This document shows, in pieces, positions 1 through 64,000 of a stretch of DNA of 64,000 nucleotides. Location: positions 12,671 to 76,670 of the IMG/VR virus record IMGVR_UViG_3300021962_000074. One strand, written 5' to 3'. Source of the DNA: a virus. The position numbers and the translations under genes are program-made. Numbering within the stretch: position 1 is the stretch's first letter; every line of letters begins with the position of its first letter. The notes under the pieces are model-generated. The model had not been told where the DNA came from, ran no database searches, and saw nothing but the letters and a program-made list of their open reading frames with translations.

Positions 1-3
1 CTT

Positions 4-32
4 TTGCCTTTCATCCCACATTCAGATATAAT
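4..32 (+). promoter_or_regulatory. sigma70-like early promoter
   Basis: TTGCCT-N17-TATAAT, followed by GAGG RBS and ATG at 70. Confidence 0.75.
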
Positions 33-69
33 GAATGTGTATTTTGTAATTGTAACTGTGAGGTAATTT

Positions 70-489
70 ATGTCTACGAAGTATTATGTGTTGTTCCAGT
101 TGCTCAAGGGTGCTGGCAAGAAGGGTGCTACTGTCGCTGAATGCGCCAAGGCACTGAATTTTGCGGAGGGTTCTGTTTCTCCGTACATGTGGTCTCTGCG
201 CAAGAAGTTTGGTGCTGAGATCGAGGTTCTGAAGGACGGTCGCAAGGTTTCTGGCTATCGCCTTCTGAACGCTGCTGCTGTTGATGGTGTTATCACTCCG
301 AAGCGTCGTGGTGCTGCTACCAAGACTGCAAAGGTCACCAAGACCAAGGCTGTCAAGGTGCAGAAGGTTGCCAAGACTGCAAAGGTCACCAAGTCCAAGA
401 ACGCACCTGTTGAGGTTGAGGACATGGAGATCGAGGAGATCACCGACTCCGATTTGAGTGACATCAAGACTCAGTTGGGTTTGGTTTAA
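70..489 (+). CDS. putative early DNA-binding protein (HTH-like N-terminus, Lys/Ala/Thr-rich linker, acidic C-terminus)
   Basis: 139 aa; TVAECAKALNFAEGSVSPYMWSLRKK looks like a winged HTH; KTAKVTK repeat; strong RBS. Confidence 0.6.
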   Translation: MSTKYYVLFQLLKGAGKKGATVAECAKALNFAEGSVSPYMWSLRKKFGAEIEVLKDGRKVSGYRLLNAAAVDGVITPKRRGAATKTAKVTKTKAVKVQKVAKTAKVTKSKNAPVEVEDMEIEEITDSDLSDIKTQLGLV

Positions 490-508
490 TCTATAAGGAT
501 CCTATATT

Positions 509-916
509 ATGTCTAATTTGAATGCCCCTTTTGTCGACCCAGCTGCAGCTGCTGAGGTGTGTCTCACCTCTCTGCGTCTGGAACTTGAGAGACAACTTCC
601 AAAACGTGTTGACGCATTGCTGAATCAGACTTTCGGCACAATGGCTGACCTTGTTGGTGGTCCTATTTTCCAAGTTCATGCAAAGGCTACTAAAAATGGT
701 CTTGGTAAGCCAGTTCCTGCCACAAAGACTGCTAAGTTAGTCAACATGAAGGTTGGTGATACAATTTTCATTCCTTGTGAGAAGCGTGTCACTGTTTCTA
801 AGTTGGAGAGCCGCTGGAGTGGAATCCGCCAGCATGCTCAAAAGCGCAGCAACTTCAAGTGGCGCATCAATCGCGATCATGATCATGGTGGCGTTCACAT
901 CACTCGCACCAAGTGA
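509..916 (+). CDS. hypothetical protein (basic, possibly DNA-binding)
   Basis: 135 aa ORF; C-terminal MKVGDTIFIPC...GVHITRTK resembles small phage DNA-binding proteins. Confidence 0.6.
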   Translation: MSNLNAPFVDPAAAAEVCLTSLRLELERQLPKRVDALLNQTFGTMADLVGGPIFQVHAKATKNGLGKPVPATKTAKLVNMKVGDTIFIPCEKRVTVSKLESRWSGIRQHAQKRSNFKWRINRDHDHGGVHITRTK

Positions 917-924
917 AGGATAGT

Positions 925-954
925 GGAGAGGAGGTTCCCTCCTCTCCCTTTTCT
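925..954 (+). terminator. intrinsic terminator
   Basis: GGAGAGGAGG-TTC-CCTCCTCTCC 10-bp stem followed by CTTTTCT, just after the stop of ORF 509-916. Confidence 0.7.
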
Positions 955-1626
955 ATGCAAAAACCAACTGGCGATTTTTTCTCCACATTAGGATACTATG
1001 TCTATTGGTATACCGATGGCATTAATCCATACTACATTGGAAAGGGTGTGGGTGATCGTTGTTGGGCTCATGTAATTGATAAGAATTATGACCCAACAGA
1101 TCTACACATTGTTGCCAAAAATTTATCCGAAGATCAAGCAATTGTTCTTGAATCTTATTTGATTTTCACACACAATCCCAGAGACAATAGAGTCTCGGGA
1201 CATCATACAGAGAGGTTTGCTATGGCTAGTCTGTCGTCAATGTTTACAGAATTTGAGAGCTGCCAATATGACAATTTTGAAACATTGCCTGCTTGGTATG
1301 TTGATAATTATGCTCGTTCTTTCCGTGGAAAGATTCGCGAGTTGAAGATCAGTTCATCAACTACATTTGTATTAAGCAGTGCGAACAAGCAGATGTACAT
1401 GATGTTCTATTGGAATCCAACTGACGTTGAGTCGCCAATCAAGGTCACATTCGAAATGAGTCTTCCTGAAGGTGAGCAAATGAATGCTCTCAAGAAGAAA
1501 TGCGTTGAATGGTTGAAGACTGAAGACTACAAGAAGACTTTTCCAGATGGCAAGGCACAGAAACTTGCAGTTAATGTCGATGGAATCGGCAATGTACTAA
1601 AATTATGGGATGCGTTTTGGTCGTAA
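955..1626 (+). CDS. GIY-YIG (LEM-3-like) nuclease domain protein
   Basis: YYVYWY...PYYIGKGVGDRCWAH...E motif; ATG 955 preferred over GTG 913, which lies upstream of the terminator hairpin. Confidence 0.65.
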   Translation: MQKPTGDFFSTLGYYVYWYTDGINPYYIGKGVGDRCWAHVIDKNYDPTDLHIVAKNLSEDQAIVLESYLIFTHNPRDNRVSGHHTERFAMASLSSMFTEFESCQYDNFETLPAWYVDNYARSFRGKIRELKISSSTTFVLSSANKQMYMMFYWNPTDVESPIKVTFEMSLPEGEQMNALKKKCVEWLKTEDYKKTFPDGKAQKLAVNVDGIGNVLKLWDAFWS

Positions 1627-1627
1627 T

Positions 1628-2173
1628 ATGAACATCTTCTTCCTACATCGCGAACCACGCATCGCTGCCGAACAGCACTGTGACAAGCATGTGGTGAAGA
1701 TGATCGTCGAGTATTCGCAGCTCTTGTCTACTGCTCATCGTATCCTAGACGGTACTGAGTATGTGGGCAAGACTGCGAATGGTCGTTCTATTAAGCGTTG
1801 GAGTTTACCTGATGATCGCGAACAAAATCTCTGCTTGGCTTGCCACATTAACCACCCCAGTGCGATTTGGACTCGAAGTAACATTGATCATTATCGGTGG
1901 TTACATGATCTACTTTATTTTCTAATCGGCGAATACAAGTATCGCTACAACGATAAAGTACATAAGACAGAGGAACGTATGCCTTGGCTACTAGATGCAC
2001 CGCGAAACATTCCAATTGTAGATTGGTCAGATCCACCACCAGCAATGAAACTCTATCCGCAGTGTATCGTTCCTGGGGATTCTATTCAGTCCTATCGTAA
2101 CTATTATCTAGACGCAAAGAAACACTTTGCAAAGTGGAAGCGTCGTGGTGAACCAGATTGGTGGATTCCCTAA
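1628..2173 (+). CDS. denV: pyrimidine-dimer DNA glycosylase / endonuclease V-like protein
   Basis: MNIFFL...HCDKHVVKMIVEYSQLLSTAH...HINHPSAIW...YRNYY family motifs. Confidence 0.75.
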   Translation: MNIFFLHREPRIAAEQHCDKHVVKMIVEYSQLLSTAHRILDGTEYVGKTANGRSIKRWSLPDDREQNLCLACHINHPSAIWTRSNIDHYRWLHDLLYFLIGEYKYRYNDKVHKTEERMPWLLDAPRNIPIVDWSDPPPAMKLYPQCIVPGDSIQSYRNYYLDAKKHFAKWKRRGEPDWWIP

Positions 2174-2176
2174 ATA
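2170..2176 (+). promoter_or_regulatory. possible T4-type late promoter (CTAAATA)
   Basis: TAAATA core just upstream of ATG 2182. Confidence 0.35.
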
Positions 2177-2181
2177 TAGGG

Positions 2182-2784
2182 ATGAAAACTCTAAAAGAAT
2201 ATATTGTAGAGACGACCACTCCAAGCCTGTTCATTTGGGACATAGATGAAACGCTGTTGCAAACATCAGCCAAAATCTATGTTCGCAAAAACGGGCAGTT
2301 GGTTCGCGCTCTCACCAATACTGAATACAATTCTTATGTAAAGCAGCCCGACGAAACTCTGGACTTTTCCGAGTTTAAGAGGGCTGATCTTTTTAAGCAA
2401 ACTTCTAAACCGTACATGAATGTCATGCGCATTGCATCTAGACTCTTGCGCGTGACACTCAACAATCCTGGTTCTCGCATGATCATTGTTACAGCAAGAA
2501 GCGACTTTGATGATCGCGAAACTTTTCTAGACACCTTTCGCCAATACGGTCTCAACATGAGACATATATATGTTGAGAGGTCTGGTAATCTTGGACTTCC
2601 AACAGCTGAAGGTAAGCGTGTAACCATTGAGAAGTATTTGAGTACAGGTACATTCAAGAACGCTACATTGTTTGATGATGCTGATTCAAACCTTGCGATG
2701 TTCTTGGGATTACAGAAGAAGTATCCAAACATTTCTTTTCATGCTTACAAGGCAGAACACGGTACATTACGAAAGGTGAAATAA
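2182..2784 (+). CDS. HAD-superfamily hydrolase/phosphatase
   Basis: Motif I WDIDETL, motif II VTARS, motif IV FDDADSN. Confidence 0.75.
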   Translation: MKTLKEYIVETTTPSLFIWDIDETLLQTSAKIYVRKNGQLVRALTNTEYNSYVKQPDETLDFSEFKRADLFKQTSKPYMNVMRIASRLLRVTLNNPGSRMIIVTARSDFDDRETFLDTFRQYGLNMRHIYVERSGNLGLPTAEGKRVTIEKYLSTGTFKNATLFDDADSNLAMFLGLQKKYPNISFHAYKAEHGTLRKVK

Positions 2785-2788
2785 CTGT

Positions 2789-3106
2789 ATGCCAACTTAT
2801 TTGTTTGTGAACACTAAGACTAAGAAACAATTTGAAGAATTTATGAGCATCTCTGCTCGCGAAGAATTTCTAAAAGAAAATCCACACATACAACAGGTGC
2901 TGACGCCAACTGCATTGGTCAGCATGGTTGGTTCAATTGACGGTAAGACAGATTCTGGCTTCAAAGAAGTCATGTCTAAGATCGCAGAAAACAATCCATC
3001 CAGTCCATTAGCAGATCGCTATGGCAGAAAATCCATCAAAGACGTTAAGATCAGGGAGGTGCGTGAGAAGAATCGTAAGAAGCGCGAAGAACTAAAGAGG
3101 GTATAA
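2789..3106 (+). CDS. FmdB-like small protein conserved in T4-like phages
   Basis: MPTYLF...FLKENPHIQQ...GFKEVMSKI; typical position before phoH. Confidence 0.65.
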   Translation: MPTYLFVNTKTKKQFEEFMSISAREEFLKENPHIQQVLTPTALVSMVGSIDGKTDSGFKEVMSKIAENNPSSPLADRYGRKSIKDVKIREVREKNRKKREELKRV

Positions 3107-3861
3107 TGTCAAAAAGAAGAAATGCTAATAACATTATTGAACTTGAACATGATAGAAAAACACCAACAGCGAGACTCAAACCAAGTGATCTGAAAAGTTT
3201 TGATCCGCTCACTGACAATCAGGGAAAGTTTTATGATGCTTATACGAGAGGTGACTACTTCATTATGCTTACTGGCAGTGCTGGTACTGGGAAGTCTTTC
3301 ATTGCTTGTTATAAAAGCATCCAAGAAGTTTTCGATAAGAACAGTTCTTTTGCTAGGGTTGTTATCGTACGCAGTGCTGTTCAGTCTCGCGATGTGGGTT
3401 TTACGCCAGGATCTCTAGAAGATAAGATGGGATTGTATGAGCAACCCTATATGCAAATCTTCCATACACTATTTGGTCGCCGTGATGCTTATGAAATTCT
3501 CAAGGACTCAGGTAAGATCGAGTTCATCTCTACCAGTTTCATTCGTGGTATGAGTTTCGACGATTCAATTATCATCGTAGATGAATGTCAGAATATGAAC
3601 TGGGAAGAGTTGTCTACGATCATGACTCGCGTTGGCTATCGTTCCAAGATCATCTTCTGTGGCGATTACAAGCAGACTGATTTGACCAAGAAGTCTACGG
3701 ATAAGTCTGGACTGTATAAGTTTCATTCAATTGCAAAGATGATGGATTCATTCACCAATATTGAATTTACAACTGACGATATTGTACGTTCAAGTCTAGT
3801 GAAAGACTTCCTCATTGCAGTAGATAAGTATGAAAATAGTTTGACTACTTCCCCAAAGTAG
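3106..3861 (+). CDS. phoH: PhoH-like ATPase
   Basis: GSAGTGKS Walker A, FIRGMSF, IIVDECQN, GDYKQTDL, DIVRS motifs. Confidence 0.95.
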   Translation: MSKRRNANNIIELEHDRKTPTARLKPSDLKSFDPLTDNQGKFYDAYTRGDYFIMLTGSAGTGKSFIACYKSIQEVFDKNSSFARVVIVRSAVQSRDVGFTPGSLEDKMGLYEQPYMQIFHTLFGRRDAYEILKDSGKIEFISTSFIRGMSFDDSIIIVDECQNMNWEELSTIMTRVGYRSKIIFCGDYKQTDLTKKSTDKSGLYKFHSIAKMMDSFTNIEFTTDDIVRSSLVKDFLIAVDKYENSLTTSPK

Positions 3862-3869
3862 GCTATAAT
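3841..3869 (+). promoter_or_regulatory. sigma70-like promoter
   Basis: TTGACT-N17-TATAAT overlapping the end of phoH. Confidence 0.8.
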
Positions 3870-3898
3870 AACTGTGTGGCTTTTGAAAGGTTTATATC

Positions 3899-4027
3899 AT
3901 GAATAGTAGAGAGAAAAACGACAGACCTGAAGATCCGAGACTCAAGTTGATCGAAGGAATCATGTATGGTTTGGTCATATCGACATTCCTTTGGGGAATG
4001 ATAATCGCAGCATGGTTACTTTTCTAA
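3899..4027 (+). CDS. small single-pass membrane protein (42 aa, not in ORF track)
   Basis: MNSREKNDRPEDPRLKLIEGIMYGLVISTFLWGMIIAAWLLF*; AAGG RBS; directly downstream of the promoter. Confidence 0.6.
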   Translation: MNSREKNDRPEDPRLKLIEGIMYGLVISTFLWGMIIAAWLLF

Positions 4028-4035
4028 ATCGCTCT

Positions 4036-4692
4036 ATGTTTAATCATATCAAACACGAATTTCCTACACTCATTACGGAAAATGTAGATGGATCTAGGAT
4101 GTACAAGACACCGACAGGTGAGGCTTATCCGTCGGTAACCACGGTTCTTTCTGACTATGGTAAGAAAGAAATCATGGAATGGCGTGCCCGTGTAGGCGAA
4201 GAGAAAGCCAATAAGATCTCTCGCCAAGCCACTACACGAGGCACTTCCGTTCACTCTGTCATTGAGAAGTATATCAACAACGAAGATGTATCTGGCGTTG
4301 AGATGATGCCGAACGTCAAGTCTATCTTTCATAAGATGAAGGTGGAACTGGACAAACTGCAGAACATTCACTGTCTTGAGACTCGCCTGTTCTCTCATGA
4401 ATTGAAACTGGCTGGTCAGGTAGACTGTATCGCCGAGTACAATGGTGTGCTCTCTGTCATTGACTTTAAGACTGCCAATCGTCTAAAGAGCAAGGACAAG
4501 ATTGCAAATTATTTTATGCAGGGTGCTGCGTACTCTAAGATGTTCGAGGAGATGACGAATCATAAGATCGAGCAGGTTGTGATCCTGATTGGCGTTGATT
4601 CGGCTTCTTTTACGCAAGTTTTGAAGGTGAAACCAGAGGATTATCTAGAGGAACTGAAAGGCTATATAAATAGATACAGAGGATTAGCCTAA
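4036..4692 (+). CDS. PD-(D/E)XK exonuclease of T4-like phages
   Basis: YPSVTTVL...EWRARVGEE...RGTSVH...AGQVDCI...IDFKT...Q motifs. Confidence 0.85.
   Translation: MFNHIKHEFPTLITENVDGSRMYKTPTGEAYPSVTTVLSDYGKKEIMEWRARVGEEKANKISRQATTRGTSVHSVIEKYINNEDVSGVEMMPNVKSIFHKMKVELDKLQNIHCLETRLFSHELKLAGQVDCIAEYNGVLSVIDFKTANRLKSKDKIANYFMQGAAYSKMFEEMTNHKIEQVVILIGVDSASFTQVLKVKPEDYLEELKGYINRYRGLA
4665..4672 (+). promoter_or_regulatory. T4-type late promoter
   Basis: TATAAATA 20 nt before the thermonuclease start. Confidence 0.55.
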
Positions 4693-5051
4693 TGATAAGA
4701 CAATACATCTTCGAAGGACTAGTAGATCGCGTGGTTGATGGCGACACCTATGACATCATTCTTGATCTAGGTTTCTACATCACACACACCATTCGTGTAA
4801 GACTCAAGGGTGTTGATACACCTGAAGTCTACGGCAAGAATGCCAGTGAGGAAGGTCGCGTTGCTTCTGCTTATGTGAAATCATTGATTGAAAATCAGCG
4901 TGTGGTCGTACAGACTTATAAGAATGCACCAAGTTCATTCAATCGCTGGGAAGCAGATGTGTATTTCAATCTGCTTCTGGAAGATGGGTCAACCAGCCAA
5001 GTGAGTTTGGCTGATCATTTAGTTGAGAAAGGATATGCCGTTAGGGTATAA
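4692..5051 (+). CDS. thermonuclease (SNase-like)
   Basis: RVVDGDT...IRVRLKGVDTPE...LVEKGYA. Confidence 0.85.
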   Translation: MIRQYIFEGLVDRVVDGDTYDIILDLGFYITHTIRVRLKGVDTPEVYGKNASEEGRVASAYVKSLIENQRVVVQTYKNAPSSFNRWEADVYFNLLLEDGSTSQVSLADHLVEKGYAVRV

Positions 5052-5052
5052 T
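5023..5052 (+). promoter_or_regulatory. probable sigma70 promoter of tmRNA
   Basis: TTGAGA-N18-TATAAT just upstream of the acceptor piece. Confidence 0.5.
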
Positions 5053-5058
5053 AGAATT

Positions 5059-5370
5059 ATAGTGGTATGAAGCGAAATGAAGGTGCTGCGGACTCGGGTT
5101 CGATTCCCGACATCTCCACCAAAAGTGTACTGTAAGTATGATTCTGTCGAAACACTAGATTCAGAAGTCAATAAATGTTTCGCAAGTACACTTCTTATGG
5201 GGATGCACTGGCTTCGACGGGGCAAGATAGTTAAGCAGACCACTGGAAAGGCGACGAACCTAATTCGCGCAAACTAAGTAATCGCAGCAAATGACGATTA
5301 TTATGATTATGCCCTAGCGGCTTAATCTGAGTTTTGCAGGTTGGACTTGGAAACAGAATCAACCTGCACT
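5059..5370 (+). ncRNA. ssrA: circularly permuted (two-piece) tmRNA
   Basis: T-arm TCGGGTTCGATTCCCGA + CATCTCC-A-CCA (ends 5121) precedes GGGGATG (5199); these form a 7-bp acceptor stem with G3-U70; tag ORF 5284-5325 AANDDYYDYALAA*; 3' hairpin 5335-5368 + T run. Confidence 0.92.
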
Positions 5371-5408
5371 TTTTCAACAATCCAATAATTGGAGTTTGGT
5401 AGATATAA

Positions 5409-6074
5409 ATGAATATACATCAAGTCTATTTTGATGATTCACAAAGAGTTAATCTAAACAACGAATTCATTCCATTTCGTAACATTCCGAATATGGAAAC
5501 TCCATATCCCCAGTTTTATGAATATCCGATATTTAAATTTCTCCAGAACAAGTATGAAGAAGAGAAATATAATGGTCTATGGGGTTATGTCAGCTGGAGA
5601 TTTCAACAGAAACTTCAAAGATTTTATCCTAATCTTACACCTGCAGATTATTGTCAGTGGATAATTGATAATCCAGGTTATGATTTTTATCATATGAATG
5701 TAGTGTGGAGAGAAACTGAATTGTTTGATAATATATTTTTTCAAGGCGAGAAATGTCATCCAGGACTACTAGGCTTCTTTACAAGATTGGTTCATCTAAA
5801 AGGGTGGGATTTCGATTTACATAAAAAATATGATCCAGAGTATTCCCTCACTTGCCACTATTATGTGATGAACACTAAGACATGGCGTCAGTGGCTAAGT
5901 TTTTTAGATGACACATTTGAGTTTGTTAAATCTGATGCTCAATTATACAACTATGCGAATCGTGAAAGTAGGCACAGAAACAGTCCTTGGTATAACTGGG
6001 CGTTCATAGCCGAACGGATCATCACCATATGGATTCACTTGAATCCTCAAGTCAAATTTCTGGCATACAAATAG
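5409..6074 (+). CDS. hypothetical protein, possibly glycosyltransferase-like
   Basis: 221 aa, AT-rich, aromatic-rich; WGYVSWRF and FIAERI motifs recall DUF4422-type proteins. Confidence 0.45.
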   Translation: MNIHQVYFDDSQRVNLNNEFIPFRNIPNMETPYPQFYEYPIFKFLQNKYEEEKYNGLWGYVSWRFQQKLQRFYPNLTPADYCQWIIDNPGYDFYHMNVVWRETELFDNIFFQGEKCHPGLLGFFTRLVHLKGWDFDLHKKYDPEYSLTCHYYVMNTKTWRQWLSFLDDTFEFVKSDAQLYNYANRESRHRNSPWYNWAFIAERIITIWIHLNPQVKFLAYK

Positions 6075-6084
6075 AGATAAGCTA

Positions 6085-6672
6085 ATGTTCAATAAAACCT
6101 TTGCTGCAATTCTAATTGCAGCCACGTTCGTAATCTCACACCTATACGTTTCCGATCAGCATATGATTCATACAAAGGGTCTGGAACAGCAGATCTTTGA
6201 GTTGGCGATTCAAAATAACACTATGAATGGATTGAAAGACGAACTGGTGCGCCAAGAAACCTTCAAGCGTCAACTTGAATGCCTAGCCATGAACATCTAT
6301 CACGAGGGTCGCGGTGAATCATACGATGGCAGACTGGCAATTGCTACAGTCACCATGAATCGTGTGAACAAGGATCGTTTCCCAAGTACAGTTTGTGGAG
6401 TTGTATGGCAAGCCACGAACAAGGGTTGCCAGTTCTCTTGGACTTGCGACGGCAAGAGCGATCGTATACGCAATCAAGAAGCCTATGCTGAGTCAGTAGA
6501 AATGGCTGAAAATGTTTTGCTAAATGGACTGCGTTCGTATAAAATAGGTAGAGATGTGTATCATTATCATGCTGAATACGTGAATCCTCGATGGGAAGAA
6601 CGATGGGATGCTGAGATGATTGCGCAAATTGACAAACACAAATTCTACAGGGTTGCCATGTATGCTAATTGA
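6085..6672 (+). CDS. cell wall hydrolase, SleB/Hydrolase_2 family, N-terminal membrane anchor
   Basis: CLAMNIYHEGRGE...VTMNRV...FPSTVCGVVWQ...CQFSW...HYHAEYVNPRW...IDKHKFY. Confidence 0.9.
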   Translation: MFNKTFAAILIAATFVISHLYVSDQHMIHTKGLEQQIFELAIQNNTMNGLKDELVRQETFKRQLECLAMNIYHEGRGESYDGRLAIATVTMNRVNKDRFPSTVCGVVWQATNKGCQFSWTCDGKSDRIRNQEAYAESVEMAENVLLNGLRSYKIGRDVYHYHAEYVNPRWEERWDAEMIAQIDKHKFYRVAMYAN

Positions 6673-7669
6673 CCATGAAGTGAAACTTGACTATTCTGAT
6701 GTTCTGTTAGTTCCGCGAGAGTCTGATCTATCAAGTAGATCACAAGTTGACCTTGAGGTCAATCATTTTGACATCCCTGTAGTTCCTATCATTGCAGCGA
6801 ATATGGATGGCGTTGGAACTTTTGCGATGGCAAGAGAACTGGCTAAATATAAAATCCTGACCGCTCTTACTAAACACTATTCACTCGACGAGTTATTGGA
6901 CTTTTATGCATCAGATTCATCTAGGTACGCTGTTTATTCTATGGGCTGTAATAAAGCTGATTATGAGAAGTTTACTGCTTTCGATAGCAGCTGTAACGAC
7001 CTTGGTATTGCTCACCCCATTGGTGTTTGTATTGACGTTGCTAATGGTTATACTTCACATTTTGAAGAGTTCGTGGCGACGATTCGCGAAGAGTATCCAG
7101 ACTACATCCTCATGGTCGGCAACGTCGTCACGCCAGAACGAACCGAAAGATTGGTAGACGCAGGAGCCGATATCGTAAAAATCGGAATCGGTCCTGGCTC
7201 GGTCTGCACCACGCGAAAGTTGACTGGTGTTGGCTATCCGCAATTTTCTGCCGTGGCTGAGTGCGCATCAGCCGCAATTGGAGCAGGTGGAAACATTGTT
7301 GCGGATGGCGGCATTACATGTCCTGGCGATGCTGCCAAGGCTTTCGCTGCTGGTGCAAAATATGTAATGATTGGCGGTATGTTCGCTGGTCACGTCGAAG
7401 GTGGTAATACTTCTGATGAAGTTAAATTCTACGGCATGGCTTCCAAGGCTGCGCAGGATCAGCATAACGGTGGCGTGGCTGAGTATCGCGCCTCTGAAGG
7501 CAAGGAAGTGAAGATTGCTTTCCGTGGTCCTGTAAGTAACACCGTGCGTGAATTATTGGGTGGCATCCGTTCAGCCTGTACTTATATCGGTGCTGAGTCT
7601 TTGTCTGAAATGCCTCGACGCGCAAAGTTCGTTCGTGTCAATCGCCAACTCAATAATGTGTTTGCATGA
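6662..7669 (+). CDS. guaC: GMP reductase
   Basis: KLDYSDVLLVP, IIAANMDGVG, IDVANGY, KIGIGPGSVCTTR, ADGG, FYGMAS, YRASEG. Confidence 0.93.
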   Translation: MLIDHEVKLDYSDVLLVPRESDLSSRSQVDLEVNHFDIPVVPIIAANMDGVGTFAMARELAKYKILTALTKHYSLDELLDFYASDSSRYAVYSMGCNKADYEKFTAFDSSCNDLGIAHPIGVCIDVANGYTSHFEEFVATIREEYPDYILMVGNVVTPERTERLVDAGADIVKIGIGPGSVCTTRKLTGVGYPQFSAVAECASAAIGAGGNIVADGGITCPGDAAKAFAAGAKYVMIGGMFAGHVEGGNTSDEVKFYGMASKAAQDQHNGGVAEYRASEGKEVKIAFRGPVSNTVRELLGGIRSACTYIGAESLSEMPRRAKFVRVNRQLNNVFA

Positions 7670-7890
7670 TGGCTACACGTGAAGAGAAAAATACTTTCTC
7701 AATGATGATCCTAACTCGAGCAGAACAACTACAAACGGATCACATGGATGCTATTATCACCTATTGTGAGGAAGTTGAACTTGAAGTCGAGATTGCTGCT
7801 TCGTTGATCAATGATGTGCTATTATCTAAGTTGGAAGAAGAAGCACAACAAAATAATGTGATCCAGAGGTCTGCTAAATTACCATTATGA
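7666..7890 (+). CDS. gp33: late promoter transcription co-activator
   Basis: MDAIITYCEE...LEEEA...AKLPL; synteny 33-59-32. Confidence 0.85.
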   Translation: MMATREEKNTFSMMILTRAEQLQTDHMDAIITYCEEVELEVEIAASLINDVLLSKLEEEAQQNNVIQRSAKLPL

Positions 7891-8492
7891 CAGGTATTGA
7901 GTTTTGCGCAACTTACCTTGCCGTGAAACTACATTTTAGCAACGAGAAGTATAACTTCTTTGCAGGTAGTGGTAAGATAAAGATCGGCGAGGAAGCATTC
8001 AATCGCCGCAAAGATAAATTCAAGTTTCATCGTCTGGCTCGAAACATTCCTGATGATGAAGTGGTTCCGTTCCTTGTGGCTAACTTCTTACAGAATGGTG
8101 ACTGTTGGACGCAGAATCTACTTGAGGAAGAAGCAAGATCAGTGTATAACAAACATCGCAAGATTACACAAGCGATGACTGAACACTATAAGAATGATCT
8201 TGCTAAGTTACCAAAAGGCAAAGAGGCAATCAATGAATTGTTTGAGGTCAAGGATGGAAAGCATCCAAAACTCTTGACAATGTATATGCAAGGCGATATA
8301 CTATTAGAGACGATGGTGATATTGAATAACATATTCAACTACGTCGCTCATTGGGATAAACAAATCAAGGAAGATATAATTTATCCAAAGATTTCAAGAA
8401 AGATTCGTAAGTACGGATCGTTCCTGGAAGTGAATGTCACAAGGTATAAAGAGGTAACAAAAACTTGCCTTTTACAGTGTGATGATATATAA
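7887..8492 (+). CDS. gp59: helicase loader
   Basis: YLAVKLHF...Y.FF...RKDKF.F...VANF...HPKLL...LETMVIL. Confidence 0.88.
   Translation: MTGIEFCATYLAVKLHFSNEKYNFFAGSGKIKIGEEAFNRRKDKFKFHRLARNIPDDEVVPFLVANFLQNGDCWTQNLLEEEARSVYNKHRKITQAMTEHYKNDLAKLPKGKEAINELFEVKDGKHPKLLTMYMQGDILLETMVILNNIFNYVAHWDKQIKEDIIYPKISRKIRKYGSFLEVNVTRYKEVTKTCLLQCDDI
8274..8302 (+). promoter_or_regulatory. sigma70-like promoter internal to gene 59, facing gene 32
   Basis: TTGACA-N17-TATACT. Confidence 0.6.
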
Positions 8493-8493
8493 T
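8465..8493 (+). promoter_or_regulatory. sigma70-like promoter of gene 32
   Basis: TTGCCT-N17-TATAAT; same TTGCCTTT -35 as the promoter at 4-32. Confidence 0.75.
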
Positions 8494-8552
8494 AGTTGTA
8501 TAATGATGAATAATGTGGACAAATTTAATACAATACATACGAGGTAATACAA

Positions 8553-9452
8553 ATGTCTAGTCTATCCGCACTAAAGAAAAACAATTCTCTTGAAAAACTA
8601 ACCCGAGCAATGGAATCAACCGCTGCTGGTGGTGGTAATTTGAAGAGAGAAGATGATCGTTTTTGGGTCCCAGAGGTTGATAAAAGTGGCAATGGTTACG
8701 CTGTTATTCGTTTTCTTGATACTCCTTCCGTTGATGGTGATGATGGTCTCCCTTGGGTTCAGATCTGGTCTCATGGATTCCAAGGACCAGGAGGTTGGTA
8801 TATTGAGAATTCTCTCACAACCATCGGTCAAAAAGATCCTGTCTCCGAATATAACACCCAGCTCTGGAACTCTGGCATCGAAGCCAACAAGGAAATCGCA
8901 CGTAAGCAGAAGCGCAAGCTGACCTATTACGCAAATATCTACGTTGTCTCTGATCCGAAGCGCCCTGAGAACGAGGGTAAGGTTTTCTTGTACAAGTTTG
9001 GCAAGAAGGTCTTTGAGAAGATCAATGCAAAGATCAATCCAGAGTTTGAGGATGAAAAGCCAATGAATCCTTTTGACTTCTGGAAGGGTGCGAACTTCAA
9101 GTTGAAGATTCGCAATTACGAGGGCTATCGTAACTATGACAAGTCAGAGTTTGACACACAGTCTGCTCTACTTGATGGTGATGATAAGCAGATTGAGAAG
9201 GTCTGGAAGGCTGCGCATTCTTTGAAGGAATTCGTAAAGTCTGAGAACTTCAAGTCCTATGACGAACTCAAGGAAAAGCTGAATCGTGTTCTAGGTGCTG
9301 GTGGTGCGACTCGCGCTGCTGCTCCGAAGATCGAGGAGGAAGAGGCACCTTGGGAAGAGCCAAAGGCTGCGAAGCCACGTAAGACTGCAGAGGCTGTCAC
9401 TGTAGACGAGGATGATGATCTAAGTTACTTTGACAAGTTGGCTGCTGAGTAA
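8553..9452 (+). CDS. gp32: single-stranded DNA-binding protein
   Basis: DDRFW...DKSGNGYAVIRFL...HGFQGPGGWYIENSLTT...FDFWKGANFKLKIR; acidic tail. Confidence 0.97.
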   Translation: MSSLSALKKNNSLEKLTRAMESTAAGGGNLKREDDRFWVPEVDKSGNGYAVIRFLDTPSVDGDDGLPWVQIWSHGFQGPGGWYIENSLTTIGQKDPVSEYNTQLWNSGIEANKEIARKQKRKLTYYANIYVVSDPKRPENEGKVFLYKFGKKVFEKINAKINPEFEDEKPMNPFDFWKGANFKLKIRNYEGYRNYDKSEFDTQSALLDGDDKQIEKVWKAAHSLKEFVKSENFKSYDELKEKLNRVLGAGGATRAAAPKIEEEEAPWEEPKAAKPRKTAEAVTVDEDDDLSYFDKLAAE

Positions 9453-9471
9453 GTCGTCTAATTCAAGACGC

Positions 9472-9500
9472 AAGAGGGGAGCTTCGGCTCCCCTTTTTTT
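9472..9500. terminator. intrinsic terminator between convergent genes
   Basis: AGGGGAGC-TTCG-GCTCCCCT (C-UUCG-G tetraloop) + T7. Confidence 0.9.
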
Positions 9501-12129
9501 ATGCGTATCCAACAGGTGGTTGGGAATCAATTCTATTTGTGAACCCAGTTACTGGCTCTGGATCTCTCACACCACCCATAATAGATGCGTCTCTGCTACC
9601 ATCTGTTGTTGAACGATTAACAACCGTAGTATTGTTGATTGGTTGCAACGCAAATAATTCTCTACCTGTGCCGCCAGTTTGGTATTGTGGTGGCGAGGTA
9701 TCAGTTGCAGGTAAGTTTGTTGATGGTTTTGAAGCCATCATTTGTCCACCTGATTCCTTTAATGCAGATCGATAATTCTGCTCAAATCGTTTTTGAGCAT
9801 CCTTTGTTGATTCCTGTTCTTCTACTCCACCAGGAAGTGAGGTCCAAGTTCCTTTGAGAGCTGGTCCTATTTGATCCAATTTACCAGCCTTCAAATCATC
9901 ATAAAGAGATTTCCCACCTGTATTGTATCTTTCTTGAGCCAGTAACCATGCAGCCTTATCTTGATTTGCTGGAGAAAAATCATCCAGTCCAGCTTCAGGA
10001 TAGACTTTTTTTAGTCTATCCCACTCTGTTTCTGTTATTTGGTATTTTCCTGCTGCAGTCGAGGGTCCGCGAGGGGTGCGCATACCCCTTATTCTAGGAT
10101 GATCAGAGTAATCATCAAATGTTGCAGGAGGTTTACCATCTATTAAACCACGTGTTTTGTTGACTTCAAGATCAGCTTTAGTTAATCCTTGCCCAGAACC
10201 CTCTCCAACAATTACATCATATCTGCCTCTACTTTCTGGTTGCGCTATGGCATCTAATAATGCTGCTCCCTCTGGTGGAATATCCAACAACATATCAGAT
10301 TTTCCTGGGTATTTTTCAAAATCTCCTTCTTGTCTTCTACCTCTCCTACCTCCTCTACCACTGGGTCCACCACCATAATTAGAATCAGGTGATCTAGTTC
10401 CTTCTGTTTGCCCACCCATACCAAATGGAGGCAGATCTGCTCCAGTTAGAGGCGATGGAGGTGGTGTTCCTGGTGGTGGAGGTGGTGTTTGACTTCTTAG
10501 TTTCAATCCATATTTTCTTACAAGATTAATGAATCCTGGAGTTTCATAGGTAAGTTCACCAGCATCATATTGATTCTGATATTTTTCCTTCTCATTTGCA
10601 TGTTGCCACTGCTCATCTATTGTCATCTTAGCGAGCATTTCTTTTCTTTCAGCTTCATAATCTGGCTGCGGAGGTGGTGGTGTTTGAGGAGGAGGAGGAG
10701 GAGGAACTCCAGCGTTGTATTTTTTTCTGATTGCTGCTTTGGCTTGTTCATTTGATGCCAGTTTTTCTGCAACATAACGATCAACAGCTTTCTTTTTGTC
10801 TTTATCCCATTGTTGTTTCCCAACCCCGAGCCCACCGCCCAGATACACATCTGGGGGCGCTAGGGGAATTGGCTCGCCATTATCTTTGGTGCCAACTATC
10901 AATATACCTTGTTTATTTCCACTCTCAGCTATTTGTTCAGCTTCTTTTCTTAGATCATCTTCACTCTTATCCAACCCTGCTGCTGTCATATCAGCAGCCA
11001 TTTTTTGAGTATCTGATAGCTGACTGCTATCTAATATTTGACCAGTCTTCAAATCTTTATATTTTCCACCGCCAACTGCTTCTAGACCGACATCTTTGAG
11101 ACCACCAACTCCTGTTCTTGCTGCTTGTTCTGTAAGAATCTGTTCTGATGTTTTTTGATCAACGTTTGGATCAAATTTTTTCCCAGTAAGATTATCTAAT
11201 ATATCGCCAATCCCCTGAGATAAATTAAATTTGTCGTTTAAATAGTCTCCAATTGCATAACCAATAATTCCAGCAAGACCAACACCCATTCCAGCAACAC
11301 CAAATCTAAATAATTTTGTTATCCAACCAGCTAATTTGGCTCCCAACGCACCTCCAATAATATCGTCTATCCATGAATCTCCACCAGAACCTTTCTCAGT
11401 TTTCCCAGAAAGTTTATTGATCATGTCAATAACTTCATCGAATCTTGCATTCATTTCTTTACGAAGTCTTGCAATCGGATCAGTATCTTCTCCTGGATCA
11501 ACGAATGAAGTTGGATCGCTGAGATCAACACCAGCTGCTAATGCAACCTTTTCTTGATTGCTTTCAATCTTTTGGAATTTACCTTCAAATTGTTTCAAGA
11601 CTCCAGCAGTGACCTTTCCGATTGCAGATTGTTCTAAATCTTTACCCATAGCAGAGGTAAATTTACCACCTTCCTCAGCTCTACGGAACTGTTGTCCAGC
11701 TGGACCAAGTGGATCATACATAACACGCTTTAATTCGCCAGTCTCACTGCTCTTTGCATTAAAAAACTTTGGTGATAATCTTTCCTTGATGAAGTCCACA
11801 TCACCTTGTATTGACTGTAATAATTTGAGTATTGTTACTTGAAGTCTGTCACCTGCTGCTGGACCTTCTTTCTTGGGTCCTTCCTTCTTTTCTTCATTTT
11901 TTTGTTGTGCTGCTTTTTGTGCGGCTTCTTGTTTTTCCTTTTCCATTTCTTTATTTCGAACATACTGATCAATCTTATCACCTAACCATGTGTATGCTGG
12001 AGCATTGAAAATATTCCCAGCAATACGCAACAATCCACCAGTTTTGGTTGGCTTGAACTCTTTCTTCTTTCTTTCTCGAAGAGCCTTTTCTATTGCTTTT
12101 TGTAGATCTTTCTCAGCTGTTAATGCCAT
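9499..12129 (-). CDS. tape-measure/baseplate hub-like protein (gp29 position) with lambda-R-like lysozyme domain
   Basis: 876 aa, helical N-terminus, hydrophobic Gly-rich segment, Pro-rich linkers, ALLDAIAQPES...DHPR...STAAGKYQI...FSPANQDKAA...WTSLPG domain; follows gp26/gp51. Confidence 0.7.
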   Translation of the reverse strand: MALTAEKDLQKAIEKALRERKKKEFKPTKTGGLLRIAGNIFNAPAYTWLGDKIDQYVRNKEMEKEKQEAAQKAAQQKNEEKKEGPKKEGPAAGDRLQVTILKLLQSIQGDVDFIKERLSPKFFNAKSSETGELKRVMYDPLGPAGQQFRRAEEGGKFTSAMGKDLEQSAIGKVTAGVLKQFEGKFQKIESNQEKVALAAGVDLSDPTSFVDPGEDTDPIARLRKEMNARFDEVIDMINKLSGKTEKGSGGDSWIDDIIGGALGAKLAGWITKLFRFGVAGMGVGLAGIIGYAIGDYLNDKFNLSQGIGDILDNLTGKKFDPNVDQKTSEQILTEQAARTGVGGLKDVGLEAVGGGKYKDLKTGQILDSSQLSDTQKMAADMTAAGLDKSEDDLRKEAEQIAESGNKQGILIVGTKDNGEPIPLAPPDVYLGGGLGVGKQQWDKDKKKAVDRYVAEKLASNEQAKAAIRKKYNAGVPPPPPPQTPPPPQPDYEAERKEMLAKMTIDEQWQHANEKEKYQNQYDAGELTYETPGFINLVRKYGLKLRSQTPPPPPGTPPPSPLTGADLPPFGMGGQTEGTRSPDSNYGGGPSGRGGRRGRRQEGDFEKYPGKSDMLLDIPPEGAALLDAIAQPESRGRYDVIVGEGSGQGLTKADLEVNKTRGLIDGKPPATFDDYSDHPRIRGMRTPRGPSTAAGKYQITETEWDRLKKVYPEAGLDDFSPANQDKAAWLLAQERYNTGGKSLYDDLKAGKLDQIGPALKGTWTSLPGGVEEQESTKDAQKRFEQNYRSALKESGGQMMASKPSTNLPATDTSPPQYQTGGTGRELFALQPINNTTVVNRSTTDGSRDASIMGGVRDPEPVTGFTNRIDSQPPVGYA

Positions 12130-12273
12130 TTACTTTCTTCTTTTGGTTTGTTGCTCTAATCGAATACGCTCATTTTCAGCCTTGATGTGATTAATCAACA
12201 TCGTGACATAAACTTGCCTCTCCCACGAAATCATATTTTCCAATTCAGTGAGGGAATACTTATGATGTTGCAT
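12130..12273 (-). CDS. gp51: baseplate hub assembly catalyst (not in ORF track; frame open upstream to about 12345)
   Basis: MQHHKYSLTELENMISWERQVYVTMLINHIKAENER signature. Confidence 0.85.
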   Translation of the reverse strand: MQHHKYSLTELENMISWERQVYVTMLINHIKAENERIRLEQQTKRRK

Positions 12274-12323
12274 TAATGAAAAATTCGTATCTAAAAAGTT
12301 CGCTAAATTATCATGACCAAGAA

Positions 12324-13049
12324 TTAGGTAAAAAAACTGTAGAGATTATCAGCCTCCACCTCATGTTCGAATCCACATTTTTTACAAACAATTGTATCCT
12401 TCAACACTACCTTTGGCGTAGTTGCGAAAAATACTTGAATTTTGTCAAGCTGCTCAGCTGTAAGATTTTCCACAAATTCGATAACAGCAGCTGCACCCAG
12501 ATCCTCAGCCTTATATACCGATTCAGGATCATAAATTGAATCTATGTTTTGGGCTATAAATTGTAATGCAGCGTCATAAGCATCAGCTTCTTTGATAATA
12601 CTTGCACTTGCAATGGTAGGATATTTCAATTTAATACCCACCTCATCGGTAATTTTGACTGTGGAACTATGCCCATCAGCCAACACATATTGAACATTAT
12701 CTAAGTTGAGCATATATGGATTATCAGTGTCGCAAGGATTTCCCTCATCATTCTTATGCTTACAATTATAAATTAACTTTGCATTCTCACCAATTGATCT
12801 AGCGCGAAGATTGATGAATATCATCTCAATGTCGAACAATGGTAGTTTTTCAACGTCAATGTTCTCGTCAAGAATGCAGTTATTAATTACCTGCATCACT
12901 GTGCGTTTGATCTCATCATTGTCTTTGGATTCTCTAGCCATCAGAAGTAATTTTTCCTCTTTGACTAGAAATGGACGAAATCGAACTTTACGATCTAGTG
13001 ATTTCAAATAGATCTCATAAATCGGATGTTGTATCTTTGGTAAAGCCAT
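12324..13049 (-). CDS. gp26: baseplate hub assembly protein
   Basis: MALPKI.HPIY...RPFLVKEEKLLL...FDIE.IF.NLRARSIGE...C..CG...SFF. Confidence 0.9.
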   Translation of the reverse strand: MALPKIQHPIYEIYLKSLDRKVRFRPFLVKEEKLLLMARESKDNDEIKRTVMQVINNCILDENIDVEKLPLFDIEMIFINLRARSIGENAKLIYNCKHKNDEGNPCDTDNPYMLNLDNVQYVLADGHSSTVKITDEVGIKLKYPTIASASIIKEADAYDAALQFIAQNIDSIYDPESVYKAEDLGAAAVIEFVENLTAEQLDKIQVFFATTPKVVLKDTIVCKKCGFEHEVEADNLYSFFT

Positions 13050-13067
13050 AACATTTCACCTCAATTT

Positions 13068-14219
13068 TTAAATGGTCTCAGGACTATATCCTATAGGATT
13101 ATTATTAACATTAGGAACTGGTGGTTCAGTGACAGGGGGAATATCAAAACTTTCTACTGGTATAGTGGCTGGCGGATCAATAGTTATACCAGGATCATTT
13201 TCAACTTGAATAGGCTCAGTTGTTCCTGGGGGGTTTAATCTTTGCGCCTCTCTAAATGCCGCTTGGCTGCGCGATAATTTATTGTATCTTTCTCTGGTTA
13301 GTGCATTTGTTTCTGCAAGTCTAATTTGTAAGGCTGTTTCAACAGGACCGCCATCATAGAATGTTGCAAATTGCCCCGCTCCACCGTTAGGGTAAGAAAC
13401 ATCGATGCCAACACATGCGCAATCTAATAACGCTGGTATCTTATTATTCAGCACGCCACCAAAATAAAATTCAACTTTCCAAATTGCTGGGATTCCCACC
13501 AAACGCGCACCAAAATCTGTATCACCGCTCGGTAAAGAATAATATTGAAAACAGTCAATAATGCTTCTTATACTATCTGATTCTTTTTTAGTTTTAGGTA
13601 CAAACCTAAAATCAAAAACATATTGTCTTGGAGTTGTTGAATTAAATAATAGTTCATATCTAGGATTAACAGCCACATTTTGACCAGATAAAGCAAACCT
13701 GACTGCTTCTTTTGAATCAAGTCCAAACAAACCACTCCCAGTAGCAAGTGCTCTAGTTAAAGCGGCTTTGGCGTCTTTAGGCGTGCCTTTCACATCAAAT
13801 ATGTCTCCGCTAAAGCCTAAATCCCTAGCCATATTATTCAGTCCACCTTTGAGAGCATCTCCAATCCCTTCTCCCGCACCAGCAGCAACATCATAGTTTC
13901 CTAACAGTTCAGCAAAACTTCCATTTGACCAGTCATGTTGTTGCGTGAACGCAAGTCCATCTGGAATGTACAAGTATATTTCATCTCCAACTGGCGATCC
14001 AGTTGAACCTTGGTACATAGTATAACTACTATATTCATATGGAGTGAATTTCATCATATGAGGATATCGGTCACCACCAACATTTTCTGGAAATTTAAGT
14101 ACGTTTGCACCACTTCCAAATTTAGCACTAAACAACTCTCTAGTTTGCGATGGTCCAGCAGCTTTATTGGTCAAATAATCTGCTGCTTTATTTAATAATG
14201 TTTGCGTTAAACCAGCCAT
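13068..14219 (-). CDS. gp48: baseplate tail-tube cap
   Basis: IYLYIP...AVNPRYELLFNS..PRQ..F.F.F.PK...ES..I..II..F; F.DGGPV...L...E. Confidence 0.75.
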   Translation of the reverse strand: MAGLTQTLLNKAADYLTNKAAGPSQTRELFSAKFGSGANVLKFPENVGGDRYPHMMKFTPYEYSSYTMYQGSTGSPVGDEIYLYIPDGLAFTQQHDWSNGSFAELLGNYDVAAGAGEGIGDALKGGLNNMARDLGFSGDIFDVKGTPKDAKAALTRALATGSGLFGLDSKEAVRFALSGQNVAVNPRYELLFNSTTPRQYVFDFRFVPKTKKESDSIRSIIDCFQYYSLPSGDTDFGARLVGIPAIWKVEFYFGGVLNNKIPALLDCACVGIDVSYPNGGAGQFATFYDGGPVETALQIRLAETNALTRERYNKLSRSQAAFREAQRLNPPGTTEPIQVENDPGITIDPPATIPVESFDIPPVTEPPVPNVNNNPIGYSPETI

Positions 14220-14238
14220 TATGATTCCTAAAAGGTGA

Positions 14239-14251
14239 CTAAATATTTATA
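14239..14251. promoter_or_regulatory. overlapping divergent late promoters
   Basis: CTAAATA on + (14239-14245) and TATAAATA on - (14244-14251) in the short gap between divergent late operons. Confidence 0.65.
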
Positions 14252-14676
14252 TGGCATATTCAGGACGATTTTCACCAAAGAATCCCAAGAAGTATCTTGG
14301 AGATCCTACCAATGTATGGTATCGCAGCCTATGGGAGCGACGAGTCATGGTACATTTGGATTCCAATGGTGATGTCCTGCAGTGGTCAAGTGAAGAAATT
14401 GTTATACCTTATTTATCTCCAATTGACCAGCGTTACCATCGTTATTTTCCTGATTTCTATGTACGAACTAAGAGCGGATCAATGGTATTGGAAGTGAAAC
14501 CTCTGAGTCAGTCAGTGGCTCCAAAGGCTCGAAAGAGAGTGACTCATCAGTACATCAACGAAGTCATGACTTATGGTGTAAATCAGGCTAAATGGAAGGC
14601 TGCTGAGGAATATTGTAAAGATCGAAACTGGAAGTTCAAGGTGGTTACTGAGAAAGAACTATTCGGGAAGAAATAA
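14251..14676 (+). CDS. gp4: head completion nuclease
   Basis: MAYSGRF.PKNPKKYLGDPT...YRSLWER...WSSEE...HRYFPDF...NQAKWKAA. Confidence 0.93.
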   Translation: MAYSGRFSPKNPKKYLGDPTNVWYRSLWERRVMVHLDSNGDVLQWSSEEIVIPYLSPIDQRYHRYFPDFYVRTKSGSMVLEVKPLSQSVAPKARKRVTHQYINEVMTYGVNQAKWKAAEEYCKDRNWKFKVVTEKELFGKK

Positions 14677-15224
14677 TGCCATCACTATACGATAAGTTCA
14701 AGAAAGAAATGACCTCCGCTGGCATCAAGCCAAGGACTGGTCAAGCCAGAACTTGGCTACAGAGCAAGATTGCTCAGCTGCGTATTCCATCCAGCCGCGC
14801 AAACCTACTCAATGATCCTAGTCGCGGAGGTGGTCTGGCTGTAATCGGCAAGATGTACTTCTTCAGTTATGATCCAAAGTACAAAGAGACCCTTCCAGTC
14901 TATGATCGATTCCCTCTGGTTCTTCCGATGGAACTCTATGGAGATGGATTCCTTGGTATGAATCTGCATTATCTTGATCCATATAGTCGTTTGGCTCTAC
15001 TGGATCAATTACAAGACTTCATAAACAACGATAAATACAATGATACAACTAGATTCAAGTTATCATATAAGACGCTGGCTGCATCTAGAAGATATAGTTT
15101 ATTTGAACGATGCGTAAAGAGATACTTATTCAGTCACATTATGTCTCCGATGATTTATATAGAGCCAGATAGTTGGGAAACCGCTATCTTCTTACCAACT
15201 GAAAAAATGGTGTATAACAACTAA
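14676..15224 (+). CDS. gp2: DNA end protector protein
   Basis: GKMYFFSYDPKYKETLPVYDRFPLV...GMNLHYL...KRYL. Confidence 0.92.
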   Translation: MPSLYDKFKKEMTSAGIKPRTGQARTWLQSKIAQLRIPSSRANLLNDPSRGGGLAVIGKMYFFSYDPKYKETLPVYDRFPLVLPMELYGDGFLGMNLHYLDPYSRLALLDQLQDFINNDKYNDTTRFKLSYKTLAASRRYSLFERCVKRYLFSHIMSPMIYIEPDSWETAIFLPTEKMVYNN

Positions 15225-15916
15225 TGGCATTTGTACCTCAAGCATTTTTAGCAAATTATGCAGTTCATGGAGATTTTTCTAAAGTCTCAAAATTTGCTGC
15301 ATATATCTTCCCACCAAAAAATTTAGAAAGCGGTGGATTATTTGGTGGATTATTACCTTTACCATCCTTTTTAAATGCTGCCAGTCTTTCGTTTCAATGC
15401 GAGGCTGCTGAATTACCAGGATATAACATCAACACCATAGAAGGTAAAGTTTATGGTGCAGCATATCACGTAGCGGCGACACCAGTGTTTAATGAATTAA
15501 ACCTCACCTTTATCTGCGCTGGAGATTTATGGGAAAAGAAATTTTTTGATGATTGGATGGATTTAGTTTTACCAAAAAAGACAAGTGGTAGAACTGGGTA
15601 TCTGGCATCGTTTTTTAAAGATTATTCATCTTCAATAAGAGTTGTACAATTCACAGAAGTCGGCATACCAGCATATACAGTTCAATTTGAACAAGCCTAC
15701 CCATACACAATGCAACCAATGCAAACAAATTGGGCTGATGATGGTATTCATAGACTGTCAGTTGGATTTAGATACACTGAGTGGGAACGCAAGAGTTTGG
15801 TCGGAGAACTGCTTGGTAAAATTTCTGATATGATTCCAGCTCCACGCACAGGCACTGTTGATGTTGGACCATTAACCCAAACTCCTGAGCAACGCGCAAC
15901 CCAAATCCGCGGTTAG
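15224..15916 (+). CDS. gp54: baseplate tail-tube initiator (gp54/gp19-like)
   Basis: FQCEAAELPG...LTF...EKKFFDDWM...AYP.......W......LSVGFRY..W. Confidence 0.7.
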   Translation: MAFVPQAFLANYAVHGDFSKVSKFAAYIFPPKNLESGGLFGGLLPLPSFLNAASLSFQCEAAELPGYNINTIEGKVYGAAYHVAATPVFNELNLTFICAGDLWEKKFFDDWMDLVLPKKTSGRTGYLASFFKDYSSSIRVVQFTEVGIPAYTVQFEQAYPYTMQPMQTNWADDGIHRLSVGFRYTEWERKSLVGELLGKISDMIPAPRTGTVDVGPLTQTPEQRATQIRG

Positions 15917-15926
15917 GTATAATGTA

Positions 15927-16595
15927 ATGCAAAAATATTTCGAACCATTTAAAAAAATTCCATATACTTTTGATTCCAGAGGATTGAATAAAGTTGCTGT
16001 AGTCAACATATTTCAACGCTCCGCATTTTTAAAATCTTTATATGAGAACATCGATGTTTTCTACGACTATTCTTTAAAAGATAGCGACAATTTCGAAATA
16101 GTAGCAACAAATTATTATGGAGATGCCCAATATCATTGGATAATAATGTTATTCAATAACATAGTAGATCCATATTATTCTTTACCTCTATCAAGAGAAA
16201 GATTAGACCAGTACATAATCAAAAAGTATGGATTGGTAAATGCGAGTGCACTCCATCATTACGAATTGAGAACTGTTATAGAAGAAAGCGTTAACAATAC
16301 ATTAATTAATAAGTCAGTGTATGTTCGCGAAGTGTCTAATCAAGAAGTTAATCATGATACTGGTAGTATATCAAACAGAACATCGTTACCATCAGTTGGA
16401 CAAACGATTGAATTGGAAAACAAGGTTGTGGTTATAGATTCTGCAACATTGCGCGTCATTGATTCAATTACAGGTATTTCAAATTATCGCTATGAGTACA
16501 TAGAAAATGAGAAGAAAAGGAATATTAAGTTGATTAGAAAAGAACTTATTCCAGGTATAGAAACTGAGTTCAGAAGATTAATGACAGCTGGATAA
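15927..16595 (+). CDS. gp53: baseplate wedge subunit
   Basis: KYFEPF..IPY...YYGDAQYHWIIMLFNNIVDPY...HHYE...ENEKKRNIKLI. Confidence 0.9.
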   Translation: MQKYFEPFKKIPYTFDSRGLNKVAVVNIFQRSAFLKSLYENIDVFYDYSLKDSDNFEIVATNYYGDAQYHWIIMLFNNIVDPYYSLPLSRERLDQYIIKKYGLVNASALHHYELRTVIEESVNNTLINKSVYVREVSNQEVNHDTGSISNRTSLPSVGQTIELENKVVVIDSATLRVIDSITGISNYRYEYIENEKKRNIKLIRKELIPGIETEFRRLMTAG

Positions 16596-16601
16596 TACAT
16601 T

Positions 16602-18089
16602 ATGGCTGTTTATCAAAAAAATCCTGCAGTAGTCTATACAAATTATAGAATACAAAGTTTTTCTATCTTGACAACTAATGGTCAACCTATAGATCTATCG
16701 GCTCAGGCTGTCAATTTAAGTATATTTTTTGATATATTCGTATCAACATCGTCTGGCACCATAACATTTATTGATGGTAATGATATAATTGCTGGATATG
16801 TTGATAGATTGACTGGATCCAGAGCCTCTCCTATTTGCGGATTAGAAGATCTAATTATCACATTCAGTGTGTTGGTCGACAACAAAGAAGAAACTTTTGA
16901 TAAAAATTATAGAATTAATAAAGTCTATAACAGATCTCCATCTAGAAACGGTGCCAGTGTATATGAAATACACTTTGTGTCTAGTCCAAAAATAAGATCT
17001 CTAACTTCAAAAGTCAATAAGTCATATAAAGGTATTGCTAATCATGACATCGTGGCGGAAATTTGCAGAGACCATTTACTGATAGAAGATGTAGAAATTG
17101 ATCAAACTACTGGCATATATGATCATATAATTCCCAATCTAAGACCATTACAGGCTATATCTTGGATTGCATCTAAATCTTACTCAAGTAGTCCATACAG
17201 CACCAGTTTTTTCTTTTTTGAAACTGTAGATGGGTTCAAGTTTAAATCGTTACAAAATTTGTATCAGCAAGAACCAAAATATTCGAACCCATATACATTT
17301 GGTAGTAAACTGATGAATGATCCCACAGATGATTCCAGAAATCCAGAATTTGAAATATTAGACTTCAATTTTCAAGAATTTGATATGCAAAATGCATTTG
17401 TGGCTGGTGGAATTTCTTCTAAGATGTTGGCTGTGGATATATTCAATCAATCCACAAATGTGTACGAAGAAAGTTTTGATAAGAACATAGGTAGCAGTTT
17501 AAATAAAAACCTTCCGTTCTATGACCCAAGATCTAAATGGTCTGAAAAGTATGATACATATTTCTTAACAGCCAGTGAAATTAAAGATCAGAGCACAGCT
17601 GTAGATAATGATGTGCAATATGTTTTAAATAGAACGCAGGCTATGGCTATGATTAGGCACTATACAATGAAATTTCAAGTTGCTGGAAACTGGTCATTAT
17701 CTCCAGGAGACATAATTGAAATTGATTATTATAGATTTAAAGTTCCAGAACATAAAGCCACATCAATTGAGAAAAATAATTTTAGAAACGGCAAATTTTT
17801 GGTGACAGCGGTGAATCATACTTTACGAGGTAAGAGTATGGTTACAACAGTTGAGGTTGCATCAGATTCTCTAGCGTCTGCGTTGTCTCAGAGACAAGGA
17901 GGCGATGCATATGGCGGTGGTGATGTTCCTCCAATATTAGGTGATGAAGAAATGGAAGCATTGGCACCTATAACAATTGCGGAACCAAATTCAATACCTG
18001 TAGATATACCGACAATTCCTAGTGATTCTGTTGATATAACAGGACCAGCAGATATACCTGTTACTGGTATACCAGATTTTGGTGGCTAA
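16602..18089 (+). CDS. baseplate hub protein (gp27/late control D-like)
   Basis: Between gp53 and gp5; IIPNLRPLQAI.WIA, FFFFET..GF.FKSL, GKFLVTAVNH. Confidence 0.7.
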   Translation: MAVYQKNPAVVYTNYRIQSFSILTTNGQPIDLSAQAVNLSIFFDIFVSTSSGTITFIDGNDIIAGYVDRLTGSRASPICGLEDLIITFSVLVDNKEETFDKNYRINKVYNRSPSRNGASVYEIHFVSSPKIRSLTSKVNKSYKGIANHDIVAEICRDHLLIEDVEIDQTTGIYDHIIPNLRPLQAISWIASKSYSSSPYSTSFFFFETVDGFKFKSLQNLYQQEPKYSNPYTFGSKLMNDPTDDSRNPEFEILDFNFQEFDMQNAFVAGGISSKMLAVDIFNQSTNVYEESFDKNIGSSLNKNLPFYDPRSKWSEKYDTYFLTASEIKDQSTAVDNDVQYVLNRTQAMAMIRHYTMKFQVAGNWSLSPGDIIEIDYYRFKVPEHKATSIEKNNFRNGKFLVTAVNHTLRGKSMVTTVEVASDSLASALSQRQGGDAYGGGDVPPILGDEEMEALAPITIAEPNSIPVDIPTIPSDSVDITGPADIPVTGIPDFGG

Positions 18090-18092
18090 CCT

Positions 18093-19682
18093 ATGTCAAA
18101 TCCAATGAAAAATTTTATGGGTTTAGAAGGATTCGTCTGGTTCGTGGGCGTTGTGGAAGATCGCATGGATCCAGAGAAACTAAATCGAGTCCGTGTGCGA
18201 TGCTATGGCTTCCACAGCGATGATAAGTCAGACATTCCAACGGAAGATCTACCATGGGCTTCTTGTATTGTTACACCAACCAACCCAGCGGCATATTCAC
18301 CAAAAGAAGGTGATTGGGTAGTTGGATTTTTTATGGATGCATATGATGCTCAGCAGCCAGTCATCATGGGTGTTCTTCCTGGTAAACCAAAAACAAGACC
18401 ACCAAGCGATAAAGGATTTTCAGATCCAAACGGTAAGTATCCAGAATATTTGAGTGAGCCAACCACCACTCGATTGGCTCGCGGCGACACACGTGGAACA
18501 GTAATCGAAACTAGAAAGAAACAAAGAAAAACTGGCGTCCGATCAACTAAGATTGGTGGTCGAAATTGGAATGAACCAGCACCAGAATATGGTGCAAAGT
18601 ATCCCTATAACTACGCGCATGAAACAGAATCGGGTCATGCGTTTGAATTGGATGATACCAAGGGGAAAGAGCGAGTTCATTTAGCACACAAGATAGGAAC
18701 AGCCACTGAATTTACTTCCAAAGGTGATAGAGTAGATCATATAGTCAAGGATCGATACTCTGTAGTGATGGGCAGCGACTTTATGTATGTGAAAGGATCT
18801 TGCTCAATTACTGTCGATGGTGATTGCAATATGAAGATTGGTGGTAAATGGAATGTAGAAGCCGCTGAAATCAATATCTGCGCACAAGGTCATGTAAAGA
18901 TAAAAGGTGGCTCAAAGACTCAAATTGAAGCTGGTGGCGCAATGGACTTGAAGGCTGGCGGCGCAATGAAAGTTGGTGGTGGTGGTAAAGCCAGCTTCGG
19001 TGGTTCAAAAGCAGTTATATATGGAGCAAAGATTGATTTGGCAGGTGCGATAAACAATATTCCTGGAGGATCTCCAAGTACACCATCGGGGACAGGATTA
19101 TCTGCTGGTGGAGCCAGCGGGTTTGTTCAAGGAGCTGCAATCGGAACGCCAGAATGGCGTGATGCGCTAGGAAAAGGTTTGATTGATATAGCAGGAAATC
19201 CTATTCCTGGAATAACTGGCGGATTGTCTGGCATAGATCTTGGTGGGTTGACTGGAGATTTGGCGGGACAGCTAGGTCAATCGCAATTTGCGTCATTGAC
19301 AAAACAAGTTGCAGGAATAACTTCATCGATCAATCAATCAATTGGACAAGCACAAAATTTAATTAATCAAGGAAACAATCTGTTAAACCAAAACTTGGCA
19401 ATTGGACAGTTAGAAAATGGATTACAAACTGTTGAGGCTGGTCTGAATAATCTATCAGGCGATCTGCAGAATGCTACTGTAGCACAGTTTAAGTCTATAC
19501 AAGATCAAACAACTCAGTTGGTGCAATCTGCTGCAGACCAAGGGGTTACAATTAACTTAGATCCTATTAATAGTGTCAATCTGGCTGGTCCAGTCGATCC
19601 AAATCAGTATGTAGCAAATATCGGCAAGCAACTGTATCCAAAAACTGAGACAGTTCCTGTACCAACAGCAAATACGGGGTAA
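18093..19682 (+). CDS. gp5: baseplate central spike (OB fold + beta-helix, no lysozyme domain)
   Basis: FVWFVGVVEDRMDP...RVRVRCYGFH...LPWA; YPYN...TESGH.FELDDT.G.ER. Confidence 0.9.
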   Translation: MSNPMKNFMGLEGFVWFVGVVEDRMDPEKLNRVRVRCYGFHSDDKSDIPTEDLPWASCIVTPTNPAAYSPKEGDWVVGFFMDAYDAQQPVIMGVLPGKPKTRPPSDKGFSDPNGKYPEYLSEPTTTRLARGDTRGTVIETRKKQRKTGVRSTKIGGRNWNEPAPEYGAKYPYNYAHETESGHAFELDDTKGKERVHLAHKIGTATEFTSKGDRVDHIVKDRYSVVMGSDFMYVKGSCSITVDGDCNMKIGGKWNVEAAEINICAQGHVKIKGGSKTQIEAGGAMDLKAGGAMKVGGGGKASFGGSKAVIYGAKIDLAGAINNIPGGSPSTPSGTGLSAGGASGFVQGAAIGTPEWRDALGKGLIDIAGNPIPGITGGLSGIDLGGLTGDLAGQLGQSQFASLTKQVAGITSSINQSIGQAQNLINQGNNLLNQNLAIGQLENGLQTVEAGLNNLSGDLQNATVAQFKSIQDQTTQLVQSAADQGVTINLDPINSVNLAGPVDPNQYVANIGKQLYPKTETVPVPTANTG

Positions 19683-19688
19683 TACATT

Positions 19689-21488
19689 ATGTCTGTAACA
19701 GTAGGATTAGTTAAGAAAATTGTTTTAGCATATATTGGTGGTACTAAATTGATGCCTGTGCCAACTGTTAAAATCGGTGGCACAACAGCTGTCTCTCAAC
19801 TTGGTGGTTTGGCTGGTATGGCATCTTCATTTATGTCAGGAGGTCTTGGTGGTATTGCAGGTGCACTGAGTGGTGGTCTGAGTGGTGCATTAGCGCAATC
19901 ATTGAGTGGCGGATTGACGTCAGCATTTGGAAGTCTACAAAGTCAACTTGGTAGTTTGACAGCAGGTTTACCTTCTCTGGGATCTTTCGGAGAGGGTATC
20001 ACTGGAGCGTTGTCTGGTAACTTGGGTGGATTAGAAAATCTAACTCAAAAACTCAGTGATTTAAATGTTGATATGAATTCACTCAGTAACTATGTTGGTC
20101 AGGTTGGGAGTCTATCAACCATTACACAATTAAAAACTGCAGTGGGAGAGGTCGGCGCGGGGATTTCTATTGGAGAACTAACCAACATAAGCGCATTAAA
20201 TACCAAATTACAAGGCATTGGAGTCAATCCTGCAGACTTTGGTAATTTAAATGAACTGACCAATGTAGGTAAATTGTCAGATACTTTAAGCAATATGGGA
20301 GTGATTGGAGATTTCAATTTTGGAGATCTATCTGGCATAACTGCAAGCATACCATCACAAGTACAGCCAATTAATATGGGCAATTTTGGTGCTTTAGTCG
20401 AGGAAAATGGTGGATTGAATGGATTAGCTAAATCACTTGCGACTGGTGGGGTTTCATTAGATGAAACTCTAGCGTCTATATCTGTGAATCCAGCAGCTGT
20501 TAATATCAATGCAGCTAAGTCAACATTGTCTAGCCTAACTGCATGTAACTATAGTGGACTAGATTCAACGCTGTCTTCCATCTCAGGAGAAGCTGCATTG
20601 GCTCCTGCGTATCAACAACTAAAGTTAGCCTTGGGTGGTCCAGACGGATTGAGTGGATCGGTTGCATACGTGAATGCGTTTGAAGACCACACCAATAGAT
20701 TATCTGGAGTTACGCTTTCATCAGATATAACTGGAATCATACCAGAAGAAGAAAATACAGAGATATTTGAATACAAGTATGACCTACCAATTAATACTCA
20801 GACTGTGATCGCACACTTCAATCCACAGAAGATTCGATCAGCTAAGTTCTTCGTCCAAGCCACATCTAATGTCGACCATCAATCCTCTGAAGTATTCGTG
20901 GTCCATGATAACCAAAGAGTGTATACTCGAGAGGTTGATGTAATCTATACACATGATCCGTTTATTACATTTACCAGCCAATTTGCAGCTGATAATGTTA
21001 CAATTATGGCTACCAGTACTAAAGTCAATACTGATATGGTAATCTATAGCATTAGATTACCTGTTATCACAAAGGCTAACTCGGATCACACCTTTGACCA
21101 AAGTAAATTGATCGAAAATGCTCGCGCTCTATCTGGATTCTTCCCAGAAGATAAGGTAGATTATGTGGCTGCACAGGCAGGTAGTCTACAAAATGGCGGT
21201 TCCGTTTCCCAGCTGAATACAGAGATAAACGAGGCTTTGGTAAAATTGCAGAGCAGTCAATTTACCTCCCTATCAACTGAGGGTAAAAAAGAGTACATAA
21301 ACTCAATTGCAACTGCTATAAATACAAAGAGCGTAAGTTTACAACAATCAATTGACAAAGATCTATCAGCCTACGCTGATGTGGAGAAATTGGTGAATGC
21401 GGCTGATGTAGTTTCTACTCTGGTCGTAAATTATGCATCAACAGATACTAAGAGATTGTATGACGTTACAACACTAAAGGCTGATTAA
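19689..21488 (+). CDS. hypothetical virion protein, Gly/Ser/Leu-rich N-terminus
   Basis: 599 aa between gp5 and gp25; RSAKFFVQ...HQSSEVFVVHD domain of a type seen in virion proteins. Confidence 0.6.
   Translation: MSVTVGLVKKIVLAYIGGTKLMPVPTVKIGGTTAVSQLGGLAGMASSFMSGGLGGIAGALSGGLSGALAQSLSGGLTSAFGSLQSQLGSLTAGLPSLGSFGEGITGALSGNLGGLENLTQKLSDLNVDMNSLSNYVGQVGSLSTITQLKTAVGEVGAGISIGELTNISALNTKLQGIGVNPADFGNLNELTNVGKLSDTLSNMGVIGDFNFGDLSGITASIPSQVQPINMGNFGALVEENGGLNGLAKSLATGGVSLDETLASISVNPAAVNINAAKSTLSSLTACNYSGLDSTLSSISGEAALAPAYQQLKLALGGPDGLSGSVAYVNAFEDHTNRLSGVTLSSDITGIIPEEENTEIFEYKYDLPINTQTVIAHFNPQKIRSAKFFVQATSNVDHQSSEVFVVHDNQRVYTREVDVIYTHDPFITFTSQFAADNVTIMATSTKVNTDMVIYSIRLPVITKANSDHTFDQSKLIENARALSGFFPEDKVDYVAAQAGSLQNGGSVSQLNTEINEALVKLQSSQFTSLSTEGKKEYINSIATAINTKSVSLQQSIDKDLSAYADVEKLVNAADVVSTLVVNYASTDTKRLYDVTTLKAD
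21317..21324 (+). promoter_or_regulatory. T4-type late promoter upstream of gp25
   Basis: TATAAATA. Confidence 0.5.
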
Positions 21489-21886
21489 TGGCTGTCATTA
21501 GAAAGAAAACTAGATATCTAGATCTAGATTTAAATTTTACTCCGCATCCTATTACTGGAGATATAGTAAAAGTTAAAGATGAAAAGGCTGTTATAGCTGC
21601 TATTGGTAATCTTATACAAACTAATTATTATGAAAGATTGTTCAGGCATGAAATTGGCTCCAACATCAATAAAATGTTATTTGAACCAGTAGATCTCATA
21701 ACTTCCACAAACATAAAAGATGGTTTGGAAAGAATAATAAATGAGTTTGAGCCTCGAGCAAATATTCAAGAATTACTTGTGACGCCTAATGAGGATGAAG
21801 AAAGATACGATATTTCATTGAGTATATCTATCAATAATCTATCAGACCCTTTTACTATTAATTTCTTCCTAGAGAGAATAAGATAA
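21488..21886 (+). CDS. gp25: baseplate wedge/sheath initiator
   Basis: DLDLNF..HP.TGD...ERLF...GS...LFEP...FEPR...LERIR. Confidence 0.93.
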   Translation: MAVIRKKTRYLDLDLNFTPHPITGDIVKVKDEKAVIAAIGNLIQTNYYERLFRHEIGSNINKMLFEPVDLITSTNIKDGLERIINEFEPRANIQELLVTPNEDEERYDISLSISINNLSDPFTINFFLERIR

Positions 21887-21887
21887 A

Positions 21888-23945
21888 ATGGCAGAAAAAA
21901 AGATTACCATATCAGAACTAGATTTTGATACTATCAAAACAAACTTAAAGACTTTTCTAAAGAGCCAGTCTGAGTTTGCCGATTACAATTTCGAAGGTTC
22001 TGGTATGTCTGTATTGCTGGATGTTCTAGCATACAATACACACTATATGGGCTATTACATGAACATGGTTGCTAATGAAATGTTCATTGACACTGCTCAG
22101 TTACGAGAATCCGTAGTATCTCACGCTAAACTACTCGGCTATACGCCAGCTTCCAGAGTGGCATCTCAAGCCACGATTAATGTTTCTTTCCAGGAAGTGA
22201 GTGGTGGATCAAATAGTTCTCTGACGATTCCAAGATTTACAAGATTTGTTTCCGCTTCTAAAGATTCAGTGACATATAACTTCGTAAGTGTGGAACAAAG
22301 AATTGCCACCAAAGATAATGATGGATACTTTGTTTTCCCAAATGTTAGAATCAAAGAAGGTGTGCCAGCATCGTATACTTTTGTGTACGATTCACAAACA
22401 AATAGCAAACAAACATTTACTCTACCAGATGCTGGAATTGACATTTCAACCTTGTTAGTCAGAGTTCAGAAGTCAACTAGAAACGCAAATTTAGAAACAT
22501 TCGTCCTAGCAGAAGACGCCACCGAAGTGAACTCTACTGCAGCTGTGTATTACATAGAAGAAAATCGAGAAGGACAATATCAAATTTATTTTGGCGATGA
22601 TGTAATTGGTAAAAAATTGACTGATGGTAATATTGTTATTGTTTCATATTTGGTAACTTCTGGTGATGCAGCAAACGGAATCAAAAGATTTAAACTACTT
22701 GATAATGTAAAAACTGGTTCTACTCCAACAATAACATTAGTGACAGAATCTTCAGATGGTAAATTGGAAGAATCTATAGATAATATTAGATTTACTGCAC
22801 CAAAATCATTCGTCGCGCAGAATAGAGCTGTCACAAAGAATGATTACATCTCATTGATCAATAAGAATTACCCATACTTTGATGCTGTTACCGTTTGGGG
22901 TGGTGAGGAAAACAATCCTCCAGTGTATGGTAAGATCTTCTTTTCGATTAAACCACGTGGTAACTATGAGGTGACCGCTACTGAGATTGAGTATCTAAAA
23001 AGCGAAATCATTAGACCAGTTAGCGTCTTAACTGTAACGCCAGAATATGTGGCTCCTGATTACAATTATCTAAATTTGATCATTGACGTGGTATACGATC
23101 CAAGAAAAACTACAAAAACTGCATCAGAAATTAAAACATCTGTTGCTAATTCTGTTACCACATTCGCAAATCAATATCTAAACACATTCAATAATACTCT
23201 GAAATTGTCTAGACTAATACGTGCTGTCGATGATTCAGATCCATCAATTGAAAATAACAATGTTAAGTTGATGCTCGAGAAAAGATTCAGACCAGCATTG
23301 GGTCAATCAAAGAGTTATAGATTAGATTATGGCGTTCCTCTAAAGAGAGGAACAGCGACTGATAGGATCTATAGTGAACCATCATTTACTTATTATGATG
23401 AATTTGGTACTCTAAGAACTGGATTTATTGAAGAAGTACCACAATCCTTTTCTGGTATAGAAGAAATAGAAATTATTTCAAACGGAAGCGATTATACAGA
23501 AATACCAGAAATTGTAATTGAAGGTGATGGTGAAGGTGCTATAGCGCAAGCAGTAATAGTAAACGGTAAGTTAAAATCAGTCGTTGTTGTCAGATCTGGA
23601 TCTAACTATTCAGCTGCAGTCGCAAGAGTAGTTGGTGGTGGTGGAAGTGGTGCTACGATTAAACCATTACTGCAAGGTAAAAAGGGTACTCTCAGACTGT
23701 ATTATTTTGATAGCAACAATGTTAAGAAAATAATCAATCCTAATATCGGAGCAGTTTACTATCTGGATGGATATCTAGAGTTATATAACTTTCAACCTGA
23801 AACGGTATTTGATGCATTTGGCACTTTGGTGTTCAAGGCTGTTCCGAACACAACTGTATTTTCGTCAAAAAGAAGTTCTATACTAACACTTGATACAACC
23901 GATCCTGCAGCAGTTCAGATTAATATTAGCCAAGTTTCAAGTTAA
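21888..23945 (+). CDS. gp6: baseplate wedge subunit
   Basis: ELDFDTIK.NLK.FL...DYNFEGSG...LAYNTHY...QNRAVT..DY...WGGEE. Confidence 0.95.
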   Translation: MAEKKITISELDFDTIKTNLKTFLKSQSEFADYNFEGSGMSVLLDVLAYNTHYMGYYMNMVANEMFIDTAQLRESVVSHAKLLGYTPASRVASQATINVSFQEVSGGSNSSLTIPRFTRFVSASKDSVTYNFVSVEQRIATKDNDGYFVFPNVRIKEGVPASYTFVYDSQTNSKQTFTLPDAGIDISTLLVRVQKSTRNANLETFVLAEDATEVNSTAAVYYIEENREGQYQIYFGDDVIGKKLTDGNIVIVSYLVTSGDAANGIKRFKLLDNVKTGSTPTITLVTESSDGKLEESIDNIRFTAPKSFVAQNRAVTKNDYISLINKNYPYFDAVTVWGGEENNPPVYGKIFFSIKPRGNYEVTATEIEYLKSEIIRPVSVLTVTPEYVAPDYNYLNLIIDVVYDPRKTTKTASEIKTSVANSVTTFANQYLNTFNNTLKLSRLIRAVDDSDPSIENNNVKLMLEKRFRPALGQSKSYRLDYGVPLKRGTATDRIYSEPSFTYYDEFGTLRTGFIEEVPQSFSGIEEIEIISNGSDYTEIPEIVIEGDGEGAIAQAVIVNGKLKSVVVVRSGSNYSAAVARVVGGGGSGATIKPLLQGKKGTLRLYYFDSNNVKKIINPNIGAVYYLDGYLELYNFQPETVFDAFGTLVFKAVPNTTVFSSKRSSILTLDTTDPAAVQINISQVSS

Positions 23946-26900
23946 TGTCAACATCACAAAAAACTATTTCTGCGTTAATTAATCAGCAGCTGCCTGATTT
24001 CGTCAGAGCAGATTATCCTCGATTTAGAAACTTTCTAGAAAAGTATTACGCTTGGTTGGAAGACGAGACTAAAGGCAACACAGTCTATCATATCATGCAC
24101 TCTGAGAAGTATCGTGATATAGATGAGACTATTGATCCTTTTATTCGTATCTTTAAGAATGAGTTGTTGCCATATTTTCCAGAGAGAACAGAACTTGATT
24201 TAATTAAAATTCTAAAGAATGCTAGAGAATTTTATATCAAGAAAGGTAGTGAAGAATCAGTAAAGTGGCTGTTTAGAGTTTTGTTTAATGAAGAAATTCA
24301 AGTATACTATCCAAAACAGCAAATTTTAAAAACATCTGATGGTAAATGGAAACTACCAAAAGCATTCCAATTAACATTGAGCGATGCAAATCAGGGTATA
24401 AATCCAAATCTATTAGAAAGGCATAAAGGAACTGGATCAGAGTCAACCGCTACCTGTATCATTGAGTCCGCAAACATTACCATTGATCCGAATCTTGGTA
24501 CAGAGATCTTGGAAATATATGTATCTAATGTATTCAAAGACTTTATTAATGGCGAGAATCTTGAGATTCCATATACTGATGAAAATGGAGTTGATCAAGT
24601 ATTCGTTGAGAAAATTATTGGTGCAATTTCAGGAATACGCATAGACTCAAACATTAGAACTGATCCTTTGCAAATTAGAAGAGGATTATTATACAACGTC
24701 GGCGATCCAGTGGTCGTATATGGCGGATTGGATAGCACTCCACAGGCTCGCGATGCTATTGCTTATGTCGGCAATGTATCTGCTGGATCCATTGAGGGTG
24801 TAACACCAGTGTTTCCTGGTTATGGTTATAGAGCATATACCAATACCATTTCCATTGTTTATAGTAGCGAAGGTGATGATCCTAACGCTAATGCAACCAC
24901 TGACATTCGAGTCAGTGGATTAAACTTAATCAATGTAGCTGGTAATAGCCAGATCTCATTCCAGGAATATATCTCTGTTGATAAGATGCCAATTGAATAT
25001 TTAAAGACTGTTCAAATTGGAGATGGTAGCACAGAGTATGAAGTGTTCACAGTAGACAATAGAAATATTGTATTGGATGCTACAGAAACAGATGAAGATG
25101 ACGTCTTCAATACTTATGAAGATGTATATGCCAACTCAGCTGGATCTTATCTAACAGCAAACTTTAGAGCACAGATAGCCACATCTAATGATGGTTCAAC
25201 ATTCGGAAACTTCGGTGGTGGCACTCCATATACAGGAGATCTACTATTAATTAATGTGCATCTATATGATGGGGATGATGAGTTGACAGTTGACACTGCC
25301 AATTTACAAGCTGTGTTGGACATAGGTGGAACACCGCATCCAATTTATACCAGAACAACTGCTAAGGTATTCACACCAAATTCAGTTACTGCAGACAGCA
25401 TTCCAGCAAATGCTAATTCACAGATAATACAAGCGTTGACCTATGAGACGTTAGAAACTGGTGGTATCGCTTTGTATAACGTGATTGATGGTGGTAATGG
25501 ATTTAGAACAACACCAACCATTGGAATCACCAGTTACTTTGACACTTATCTGTCAGAAGCGCAAAAACTATCATTGGTTGATAATGATGAGTTTTTAGAA
25601 AATGAAGATTATCAAACATACAGACAACCATTGGGTGGGTTTGGTAAGATTGCGCACGTGTATATTGATAACCCAGGAACTGGTTATACAACTGGCGATC
25701 AAATAGTAATTGGAGATAGAGGATATGGATTTGTTGGCACTGTCACTGTAAATGCAACAGGTTCTATCATAAGAACTAATATCACAAATAGAGGCGAAGG
25801 ATACTATGGTCCTAAGACAGTGAGCGTATCGTCTTCTGGCGGAGAAGGTGCTGTATTAAGTGCATATGGTTTTGGTGAAGGTGTGATCAATGAAATCAAC
25901 ACTGGTGCTATTGGTCGTATTCGTGATATTCGATTAATTTCCAGAGGATTTGATTATGTCGAAGCACCGACAGTTTCGTTGAAAGTTGTTGATATGGTAG
26001 TTACTGGTGTTTCTGAATTTGAATCGTTAAATGAAGGCGAAAGAGTTTATCAAGGCGACAGTTTAGCAACTGCAACATTCCAAGGTATAATTAAAGACTT
26101 CAATCGAACAACAAATGCATTAAGACTATTTAATTATTCTGGCGCATCATTCAACAACTTTGATCCAACACTACCGTTTACGTCAGAAAATGGTACAACA
26201 TTTACAGTAGATACATCAAGAACAGTTACTCCACCTGCACAGTACCCAGTTGAGACTCAACTGAGTGGGTTGCCAAATCCATATTTTTATGGCAATGGTA
26301 GAGGAAAGGCTGCAGCAGATTTCTTCAATGGATTGATCAAATATCCAGGATTCTATATTAATACAGATGGATTCTTGAGTGCTGACAAGAAGATTCAGGA
26401 CTCAAAACTGTACCACAACTATTCTTACATCATTGAGTCGAACAAATCTATTGGTGAATATAAGAATGTAATTAAAGACATTGTCCATCCTATTGGTATG
26501 TCTATGCTGGGTAGATTAAAAACTGAAAACGAATTGAATGACTATATTACTGCGAATTCCACCACTTATATTAATTTAATGAATGAGCCAGGATCAAACA
26601 TCACTGTCGCTGATTCCAGAACAAATATTGTGACAGGTGTATCAACTGCATTTACTAATACCTCACATATTACATCTGCGCAGTATGCTGTGGCTGGCGA
26701 TCTGTTAACCATCATAGACCCAAATAATCCTCTGAGAAGTCAGGCTAAAATTATTACAGCGGTCAATTCTGATACAGAATTGGAAGTTGAGAGCGACTTC
26801 ACCTATATTGGTCAGGGTAAAATCAGATCAAATATAGAATTCACGCAAGTTACAGGAACTGTTACAATAAACCCAGAATTATCGGTCGGTACTGTGGAGA

Positions 26901-27934
26901 TTAATTCACCAATAACTGGCACAGCAAATGTCACCAAATCTAGTAACGTAGTAATTGGAGAGTCTACCGTATTTGAAACCGACCTTGAAGTTGGAGACAC
27001 CATTTCTATTAACAATGAAATTAGGAAAGTCGTTGTAATCAGAAACAATACAACGCTGGAAGTGAATACAAACTACAGATTTACTAGCACTGCTAATGAC
27101 ATACATTTATCCAGCAATGTGGTTACTGGAACATCAACCAATTTTGATCCAGAAATTGCGGTCGGAGATATTATTACGATCAATAATGAGGTCCGTAAAG
27201 TTACTGTAAGAACAGACGATACGACATTGGTAGTAAACACTCCATTTAATTACTATGCAACTGCGCAATCTTTATACAAAGCAAACATATATGTTGCAGG
27301 CGATGGAACCTCATTTACCACTGAACTACAGGCTGGTGACTATATCAAGATTAATGATGAAATTAAGAGTATTGATACTATCACCAACGATACATTATTG
27401 GCTGTAAACAGCGTATTTTCCGCGTATGCAACTGATGCTAATGTATATTTAATGGATGATACCAGAATTACAATATATGGAAATACTAACACCATATTTG
27501 ACTTTATAAATACTGGTGATCAATTATCATTTAACATTGCAGCCGCTAATTTGATGTTGGGAATGGCTAATGGTGTTGCAGACATAACCCTAGAAGATAC
27601 TCAGGTCGTAGGAACAGGTACATATTTTACCTTAGATCTACTGGTCGGCGATACTATCATGATAAATAATGAAATAAGATTGGTATCATCGATCGACGAT
27701 GATGAGAATTTAAATGTGAATTCAGCATTTACAAGCACTGCAACTGGAGAACTGGTTTATAAGAGAGAATATGTAGTGAATGCTGATGTGGAATTCGCTT
27801 CTGGGACAGAAAGCGGAAATGTGTTATTGACTAACTTGGTAATAAACGCTAACTTAGAGTCTATTGTTTACAAAGTTGTGCCAGACTACAACTCAGTAGA
27901 ATATGACTATGAAATTTTAACGGTAACGGATTAA
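23945..27934 (+). CDS. gp7: baseplate wedge initiator (gp7-like) with repeated beta modules
   Basis: QLPDFVR..YP.F..FL..YY.WLE; FY..KGSE.S...LFR.LF; IQDS..YHNYSYII...VHP.G; between gp6 and gp8. Confidence 0.75.
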   Translation: MSTSQKTISALINQQLPDFVRADYPRFRNFLEKYYAWLEDETKGNTVYHIMHSEKYRDIDETIDPFIRIFKNELLPYFPERTELDLIKILKNAREFYIKKGSEESVKWLFRVLFNEEIQVYYPKQQILKTSDGKWKLPKAFQLTLSDANQGINPNLLERHKGTGSESTATCIIESANITIDPNLGTEILEIYVSNVFKDFINGENLEIPYTDENGVDQVFVEKIIGAISGIRIDSNIRTDPLQIRRGLLYNVGDPVVVYGGLDSTPQARDAIAYVGNVSAGSIEGVTPVFPGYGYRAYTNTISIVYSSEGDDPNANATTDIRVSGLNLINVAGNSQISFQEYISVDKMPIEYLKTVQIGDGSTEYEVFTVDNRNIVLDATETDEDDVFNTYEDVYANSAGSYLTANFRAQIATSNDGSTFGNFGGGTPYTGDLLLINVHLYDGDDELTVDTANLQAVLDIGGTPHPIYTRTTAKVFTPNSVTADSIPANANSQIIQALTYETLETGGIALYNVIDGGNGFRTTPTIGITSYFDTYLSEAQKLSLVDNDEFLENEDYQTYRQPLGGFGKIAHVYIDNPGTGYTTGDQIVIGDRGYGFVGTVTVNATGSIIRTNITNRGEGYYGPKTVSVSSSGGEGAVLSAYGFGEGVINEINTGAIGRIRDIRLISRGFDYVEAPTVSLKVVDMVVTGVSEFESLNEGERVYQGDSLATATFQGIIKDFNRTTNALRLFNYSGASFNNFDPTLPFTSENGTTFTVDTSRTVTPPAQYPVETQLSGLPNPYFYGNGRGKAAADFFNGLIKYPGFYINTDGFLSADKKIQDSKLYHNYSYIIESNKSIGEYKNVIKDIVHPIGMSMLGRLKTENELNDYITANSTTYINLMNEPGSNITVADSRTNIVTGVSTAFTNTSHITSAQYAVAGDLLTIIDPNNPLRSQAKIITAVNSDTELEVESDFTYIGQGKIRSNIEFTQVTGTVTINPELSVGTVEINSPITGTANVTKSSNVVIGESTVFETDLEVGDTISINNEIRKVVVIRNNTTLEVNTNYRFTSTANDIHLSSNVVTGTSTNFDPEIAVGDIITINNEVRKVTVRTDDTTLVVNTPFNYYATAQSLYKANIYVAGDGTSFTTELQAGDYIKINDEIKSIDTITNDTLLAVNSVFSAYATDANVYLMDDTRITIYGNTNTIFDFINTGDQLSFNIAAANLMLGMANGVADITLEDTQVVGTGTYFTLDLLVGDTIMINNEIRLVSSIDDDENLNVNSAFTSTATGELVYKREYVVNADVEFASGTESGNVLLTNLVINANLESIVYKVVPDYNSVEYDYEILTVTD
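27505..27512 (+). promoter_or_regulatory. possible late promoter upstream of gp8
   Basis: TATAAATA inside gp7. Confidence 0.35.
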
Positions 27935-27937
27935 TCA

Positions 27938-29545
27938 ATGAAATCTATCATTACTCAATATCTAAGATATCAATTAGTAGAAAGGTTGAAATTGGATACA
28001 TTTTCAGTTTCCTCTAACACCTACATTGGTATTGGTCGACCAATACGTTGGGGCGATGATTCAAATGAAACTGCAGATGAAATTGAATCGCCAACATACA
28101 CTATCAACTATAGAAATCAGTTAAACAGAGACTTGGTGGCGATTAAGAAGGTACAAATATCTGATATGGCGTTAGTCGTTCCCAGAAGAGATTGGGTGTC
28201 TGGAGTTAGATATGATCCGTATGAAGACCACATAGAAATCTATAGTCATGAAGCCAAAACTTTAGTTGGTAATGCCAACACGATATCTTCCAGCACTGAA
28301 CTTGAGGAAGATGAGAACGGTATATTTACAGCTGCAAGTTTAGATGTCGGTGATATTATTCGTATCAATGGAGAAACTAGAGAAATAGTTGATATTGATG
28401 CGGGCAATGGTTTGTTAAATGTTAACATTGCGATGACTACTACTGCAACTGCAGAATCTATGATAAAGGTGTCTAATACCTATCCACAATTTGCAAATAA
28501 TTTCTATGTTCGCAATTCTAAAGATCAAGTATTTAAATGTTTATATAATGATGGTGTAAATTCAACCATTCAACCAGAAATAGACATAGATGGTCAGCTT
28601 CCAGAAAACCCATATATTCTAACTGGAGATGGCTATAAATGGAAATATCTATACACCATTCCATATGGACTAAAACAAAAGTTCTTCACCAACAACTGGA
28701 TGCCTGTTGTAAAAGACAATACAGTCGTCGCAGGTGCGATAAACGGTAGAATTGATATTATCACTATATTAGATGGGGGAAGTGGTTACTATACAATCGG
28801 TCAATCTGGTAATAGTAACACGCTACCGATTATATCAGTTGTTGGCGATGGAACTGGAGCGAATGTAACTGCAAAAGTAGAAAGTGGTGTAATTACGGAT
28901 CTAAACATTCTGAATGGTGGTAGCGGATATACCACAGCGGAGATAGTTGTAACAGATGACGATAAAGATCCAGATGGAGATACAGCATCATTTGACGTTA
29001 TAATTGGTCCTCCATCTGGACATGGAGTTGATCCAGCACGAGAACTTGGTTGTTTTTCGATAATGATCTCGGTAGAACTTAACGAACAAGAATCTGGCAA
29101 AGTCCCAGTCAGTTCAAGTTCTGGCGACTTCGACTTTAGACAGATTTCTCTAATCAGAGATCCAATACTATCAACTGGGTATTATGCTAATGGATCTGTA
29201 TATACTGCTGCAACTATTTACACTCTGACAGATCCTGGTATTACCAACTTCATTAATGACGAAACTGTGTATATCGGATCAACTTTAGAAACAGCAACAT
29301 TTACTGGGACAGTAGTTTACTGGGATCCAAATACCAATCAATTGTACCTAAACAATCTAGCAGGAACAACTGAATCTGGTCAATCAATTACTGGAGTTAC
29401 TAGCGCAGCAGTCGCAACCGTATTGTCTAGATCTGCCTCAGAAATGAGACTCTTCACTGGGGATTTACTATATATCGAGAATAGAGCAAAAATTATTCGC
29501 GACATTGATCAATCAGAACAAATTCGTATCGTTTTATCATTCTAG
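27938..29545 (+). CDS. gp8: baseplate wedge subunit
   Basis: VVPRRDW.SG..YD.Y; VFKCLYN; DGYKWKYLYTI; DFRQISL..DP; G.LLYIENR..I.R...Q.E. Confidence 0.9.
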   Translation: MKSIITQYLRYQLVERLKLDTFSVSSNTYIGIGRPIRWGDDSNETADEIESPTYTINYRNQLNRDLVAIKKVQISDMALVVPRRDWVSGVRYDPYEDHIEIYSHEAKTLVGNANTISSSTELEEDENGIFTAASLDVGDIIRINGETREIVDIDAGNGLLNVNIAMTTTATAESMIKVSNTYPQFANNFYVRNSKDQVFKCLYNDGVNSTIQPEIDIDGQLPENPYILTGDGYKWKYLYTIPYGLKQKFFTNNWMPVVKDNTVVAGAINGRIDIITILDGGSGYYTIGQSGNSNTLPIISVVGDGTGANVTAKVESGVITDLNILNGGSGYTTAEIVVTDDDKDPDGDTASFDVIIGPPSGHGVDPARELGCFSIMISVELNEQESGKVPVSSSSGDFDFRQISLIRDPILSTGYYANGSVYTAATIYTLTDPGITNFINDETVYIGSTLETATFTGTVVYWDPNTNQLYLNNLAGTTESGQSITGVTSAAVATVLSRSASEMRLFTGDLLYIENRAKIIRDIDQSEQIRIVLSF

Positions 29546-29556
29546 TAGGATAGCCA

Positions 29557-32500
29557 ATGGCAACAGAATTCAACATCGACCCATATTACGACGACTTTAA
29601 GCAGAACGCGAAAGAAAATAACTATGTTAAGATTCTTTTCAAGCCTGGAGTTTCCGTTCAGGCACGCGAACTGACTCAAATTCAGTCTATTCTACAGAAT
29701 CAGATTAAAGCATTTGGTGATCACATCTTTCAAGATGGTTCCCCAGTTATAGGAGGAAATCTTTCTTTAGATAACAATATCACATATGTCAAATTAGATG
29801 ACACCTATAACAATGAAGATATTGAGTTAGATCAGTTTGACGGTAGAGTTATTGTTAGAGATTCTGATGGACTTGTGCAAGCCAAGGTTCTAGCGACATA
29901 TTTCCCAGCTGGTGGTTCACCAACTCTAATGGTGAAGTATGTCAGCGGTATCGAATTTGACGATGGTGATATTTTCAGAGTTGCAGGAACAACTCGCAGA
30001 GCCAAGTGTATTGACTCTCAGGCTACAGGAAGGGGAACCGTTGTTTCAATCAACGAAGGTATCTTCTATGTTGATGGGTACTTTATCGAAGTCTCTGAGC
30101 AAACTACTGTGGTCAGTGCATATTCTCAGCTTGCAAATGCTAAGATTGGTCTAGAAATTACTGACGAAGTTGTAGATTATGTGGTAGATTCTACATTGCT
30201 AGATCCAGCACAGGAGTCCTTCAACTATCAGGCTCCTGGTGCAGATCGCTATCAATTCAATCTATCTCTAAGCACCAGACCTCTAGAAACAGCTGTTGAC
30301 GAATCAACTTTCTTTGAGTTGATGCGCGTCGAAAGTGGTGCTATCACTAAGCAAGTCAAGTACCCAATCTATTCAGAAATTGAAAAGACTCTGGCTAGAA
30401 GAACCTTTGATGAGTCTGGAGACTATACAGTTATTCCATTTAGAGCATCTGTCGCAAAATCCCAAGATGCTGCCAACTATATCATCAACATTGAGCCAGG
30501 AAAGGCTTATGTTAAGGGATTTGAGTTTGAAACTCTTGGCACATTTAAGATGGAAGTTGCTAAACCACGCGGTGAAACAGATCTGAAGAGTTTGATTGAT
30601 ATTGATTATGACACTTCATATGGCAATTATATCAAGGTCAAGGATCTATATGGTCCAAAAGATAGCGATGGAAATACATTTATTGATATAGAATCATTAG
30701 AGAGAGTTGATCTACACTTAGTAGACACATCAAAGGTTGCTGTTGGTCATGGCACCGCAACCTCTCCTGCTATCTATGCAAATACTAAGATTGGAACTGC
30801 TCGAATTAGAAATATCAAGAGAGACCGATCATCTGGAGCAGCTGACTATGATAGTGCTGGTGTTTATAGCATATATCTAGCAGACGTAAACATTGAACCA
30901 AAAACAGCAATTTTAACTGGTGGAACTAGCGATACTATCGTGCTGCCAGCAAATTTTTCTGCTGCAACTAATGCATATCAAAATGTAACCGTAACGATTC
31001 TACCAATTCAATTTACTACAGTCTCAGCTGCCGCAGATCTCTATGCTAATGGATATGTGACTACAACTGGAGCAGCATTTACAGGTACTGTGTACACTGG
31101 TGATGTTATTCGAATTGCTGATTACACCAGACAAGTAATCAATGTTGCAGCCGACGGTAATTCGCTTCGTATGAATAGTGGCGTAACTGCTAATATCACT
31201 GGAGCAAGTTTGGATGTTTATGTACAGACTGCATATTCTTCTGGTGTGACAGGACAAACTCGTAAGATTGTAAGTTATAATGGTGGTACGCTAACAGCAA
31301 CTTTAGATAGACCATTCGACGAAGGTGCTGCGCCAGTGGCAGGTGAGGTTGTACAATTAAACTACGCTCTAAAAGATATGGAATCTTTTATGGAGGCGAA
31401 TGCAGCTGGAGCAGGTGTTGTCAACACTGCTGCAAACGTATCAGTACAAACAAGATTGATTAATGGAGATGTGGCTACATTTGAAAATGACGACAAGGTT
31501 TTAGTGTATCGTCTGCCTAAAAACTATGTGAAGCGTGGAGATGGAATAACTCCTGGTATCACAAACGTAGATTATGTACATACCAAATACCAATCAATTA
31601 ATGCACCAACTTCAGCGTCATCTGGTGTGTTCAGATTTACTCTTGAGGCTCATGAAACAATTCCATGGTCATTTACTAACTCAAATGCTGAGGATAATCT
31701 AATTGTTGTCGCAAGACAAACTAGCGGCGCTGGTGCATCTGATGAAATATTGGTCGTTCCTGGTGCGAATATCTCCTCAGTTGTCAATGGTATTGAAATT
31801 GACACTGGTTTCCCAGATCTACAAAAGGTTGACGTTCTATGTAATGTTAAGAATAACGATGCTGAAAACAGAATCAGAACAAAGGTATTAAATAGCAATA
31901 CCACCCCAACCTTATCTCCATTCAATTATCCAGCACCAACAGATCTTAATACAGATTATACTGTATCAGTTCCTGCATATGGTTCTGTTGCTAAGATTAA
32001 CGTAGACAGTGGTATGGTGTTCATAACTGATCCAACTTATACCAATATCTATCCTGGAGACTCAATTAATCTCTTTGTTCCAGATATTGTTAAAATTCGT
32101 AAGATTATCAAGGGAACTGTAAATGACCCAGCTGATTCTGGTAACTATACAGACATTACAGACCATTTTGTAGTCGACTATGGTCAGAAAGACGATATCT
32201 ACGATCATGCCAAGTTGATATTAAAGCAAGGTTACCCATCACCAAATGCGCAAATGACAGTGCACTTCGATTTTTATGAGCATTTATATCCAGCTGGTGG
32301 TGATTCTACTTTCTTCTGCGTAGACTCTTATGATTCTAGCATTGATGATGCTGGTAGCACTCCAATATACTACTCCTCAAAGAATGGCGTGTATGATCTG
32401 AGAGATTGTTTGGACTTCCGATCAACTCGTCAAATTGGTGTTTCGACTGGAGCAATTCAAACATGCGCTTTACCAGCACCAGACATCTCAACTGAATTGT

Positions 32501-34107
32501 CCTTCTCATATTATCTGCCAAGAATTGATAAGTTAGTATTGAGTAAGACCAAAGAGTTCAAGATTATTCAGGGTGTTTCTGCGCCAAACCCAGTTGCACC
32601 ACCAGATCAAGAAGATTCAATGACTTTATATGTCATCTATCTTCCACCATATGTAAACGACGTCAATAAGATTCGCCTACAGTATATCGAGAACAAACGA
32701 TATACTATGAAAGACATCTCAAAGATTGATAAGCGTGTAGATCGTATTGAATATTATACAGCTCTAAATTCTATTGAGAATAAAGCCTTTGACGATACTT
32801 CTCAGTATGAAGATGGTACGGAAAAGGAAAAGTATGGTATAATCGGTGAGAATTTCCGTAACTTTAACATTGCTGATTATCGTCATCCAGATTTCAACTG
32901 CAGTATGGTAAGAAATGCACTAACACCATTCTTCAAGAATAGAGTAAATGGTACTAAGATAGTTTCAACTTCAAACGCAACTGAAAACGAAAAGACTATC
33001 ACCATGGCATATACTGAAGTTCCTGCAATCGTACAGGGCGTGGCAACTGAGAAGATTGTATCTGTGCAGCCATTCTTGTTTGGCACATTTATGGGTGATC
33101 TAAGAATCACTCCAGATATTGACTACTGGGTTGCAACTGATCTCAAGCCAGAAATTATTCGTGGTCCTGAGTATACAAAGGAAGTCAATACAATTACAAA
33201 TACAGTCACCAAAGAAATTATTAAAGAAATTAATACAACTCAGGTAATTGTTGAGAGAGTGAAAGAAAGAACAGTTATTGTGACTGTACCTGCTCCTGCT
33301 GTGAATAACTCACCAGCTCTAATTGAGGTTCCAAAAACTGATCCTCCACCTCCTGAACCAGAAGATGAGAGACCAGTACAAAAAGATCCTCCACCACCCG
33401 TGGTTGTGGATGAGCCAACTCCTGTTCCTCCACCAGCTCCAGAACCTGAGCCTGAGCCAGAAGTTGAGGTATTGCCAGACATTATCTCGCCAATTATTAT
33501 TCCTGCAGAAACGCAGCCTGAAGATCCTCCATATGAGCCACCTCCGCCAGAGCCAGAGGTTGAGGCTACTATTGCGCCAGAGCCTATTGTAGCATCTACA
33601 TCTTCAACAACATCGTTTGGTGGTGGTGGATGTGTTGCATTGGAAAGTTTTGTTCCTGTGGTTGAAGGTAACTCAGTAAACGGAAAACCAGTTGATCAAG
33701 CCTATCAAGTTGCAAGAATGCACAAGTTACTATTATGTGATCTAAATACTTTGTCAAATGTTGAAGGTAAGGTCAAGGATTCATTTGTTGATTATCAAGT
33801 ATGTCATAATGTCGTAACTGAATCTGGAGCGTCATTGGTATGTTCTGATACTGCTCCAATACCAACTAAGGATAATGGTATCAAGAATCCACCTGAGTTG
33901 GTTGGTGAGTTGGTGCCAGTACTTCGTAATAACAGTATTACATGGGAAAAAGTTGTTTCAAACGAAAATATGGGATATAAGTTTGTGAAGGTTATTGATG
34001 CGTATGACAATTACTTCTGGGCTGGTGCTACAGCTGATGCGTTCATACTACACCACAATATCATTTCTCAATTTAGAATTCAAGATCTAAGTTACGACAA
34101 GAAATAA
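29557..34107 (+). CDS. DUF4815/VrlC-like virion protein, N-terminal part, with Pro-rich linker and C-terminal Hint domain
   Basis: FNIDPYYDDF...ILFKPG..VQARELTQIQSILQNQI; APGADR; LARRTFDESGDY; YYLPRIDK; RYTMKDI. Confidence 0.85.
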   Translation: MATEFNIDPYYDDFKQNAKENNYVKILFKPGVSVQARELTQIQSILQNQIKAFGDHIFQDGSPVIGGNLSLDNNITYVKLDDTYNNEDIELDQFDGRVIVRDSDGLVQAKVLATYFPAGGSPTLMVKYVSGIEFDDGDIFRVAGTTRRAKCIDSQATGRGTVVSINEGIFYVDGYFIEVSEQTTVVSAYSQLANAKIGLEITDEVVDYVVDSTLLDPAQESFNYQAPGADRYQFNLSLSTRPLETAVDESTFFELMRVESGAITKQVKYPIYSEIEKTLARRTFDESGDYTVIPFRASVAKSQDAANYIINIEPGKAYVKGFEFETLGTFKMEVAKPRGETDLKSLIDIDYDTSYGNYIKVKDLYGPKDSDGNTFIDIESLERVDLHLVDTSKVAVGHGTATSPAIYANTKIGTARIRNIKRDRSSGAADYDSAGVYSIYLADVNIEPKTAILTGGTSDTIVLPANFSAATNAYQNVTVTILPIQFTTVSAAADLYANGYVTTTGAAFTGTVYTGDVIRIADYTRQVINVAADGNSLRMNSGVTANITGASLDVYVQTAYSSGVTGQTRKIVSYNGGTLTATLDRPFDEGAAPVAGEVVQLNYALKDMESFMEANAAGAGVVNTAANVSVQTRLINGDVATFENDDKVLVYRLPKNYVKRGDGITPGITNVDYVHTKYQSINAPTSASSGVFRFTLEAHETIPWSFTNSNAEDNLIVVARQTSGAGASDEILVVPGANISSVVNGIEIDTGFPDLQKVDVLCNVKNNDAENRIRTKVLNSNTTPTLSPFNYPAPTDLNTDYTVSVPAYGSVAKINVDSGMVFITDPTYTNIYPGDSINLFVPDIVKIRKIIKGTVNDPADSGNYTDITDHFVVDYGQKDDIYDHAKLILKQGYPSPNAQMTVHFDFYEHLYPAGGDSTFFCVDSYDSSIDDAGSTPIYYSSKNGVYDLRDCLDFRSTRQIGVSTGAIQTCALPAPDISTELSFSYYLPRIDKLVLSKTKEFKIIQGVSAPNPVAPPDQEDSMTLYVIYLPPYVNDVNKIRLQYIENKRYTMKDISKIDKRVDRIEYYTALNSIENKAFDDTSQYEDGTEKEKYGIIGENFRNFNIADYRHPDFNCSMVRNALTPFFKNRVNGTKIVSTSNATENEKTITMAYTEVPAIVQGVATEKIVSVQPFLFGTFMGDLRITPDIDYWVATDLKPEIIRGPEYTKEVNTITNTVTKEIIKEINTTQVIVERVKERTVIVTVPAPAVNNSPALIEVPKTDPPPPEPEDERPVQKDPPPPVVVDEPTPVPPPAPEPEPEPEVEVLPDIISPIIIPAETQPEDPPYEPPPPEPEVEATIAPEPIVASTSSTTSFGGGGCVALESFVPVVEGNSVNGKPVDQAYQVARMHKLLLCDLNTLSNVEGKVKDSFVDYQVCHNVVTESGASLVCSDTAPIPTKDNGIKNPPELVGELVPVLRNNSITWEKVVSNENMGYKFVKVIDAYDNYFWAGATADAFILHHNIISQFRIQDLSYDKK
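33631..34059 (+). other. Hint (intein/BIL-like) domain, 143 aa, no endonuclease
   Basis: GGGG|CVALESFV...LVCSDTAPI...FWAG...FILHHN|I: Cys1 and terminal His-Asn. Confidence 0.75.
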
Positions 34108-34118
34108 GGGTAATTTAA

Positions 34119-37100
34119 ATGGCAGACATTTTTGTACAACAAGGAACTCTAGTATCAGAAGTTTCTTTGATTCCATTTATCCGCAAACAAGATATTGTTT
34201 TCGATGCTGATAATCTTCGCCCATATAAAATTGCGCGTATGTTTTTTGACGAGATTGCGGTTAATCGCTGGTGTCAAAAGTCAAATAAAATTGTACTAAA
34301 CTCTAAGAAAAGATTAACTGTCAACGCAAATAGCGCATTAGCGCACTCAGGAAACACAGTATATCAAGGAACTTCCTTCGAAGGAGCAACTTTTACTGCG
34401 AAGGTCGACACGTTTAATAGTGGAACTGGCATACTTGTAATCAACAATATGTCAGGTAATTTTGATGAGAGTGCTGTAGTTTATGTGCAAAACGCCAACG
34501 GAACTACTGCATTCAGCGGAAACATTATTTCAATCACCAATCAAAATACATCAGATATTTTCTATGGTGGTGAAGAATTAATTTGTCCAAATAATAATAT
34601 TTTCTTCCAAGTAATTGGCACTTCTGGTGAAAATATTCTATATGTAAATGAAAACTTCGTAACTATTGACGTCTCTACCACTGATCAGGCGTATATATCT
34701 CAATTTAAAGTCGGTGAGTTAGTATTCCAAAATCCGACTGGTGTGAATAGAGCCAACTTGAGATCTTATCTTGCAAAAGTTGTTTATGTAACACCAACTG
34801 GCGGTTCCATTTCTCTACAGACAATTAATGGAACATTGAATGTTCATCCAACTGATACAGAAGCAAGACTGTGGAATGGATCAAACCGATCTGTGCAAAA
34901 TCCTTTGCAGTGTAACGATGTTAAGTTGTATGACATGCAAGCGAATAATGTCATAACATCAATCAAGAATCCTACCAAGAACGTATCAATAGTTTCCCAC
35001 ATACACAGTTCTGGTATCATCGCTAACACTGATGCTGCTACAGATTTAAGTGCAGATTACATATATGTCAGTTCATCCAATACCAGTATCGCTAATGGAA
35101 ATCTAATGTATTTCACAGCTGGATCTGGTCTAGGTCAGCTGCGAAGAGTTATAGAAATTGACGGAAAGAAAATTAGGTTGAATTCTGCTCTTACAATCAA
35201 TCCAACACATACAACCAAGTATTCATTGGGCAATCATGTTGTTGACGAAAATGGTTCATTGTCAGGTATCTTCAATCTCCCAGCTGAACCAAACTTCAAG
35301 TTCAAGACTGGTGAGAGAGTATTCACCGTAACAGACACTAATAAACTATCAGATACTGACTTCACAATGAAGGCTTCTGCCAAGTTTACTGCTAGTGGTT
35401 TATTGAACAAGGCTCAGAGAATTGTGACGACTCCAATCAATCGTCCAATGCCTGAGTATAATCCAGATAATCCGATTACTCCATTAGATCCAACAGAAAG
35501 AACATATAATTCAACTACCACGACTCAGCCAGTTGTGGGTACTACCACTACTGATATCCCAAGAATTCAGATTTCTGACGGATTGTCACAAACATTCTTT
35601 ACGCCAAAAACCAAAGGCAACAAAGTAAATAGTGGCATTTTTGCAACATCCATTGATTTGTTCTTTAAAAATAAACCAAGCACAGCAAATGGATCTCTGC
35701 AATTACCTGTAACTGTTAAAATTGCTGAAGTGAAAAATGGTTATCCAACCAAAAACTATTTGGCTGCTAAGACAATTAAGGCTAAAGATGTGAAGGTTTC
35801 AACTAACCCAAGTACATCAAATGCTGCAACATATACCAAGTTTACTTTCAATGATCCAGTCTATCTATTACCAGACAGTGAGTATGCAATCGTAGTTTCT
35901 TCTGAATCGCCAGAATACGAACTATACATTGCGGAGATTGGTGGTAATGTGTTAGGTGCTGATCCTCCTCGTCGTATTTCTGAACAACCATATGCTGGTT
36001 CATTGTTCAAGTCTCAAAACGCTACAACTTGGACTCCATACCAGAATCAAGATTTGATGTTCGTTGTCAATAAGGCGAAATTTAATATTGGCACTTCATC
36101 AAGTGCTACATTCAATCTTGAGGTTCCTCCTGGTTATACGCAAAATGTGGATAGAGTAATGTTGCACAGCAACCAATTAACTTTCCCCAAAGCGAGCATT
36201 GATTACAGAGTAAAGAGCACATATAAATCAAACAACAATTTCGAAAGTGTTGGATATTATGTGGCACCACATAAGCAATTCTTATATGGTAATCTATTAG
36301 ACGCTGCGGTCAGAAAGACTTCTTTATCTAATACAAACAGTCGATTGATTCAGTTTGGTAACGCAAACAGTATCATGATCGTTACTGAGTTTGCTTCTTC
36401 TGACGAAGACATTAGTCCAGTGTTTAACCAAGAATCTCTCTCAGTCATCACATCTGAGCACAATATTAATAACGGTGAACTTCCAAATACAGTAATCAGC
36501 GTTGTTAATCGCGGTGTTGGATACAATGCAGTGGTCACAACAGGCAACTCAATCCACACTCATTCTGGTGGAACAGAAACAGACACTGATCTAGCAGATG
36601 CGGCTCAGGCGTTCAGAGAAACTTTCCTGGACACCGATTATGATGTAGGTTTTTATGCTATATCTATTTCTGGTGGCGGTGGTACTGGTGCGAATGGATT
36701 TGCTGTAGCCAACACTACTGGCACAGAAACGATAGACTATATCGTAATTACAGAAGGTGGATCTGGATATATTGAAAATCCAACTATCACCATTGCTCCT
36801 GGTAACACTGCAACTTCCGTAACTGCTGCAGCGATTATTAATGGTGAAACTGGTAAGAGCGGTGGTAATATTCGCGCTAAATATTTAACAAGACAAATAG
36901 TCCTAGAAGATGGATTTGAGTCTGGAGATCTTAGAGTATTCATGGATTGTATTAGACCAAACGGAACTGATATCCAAGTATATTATAAAGTGTTGTCTGG
37001 AGAAGATTCAGATAGATTCACTGATAAAAGATGGGTTCGTATGTTGAAAAAGGTGGATAAGAACTCTAAGAGTTTGCGAGATATAATTGAACTAGAATTT

Positions 37101-37268
37101 AAGCCAAATCTAGATGAAAACAAATTATATTATTTCGATAGTGGTCAAAAGTATCCTATCGGCGACAAGTTTAAGTATTTTGCAATCAAGGTTTGTATGT
37201 TATCTGAAGACGAGGCAGTTATACCAACTATTCGAAATCTTCGTATTATAGCTGCTCCAGAGGGATAA
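34119..37268 (+). CDS. DUF4815/VrlC-like virion protein, C-terminal part
   Basis: IPFIR...; FKTGER.F; LSQTFF...GIFATSIDLFF; GSLFKSQNATTW...QDLMF; AKYLTR.I.L; F.YFAIK. Confidence 0.8.
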   Translation: MADIFVQQGTLVSEVSLIPFIRKQDIVFDADNLRPYKIARMFFDEIAVNRWCQKSNKIVLNSKKRLTVNANSALAHSGNTVYQGTSFEGATFTAKVDTFNSGTGILVINNMSGNFDESAVVYVQNANGTTAFSGNIISITNQNTSDIFYGGEELICPNNNIFFQVIGTSGENILYVNENFVTIDVSTTDQAYISQFKVGELVFQNPTGVNRANLRSYLAKVVYVTPTGGSISLQTINGTLNVHPTDTEARLWNGSNRSVQNPLQCNDVKLYDMQANNVITSIKNPTKNVSIVSHIHSSGIIANTDAATDLSADYIYVSSSNTSIANGNLMYFTAGSGLGQLRRVIEIDGKKIRLNSALTINPTHTTKYSLGNHVVDENGSLSGIFNLPAEPNFKFKTGERVFTVTDTNKLSDTDFTMKASAKFTASGLLNKAQRIVTTPINRPMPEYNPDNPITPLDPTERTYNSTTTTQPVVGTTTTDIPRIQISDGLSQTFFTPKTKGNKVNSGIFATSIDLFFKNKPSTANGSLQLPVTVKIAEVKNGYPTKNYLAAKTIKAKDVKVSTNPSTSNAATYTKFTFNDPVYLLPDSEYAIVVSSESPEYELYIAEIGGNVLGADPPRRISEQPYAGSLFKSQNATTWTPYQNQDLMFVVNKAKFNIGTSSSATFNLEVPPGYTQNVDRVMLHSNQLTFPKASIDYRVKSTYKSNNNFESVGYYVAPHKQFLYGNLLDAAVRKTSLSNTNSRLIQFGNANSIMIVTEFASSDEDISPVFNQESLSVITSEHNINNGELPNTVISVVNRGVGYNAVVTTGNSIHTHSGGTETDTDLADAAQAFRETFLDTDYDVGFYAISISGGGGTGANGFAVANTTGTETIDYIVITEGGSGYIENPTITIAPGNTATSVTAAAIINGETGKSGGNIRAKYLTRQIVLEDGFESGDLRVFMDCIRPNGTDIQVYYKVLSGEDSDRFTDKRWVRMLKKVDKNSKSLRDIIELEFKPNLDENKLYYFDSGQKYPIGDKFKYFAIKVCMLSEDEAVIPTIRNLRIIAAPEG

Positions 37269-37269
37269 T

Positions 37270-37479
37270 ATGAAATTAAAAGTTAAGGAAAATGAGAAAT
37301 TTGTGAGAGACTCAAATAACTTAGCAATCTTAAACACTGATGAGAATGCTATAAAGAAGCATGAACTTAAAATGGAACAGCTTCGTAAACAGAAAGAGCG
37401 CGATAGAGAAATCCAGACGATAAAGAACGATTTAGCGGAACTAAAACAATTATTGAGAGATCTAGTAAATGGCAAGTAG
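37270..37479 (+). CDS. small coiled-coil protein that follows DUF4815 genes
   Basis: FVRDSNNLAILNTD...IKNDLAELKQLL. Confidence 0.7.
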   Translation: MKLKVKENEKFVRDSNNLAILNTDENAIKKHELKMEQLRKQKERDREIQTIKNDLAELKQLLRDLVNGK

Positions 37480-39817
37480 TACAAATATCAGTGATGTAGC
37501 AACAGCCAATACGTTTGACGAATGGCGTATACAGACTAATTTGATTGGCGATGATGCCAATGAAATTGCTCGCGGCGATTTTATCAAACCTGCAGGAAAT
37601 GTTACCATTAGCGATGGTTATTTGCTACTAGATAAGGGATCTGGAATCACTCTAGAAGTCGACGCAGATGCTCGCGTCTCTGGTCTTCTGGATCTGAAGA
37701 ATCTAGAACAAGACGCTGATGGATATTTGTATAGCGAAGCAGGTGATATACAGTTTCAGAATGCGGAAGTCATTATACAAGTTGCTGGAAACACTCACAC
37801 CAGATTTTTGTTCAATAACACATACTCAAGTTTAGCAAACGTCAATGCCAATGGATACATAGAAACCACTGGCGTTCACTCTAATAATGATTTGTTCATG
37901 AACATTGCAAATGTTCTGAAAGTGAATACTACTGGAACTGTAAACATCAGTGCATCTGCCACATCTCAAGGTAATTTAAACGTAGCCAATCTACATGTCG
38001 AAACACACGCAGATATAGTTAGCGCATTTGTTGGTAGTTTGGAAGTCGATACTCTAACAACCAATAGCCCTATCCAAGGTGAGGCTGAAATCGCTGCAGG
38101 AACTTATAGATTAAGAGTTGGTGCTTTAACCGACGGCGATGGTTCTTTTGGAGTTTGGAGAGGAAGTTCTACTAAAGGTAATGCTTGGATTGAGTTCTCA
38201 TCTGGAGATGAAGTTTGGAAAGTAACCAACAGCGATATGGGTCTGGATGGATTGGGTGGTAATCCTGCTACATACTACACTATTTTGACAACTGCAAATC
38301 TAACTAATGATCTTGCAAACACTAGCCAATACGCTATTCCTTCTGCGTTTTTAGCGAATTCAATTTACGAAACACTAAGTTCAACTAACGAAGCCGCTGA
38401 TGCTGCTGCGAATACAACTAGCGTTTCTGCTAATAGCGGCTCTGTTCTATACAAGAGAGTAGTAAATTTCGTAAACACAGAACAAGTTATAGTCTCTGTG
38501 GCAGAATCAACACAACCAGGATTTCAAGGCACTGTTGCAAATGTCTCATTCACAGTAACAGAGGCAGTTGGTCGTCAGGGTTCTCCAGGTGTACAAGGTG
38601 CGCAAGGTGTTCAAGGTGACCGCGGAATACAAGGTGCACAAGGCTTGCAGGGCGCGCAAGGTGTTCAAGGTCTAATTGGCAGACAAGGTGACCGCGGAAT
38701 ACAAGGTGCACAAGGCTTGCAGGGCGCGCAAGGTGTTCAAGGTCTAATCGGTAGACAGGGCGAAAAGGGTGATGTTGGTATTCAAGGTGTACAAGGTCTT
38801 GCTGGTACATATGGAGTTAGAGGTGGTGTTGAATATAAGATGGACACCACTGTTAATGGAACTCCAGCAAGCGGAGAAATCACATTTAGTAGCAGTACTG
38901 CATCATCTATATCAATTATTAAGATTCATGAAACTGATAGAAGAGGCGTAGATCAAAGTGCATTTATTGGAGCATGGGATGATAATTCAGCGCCAGTGAG
39001 TGGAATAAGAGGATATCTGACCATTCAGTCTCGCGATCCCACCAGTTCTGATTTTATTGCATTTAGAATTACTGGTGCAATTACTGATTCTGGTACTTAT
39101 CGTCAAGTTCCAGTAAGTTATGTCAGCGGATCTATTCCAGGCAACAACAATGAGTTGGCAGTAAACTTCTCAGCAACTGGTGACGTTGGAGCGCAAGGGG
39201 CAAACGGTGCTGATGGTTCTCAGGGTCCAGCTGGTGTTCAGGGTAGACAAGGAACTCAAGGTCCACAAGGGCGTCAAGGACTCAAGGGTGATAAAGGTGA
39301 TACTGGCGACGCTGGTGCAGTAGGCGTTCAGGGTAGACAAGGAACTCAAGGTCCACAAGGTTCTGCTGGACCAAGTAATGTACTTAATGCATCTAGCACT
39401 ACAGGAGCGCAATATCTAGTCGGTTCTCCAGGAACAGGTAATCAGACTCCTTATATCAGCTCAGTATACATGAGTGGTAATCAAGTCTATGCTGTTGACT
39501 TTAACGCAACTTCTGACGCCAAGTTCAAGGATGTCATTGGTGCGATTGAAGATCCAGTGATCAAGGTAAATGCTCTTGAGGGTATTGAATACACTTGGAA
39601 TGCATTGGCTAAAGAACAAGGACTGTCCGAAGCTGATGATGCCAGCGTTCAAATAGGTTTGATTGCGCAGGAAGTGGAAAAAGTCTATCCATCATTAGTC
39701 ACTGAACTAAATGGCAATAAGGCAGTTAGATATTCTAAGGTTGTGGCATTGTTGATTGAGGCAGTCAAAGAACTCAATGCGAGAGTGAAGAAACTAGAAG
39801 AAAAACTGGGTGAATAA
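37469..39817 (+). CDS. tail/neck fibre with collagen-like segments and C-terminal S74 intramolecular chaperone
   Basis: ANTFDEWR..TN N-terminal motif; GXY repeats; TSDAKFKD.I...GLIAQEVEKVYP..V...Y..VVALLIEAVKEL. Confidence 0.85.
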   Translation: MASSTNISDVATANTFDEWRIQTNLIGDDANEIARGDFIKPAGNVTISDGYLLLDKGSGITLEVDADARVSGLLDLKNLEQDADGYLYSEAGDIQFQNAEVIIQVAGNTHTRFLFNNTYSSLANVNANGYIETTGVHSNNDLFMNIANVLKVNTTGTVNISASATSQGNLNVANLHVETHADIVSAFVGSLEVDTLTTNSPIQGEAEIAAGTYRLRVGALTDGDGSFGVWRGSSTKGNAWIEFSSGDEVWKVTNSDMGLDGLGGNPATYYTILTTANLTNDLANTSQYAIPSAFLANSIYETLSSTNEAADAAANTTSVSANSGSVLYKRVVNFVNTEQVIVSVAESTQPGFQGTVANVSFTVTEAVGRQGSPGVQGAQGVQGDRGIQGAQGLQGAQGVQGLIGRQGDRGIQGAQGLQGAQGVQGLIGRQGEKGDVGIQGVQGLAGTYGVRGGVEYKMDTTVNGTPASGEITFSSSTASSISIIKIHETDRRGVDQSAFIGAWDDNSAPVSGIRGYLTIQSRDPTSSDFIAFRITGAITDSGTYRQVPVSYVSGSIPGNNNELAVNFSATGDVGAQGANGADGSQGPAGVQGRQGTQGPQGRQGLKGDKGDTGDAGAVGVQGRQGTQGPQGSAGPSNVLNASSTTGAQYLVGSPGTGNQTPYISSVYMSGNQVYAVDFNATSDAKFKDVIGAIEDPVIKVNALEGIEYTWNALAKEQGLSEADDASVQIGLIAQEVEKVYPSLVTELNGNKAVRYSKVVALLIEAVKELNARVKKLEEKLGE
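38612..38755 (+). repeat. 72-bp near-perfect tandem duplication in collagen segment
   Basis: caaggtgaccgcggaatacaaggtgcacaaggcttgcagggcgcgcaaggtgttcaaggtctaat.. twice. Confidence 0.85.
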
Positions 39818-39819
39818 AG

Positions 39820-40377
39820 ATGGCTCTACAATCCAGCGCAAGTGGTGCAGATCCTCTAAAATTGAGCGAAGTTAAGGCAGAATTTGGTGGGGCTACCAAT
39901 CCAAAATTATCAGATTATTTGAGGGGTGGGTCTTATGTACCAAACATTAATCCAAATAGTGGTGTAGATTCCTCTTTGCCAATTAATTTATTGAGTTTGC
40001 TTGGTTCTCTAGTTCCATTAAATGAATATACAGTAACTGTTGGTATAAGTGGTAATAATTATGGATATGGTGTGGCTGGATATGGATCTTTGGCAACAAT
40101 AAAAAATACGATGTCTCCTTGGGGTGCTATAGCAACCATTTCTTGGAACAATTCAAATGAAAATATCACTTTGGTTGTGACTAGCGCGGCTTCAATAACA
40201 AAAACTGGATCTTTCACTGGAATGGAAGTTGTTACAGGTCAAGCATATGCCAGTTCAGCTGCAACTTACAATCAAAACGGTGTAGCTGGAGCATATAGTC
40301 AATCCTGGGTATGGGGTCCTACTCCCAATGTATTCGGAGTCGTTAATGGCGCTACAAGAAAATTATATTTTTGGTAA
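39820..40377 (+). CDS. putative fibre-tip adhesin
   Basis: MALQSS...LKLSEVKAEFGG...LSDYLRGG N-terminus typical of genes following S74 fibres. Confidence 0.6.
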   Translation: MALQSSASGADPLKLSEVKAEFGGATNPKLSDYLRGGSYVPNINPNSGVDSSLPINLLSLLGSLVPLNEYTVTVGISGNNYGYGVAGYGSLATIKNTMSPWGAIATISWNNSNENITLVVTSAASITKTGSFTGMEVVTGQAYASSAATYNQNGVAGAYSQSWVWGPTPNVFGVVNGATRKLYFW

Positions 40378-40380
40378 AAC

Positions 40381-40387
40381 CTAAATA
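40381..40387 (+). promoter_or_regulatory. late promoter-like CTAAATA
   Basis: Intergenic, at the start of a fibre cassette. Confidence 0.5.
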
Positions 40388-40418
40388 CAATGACACCTCA
40401 CACCTTTAGAGAGCAAGA

Positions 40419-40751
40419 ATGGCATACGCAGAACTTACGATTGATCAGGGGACTACGTTTCAAACCTCTATTGATCTCGCGAATGACGATGGAACCGCGA
40501 TAAATGTCGCGAATTATACATTTCAGTCGCAGATAAGAAAGTCCTATTATTCCGCAAACGCGACCGCAAATCTAACCGTCACCGTAGTCGATGAGGCTAA
40601 CGGTAACGTAACACTTTCTCTTACATCTGATGAAACTGCTAATATTGCAGCTGGGCGTTATCTATATGACATAAAGATGACTTCATCTGGAGATGTGACT
40701 ACTAGAATTGTGGAAGGCATTGTAACTGTCACTCCACAGGTTAGCCGATGA
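40419..40751 (+). CDS. small virion adaptor protein (BppU-N-like)
   Basis: LTIDQGTTF...QIRKSY...LSLT...T.....GRYLYD...RIVEG.VTVTP.V. Confidence 0.75.
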
Positions 40752-43700
40752 AAGTCACGGTTTCTAATACCAACGATATTGGTAGACTGAGTTTAAAATC
40801 TGGCGCACCAGGACCAACTGGACCACAAGGACCAGGAGGAGTTCAAGGTGTACAAGGTGTGCAAGGAACTCAGGGTTCACAAGGAACTCAAGGTCCACAA
40901 GGATTAACTGGTGTCCAAGGCGTCCAAGGTCCACAAGGAAATACTGGCGTCCAAGGTGTTCAAGGTCCGCAAGGATTAACTGGTGTTCAAGGTGTTCAAG
41001 GTCCGCAAGGATTAACTGGTGTCCAAGGCGTCCAAGGTCCGCAAGGATTAACTGGTGTCCAAGGTGTACAAGGACCACAGGGTGTACAAGGTGAAGTTGG
41101 TCTACAAGGTCCACAGGGATTAACTGGTGTCCAAGGCGTCCAAGGTCCACAAGGTGTACAAGGCGAAGTTGGTTTACAAGGTCCACAAGGTGCAGTAGGA
41201 CCACAAGGTGTTGACGGCGCTCAAGGTGTACAAGGTGAAGTTGGTCTACAAGGTCCACAGGGATTAACTGGTGTACAAGGTGTACAAGGACCACAGGGTG
41301 TTGTGGGTGCACAAGGTGTACAAGGCTTCCAAGGTCCACAAGGATTGATTGGTGTTCAAGGTGTCCAAGGTCCACAAGGTGTCGTTGGAGCGCAAGGCGT
41401 TCAAGGTGTGCAGGGACCACAAGGTGTTGACGGAGCACAAGGTGTACAAGGTGTGCAGGGACCACAAGGTGTCGTTGGCGCACAGGGTGTGCAGGGTGAG
41501 CAAGGACCACAAGGCGTACAAGGTGTTCAAGGTCCGCAGGGCGTTGACGGAGCACAAGGTGTCGTCGGTGCTCAAGGTGTGCAAGGTGTACAAGGACCAC
41601 AAGGTGCACAAGGTGAAACTGGATCTTTCGGTGGTGCCACATTTGATTATGAATATCGAGTAGAAACAAGTGACCCCACCAATCTTGGTGATGGTATTAT
41701 TCGCTTCAATGCTGATCCATTTAACACTGCAACTGAATTGTATATTAGTTATGTTGATGCTGATACTTTAAATGTATATAATTATCTACAAACCATTGAT
41801 GACTCCACTTCTACAATTAAGGGTGTGTTCAAGGTTGCAAATACTGCAAATATAAATCAGTTTGCATTCTTCAGCATAAATGGATCACACTCTGAACACA
41901 CTGATCACTTTAATGTTCCTGTCGCATGGACTAGCGGTGAAACATCTTTAGCCAATACAACAAATGTAATCATTACATTTACTAGAACTGGTGACAAAGG
42001 TGACACTGGAGCACAAGGACCACAGGGTGTACAAGGCGTTCAAGGTCCACAAGGTGTCGTTGGAGCGCAAGGCGTTCAAGGTGAGCAAGGTCCACAAGGT
42101 GTCCAAGGTGTGCAAGGTCCACAAGGTGTTGTCGGTGCACAAGGCGTACAGGGTGTGCAAGGTCCACAGGGTGCACAAGGAGTTCAAGGCGTCCAAGGTC
42201 CACAAGGTGTTGATGGAGCGCAAGGCGTACAAGGCGAACAAGGTCCACAGGGTGCACAAGGCGTACAAGGCGTTCAAGGTCCACAAGGTGTCGTTGGCGC
42301 ACAGGGTGTTCAAGGCGTACAAGGTCCACAAGGTGTTGATGGGGCACAGGGTGTTCAAGGCGTTCAAGGTCCACAAGGTGTCGTTGGCGCACAAGGTGTC
42401 CAAGGTGTTCAAGGTCCACAAGGTGTTGACGGAGCACAAGGTGTCGTCGGTGCTCAAGGTGTGCAAGGTGTCCAAGGCGTTCAAGGTCCACAGGGTGTCC
42501 AAGGTGTACAAGGTGCACAGGGACCACAGGGTGTACAAGGTGAACAAGGTCCACAGGGTGTGCAAGGCGTACAGGGACCACAAGGCGTTGATGGAGCACA
42601 AGGTGTCGTCGGTGCACAAGGTGTGCAAGGTGTACAGGGTGTTCAAGGACCGCAGGGTGTTGATGGAGCACAGGGTGTCCAAGGCGTCCAAGGTCCACAA
42701 GGTGTCGTTGGAGCGCAAGGCGTTCAAGGTGAACAAGGTCCACAAGGTGTCATTGGCGCACAAGGTGTTCAAGGTGAACAAGGTCCACAAGGCGTTGTGG
42801 GTGCACAAGGTGTTCAAGGTGTCCAAGGTCCACAAGGTGTTGAAGGAGCACAAGGCGTTCAAGGTGTGCAGGGACCACAAGGTGTGCAAGGCGAACAGGG
42901 ACCACAAGGTGTACAAGGTGTTCAAGGTCCACAAGGTGTCGTCGGTGCGCAAGGTGTCCAAGGCGAGCAAGGTCCACAAGGTGTCCAAGGTGTACAAGGT
43001 CCGCAAGGTGTCGTCGGTGCGCAAGGTATCCAAGGCGAGCAAGGTCCACAAGGTGTCCAAGGTGTACAAGGACCGCAAGGTGTCGTTGGCGCACAAGGTG
43101 TGCAGGGAGTTCAAGGACCGCAGGGAGTTGTAGGTGCACAGGGTGTTCAAGGTGAGCAAGGTCCACAAGGCGTCCAAGGTGTGCAAGGACCACAAGGTGT
43201 TCAAGGTGAGCAAGGTCCACAAGGTGCACAAGGCGTTCAAGGTGTACAGGGACCACAAGGTGTTGATGGAGCACAAGGCGTACAAGGTGTTCAAGGTCCA
43301 CAAGGTGTCGTAGGCGCGCAAGGCGTTCAAGGTGAACAAGGTCCGCAAGGAGTTCAAGGTGTCGTTGGCGCACAAGGTGTTCAAGGTGAACAAGGTCCGC
43401 AAGGAGTTCAAGGTGTTCAAGGTCCGCAGGGTGTTCAGGGTGTACAAGGAACTCCAGGAGATCTATACGCTACAACCAGTAGCACCTCTGACACTATTGC
43501 AACTGGCAGCACAACCATAACAGTTGAAACTGGTCTTGCCTACTCCGCAGGTCAGAGTGTAATTATTGCCTATGATAGCAGCAATAAAATGGAAGGTACT
43601 GTAACTTCCTATAATTCTGGTACTGGTGACTTAGTTGTTGATGTGACAACAATTACAGGCTCTGGAACATATTCTGTTTGGGATGTCAACCTTGCTGGTG

Positions 43701-45250
43701 CTCCTGGTCCACAAGGACCACAAGGCGTCCAAGGTGTGCAAGGTCCGCAAGGCGTTCAAGGTGTACAGGGACCACAAGGTGTTGATGGAGCACAGGGTGT
43801 TCAAGGCGTTCAAGGTCCACAAGGTGTCATTGGTGCTCAAGGTGTTCAAGGTGAGCAAGGTCCACAAGGCGTACAAGGTGTCGTTGGCGCACAAGGTGTT
43901 GATGGAGCACAAGGCGTCCAAGGTATCCAAGGTCCACAAGGTGTAATCGGCGCACAAGGTGTCCAAGGCGTTCAAGGTCCACAGGGAGTTGTGGGTGCGC
44001 AAGGTGTTCAAGGTGAACAAGGACCGCAAGGTGTCGTTGGTGCGCAAGGTGTTCAAGGCGAACAGGGACCACAAGGCGTTCAAGGCGTACAGGGACCACA
44101 AGGTGTTATTGGCGCACAGGGTGTTCAAGGCGAACAGGGACCACAAGGTGTCATTGGTGCTCAAGGCGTCCAAGGCGTTCAAGGTCCACAGGGTGTCATT
44201 GGTGCTCAAGGTGTTCAAGGTGAGCAAGGTCCACAAGGCGTACAGGGAGTTCAGGGACCACAAGGCGTTGATGGAGCACAAGGCGTCCAAGGTGTGCAAG
44301 GTCCACAAGGTGTTCAAGGCGTTCAAGGACCACAAGGCGTGCAGGGTGTGCAAGGTCCACAAGGTGTTCAAGGCGTTCAAGGACCACAAGGCGTGCAGGG
44401 TGTTGCAGGTAATGATAACTTCCCAGTATCGTCGAATACTGGATCAACTGTAACATCTAGTGGAATCAATTTTACTAACACATCTAGCATTACCGTTCTA
44501 GTTGAAGCAGGTATTGATGGTAATGCTAATGTATCTTTCTCTAGTGGTATTGATGATGGTAATGCTGACATTACTGTACTTGACTCTGCTCCAGGAGGAA
44601 CACCAAGAGCCAATCAAGATTTCTGGTGGGATTCAGATTCTGGTAGATTGAAGATCTACTATAATGACGGCGATACTGCTCAATGGGTTGATGCGTTTAT
44701 CAACTCAGCTGGTCCTCAAGGTCCGCAGGGATTGAATGGTGCATTTACCGTTTCTTCTACTGCTCCTGTATCTCCTGGCGACGGCACAGTTTGGTGGGAT
44801 TCTGATACAGGTAAGTCATACATCTACTATAATGATGGATCATCAAGTCAGTGGGTGTTGGTTGCAGATCCTGAAGTCAAGGGCGATCCTGGTGTAAACT
44901 TCTGGGTCATTGATATTGGTGATGAGACAACTTCATTGACAACTGGAACCGCAAAGAAAACTTTCCGCGCTCCATTTGCGTTGACTCTAACTGATATTCC
45001 AAGAGCAAGTCTAACCACCGCATCAACCTCTGGTGCTGTTACCGTTGACATCAATGTGACTGGAACTTCAGTGCTTGGTGCAAATAAACTAAGCGTAGAT
45101 CAAGATGAGAAAACTTCTACTACAGCTGCTACACCAACTACAATCGCAACCAGCTCTGTAGCTGACGATGCTGAGATTACAATTGACATTGATGGTGCTG
45201 GTACTGGCGCAGCTGGATTGAAGGTTACACTATATTTCAATAAGGTATAG
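40748..45250 (+). CDS. giant collagen-like fibre (1500 aa)
   Basis: About 1000 aa of Gly-X-Y (mostly [12 protein letters not shown]) in three segments separated by globular modules. Confidence 0.9.
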
Positions 45251-45252
45251 AA

Positions 45253-46206
45253 ATGGCACTAAATTTTCCATCCTCACCAAATAATGGCGATCAGTATACT
45301 GATTCAAATGGTCGTATCTGGAGATACGATGGCACTGCATGGGAACCAAGCAGAGGATCAGGCACACGTTTGTTCAAGGGTGTTAAAGTCAAACTCACAT
45401 CAAGCGAAGCGTTGACATCAACTAGCGCAGCAGTCACGTGGGATAGTGAAGTTTATGACATTGGTAACTTCTTTGATGCGGGAAGCAACAAAAGATTGAC
45501 TGCATCAGAAACTGGTTACTATAGAATCAATGCCATTGCTGTAACAGGAACTGGTGGATCTGGTAACAGTTACACACTTGCATTCAAGAAGAATGGCTCA
45601 ACTACGATTTCCTCTGTTTCTGCAGGACCAAATCAAAGCATTGTGTTTGATGAGATTGTATATCTAGTCAAGGGCGATTACATTGAGTTATATGGATCAG
45701 AAACAACAGCTGCAGGTACATTGACATCTAACACAGTGATTGAGTTTATACTCATTGGAACAGCAGCTGGATCAACCACATATAACAATGCTACAGCGTT
45801 CAGTGGCGTCAAGGTGCGACTAACTTCTTCAGAAGCAGCAACTGCTACTCCCACAGCAATTACATGGGACGAAGCAGTGTTCAATGTAAACGCAGATTCT
45901 ACAGGCAATGTATATTGGAGCGTAAGCAATACTGCTAATGTCAGCTTCTACACTACAGGTTACTATCGCGTCAAAGCCTATATTGAAACTGGCACTGGCG
46001 GATCTTCTGGTTCATATACAATCAATCTGCGCAAAGGCACAACAACAATAGAAACAGCAACACTAAGTCCAAATGATCGTTTAGAATACGATGAGGTTTT
46101 GGCTATAAATAGTGGTGACTATTTGCAAATTCAAATTGCTGAATCTACAGCTGCTGGAACAGCATTGGCTGATTCGTACTTTCTAATTACAAGACAGGGT
46201 ATATAA
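45253..46206 (+). CDS. virion protein with two C1q/TNF-like beta-sandwich domains
   Basis: N-terminal FPSSP..G...WRYDG..W motif; tandem F.GVKV.LTSSEA...V/ITWD...TGYYR repeats. Confidence 0.65.
   Translation: MALNFPSSPNNGDQYTDSNGRIWRYDGTAWEPSRGSGTRLFKGVKVKLTSSEALTSTSAAVTWDSEVYDIGNFFDAGSNKRLTASETGYYRINAIAVTGTGGSGNSYTLAFKKNGSTTISSVSAGPNQSIVFDEIVYLVKGDYIELYGSETTAAGTLTSNTVIEFILIGTAAGSTTYNNATAFSGVKVRLTSSEAATATPTAITWDEAVFNVNADSTGNVYWSVSNTANVSFYTTGYYRVKAYIETGTGGSSGSYTINLRKGTTTIETATLSPNDRLEYDEVLAINSGDYLQIQIAESTAAGTALADSYFLITRQGI
46104..46111 (+). promoter_or_regulatory. late promoter-like TATAAATA
   Basis: About 100 nt before ORF 46209. Confidence 0.4.
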
Positions 46207-46208
46207 TC

Positions 46209-46577
46209 ATGGCATTCGTAAAATCTACATCAACAACTACTGCCGAAGCAGTGACTGTATCTGGATTATCTGGTGGAACTAACGGCAAATGTGTTCGTAT
46301 TACAACCAACAACACTGCTGTAGATTGCACTTATAACGATACAGTGGCGCAACTAAATTCAGTGTTGTTTAAAAACAATAATACTTATTATGGTTATGGT
46401 GTGATTGGTGGTTTGACTGGACTTTCTGCTGGTTCTATTTACTTTTTAGGATCTGATGGAACTCCAACTACTACCGCACCAACAATTTCTGCAAGCATTC
46501 GTGCTTTGAGTATTGGATTTGCAATCAATGGAACTACTTTGTTCTTCCGTCCTGGAATCGTAATCTCAGGATCATAA
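46209..46577 (+). CDS. small virion protein
   Basis: 122 aa; GLSAGSIYFLGSDG...IGFAI motif recalls capsid-cement/fibre modules. Confidence 0.6.
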   Translation: MAFVKSTSTTTAEAVTVSGLSGGTNGKCVRITTNNTAVDCTYNDTVAQLNSVLFKNNNTYYGYGVIGGLTGLSAGSIYFLGSDGTPTTTAPTISASIRALSIGFAINGTTLFFRPGIVISGS

Positions 46578-46580
46578 TAT

Positions 46581-49500
46581 ATGGCTGCAATAAATACAGA
46601 GACAATTGTTTATGCTGCGAATACAACTGGCACTAAGATAAATCATCCAGCCATTCCAGGCATGAGTTCTGGATATTGGTTTACAGCTGACTTTGGTTCC
46701 ACTACAACAAAAGACGATACAATTATACCATATCGTTACGGAACTGAGTTGCCAACTCAATCTGGTTATCTATCATTAGTTGGAACCTTTTCTAATATAT
46801 CAGAATCTTGGTTGGGAACCACAAGATATTATCACGGCAGCACAATTTCGCACATTGGTCCTGGAGTCAACGATGTAACCGATGAAGAAGAAACCGATGC
46901 GATCATGTTTGCGCATATTGGATCTCTGGCTCTCAGCCCAGATGATACTGCGATGTATTGGGATCGTTTTTACCAAATACAAGATGGTGGTGATTATTTC
47001 TATTACAACTATCACTTACACGCACCAAATATCTATGAAGACGATTATGAAAACGGACGCATAGTATTCTCTGACGGTAATTATATCAATCCTGACGACA
47101 AGCACTATGGCTATATGATCTTTGCGGAAGCGGATCAGGGTCAGAATAAGTGGCAGTCGATTCTTGCTCGTATTCACCAACCATCTGTTGGTGGTGCTCA
47201 CCAGTCTCACTTAGACGTTGAACTTCCTTCGGTATCAAATAAGAATTATATTCCTGGTGGTATTTTATACGGATCTAGCAGTCGCTATCACGCATTTTAT
47301 TTGACTGCTGATGGATCTAATTGGAAGGTTTATTCTAGAACCTTTGTTCTTTCTAGCCGTGCATTTACAGCAGAAGTTGATCTTGGATCATATGATTTTG
47401 CTGATCCCGTATTTGTTTCTGAAACGAATGTTGGTGAATATCCATTGCGTGCAAGCTGCGGTTTGCTAAGTAGCGAAAAGATTTATTTTCCTGTAATTTA
47501 TAATGGAGCGGCATCTACATATGATCTAAAGATCTGGAGATTAGACTCAGCTGATTCACTATCAGACGCAACACTTAATGTCAGTACAATTTTAACTGGA
47601 TCTAATATCAAACCAGACTGTCATATGATTGAAGTTGATAGCACAATCTACGCTGTCGTTGGTCAAAATACTGGTGCTAATCTGTACAGCTGCAATATAG
47701 AAACCATGACTTGGACTAACGAAGGTCAAATCGTTTCAAATGGATCAAAGGCACTTCGCGTACATGGCGTTTCTTATCAGTCATCTACTCGTAAGTTTTT
47801 CGTTCATCTAAGCGGCGACGAAGACGTTACTGGCACATATTCTGGTCAGGGTGTATATAGTTTCCAAGTAGTGTATACTCGCGTTGATTATGAACATTTT
47901 GACTTTGATGTGACAAATAATGGATTTATTTTGCGCGCAGAAAATACTGCTGGTTATGTAAAATATAATCCGACAAATTATACATGGTATCGTATCAACG
48001 CAATTGAGCCAGACCCAATCCCTACAGGAAACAACGTATTTAAATACGATTATGTATCACCACAATTCGTAGAAAGAAATTCTTCAGCAGGAGTTGGTGG
48101 TGAGCAGTATTATTATGATGTTACTGTGATACCTGATGGGCGTATGTTATTTTGTGGTTTGACTGGAGACAATGAAGGAAATAAAGGTGGAGATGATTTC
48201 TTAGTCGCATTATATGAACCTACAGAAGACGTTGAGCAACCAAAAGCAACATATTGGGCTCATGGAGGAACTGGTCCTGACTATTTTACTGCAGTAACTC
48301 AAAAAGAAGGTGCTAATTATGTGTATCTAACTGGATACTCTAAGAGTCAGTTAGTAGATTTAAATGAATTGAGATACCATCCATATGGTCGTAGATTAAC
48401 AATAGACAATGCGAACACAGAATTTAAAGACTTAGCAATCACTTCTGCAAACACAATCGTCACTGTTGGAACAAAACGCAATACAGAAAACGTGATTGTG
48501 ACTAAGTACACATCAAACATTGGCGTTGAGTGGTCAAAACTAATCACAGGAACAAACGCACAAATTGGTGAAGCAATTGCTGTAGATAGTTCAGATTACA
48601 TCTATGTTGGTGGTAATACCACTACAGGCACAACATCCTCTGGCGGATTCTTAGCCAAGTTGGATAGTGATGGTAATATGATCTGGATCAAGACTCTAGA
48701 TACAAGTGCTGCTGAGTATATCACTAGCATGGCAATGTATAGCGATAATCTATACATCGCTCTGGCGAATACTACTACAAATACACATGTGATGAAACTT
48801 GCTACTGATGGAACAACCATACACTGGCAAAAGACCATTCCTGATTTTTCTGCGCGTAGAATCAAGTTAGACTCTAGTGGTAATATCTACCTTGCTGGAG
48901 ATGACGGTACAGAAAGCACTGTATTTAAATTAAACAATAGTGGCTCGCTAACATGGGCTAGAAAAACAGGCGCTGGATCTTTCTATGATGTGGGTATTGA
49001 TGGTGGATCTAACGTAATCGCTGTCGGTGCAAATACTGGCAACGCTATCATTACTCAGTTTGATTCAACAGGTGCTGCAAACTGGTCAGTCTACGCTAAC
49101 GTAGATTCACAGTTGACTGGCGTAGCAATTGATGGTGATGATAATATCTACGCGATTGGATATGAAAATCAAATTGATCGTCGAGATTATCACCCAGTGA
49201 TTCATGCGATGTCAGAAACTAAGAATCGCGGTATCTTCTTAAAATATAATTCATCTGGTACTTTACAGAAACAAAACTATATGTGGCGCACAGACCCAGA
49301 TGGTAACTTATTTGACACCAACTGGCGTTCTTGTATCATGGATCATCTTGACGATCACATTTGGATTGCTGGTGATGATTTGTTGAACACAGAAGAAAAA
49401 GGCGCAAATCTATTCCGTTTACCAAGACTTGGTTTTGGTTATGGTAAGTTACACAAAGATGATAACTTTGCTGATTATTTTGAATATGGAGTGTATCCAG

Positions 49501-50708
49501 CTGATGATCCAGATGTAGATTTATTTTCATATTCACCTTCTGTGACTGGCGTTGTACCGACACTAACCAATGCGTCTGTTAGTATCGGTTCTGGTTCACA
49601 TACAATCGCCGAAGCCACAATTAAATTCGAAGAAGTGTTTGATGGTTCTAGCGGTCTATGGAATTTCTTTATTGCTAAATTTGATTTAGATATTGCTAAT
49701 GAACACCTCAATATGCCGTCACATATGATTCATATGACAGGCAATGAAAAGGCACCAATGTATGATACTGGTGCGTTCTCTAAATTCTGGCAAATTGGCA
49801 CTATTGGAGATGCGATTGCTGACGATGGTAATTTCTTTGGTTATGATATTCTACAATATTCAGCCAATGTATTTTGGGCAGTGGGTCAGGTATCTGGAGC
49901 GATTGGTCGAGTGAATGCGCCAATCTCAGGTGCGTATGATGAAATCTTTGTACGCTTTGATGAGTCGGCTGTTCCTGGTCGTGAATTTGAGATCTATCAG
50001 TATGGACAAGATACTGACGAAGAATTATATGCAATAACTAAACTTGCGGATGGTAATCTCGCAGTAACAGGAAGAACCACAGGAACATTGGGTGGTCTCA
50101 ACGAAGGTGCATATGATGTAATTCTATCTATCTTCGACACCACAGCCAACACGGTGCGTCACTATCAGGCTGGTGGCTCTGGTAATGATCGTGGAGTCAA
50201 TCTACATGACATTGGTGGTAATCAGATTGCCATTGCATATCAGACTACAGACAACGTAGTCAACGTGGGTGCAAGTACAACCACCACTCAGGGTGGTGAT
50301 GATATTGGTATCATGGTGTTCAATTATAACACGAATACTTGGAATGTTGCATATCAAACAGGATCTGCTGCTTCTGAGATTTTAGATACCAATGGTCGTG
50401 TTTCTGCTTTATTGCCAGGAAATGTGATTGCAGTTGTAGGACATACTACTGGTATCTTTGCTGATGATGCTTTATCTAGCGCAGGTGGATCTGATATTTT
50501 TCTTGCACTGTTCAATCTAACCACTGGACAAATACAAAAATATCAGGTTGGCAGCGCAGCTGGTGATATTGGAACCTGTGTTGTTATAGACGGAGGCATG
50601 TTATTGGTAGGTGGATATACAGATGCATCTTGGACAGAACCTGAAGATGGTATTTTTGTACATTTTGATGCAACAAAAGGATTGAAAGGCGTGACAACCA
50701 TTGACTAA
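46581..50708 (+). CDS. large multi beta-propeller protein (SBBP-like repeats), putative adhesin
   Basis: Repeats AIAVDSSDYIYVGG, IKLDSSGNIYLAG, VAIDGDDNIYAIG, LAKLDSDGNMIWIK. Confidence 0.7.
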   Translation: MAAINTETIVYAANTTGTKINHPAIPGMSSGYWFTADFGSTTTKDDTIIPYRYGTELPTQSGYLSLVGTFSNISESWLGTTRYYHGSTISHIGPGVNDVTDEEETDAIMFAHIGSLALSPDDTAMYWDRFYQIQDGGDYFYYNYHLHAPNIYEDDYENGRIVFSDGNYINPDDKHYGYMIFAEADQGQNKWQSILARIHQPSVGGAHQSHLDVELPSVSNKNYIPGGILYGSSSRYHAFYLTADGSNWKVYSRTFVLSSRAFTAEVDLGSYDFADPVFVSETNVGEYPLRASCGLLSSEKIYFPVIYNGAASTYDLKIWRLDSADSLSDATLNVSTILTGSNIKPDCHMIEVDSTIYAVVGQNTGANLYSCNIETMTWTNEGQIVSNGSKALRVHGVSYQSSTRKFFVHLSGDEDVTGTYSGQGVYSFQVVYTRVDYEHFDFDVTNNGFILRAENTAGYVKYNPTNYTWYRINAIEPDPIPTGNNVFKYDYVSPQFVERNSSAGVGGEQYYYDVTVIPDGRMLFCGLTGDNEGNKGGDDFLVALYEPTEDVEQPKATYWAHGGTGPDYFTAVTQKEGANYVYLTGYSKSQLVDLNELRYHPYGRRLTIDNANTEFKDLAITSANTIVTVGTKRNTENVIVTKYTSNIGVEWSKLITGTNAQIGEAIAVDSSDYIYVGGNTTTGTTSSGGFLAKLDSDGNMIWIKTLDTSAAEYITSMAMYSDNLYIALANTTTNTHVMKLATDGTTIHWQKTIPDFSARRIKLDSSGNIYLAGDDGTESTVFKLNNSGSLTWARKTGAGSFYDVGIDGGSNVIAVGANTGNAIITQFDSTGAANWSVYANVDSQLTGVAIDGDDNIYAIGYENQIDRRDYHPVIHAMSETKNRGIFLKYNSSGTLQKQNYMWRTDPDGNLFDTNWRSCIMDHLDDHIWIAGDDLLNTEEKGANLFRLPRLGFGYGKLHKDDNFADYFEYGVYPADDPDVDLFSYSPSVTGVVPTLTNASVSIGSGSHTIAEATIKFEEVFDGSSGLWNFFIAKFDLDIANEHLNMPSHMIHMTGNEKAPMYDTGAFSKFWQIGTIGDAIADDGNFFGYDILQYSANVFWAVGQVSGAIGRVNAPISGAYDEIFVRFDESAVPGREFEIYQYGQDTDEELYAITKLADGNLAVTGRTTGTLGGLNEGAYDVILSIFDTTANTVRHYQAGGSGNDRGVNLHDIGGNQIAIAYQTTDNVVNVGASTTTTQGGDDIGIMVFNYNTNTWNVAYQTGSAASEILDTNGRVSALLPGNVIAVVGHTTGIFADDALSSAGGSDIFLALFNLTTGQIQKYQVGSAAGDIGTCVVIDGGMLLVGGYTDASWTEPEDGIFVHFDATKGLKGVTTID

Positions 50709-50714
50709 TAAATA
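50707..50714 (+). promoter_or_regulatory. late promoter-like AATAAATA
   Basis: Just before the fibre gene at 50743. Confidence 0.5.
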
Positions 50715-50742
50715 GACAGTTGATCTACTAAAGAGATAAGAA

Positions 50743-53700
50743 ATGGCATTTAATTTCCCAAGCAGCCCATCTAACGGACAAGGTTATCAGTCAGGAAGTC
50801 TAAGTTGGACTTTCGACGGTGAATCTTGGGTAGCAGATGCTGTAACAATAGCAGGTGTACAAGGTGAAGTTGGTGCACAAGGTGCAGCAGGTTCTCAAGG
50901 TGTGCAAGGTGCACAGGGTGTACAAGGATCAAAAGGTGACACTGGTGACCAAGGTGCTGCTGGTGTTCCAGGACCACAAGGTGTACAAGGCGCTCAAGGT
51001 GTACAAGGTGTGCAAGGGCAAGTTGGCGCACAAGGTGTCGTCGGTGCACAGGGTGTCCAGGGCGTTCAAGGTCCACAAGGAGTTCAAGGCGTTCAAGGTC
51101 GACAAGGTGTGGTAGGCGCACAAGGTGTGCAAGGAGTCCAAGGTCGACAAGGTGTGGTAGGCGCACAAGGTGTGCAAGGAGTCCAAGGTCGACAAGGCGT
51201 CATTGGAGCACAAGGTGTCCAAGGTGTCCAAGGACCGCAGGGTGTTCAAGGCGTTCAGGGTCCACAAGGTGTGGTCGGTGCGCAAGGCGTGCAAGGTGTT
51301 CAAGGTGTACAAGGTCCACAGGGAGTTGTGGGTGCGCAAGGTGTTCAAGGTGAACAAGGACCGCAAGGTGTCGTTGGTGCGCAAGGCGTACAAGGTGAGC
51401 AAGGACCGCAGGGAGTTGTAGGTGCTCAAGGCGTTCAAGGTGAGCAAGGTCCACAAGGCGTCATTGGTGCACAGGGTGTGCAAGGTGAACAGGGACCACA
51501 AGGCGTCATTGGCGCACAAGGCGTTCAAGGTGAACAAGGTCCACAAGGTGTCATTGGCGCACAAGGTGTTCAAGGCGAACAAGGTCCACAAGGTGTAATT
51601 GGCGCACAGGGTGTTCAAGGTGAACAAGGACCGCAGGGTGTGCAGGGAGTTCAAGGACCACAAGGAGTTGATGGTGCGCAAGGCGTCGTCGGTGCTCAAG
51701 GTGTGCAAGGTGTTCAAGGTCCACAAGGCGTACAAGGTGTACAAGGACCGCAGGGAGTTGTAGGTGCGCAGGGTGTGCAAGGTGAAGTTGGCGCACAAGG
51801 TGTCGTCGGTGCACAAGGCGTACAAGGTGAACAAGGACCGCAAGGTGTAATTGGCGCGCAAGGCGTTCAAGGTGAAGTTGGTGCACAGGGTGTAGTTGGT
51901 GCACAGGGTGTTCAAGGCGTTCAAGGACCACAGGGTGTAGTGGGTGCACAGGGTGTGCAGGGAGTTCAAGGACCACAAGGTGTTATTGGCGCACAGGGTG
52001 TTCAAGGCGAACAGGGACCACAAGGTGTCATTGGTGCTCAAGGCGTCCAAGGCGTTCAAGGTCCACAGGGTGTCATTGGTGCTCAAGGTGTTCAAGGTGA
52101 ACAAGGACCACAAGGTGTACAGGGAGTCCAAGGACCGCAAGGTGTGGTGGGTGCACAAGGTGTACAGGGAGTTCAAGGTCCACAGGGAGTTATTGGTGCT
52201 CAGGGCGTACAGGGAGTCCAAGGACCGCAAGGCGTTGTCGGAGCGCAAGGTGTTCAAGGTGAACAAGGACCGCAAGGTGTCGTTGGTGCGCAAGGTGTTC
52301 AAGGCGAACAGGGACCACAAGGCGTTCAAGGCGTTCAGGGTCCACAAGGTGTCGTCGGTGCTCAAGGCGTCCAAGGCGTTCAAGGTCCACAAGGCGTCAT
52401 TGGTGCGCAAGGTGTACAAGGTGTCCAAGGTCCACAAGGTGTAATTGGCGCACAAGGCGTTCAAGGTGTTCAAGGTCCGCAGGGAGTTATTGGCGCACAA
52501 GGTGTTCAAGGTGAACAAGGTCCGCAAGGCGTTCAAGGTGTTCAAGGTCCGCAAGGAGTTATTGGCGCACAAGGTGTGCAGGGAGTTCAAGGTCCACAAG
52601 GAGTTGTTGGTGCTCAAGGTGTGCAAGGTGTTCAAGGTCCGCAAGGAGTTGAAGGTGCTCAAGGTGTTGTAGGTGCTCAAGGTGTACAGGGTGTACAAGG
52701 ACCACAAGGTGTCCAAGGTGTACAAGGACCGCAAGGAGTTGATGGAGCGCAAGGTGTTGTAGGTGCTCAAGGTGTACAAGGTGTTCAGGGTCCACAAGGC
52801 GTTCAAGGACAAGTTGGTGCACAAGGTGTACAGGGTGTTATTGGAGATCGCTACGCTACAACTAGCACTACCTCTGATACCATTGGAACTGGTAGCACAA
52901 CTATAACAGTTGAAACTGGTCTTGCTTATACTGATGCGCAGACAGTTCGTATCGTGTATGATGAAAATAATTACATGGAAGGAACTGTCACTGACTATAA
53001 TCCAGCAAATGGATCGTTGACTGTAAATGTTACCAGCACACTAGGAAGTGGTACATACGCTGTATGGACAGTAAATCTTGCAGGTGCTGCAGGTTCTCCT
53101 GGTCCGCAAGGTCCGCAAGGTGTACAGGGTGTTCAAGGACCACAAGGTGTCCAAGGTGTTCAGGGACCACAGGGTGTTGATGGAGCACAAGGTGTCGTCG
53201 GTGCTCAAGGTGCACAAGGTGTCCAAGGTGTTCAGGGACCACAGGGTATTGATGGTGCACAAGGTGTTGTAGGTGCTCAAGGTGTACAGGGTGTACAGGG
53301 ACCACAAGGCGTTCAAGGCGTACAAGGTCCACAAGGCGTTGTCGGAGCACAAGGCGTTCAAGGCGTACAAGGTCCACAAGGCGTAGTTGGCGCACAGGGT
53401 GTCCAAGGTGAAGTCGGTGCTCAGGGTGTCGTCGGTGCACAAGGCGTACAAGGTGTTCAGGGTCCACAGGGTGTCATTGGTGCGCAAGGTGTACAAGGTG
53501 TTCAGGGACCACAAGGTGTCGTCGGTGCACAAGGTGTCCAAGGTGTTCAAGGTCCACAAGGTGTTGTAGGTGCGCAGGGTGTACAGGGTGTGCAAGGTCC
53601 GCAAGGCGTTATTGGTGCACAAGGTGTACAAGGCGTTCAAGGTCCACAAGGTGTTGTAGGTGCTCAAGGTGTACAGGGTGTACAAGGTCCACAAGGCGTC

Positions 53701-55878
53701 ATTGGCGCACAAGGTGTAGTGGGTGCACAAGGCGTTCAAGGTGAACAAGGACCACAAGGTGTAATTGGCGCACAAGGTGTACAGGGAGTTCAAGGACCGC
53801 AAGGTGTAGTCGGTGCTCAAGGTGTCCAAGGTGTCCAAGGACCGCAAGGCGTTGTGGGTGCACAAGGTGTCCAAGGTGTCCAAGGACCGCAAGGTGTTAT
53901 TGGCGCACAAGGTGTACAGGGAGTTCAAGGTCCGCAAGGTGTTATTGGTGCGCAAGGTGTTCAAGGTGTTCAAGGTCCGCAAGGAGTTATTGGCGCACAA
54001 GGTGTGCAGGGAGTTCAAGGACCGCAGGGAGTTGTAGGTGCGCAAGGCGTTCAAGGCGTTCAAGGTCCACAAGGTGTTGTAGGTGCTCAAGGTGTACAGG
54101 GTGTACAAGGTCCACAAGGCGTCATTGGCGCACAAGGTGTCCAAGGCGAGCAAGGACCACAAGGTGTCGTCGGTGCGCAAGGCGTACAAGGTGTCCAAGG
54201 TCCACAAGGTGTAATCGGCGCACAGGGTGTCCAAGGTGTACAAGGTCCGCAAGGCGTAGTAGGGGCGCAGGGTGTACAAGGTGTCCAAGGTCCACAAGGT
54301 GTGGTGGGCTCACAGGGTGTCCAAGGTGCTGCTGGTCCTCAAGGATTTGATGTTTCAGCCAACACTGGATCTACTGTTCTTGCTAGTGGAATCAATTTCA
54401 ATAATACTGCCAGCGTTACTGTACTTGTAGAATCTGGTATTGATGGTAACGCTAATGTATCATTCACCTCTGGTGGTGGTGACGGAAATGCAAATCTAAC
54501 TGTACAAGATACCACACCAACTGGCGGTAGAGCAAATCAAGATCTATGGTGGGATAGTGTATCTGGTCAGCTGAAAATCTATTATAATGATGGTGACAGC
54601 ACTCAATGGGTTGATGCGTTTATTTCTAATCCAGGACCACAAGGTACACAAGGTGTTCAAGGTGTTCAGGGTCCACAAGGTGTGGTCGGTGCACAAGGTG
54701 CTCAAGGTGTCCAAGGTGTACAAGGACCGCAGGGTGTTGATGGAGCACAAGGTGTTCAAGGCGTTCAGGGTCCACAAGGTGTGGTCGGTGCGCAAGGTGT
54801 TCAAGGCGTACAGGGTCCACAAGGTGTATTGGGTGCACAAGGTGTTCAAGGTGTCCAAGGTGTACAAGGACCACAAGGAGTTGAAGGTGCGCAAGGCGTC
54901 GTAGGTGCTCAAGGTGTACAGGGTGTCCAAGGTGTGCAAGGACCACAAGGAGTTGATGGTGCACAAGGTGTCGTTGGCGCACAAGGCGTTCAAGGTGTCC
55001 AAGGTGTACAAGGACCGCAGGGTGTTGATGGAGCACAAGGTGTTCAAGGTGCAACTGGTCTAACAGGTTCTTCAGGTATTCCATACACTTGGGAGTCTAC
55101 AACTTCTGCTGGTGGCACTAACGTCGGTGATTTAAGATATAACAATGGAACTATTGGATCGGTAGACACAATTTACATTGGTCAGTCAGACAGTAATGCT
55201 GTTGATCAAGCTGCTTGGTTTGATAGTTGGGATGACACAAATCCAACTGGTGTGTTTGGATACATGGTCATTCGCCATCCAAATGGTGATAATATTTTTG
55301 AAGTTACTGCGTTTACGGATAGTGGTAACTATTACACAATAAGTGTAAATTACATTTCTGGATCGCTACCAACAGATTTAGATCCTGTATATGTTGCATT
55401 CTCTAGAACTGGTAATGTTGGTGCGCAGGGTGTACAAGGTGTGCAAGGTCCACAAGGTGTTGCGGGTGCGCAAGGTGCGCAGGGCGTCCAAGGTTTAGGT
55501 GGACCAAGAACTCTAAACTTTGCAATTGATGGTGGTGGTTCAACAATTACCACTGGTGCTTCTGCGTCAGCTCAATCTAAGGGATTGGTGCAGTGCACCT
55601 TTGATGCTACAATCACTGGCTGGTCTATTTTTGCGGATACTTCAGGAAGTGTTATTGTTGATGTCTACAAAGCGACTTATGCTAACTTCCCAACTATGAC
55701 ATTGATTTCTGGCACTGAACCACCAAGACTAGCAAGTGCGCAGAAAAATACTGACTCAACCATTTCAGGTACATGGGGCAGCGTAACTATTTCTGACGGT
55801 GATATTCTAGAGTTCCGAGTCAACAGCGCAGCAACACCAGACGTTACTCGTGTAACTGTATCACTTGATCTAGGATAA
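50743..55878 (+). CDS. giant collagen-like fibre (1711 aa)
   Basis: About 1250 aa Gly-X-Y; shares globular modules with 40748-45250. Confidence 0.9.
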
Positions 55879-55882
55879 TCCT

Positions 55883-56074
55883 ATGTCGCATTGGATAAAT
55901 TGGAATGACGAAAATCCTTTGACTGGATCTCAGTTTTGGATCAAAGACGAACTGGGTGTGATGAATCCTAATCGTGCATATGTAGAAAATAACATTGTCT
56001 ATCTTGCATTAGACGGTGAAGATGAAGAATACACAGGGCAAATATCCGAATGGGCTTATGAGTTAGGTGATTAG
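55883..56074 (+). CDS. small acidic hypothetical protein
   Basis: 63 aa, AGGA RBS, fills the gap between fibre and tip genes. Confidence 0.55.
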   Translation: MSHWINWNDENPLTGSQFWIKDELGVMNPNRAYVENNIVYLALDGEDEEYTGQISEWAYELGD

Positions 56075-56076
56075 AT

Positions 56077-56814
56077 ATGGCAATTTCACTCGTTGATTGG
56101 GGACCGATCAATACCTCTGGTGGTAATCAAAACTTTCAGAACTCTGGTGGTGCAGTAACACCTGCGCTTCCTTCTGGTATACAAGCAGGAGATTTGATTG
56201 TATTGTTTTGTGGAAACAACGACGGTACAAATGCAACTGGATTTACTGCTACAGGATATACTCAAGTTGTAACAACTGGCGGAACTTGTCGTGTTTCTTT
56301 TCTAACTAAAGTTGCAAGTAGTGGTGGCGAATCAAATCCAACAGTAAGCACCTCTGGCTCTGGATTGACCAACGATCCAAGCATGGTTCTAGTTGGCGTG
56401 TTTCGCGGTGTTGATACTACTGCTGGAGTATACTTATCTAATACTAGAAATACAACCGTTGGTACAATATTCGAATATCCTGCTTTGGATTACGGTGGTC
56501 TCCCTCCAGCAATTGGATTTGAATATGACGCATTAACAGTTGTTTGTTCTTTCCGACCAAATGACTATAACCAAGCACCTGCAGGAGCTGGTGGATATTC
56601 TATCATTAACACCGAGACAGCACTTGGTTCTGACTCATCCATTGTTGCTGCATATCAAATAGAAACTGGTCAGGCACCTTCTACGTTAGGACAAGGCGAT
56701 TTTGGTGGAACAGCGGCTGGTGGTGGTACGACAGGATCTACTAGCGTATTGGCTTTGTATCAAGGCGCTGCAGTAGCCACCAAGCCACCCTATTTTCAAG
56801 TCGTGTTGATATAA
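56077..56814 (+). CDS. putative fibre-tip protein
   Basis: PSGIQAGDLIVL motif shared with 57544-59172. Confidence 0.6.
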   Translation: MAISLVDWGPINTSGGNQNFQNSGGAVTPALPSGIQAGDLIVLFCGNNDGTNATGFTATGYTQVVTTGGTCRVSFLTKVASSGGESNPTVSTSGSGLTNDPSMVLVGVFRGVDTTAGVYLSNTRNTTVGTIFEYPALDYGGLPPAIGFEYDALTVVCSFRPNDYNQAPAGAGGYSIINTETALGSDSSIVAAYQIETGQAPSTLGQGDFGGTAAGGGTTGSTSVLALYQGAAVATKPPYFQVVLI

Positions 56815-56820
56815 TAAATA
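56813..56820 (+). promoter_or_regulatory. late promoter-like AATAAATA
   Basis: Just before the gene at 56846. Confidence 0.5.
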
Positions 56821-56845
56821 GAAAGAGTTTACAGAGAGAACTATA

Positions 56846-57535
56846 ATGGCACTAGATTTTCCAACATCACCAGTAAACGGACAAGGATATCAAGGATCCT
56901 CAGGAGCTGTGTGGATCTACGATAGCACCAGCGGATCTTGGAAGAGCCAACTATATGTTGGATCACAAGGTGTGCAGGGTTCTATTGGTGTTCAAGGTGT
57001 TCAGGGCATTGCTGGTGCGCAAGGTGCATCTGGAGTTCCTTCTGGTGCAGTCATTGTTTGTAAACCTGAATCAGCATCTTTCCCAACATCAAACCCTGCG
57101 CAATTCAAAACTGTAGCGGGAACTAACTTCCCAGTAGAATCTCTAGCCTTTGATGCGGCAACAGAAGAAACATGTTACTTTAAGTTTGTAGCAATCAATT
57201 ACGTTTCTGGAAACATTACAGTCACCGTGCGTTGGTATGCTGATACTGCATCTTCGGGTGATGTAGTCTGGGGCGCATCACTTGCGGCGATTACACCAAA
57301 CACTGATACGCAAGATATAGAAACTAAAGCCTTTGGTACAGAAGCAACTGCTACAGATAGTCATCTAGGAACAACAGGACAAAGACTACATAGCGTTGAT
57401 ATAACTGTTACATCATTAGACAGCATTGCTGGAAATGATTATGCTGTAGTAAAACTTGCAAGAAAAGCAGCAAGCGGATCAGATACAATGGCTGGAGATG
57501 CTTTAGCGGTTGAAGTATTGATAACTTATACATAA
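56846..57535 (+). CDS. short collagen-like connector fibre
   Basis: MALDFPTSPVNGQGY..W.YD...W motif, about 9 GXY triplets, C-terminal beta domain. Confidence 0.7.
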   Translation: MALDFPTSPVNGQGYQGSSGAVWIYDSTSGSWKSQLYVGSQGVQGSIGVQGVQGIAGAQGASGVPSGAVIVCKPESASFPTSNPAQFKTVAGTNFPVESLAFDAATEETCYFKFVAINYVSGNITVTVRWYADTASSGDVVWGASLAAITPNTDTQDIETKAFGTEATATDSHLGTTGQRLHSVDITVTSLDSIAGNDYAVVKLARKAASGSDTMAGDALAVEVLITYT

Positions 57536-57543
57536 GGTGATTC

Positions 57544-59172
57544 ATGGCTATTACTTTCGTTGGATCAGCAGTCAACGCAGCAGATACAGCAACAGCCAGC
57601 TGGTCTGGGTCAACTAACACAGCAATTGCAATACCGCAGCCAAGTGGAATGCAGGCTGGTGATTTGTTATTAGTTATTTGTAATTATCGCGATTCAAATG
57701 CAAACTTTTTGCCTGCATTCGCCAGCACAGGTAGTGAAGATTGGAAAACTGAATTTAAAGCGGCTAGTTCTGCTATAAACGCACAAAATAAATTTCTACA
57801 ATCATGGTGTCATTATAGTGGGAGTTGGGGTAATCCTACTTTATTCATACGCGATAATCAATTAGATACCGCATGTGCTACTACTAACGGAATTATTGTA
57901 GCATCATTTGCTTTTCGTGCCAGCGTTTCTGGTCATAAACTTTATCAAGAAACTTTGTCGCAAATGTGGAGTCTAGTTGCTACTCCAACTGGTCCTCCAT
58001 ATGATGTAAGTACAACAGCAGGAGATTTTAGTGGTGGTCATGAATCTAGAAAAAGTCCAGAGGCAAACACTGTTGGATTGTATATTTTTGTTGCTAATGA
58101 TGATGTTGATTGGACTTTTCAAACTTCTGGTTGGACTAGCGCATTTTCAGGCACTGATCAAATTAGAAGAAATTCGCTCGCCAGCTTAACAACACATTAT
58201 CAAATAAAGAATGATGGAACTGCTTTTGCGAATGTAACGAATCAACAAGATTCAACAATAGGTCCCGATAACACGCAATATTCGTTTATTTCTTTTTCAG
58301 AAAGACCAGATTCAGATTTCACTGATCTACCAGGATCTACTTCTAGATATTTTCAAGGAAGTTTGGGTGGTGATGCAACAGGTCAACTAGATCAATTTTC
58401 AGTAACTAATGCTGCAAGATCTCAATTCAATACTGATTGGGTATTTTCTGGTACGGGAGCGTCTTTAGGAATGTGGGTTTATTTTCGTTCCTTTACTGCA
58501 AATGAAGATCCTAGACTTTGGGTGCGTCATCGCACAGATCGAACTCCCATAACTGGCACTAGATATGAGGGTGGTGCTAACGATATTGATTATTCCTGGA
58601 TGATTGGAGTTGACGGACCTAGTTCGGGATTACCTTATCCAAAACTACGCATGCGTTGGAATAATAGTGCAGTTACTACATTTGCTAGCACCACATCTGG
58701 TCAATTTTTACAAGGTCAGTGGCAATATGTACTATGCACATTTAATCGTACTGCAGGTACAACTGCTGCTTATTTGGATGGTACTTCTGTAACCCTCAGT
58801 AACCCAACAGGATACAGCACAGCAGCCTGGGATACTACTAATCCGCATAAAGTGGTTATCGGCAACAATGCACCATTCGATGTTCCTAACACGGTTAGAG
58901 ACACTTCAGGAGATTGTTACATTGCTCATCCTGCTGCATGGGATAAAATACTTACTGCTGATGAGGCTGTAGCGTTGTTCAATGGAGCAGATGCTAGATC
59001 TATACAAGGTGATTCTTTGATTTTCTATGTGCCAGATATGGGCGCAAATTCAACAACAGACCGCGATATCATTGGCGGAAGAACTTCTACTGTGTATAAT
59101 GCTCCTGGTAGAGCATTTGGTCCGCCAAAATTTAAGAAAAGATCTGCTGCAGCGTATATCAGCACATATTAG
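57544..59172 (+). CDS. LamG/concanavalin A-like lectin domain protein, putative receptor-binding
   Basis: SLGMWVY...GQWQYVLCTF......AYLDG...IG......WDKILTADE. Confidence 0.7.
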   Translation: MAITFVGSAVNAADTATASWSGSTNTAIAIPQPSGMQAGDLLLVICNYRDSNANFLPAFASTGSEDWKTEFKAASSAINAQNKFLQSWCHYSGSWGNPTLFIRDNQLDTACATTNGIIVASFAFRASVSGHKLYQETLSQMWSLVATPTGPPYDVSTTAGDFSGGHESRKSPEANTVGLYIFVANDDVDWTFQTSGWTSAFSGTDQIRRNSLASLTTHYQIKNDGTAFANVTNQQDSTIGPDNTQYSFISFSERPDSDFTDLPGSTSRYFQGSLGGDATGQLDQFSVTNAARSQFNTDWVFSGTGASLGMWVYFRSFTANEDPRLWVRHRTDRTPITGTRYEGGANDIDYSWMIGVDGPSSGLPYPKLRMRWNNSAVTTFASTTSGQFLQGQWQYVLCTFNRTAGTTAAYLDGTSVTLSNPTGYSTAAWDTTNPHKVVIGNNAPFDVPNTVRDTSGDCYIAHPAAWDKILTADEAVALFNGADARSIQGDSLIFYVPDMGANSTTDRDIIGGRTSTVYNAPGRAFGPPKFKKRSAAAYISTY

Positions 59173-59188
59173 GATAAGAATAGTTTCA

Positions 59189-59196
59189 TATAAATA
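59189..59196 (+). promoter_or_regulatory. T4-type late promoter
   Basis: Intergenic TATAAATA before 59224. Confidence 0.65.
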
Positions 59197-59223
59197 CTGT
59201 ATTGATACATAATTAGGTGTAAA

Positions 59224-60894
59224 ATGGCTGGTAGATTTAGAGCAAATACATTAGCGTTGACAACTTCGTCAACTGAGATATATCAGTGTCCCGCTGGTGT
59301 TGATGCGTCAATACATGGACTGGTAATTACAAATACCACAGCGTCAAACGCTACATTTGGAATCACTTTATATAAAGCAACACCTTCTCCAGCTACTACT
59401 ACCACAATTGCTTCTGATATTTTCGTTGCCAATAATTCAGCCTATAATTGGGCTCGTCCTATTAATCTAAATGCTGGAGATATTGTATCTCTATCAGCAA
59501 ACATTGATAGTCGTCTAGTTGCTGTTGCATCAACATATGAAGCCAATGCAGTCAAGCAAGGATATACTATTCAAGGCGATTTTAGTGGTGCTACATCTTA
59601 TGGCACGAATGATGTTGTTGCCTACAGCGGCACAAGTTATATTGCAATACAACCATCTAGTGGCGTCACTCCAGGAACTGATGCTAGTAAGTGGATGATA
59701 TTTGGTACGGAAGGTGCACAAGGTAAGCAGGGTGCACAAGGCGTGCAAGGTGCTCAAGGACCACAGGGGCTCACTGGTCTGCAAGGACCGCAGGGTGTTC
59801 AGGGTGTACAAGGTCCACAAGGTGTTGAAGGAGCGCAGGGTGTTGCTGGTGCTCAGGGTGTGCAAGGAAGGCAAGGACATCAAGGTCCGCAAGGTGTTCA
59901 AGGCGTCCAAGGTCCACAAGGATTTCAAGGACACCAAGGTGTGCAAGGTGTTCAAGGTCCACAAGGAGTGCAAGGAGTCCAAGGTCCACAAGGATTTCAA
60001 GGACATCAAGGCGTTCAAGGTGTTCAGGGTCCACAAGGTGTTCAAGGTGTGCAAGGACATCAAGGCGTGCAGGGTGTCCAAGGTCCACAAGGAGTTCAGG
60101 GTGTACAAGGATTGCCTGGAGAGTATGCAGCAATAGGACTACAGGGTCATCAAGGCGTTCAAGGTGTTCAGGGTCCACAAGGATTTCAAGGTCATCAAGG
60201 CGTTCAAGGTGTTCAGGGTCCACAAGGATTTCAAGGACATCAAGGCGTTCAAGGTGTTCAGGGTCCACAAGGATTTCAAGGACATCAAGGTGTGCAAGGC
60301 GTCCAAGGTCCACAAGGATTTCAAGGACATCAAGGTGTGCAAGGCGTCCAAGGTCCACAAGGATTTCAAGGACATCAAGGTGTGCAAGGCGTCCAAGGTC
60401 CACAAGGATTTCAAGGACATCAAGGCGTTCAAGGTGTTCAGGGTCCACAAGGTGTTCAAGGAGTACAAGGTCCACAAGGATTTCAAGGACATCAAGGTGT
60501 GCAAGGCGTTCAAGGTCCACAAGGTGTGCAAGGCGTTCAAGGTCCACAAGGTGTGCAAGGAAATCCAAGTCCCAAGTCATACACTATTATAAATCCAGTG
60601 GCTGGAGATGAGTATACTCTGTTTTACACAGTAACTGATCTGAGTATCTCAGATGTAAATGCTGTGTTAGCTGGAGGCACATCTAGCCCGCAAGTCAGTT
60701 ACAGTATTAACTCAGGGACAAGTCGCGCAACTACATTAACCTCTCATGTAAACGAAAATGTTGTTAGCAGCACAACAACTTCTGATGCAGCTATCAGCAT
60801 TATACAAGGTGTGCAGGGTGGAAGATTTGTTTGGGTCAATATTGCTGGAGTTCAAGGAACTGTTCCAGAATTTCATGTTTCATTAAATTTCTAA
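59224..60894 (+). CDS. collagen-like fibre with GFQ-GHQ repeats and a CBM5/12-like module
   Basis: [14 protein letters not shown]......TPGTDASKW; ([15 protein letters not shown])n. Confidence 0.85.
60142..60495 (+). repeat. 45-bp tandem repeat array ([15 protein letters not shown])
   Basis: Several consecutive near-identical or identical 45-nt units. Confidence 0.85.
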
Positions 60895-60896
60895 TC

Positions 60897-61481
60897 ATGG
60901 CTACTAGAGTATATCTCAGAGAATTTTATTCTGGAGTTGATGCGGCTACTGGAGATGGTTATAAGTTAGCCAGAACAACCAGAGGAAGTTTGTCAACTTC
61001 AATAGTAATCAATCCAACAAACGGATCTAATAATTCAGTTTGGACATTAACAGAAGGTGGTTCTGTAACTGCTTGGATTACAGAAGCATTGGAACCGCAA
61101 ACTATTTCAGGGACAACAACTTTTAATTTTTGGGCTTCGGAAAGTCAAGCGCAACTTAATGCATACGCTTCAGTAGAACTTTTCAAATTACCAAGAGGAT
61201 CAACTACTGAAACAAGTATTTTTGGTCCTGTTAGAGATGATGTAGAAATGGGTACAACCTCTAGTGCTTTAAATTGGTCTGATACATTAGCCTCAGTATC
61301 CTTCAATAAAGGCGATAGAATTGTGATTAAGGCTTTATGCGCTGGTGGTGGAACAGTATCTAACAATGGACCTAGAACTGCCACATTATACTATGGTGGC
61401 TCTACTGCAGATGCCGAAGGTGACTCATGGATAGAATTTCCAGATTTAGTATTTCAACAACGAAACATATCAGGAACATAA
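60897..61481 (+). CDS. putative fibre-tip protein
   Basis: MATRVYLR start after the fibre stop; beta-rich, KGDRIVI motif. Confidence 0.6.
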   Translation: MATRVYLREFYSGVDAATGDGYKLARTTRGSLSTSIVINPTNGSNNSVWTLTEGGSVTAWITEALEPQTISGTTTFNFWASESQAQLNAYASVELFKLPRGSTTETSIFGPVRDDVEMGTTSSALNWSDTLASVSFNKGDRIVIKALCAGGGTVSNNGPRTATLYYGGSTADAEGDSWIEFPDLVFQQRNISGT

Positions 61482-64000
61482 ATGGCTGATTTTCCAGAAA
61501 GTCCAACAGTTGGTCAAGTTTTTGTATCCTCAGACTTTACAAATTGGGTCTGGGATGGATACTCATGGAAAGCCACAAACTATGGACTGATCAAGTTACC
61601 AGTTTCACAAAACAGTTCGAGCACAATGCTTGCGAACTCTATGAATTTTGTGAACAGCGAAGCAATCATAGCAAATGTCAATTATGATTCTGTCAGCGGA
61701 AATGCTAATGTATCAATAGAATGGGTTGAGTTAGTTGATCCTGTAGCCATGTCTTTAATATTTGGCACGGGATCAGAACCAAATCAAGTCATTCTAAAAG
61801 GTAACACGGACGAAATACTTTTTAACTATCAAGGTAGAATTGAAGCCAGTCCGTTACTTGAAGCAAACTCCGAGTTACAAACAGTTAATGTTTCAGGAGT
61901 TACAAATCGCGCTAATTTAGTTTTCCAAGGATATTATGGTGATCCTGTTTACTACACCAAGATGTGGCAAGATTATCCTGGAAATTTCAACTCAATTATA
62001 AGAAGAGCAGGATATGGTGAGGAGCAATGGTTGACAGTTGTTCCGAGTGGTCCTGACACAACGCTTTCGGTTGGATTTTCTGGTAGAGTTGGTGTTGGTA
62101 CAATAAGCCCTGCTAGAAGTCTTCATATACTGGGTGATGGTACAAATAGCCCACAGTTAAGATTGACATATGAATCTGGAACTTCTGCTATAGAATTGTA
62201 TGGATCACCTGCATCTGATCAGACCATTTATTTTGGAACCAGCAGCGGTGGTGGGACTACAACGACTCTACCAGGACAGATAATTTACAATAATCCTGCA
62301 AATCAGTTTTCGATTGTGACTGATGGTGTAGAAAGAATGCGTATTACCAATACAGCCAATGATGGTAGTGTTGGTATCGGAACAACAACTCCAACATCTA
62401 AACTGCACGTTAGTGGTAGGGTTATGATTGATGATGGAGATGGGACTGAATTAGTTGGTGGTGGTAGATTGCAACTTGTTTCTGGTTACGCATCGCCAGT
62501 ATCTGGTCGTGTTATTATGGGTGATGGCACTGGTTGGCAAATGTATGTTAGTCGCAAAACTGGTGCTGGCGCTTTAGATGATCTGTATACATTTACTGAC
62601 ACTGGCGCATTTAGCGCCACGGGATCTGTGTCAGCTGCTGGCGTAGACTTGGGTGCAACCATATCTGGAGTCCAAGGTCAGATAGCAGGTATACAAGGTC
62701 AGATCTCTGGTATTCAAGGATCAATAGCTGGAGTTCAAGGTCAGATTGCTGGTGTACAAACTATAGCAGAATCAGCAGCAAATACTGCGCGAGCATACGC
62801 AAATGGCGCAAGCGGAGTACAAAAATCTTTTCTAAATTTCAATCAAAGTGCAAATATATCTACAGCTGTTACAGCAGGAGCTGGCACCTTTGCAGGAAAT
62901 GCTAACATTTCTTTTGATTTAAGAAATACTAATGTTACTCCTGGATCATACACCTATGCTGCAATCACAGTTGATGAAAAGGGTCGTATAACTGCAGCAT
63001 CTTCTGGTTCTACTGTTTCAGGTGCGCAAGGTGTTCAAGGTGTGCAAGGACCGCAAGGAATAATTGGAACAGATGGCAGAGGTGTGGGATTGGAGTATGT
63101 GTATAATACTGGAACAACAGCACTTCTCGCATCAAGCGGTCAACTTAAATTTAACAACGCTACACCTGTTAATGCAACTAGAGCAAATATCAATGTAACT
63201 ACATCAGATGCATATTCAGCTGGTAGTTATTTAAATACTTGGAATATTGCTGATGGATCAACAAGTCCTATTGGATATCTACACATAACTAATGCTGATG
63301 CAGACAGCACAGAATTTTTATCATTTGAAGTTACAGCCAGCGCAAACGCAAACACGAATGGAGTGAAGTCTTTCACCATACAAAATGGAGTTGGAAGCGG
63401 ACTAACCAGTGGTGCTACTTATCTAGTTCAATTTATTCGAGCTGGTAGAGTTGGTGTGCAAGGCGCAGCTGGTGGTGAAGGAACCGTGGGTGTACAAGGC
63501 GTACAAGGCGTTCAAGGTCAAAAAGGTGCTGATGGATTGAGCACTGGTTCTATAACAACTGGTACACAATATACTATGGCATATTATGATGCTGCGGATG
63601 CAAATATAGATCCAGCTCCAGGAGTTCAATATTTTCCTGCAGCTGCTTCTGGGCAAGCTGGCTATCAACCCTATGTAAGTTTTTCTACCTCTGCTAATGT
63701 GCGTATAGCTGGCGCAATTATGGATACTCCAGTTCTAAGTGGATCTCAAGCAGCTTGGAGCTGCAATCACAATACAGCAGGAAAAATTATTCATACAACT
63801 GCATTATCTACTATCACATTTGACTCAGCCAGCTATTCTGGTTGGGCTGCAACTATTGTCAGAGGAACACAATCAGCAGTAACAATACAACCAAATAGAA
63901 CTGGTGCTGTTGGTGTTCAGTCTAATATGTCAACTGGTGTTACTGCAGACACTGTAACAGGAGTGACTATCAAATCATATCTGGGTGCTGCAACTGTACT
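61482..64000 (+). CDS. tail fibre protein, truncated by window end (not in ORF track)
   Basis: MADFPESPTVGQVF...WVWDGYSW; ERMRI...VGIGTTTP.SKLHV fibre repeats; short collagen segments; no stop seen by manual translation. Confidence 0.8.
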   Translation, partial: MADFPESPTVGQVFVSSDFTNWVWDGYSWKATNYGLIKLPVSQNSSSTMLANSMNFVNSEAIIANVNYDSVSGNANVSIEWVELVDPVAMSLIFGTGSEPNQVILKGNTDEILFNYQGRIEASPLLEANSELQTVNVSGVTNRANLVFQGYYGDPVYYTKMWQDYPGNFNSIIRRAGYGEEQWLTVVPSGPDTTLSVGFSGRVGVGTISPARSLHILGDGTNSPQLRLTYESGTSAIELYGSPASDQTIYFGTSSGGGTTTTLPGQIIYNNPANQFSIVTDGVERMRITNTANDGSVGIGTTTPTSKLHVSGRVMIDDGDGTELVGGGRLQLVSGYASPVSGRVIMGDGTGWQMYVSRKTGAGALDDLYTFTDTGAFSATGSVSAAGVDLGATISGVQGQIAGIQGQISGIQGSIAGVQGQIAGVQTIAESAANTARAYANGASGVQKSFLNFNQSANISTAVTAGAGTFAGNANISFDLRNTNVTPGSYTYAAITVDEKGRITAASSGSTVSGAQGVQGVQGPQGIIGTDGRGVGLEYVYNTGTTALLASSGQLKFNNATPVNATRANINVTTSDAYSAGSYLNTWNIADGSTSPIGYLHITNADADSTEFLSFEVTASANANTNGVKSFTIQNGVGSGLTSGATYLVQFIRAGRVGVQGAAGGEGTVGVQGVQGVQGQKGADGLSTGSITTGTQYTMAYYDAADANIDPAPGVQYFPAAASGQAGYQPYVSFSTSANVRIAGAIMDTPVLSGSQAAWSCNHNTAGKIIHTTALSTITFDSASYSGWAATIVRGTQSAVTIQPNRTGAVGVQSNMSTGVTADTVTGVTIKSYLGAATV

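What the first reader, a model, noticed from the sequence alone, without database searches (positions are those of the whole stretch)
33240..34200. Hint domain at the split point of a DUF4815/VrlC virion protein: possible self-cleaving or ligating module
Seen: ORF 29557 ends with a roughly 110-aa Pro/Glu-rich linker, STSSTTSF-GGGG|C, a 143-aa Hint-like domain ending HHN, and then Ile rather than Cys/Ser/Thr plus a 15-aa tail. Block B reads CSDTAP, lacking the usual His. The next ORF starts 12 nt later with sequence that, as I recall, is the continuation of single-chain DUF4815 proteins. Known: Hint domains without a +1 nucleophile (BIL/Hedgehog types) cleave or transfer the N-terminal protein to an external nucleophile via a thioester. 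Inference: a Gly-Gly thioester on a flexible arm could ligate to the second half, another virion protein or a host surface molecule, giving a covalent assembly or attachment mechanism.
Basis: partly seen in the sequence, partly recalled or inferred. Interest (0 to 1): 0.78.

Follow-up and report, generated by a model that had tools for sequence, protein, structure and literature searches.

The report
Intein-like insert capping split baseplate protein
An uncultured marine T4-like phage encodes its large VrlC baseplate protein as two genes, and the first ends in a proline-rich tether that carries a genuine intein-like (Hint) self-processing domain from a large unnamed phage family; the domain looks like an optional self-removing insert, not a device for rejoining the two halves.

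Summary
ORF 29557-34107 ends in a Pro/Glu-rich linker, GGGG, then a 143-aa domain from Cys to HHN, then Ile and a 15-aa tail. The AlphaFold model of the domain (pLDDT 87) matches mini-inteins and BIL domains. The next ORF is the continuation of single-chain VrlC proteins.

- The gene split is ancestral to a 22-member clade. About half of that clade lacks the Hint, and those first halves end "GGGG + 12-16 aa tail", which is the window's flanks with the Hint removed.
- The domain is therefore a sporadic insert, like type A BIL domains. I found no sign that it ligates the halves.
- The family is large (426 clusters at 50% identity) and matches no Pfam, PHROG or NCBIfam model.
- It has block B His replaced by Ala, an invariant Cys before block B, and a Lys in the C-flank of every member examined.
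- It is under purifying selection.
- The same module caps a second, unrelated split phage protein.

Best reading: self-excision, probably with the tail rejoined to GGGG (type A BIL route), possibly through the conserved Lys. No processing has been measured. Earlier agents of this scan reached similar readings on other genomes.

The parts
27938..29545 (+). gp8-like baseplate wedge gene immediately upstream (context)
   Evidence: Pfam Phage-Gp8, E 2e-14
29557..33201 (+). VrlC/DUF4815 body of ORF1 (residues 1-1215), equivalent to the first ~1276 residues of single-chain VrlC
   Evidence: Pfam DUF4815 6e-60. phrog_358 positions 4-1144, E 4e-205. BLASTP to Mosig VrlC.
33287..33618 (+). Pro/Glu-rich linker (about 105 aa) followed by the Ser/Thr patch TSSTTSF
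   Evidence: Read directly. Relatives have Pro-rich linkers of variable sequence at the same place.
33619..33630 (+). GGGG, the N-flank (-4..-1) of the Hint domain
   Evidence: The -1 residue is Gly in 79 of 116 family members, and GGGG is the commonest -4..-1 string.
33631..34059 (+). 143-aa Hint-fold domain, from Cys1 (33631-33633) to His-His-Asn (34051-34059)
   Evidence: AF2 pLDDT 87-88. Foldseek matches to mini-inteins and BIL domains. Invariant residues C12, C82, S83, A86, F140, A142, G143, L151, H152, H153, N154 in P0003 numbering. dN/dS 0.07-0.14 in relatives.
33841..33858 (+). Block B equivalent C-S-D-T-A-P: invariant Cys, then Ser in place of Thr and Ala in place of His of the intein TxxH motif
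   Evidence: The type-2 Hint of relatives reads C-S-L-T-H at the aligned place.
34060..34104 (+). 15-aa C-flank tail (I-I-S-Q...Y-D-K-K) with the clade-typical penultimate Lys; stop codon at 34105-34107
   Evidence: The homologous tail follows GGGG directly in Hint-less relatives.
34108..34118 (+). 11-nt spacer between ORF1 and ORF2
   Evidence: In relatives the spacer is -4 to 20 nt and the frame relation varies, so recoding is unlikely.
34119..37268 (+). ORF2, the second half of VrlC, with an insertion of about 300 aa relative to Mosig
   Evidence: BLASTP to Mosig VrlC 1362-2042. phrog_358 positions 1322 onward.

Best explanation
The 143-aa domain is an active, endonuclease-free Hint autoprocessing element of the bacterial intein-like (type A BIL) kind. 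It belongs to a large unnamed subfamily carried mainly at the C-terminal ends of phage virion proteins. In this phage it is an optional insert between GGGG and a short conserved tail, at the end of the proline-rich tether of the N-terminal half of a split VrlC baseplate protein.

Inferred mechanism:
1. Cys1 undergoes an N-to-S acyl shift at the Gly-Cys bond.
2. The terminal Asn cyclises and cuts the Asn-Ile bond.
3. An amine of the released tail attacks the thioester. This is either the alpha-amine of Ile+1, as proposed for type A BILs, or the epsilon-amine of the conserved penultimate Lys.

The Hint would then leave, and the mature first half would end '...GGGG-tail', as it does in Hint-less relatives.

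Shown here: the fold, the residue pattern, the presence/absence alleles, purifying selection, and the independence of the split from the Hint. Inferred: every chemical step.
For: - Hint fold with confident matches to mini-inteins and to BIL domains 2lwy and 6tmm.
- Invariant Cys1 and His-His-Asn in 58 of 58 aligned members.
- The +1 residue is Ile, Leu, Val, Lys or Met. Cys, Ser or Thr occur there in only 4 of 150 members.
- dN/dS of Hint plus tail is 0.07-0.14.
- Presence/absence alleles at one exact site. Split relatives without the Hint end GGGG + 10-17 aa, and most tails share the motif D-(L/F)-x-(Y/F)-(D/E)-(K/R)-x with the window's tail.
- Hint-bearing lineages lie in two separate subclades of an all-split clade, and a distant VrlC (L063) acquired a Hint of another lineage.
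- All 101 short C-flanks contain Lys, where about 68 would be expected to lack it. Lys is at +1..+3 or at the penultimate position in 143 of 150 members.
- In the marine clade, Lys is penultimate in 58 of 69 distinct tails, against 0 of 8 Hint-less tails, where Arg stands there in three.
- Type A BILs can splice without a +1 nucleophile through Asn cyclisation followed by aminolysis (PMC4031507).
Against: - No processing has been observed for any member.
- For type A BILs, cleavage products dominate over spliced ones (PMC4031507, PMC7664689).
- The family combines Gly at -1 with Ala in place of the block B His. In the Ssp DnaB intein that combination is the defective one, and only bulky -1 residues compensate for His73Ala (PMC6333167). 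The first step therefore needs an unidentified alternative activation.
- The window's sub-lineage departs from the consensus at three well-conserved positions (R71N, G136Y, E144A), although close relatives share these changes.
- AF2 does not place the tail (pLDDT 45-76).
- Hint-less split forms of the second protein family lack the GGGG-tail, so the tail may travel with the Hint and not belong to the host protein.
Confidence: 0.5

Rival explanations
1. Self-cleaving cap only. The Hint hydrolyses the Gly-Cys thioester, and perhaps the Asn-Ile bond, and leaves with the tail. The mature first half then ends in a free ...GGGG-COOH tether, and nothing is rejoined. The cap might serve as a transient folding, solubility or assembly aid.
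For: - Cleavage is the dominant outcome for type A BILs in experiments (PMC4031507, PMC7664689).
- The domain is almost always near the C-terminus, with tails as short as 2-8 aa.
- The neighbouring fibre gene uses another self-cleaving C-terminal chaperone, Peptidase_S74.
- Earlier agents of this scan reached this reading on other genomes.
Against: - The invariant terminal Asn, the universally present Lys in the C-flank and the conserved tail motif would be unnecessary if the tail were discarded.
- Hint-less alleles keep the tail joined to GGGG.
Confidence: 0.27
2. Thioester transfer to an outside nucleophile. The GGGG thioester on the flexible arm is captured by ORF2, by another virion protein or by a host surface molecule, giving a covalent link.
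For: - Tetrahymena BIL2, a structural match, conjugates its N-flank to lysines of other proteins (PMC8616854).
- The module recurs at the break of two unrelated split proteins: VrlC, and the family exemplified by L027.
- It was found only in split forms, in 0 of 60 single-chain VrlC loci.
Against: - Sister lineages have the same split and no Hint.
- No residue at the ORF2 N-terminus is specific to Hint-bearing loci.
- The conserved Asn and the tail Lys point to an intramolecular partner.
- Most family members are not next to a split partner.
Confidence: 0.13
3. Retained, non-catalytic domain. A decayed intein-like remnant that stays in the mature protein as a structural knob on the tether.
For: - Block B His is missing, Gly stands at -1 (PMC6333167), and there is no +1 nucleophile.
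- The N and C ends of a Hint fold lie close together, so an insert in a flexible tail could be tolerated without being removed (general knowledge of the fold).
Against: - Cys1, His-His-Asn and some ten other positions are invariant across very diverse hosts and architectures, in a family of 426 clusters.
- dN/dS is 0.07-0.14.
- A decaying remnant would lose exactly these residues.
Confidence: 0.08

Closest known systems
Type A bacterial intein-like (BIL) domains (Amitai 2003; Dassa 2004; C. thermocellum BIL, PDB 2lwy)
   Same: Hint fold of mini size with no endonuclease. N-terminal Cys, C-terminal His-Asn and no +1 nucleophile. It sits in a variable, flexible region of a surface or structural protein rather than at a conserved catalytic site, and its distribution is sporadic.
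   Different: No hit to PT-HINT or any other Pfam model at E <= 1. Block B TxxH reads SxxA, preceded by an invariant Cys. There is a double His before the Asn and an obligatory Lys in the C-flank. It is carried by phages and sits almost always at the C-terminus.
Tetrahymena BUBL BIL2 (PDB 6tmm/6y75)
   Same: Structural match. A glycine-ended N-flank precedes Cys1, and a Lys of the C-flank acts as acceptor (PMC8616854). This parallels the GGGG N-flank and the conserved Lys found here.
   Different: BIL2 is eukaryotic and sits between ubiquitin-like domains. It keeps the block B His (H69). Its C-flank is a folded domain, not a 15-aa tail. Isopeptide formation is untested here.
Class 1 mini-inteins (Npu/Ssp DnaB)
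   Same: They are the best structural matches (TM 0.84 on the target). They share Cys1 and a terminal His-Asn, and they occur as presence/absence alleles at one precise site.
   Different: The +1 residue is Ile, so no branched ester intermediate can form. The host site is a flexible C-terminal tail. The block B His is absent.
Hedgehog/Hog C-terminal autoprocessing domains
   Same: C-terminal position, a Gly-Cys scissile bond, and a cargo protein upstream.
   Different: Hog domains lack the terminal Asn and carry a sterol- or adduct-recognition region. Here the domain ends in His-His-Asn and is followed by only a short tail.
Single-chain VrlC/DUF4815 baseplate proteins (phrog_358; e.g. Pelagibacter phage Mosig, cyanomyophages)
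   Same: ORF1 plus ORF2 together align along the whole single chain. The gene follows gp8. VrlC is held to replace T4 gp7 in these phages (PMC7029224).
   Different: Here the gene is in two pieces, and the first carries a tether, the Hint and the tail.

Membership tests
Hint (Hedgehog/intein) superfamily | Hint beta-fold | tested here: met
   AF2 pLDDT 87. Foldseek probability 1.00 to more than 50 intein and BIL chains, TM up to 0.84.
Type A BIL domain | N-terminal Cys/Ser nucleophile | tested here: met
   Cys at 33631-33633, invariant in 58 of 58 aligned members.
Type A BIL domain | C-terminal His-Asn | tested here: met
   HHN at 34051-34059, invariant.
Type A BIL domain | No Cys/Ser/Thr at +1 | tested here: met
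   Ile in the window. Cys, Ser or Thr in only 4 of 150 members.
Type A BIL domain | Block B Thr-x-x-His | tested here: not met
   Reads Ser-x-x-Ala, invariant in the family.
Type A BIL domain | Match to the curated sequence models (Pfam PT-HINT, Hint_2, Intein_splicing) | tested here: not met
   No Pfam, PHROG or NCBIfam hit at E <= 1. A different Hint in relatives L071 and L073 does hit PT-HINT weakly.
Type A BIL domain | Autocatalytic cleavage or splicing | not testable with these tools
   Needs expression and mass spectrometry.
Class 1 intein | +1 nucleophile for trans-esterification | tested here: not met
   Ile at +1.
Class 1 intein | Insert-bearing and insert-free alleles at one precise site | tested here: met
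   GGGG followed directly by the tail in L069-L078, against GGGG-Hint-tail in the window, L003 and L004-L015.
Hedgehog/Hog domain | No terminal Asn; C-terminal sterol/adduct-recognition region | tested here: not met
   Ends HHN, followed by a 15-aa tail only.
BUBL-type BIL (Lys isopeptide ligation) | Lys of the C-flank as acceptor | tested here: inconclusive
   A Lys is present in all 101 short C-flanks, but no chemistry was tested.
VrlC/DUF4815 | Match to PF16075 and collinearity with single-chain members | tested here: met

The most novel reading that the evidence does not exclude
The family performs lysine-directed protein splicing. The thioester at GGGG-Cys1 is captured by the epsilon-amine of the obligatory C-flank Lys: at +2 in most members, and penultimate in the marine clade that includes this window. 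Asn cyclisation then releases the Hint and leaves an isopeptide-branched C-terminus on a virion protein. The same chemistry acting in trans could conjugate the tether to lysines of a partner. This would be a phage counterpart of Tetrahymena BIL2, working without the block B histidine.
Probability: 0.2. Interest if true: 0.85.

Novelty: new variant of a known kind. Interest (0 to 1): 0.6.

Why it matters
If the domain is active, this is a large natural family of small, endonuclease-free Hint domains. They would work with Gly at -1, without the block B histidine and without a +1 nucleophile, and always with a nearby lysine. That residue combination is of direct interest for the mechanism of protein splicing and for traceless or isopeptide ligation tools.

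For phage biology, it shows that tethers at the breaks of split baseplate and virion genes are hot spots where at least two Hint families come and go. It also provides natural insert-bearing and insert-free alleles that predict the processed product.

Tried and rejected
- blastn of the region against phage records found no match.
- Pfam, PHROGs and NCBIfam gave nothing for the Hint part. A family profile against PDB sequences gave only E 1.2, to the PhoCDC21-1 intein.
- Recoding or read-through joining ORF1 and ORF2 was rejected. The spacers are -4 to 20 nt with changing frame relations.
- A split intein was rejected. The whole Hint, including HHN, lies in ORF1, and ORF2 starts directly with VrlC sequence.
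- I looked for an acceptor residue specific to the ORF2 N-terminus and found none.
- A second AF2 run with a 58-sequence alignment, meant to place the tail, left it unstructured.
- A Hint-less paralogue in jumbo-phage locus L045 was checked as a second natural 'spliced' form, but it has an unrelated C-terminus.
- I searched 80 VrlC loci for a single-chain VrlC with an internal Hint and found none.
- A second copy of the Hint in the window or in its 76.7-kb record was not found.
Full report
**What is there.** The window is a structural module of an uncultured T4-like marine myophage. Its record is a 76.7-kb fragment estimated 44% complete. A gp8-like wedge gene (27938-29545) is followed by ORF1 (29557-34107, 1516 aa; Pfam DUF4815, E 6e-60). 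Then come ORF2 (34119-37268, 1049 aa) and a collagen-like fibre gene with a Peptidase_S74 chaperone.

- a Pro/Glu-rich linker, TSSTTSF, and GGGG at 33619-33630;
- Cys at 33631;
- a 143-aa domain ending His-His-Asn at 34051-34059;
- Ile and a 15-aa tail ending Y-D-K-K;
- a stop codon, then an 11-nt spacer before the ATG of ORF2.

**Is it a Hint domain?** Yes.
- Sequence libraries do not see it. Pfam, PHROGs and NCBIfam gave no hit at E <= 1.
- A family profile against PDB sequences found only a weak match (E 1.2) to the PhoCDC21-1 intein. That alignment lays C-S-D-T-A-P on V-T-P-T-H-P of block B.
- The AlphaFold2 model is confident: pLDDT 87 with 18 sequences and 88 with 58.
- Foldseek against the PDB gives probability 1.00 for more than 50 chains, all inteins or intein-like domains. 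They include NpuDnaB 4o1r and Ssp DnaB 1mi8 (TM 0.71 on the query, 0.84 on the target), the C. thermocellum BIL domain 2lwy and Tetrahymena BIL2 6tmm.
- In the viral library, the best matches are uncharacterised phage proteins, followed by proteins named Hint and by intein-bearing terminases and polymerases.

**Is the gene really a split VrlC?** Yes.
- The single-chain VrlC of Pelagibacter phage Mosig (2045 aa, also directly after gp8) aligns at residues 5-1276 with ORF1 3-1201 and at 1362-2042 with ORF2 4-1045.
- The 2056-position profile phrog_358 is covered at 4-1144 by ORF1 and from 1322 by ORF2.
- Of 80 VrlC loci fetched from viral contigs, 60 are single-chain, 10 are split and 10 are cut by contig ends.
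- VrlC is described as replacing T4 gp7 in pelagimyophages and cyanomyophages, and as part of two-layered baseplates (PMC7029224).

**The family.** A phmmer scan of 1.84 billion representatives found 426 clusters at E <= 0.001.
- The domain lies near the C-terminus in most members. Of 150 with a recognisable end, 101 have tails of 30 aa or fewer.
- N-terminal partners are very diverse. They include VrlC, a second large protein described below, jumbo-phage proteins, and short bacterial-looking proteins.
- In a 58-sequence alignment the invariant positions (P0003 numbering) are Cys1 (C12), A35, L80, C82-S83, A86, G126, F140, A142-G143 and L151-H152-H153-N154.
- Block B therefore reads Ser-x-x-Ala instead of Thr-x-x-His, and it is preceded by an invariant Cys.
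- Residue -1 is Gly in 79 of 116 members, and GGGG is the commonest N-flank.
- Residue +1 is Ile, Leu, Val, Lys or Met. Cys, Ser or Thr occur there in only 4 of 150 members.
- Hint plus tail is under purifying selection. dN/dS is 0.14 (L008 against L009) and 0.07 (L004 against L015). For the window against L003, dN is 0.23 and dS is saturated.
- The window's sub-lineage differs from the consensus at R71N, G136Y and E144A. Its closest relatives share these changes, so I read them as lineage-specific and not as decay.

**The split does not depend on the Hint.** In a maximum-likelihood tree of the conserved VrlC segment, the window lies in a 22-row clade (support 100/100). Every member of that clade whose state can be read is split at the same place.
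- The Hint occurs in two separate subclades: window + L003, and an 11-row group L004-L015.
- Between them lie Hint-less split lineages: L069/L070, L071, L073, L074, L075, L077 and L078.
- This needs at least two gains or several losses.
- A distant VrlC (L063, about 30% identity) is split independently. It carries a Hint from a different branch of the Hint tree.
- In the Hint tree, the VrlC-borne copies and the copies from the second protein family sit in an unresolved polytomy inside one well-supported marine clade (100/99).

**The natural experiment.** The Hint-less first halves end in a Pro-rich linker, then GGGG, then 10-17 residues before the stop. Most of these tails share the motif D-(L/F)-x-(Y/F)-(D/E)-(K/R)-x with the tails that follow His-His-Asn in Hint-bearing genes (compared). 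They therefore read as the window's flanks would with the Hint removed. This is the pattern of intein-bearing and intein-free alleles. It predicts that the functional product is '...GGGG-tail'.

**A lysine rule.**
- All 190 distinct C-flanks collected contain Lys.
- Among 150 members, Lys is at +2 in 90, within +1..+3 in 110 and at the penultimate position in 40. One or the other holds in 143.
- All 101 short tails have a Lys, although about 68 would be expected to lack one at the proteins' Lys frequency of 3.3%. These sequences are related, so that expectation is not a formal probability.
- In the marine clade, Lys is penultimate in 58 of 69 distinct tails. In the 8 Hint-less VrlC tails it is never penultimate, and Arg stands there in three.
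- The Lys thus goes with the Hint, not with the host protein.

**A second split protein with the same module.** A protein of 620-880 aa lies between nrdA/nrdB and a cell-wall hydrolase gene (for example L027:3937-6477). It ends in a Pro-rich linker, GGGG, the Hint and a 12-13-aa tail. An ORF follows 1-2 nt later.
- Of 79 loci found with that downstream ORF, 49 encode one fused chain, 15 are split with the Hint and 15 are split without it.
- Those Hint-less forms lack the GGGG-tail. The tail may therefore travel with the Hint, which weakens the natural-experiment argument somewhat.

**Other Hints at the same break.** Relatives L071 and L073 carry a different Hint domain inside the linker. It matches PT-HINT weakly (E 2e-4 and 2e-5), its block B reads C-S-L-T-H, and it ends S-H-N followed by Lys. 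Fragment P0005 has both Hint types in tandem. These tethers are therefore hot spots for Hint insertion.

**Mechanism.** The residue pattern fits type A BIL domains: Cys1, terminal His-Asn and no +1 nucleophile.
- The proposed route for type A BILs is thioester formation, then Asn cyclisation, then attack of the freed amine on the thioester. Cleavage products dominate in experiments (PMC4031507, PMC7664689).
- Tetrahymena BIL2 instead forms an isopeptide to a Lys of its C-flank or of other proteins (PMC8616854).
- The invariant Asn, the obligatory Lys, the conserved tail and the Hint-less alleles together make me favour excision with rejoining of the tail (confidence about 0.5).
- I rate cleavage only at 0.27, transfer to an outside partner at 0.13 and a retained inert domain at 0.08.
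- One real difficulty remains. In the Ssp DnaB intein, Gly at -1 combined with His73Ala is defective, and only bulky -1 residues compensate (PMC6333167). This family has exactly Gly at -1 and Ala at that position, so it must activate the scissile bond in another way. The invariant Cys before block B and the double His are candidates, untested.

**Comparison and novelty.** This is a Hint superfamily member that works most like a type A BIL. It fails two membership features of that type: block B His, and any match to the curated models. I therefore file it as a new variant of a known kind. My paper searches found no description of it, but they were few.

Earlier agents of this scan reported the same kind of module on other genomes. 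Their readings were similar: BIL-A-like, an optional insert, and a Lys after the cleavage site. I had derived the lysine rule and the gain/loss pattern on my own loci before reading those notes.

**Limits.** No experiment exists for any member. The locus samples are capped at 80 per scan and are not a census.

Noticed in passing
L071:6285-6680 and L073 (about 6330-6740); protein P0005: A second, different Hint domain sits inside the Pro-rich linker of Hint-less-type VrlC first halves. It starts C-P-A-P-W, its block B reads C-S-L-T-H, and it ends S-H-N followed by Lys. It matches Pfam PT-HINT weakly. P0005 shows this type and the window's type in tandem, separated by V-K-F-T-GGGGG.
   Followed up: partly
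L027:3937-6477 and L027:6483-8126 (also L007, L013-L052): An unrelated large protein lies between nrdA/nrdB and a cell-wall hydrolase gene. It is one chain in 49 of 79 loci and split in 30. In 15 of the split loci the first half ends in linker-GGGG-Hint-tail, exactly as in VrlC. No Pfam or PHROG family matches either half.
   Followed up: partly
proteins P0008, P0009, P0011, P0012: Short proteins (241-263 aa) combine an N-terminus resembling a double-glycine bacteriocin leader, a Gly/Ala-rich hydrophobic stretch, this Hint, and a 25-aa aromatic tail. They may be Hint-processed bacteriocin-like peptides.
   Followed up: no
L045:6462-7850, L053:6474-7865, L054:6465-7823; proteins P0030-P0033: In jumbo-phage members the Hint interrupts a cysteine-rich segment: C-x2-C-x6-CC before Cys1, and I-K-C-C-Y-C...C-C-x-C after Asn. 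Both flanks together would form one Cys-rich knot, which again suggests rejoining of the flanks.
   Followed up: partly
proteins P0028, P0040, P0043, P0045: These members have a conserved C-flank of about 95 aa after H-H-N-M-K (Gly-rich, then a motif ending K-L-R-K-L-G-G-K/R). Here the Hint is internal and has a real downstream domain.
   Followed up: no
L113:5967-7658 and L122:5970-7673: VrlC relatives are split independently at a later point, after the start of the second-half homology. The break carries a long Pro/Thr-rich, acidic extension and no Hint.
   Followed up: no
window 37469-39817, 40748-45250, 50743-55878: Three fibre-like genes have long collagen-type Gly-x-y repeats. These show as 9-bp periodic arrays and as local GC of 0.50-0.55 against about 0.38 elsewhere. 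The first gene ends in a Peptidase_S74 self-cleaving chaperone.
   Followed up: partly
L002:5503-6444 (Xanthomonas phage PhiXhv-16) and related cultured jumbo phages: Cultured Xanthomonas and Erwinia jumbo phages carry a member of this Hint family (about 31% identity) at the C-terminus of a 313-aa hypothetical protein in the baseplate region. These phages are usable for virion proteomics.
   Followed up: no
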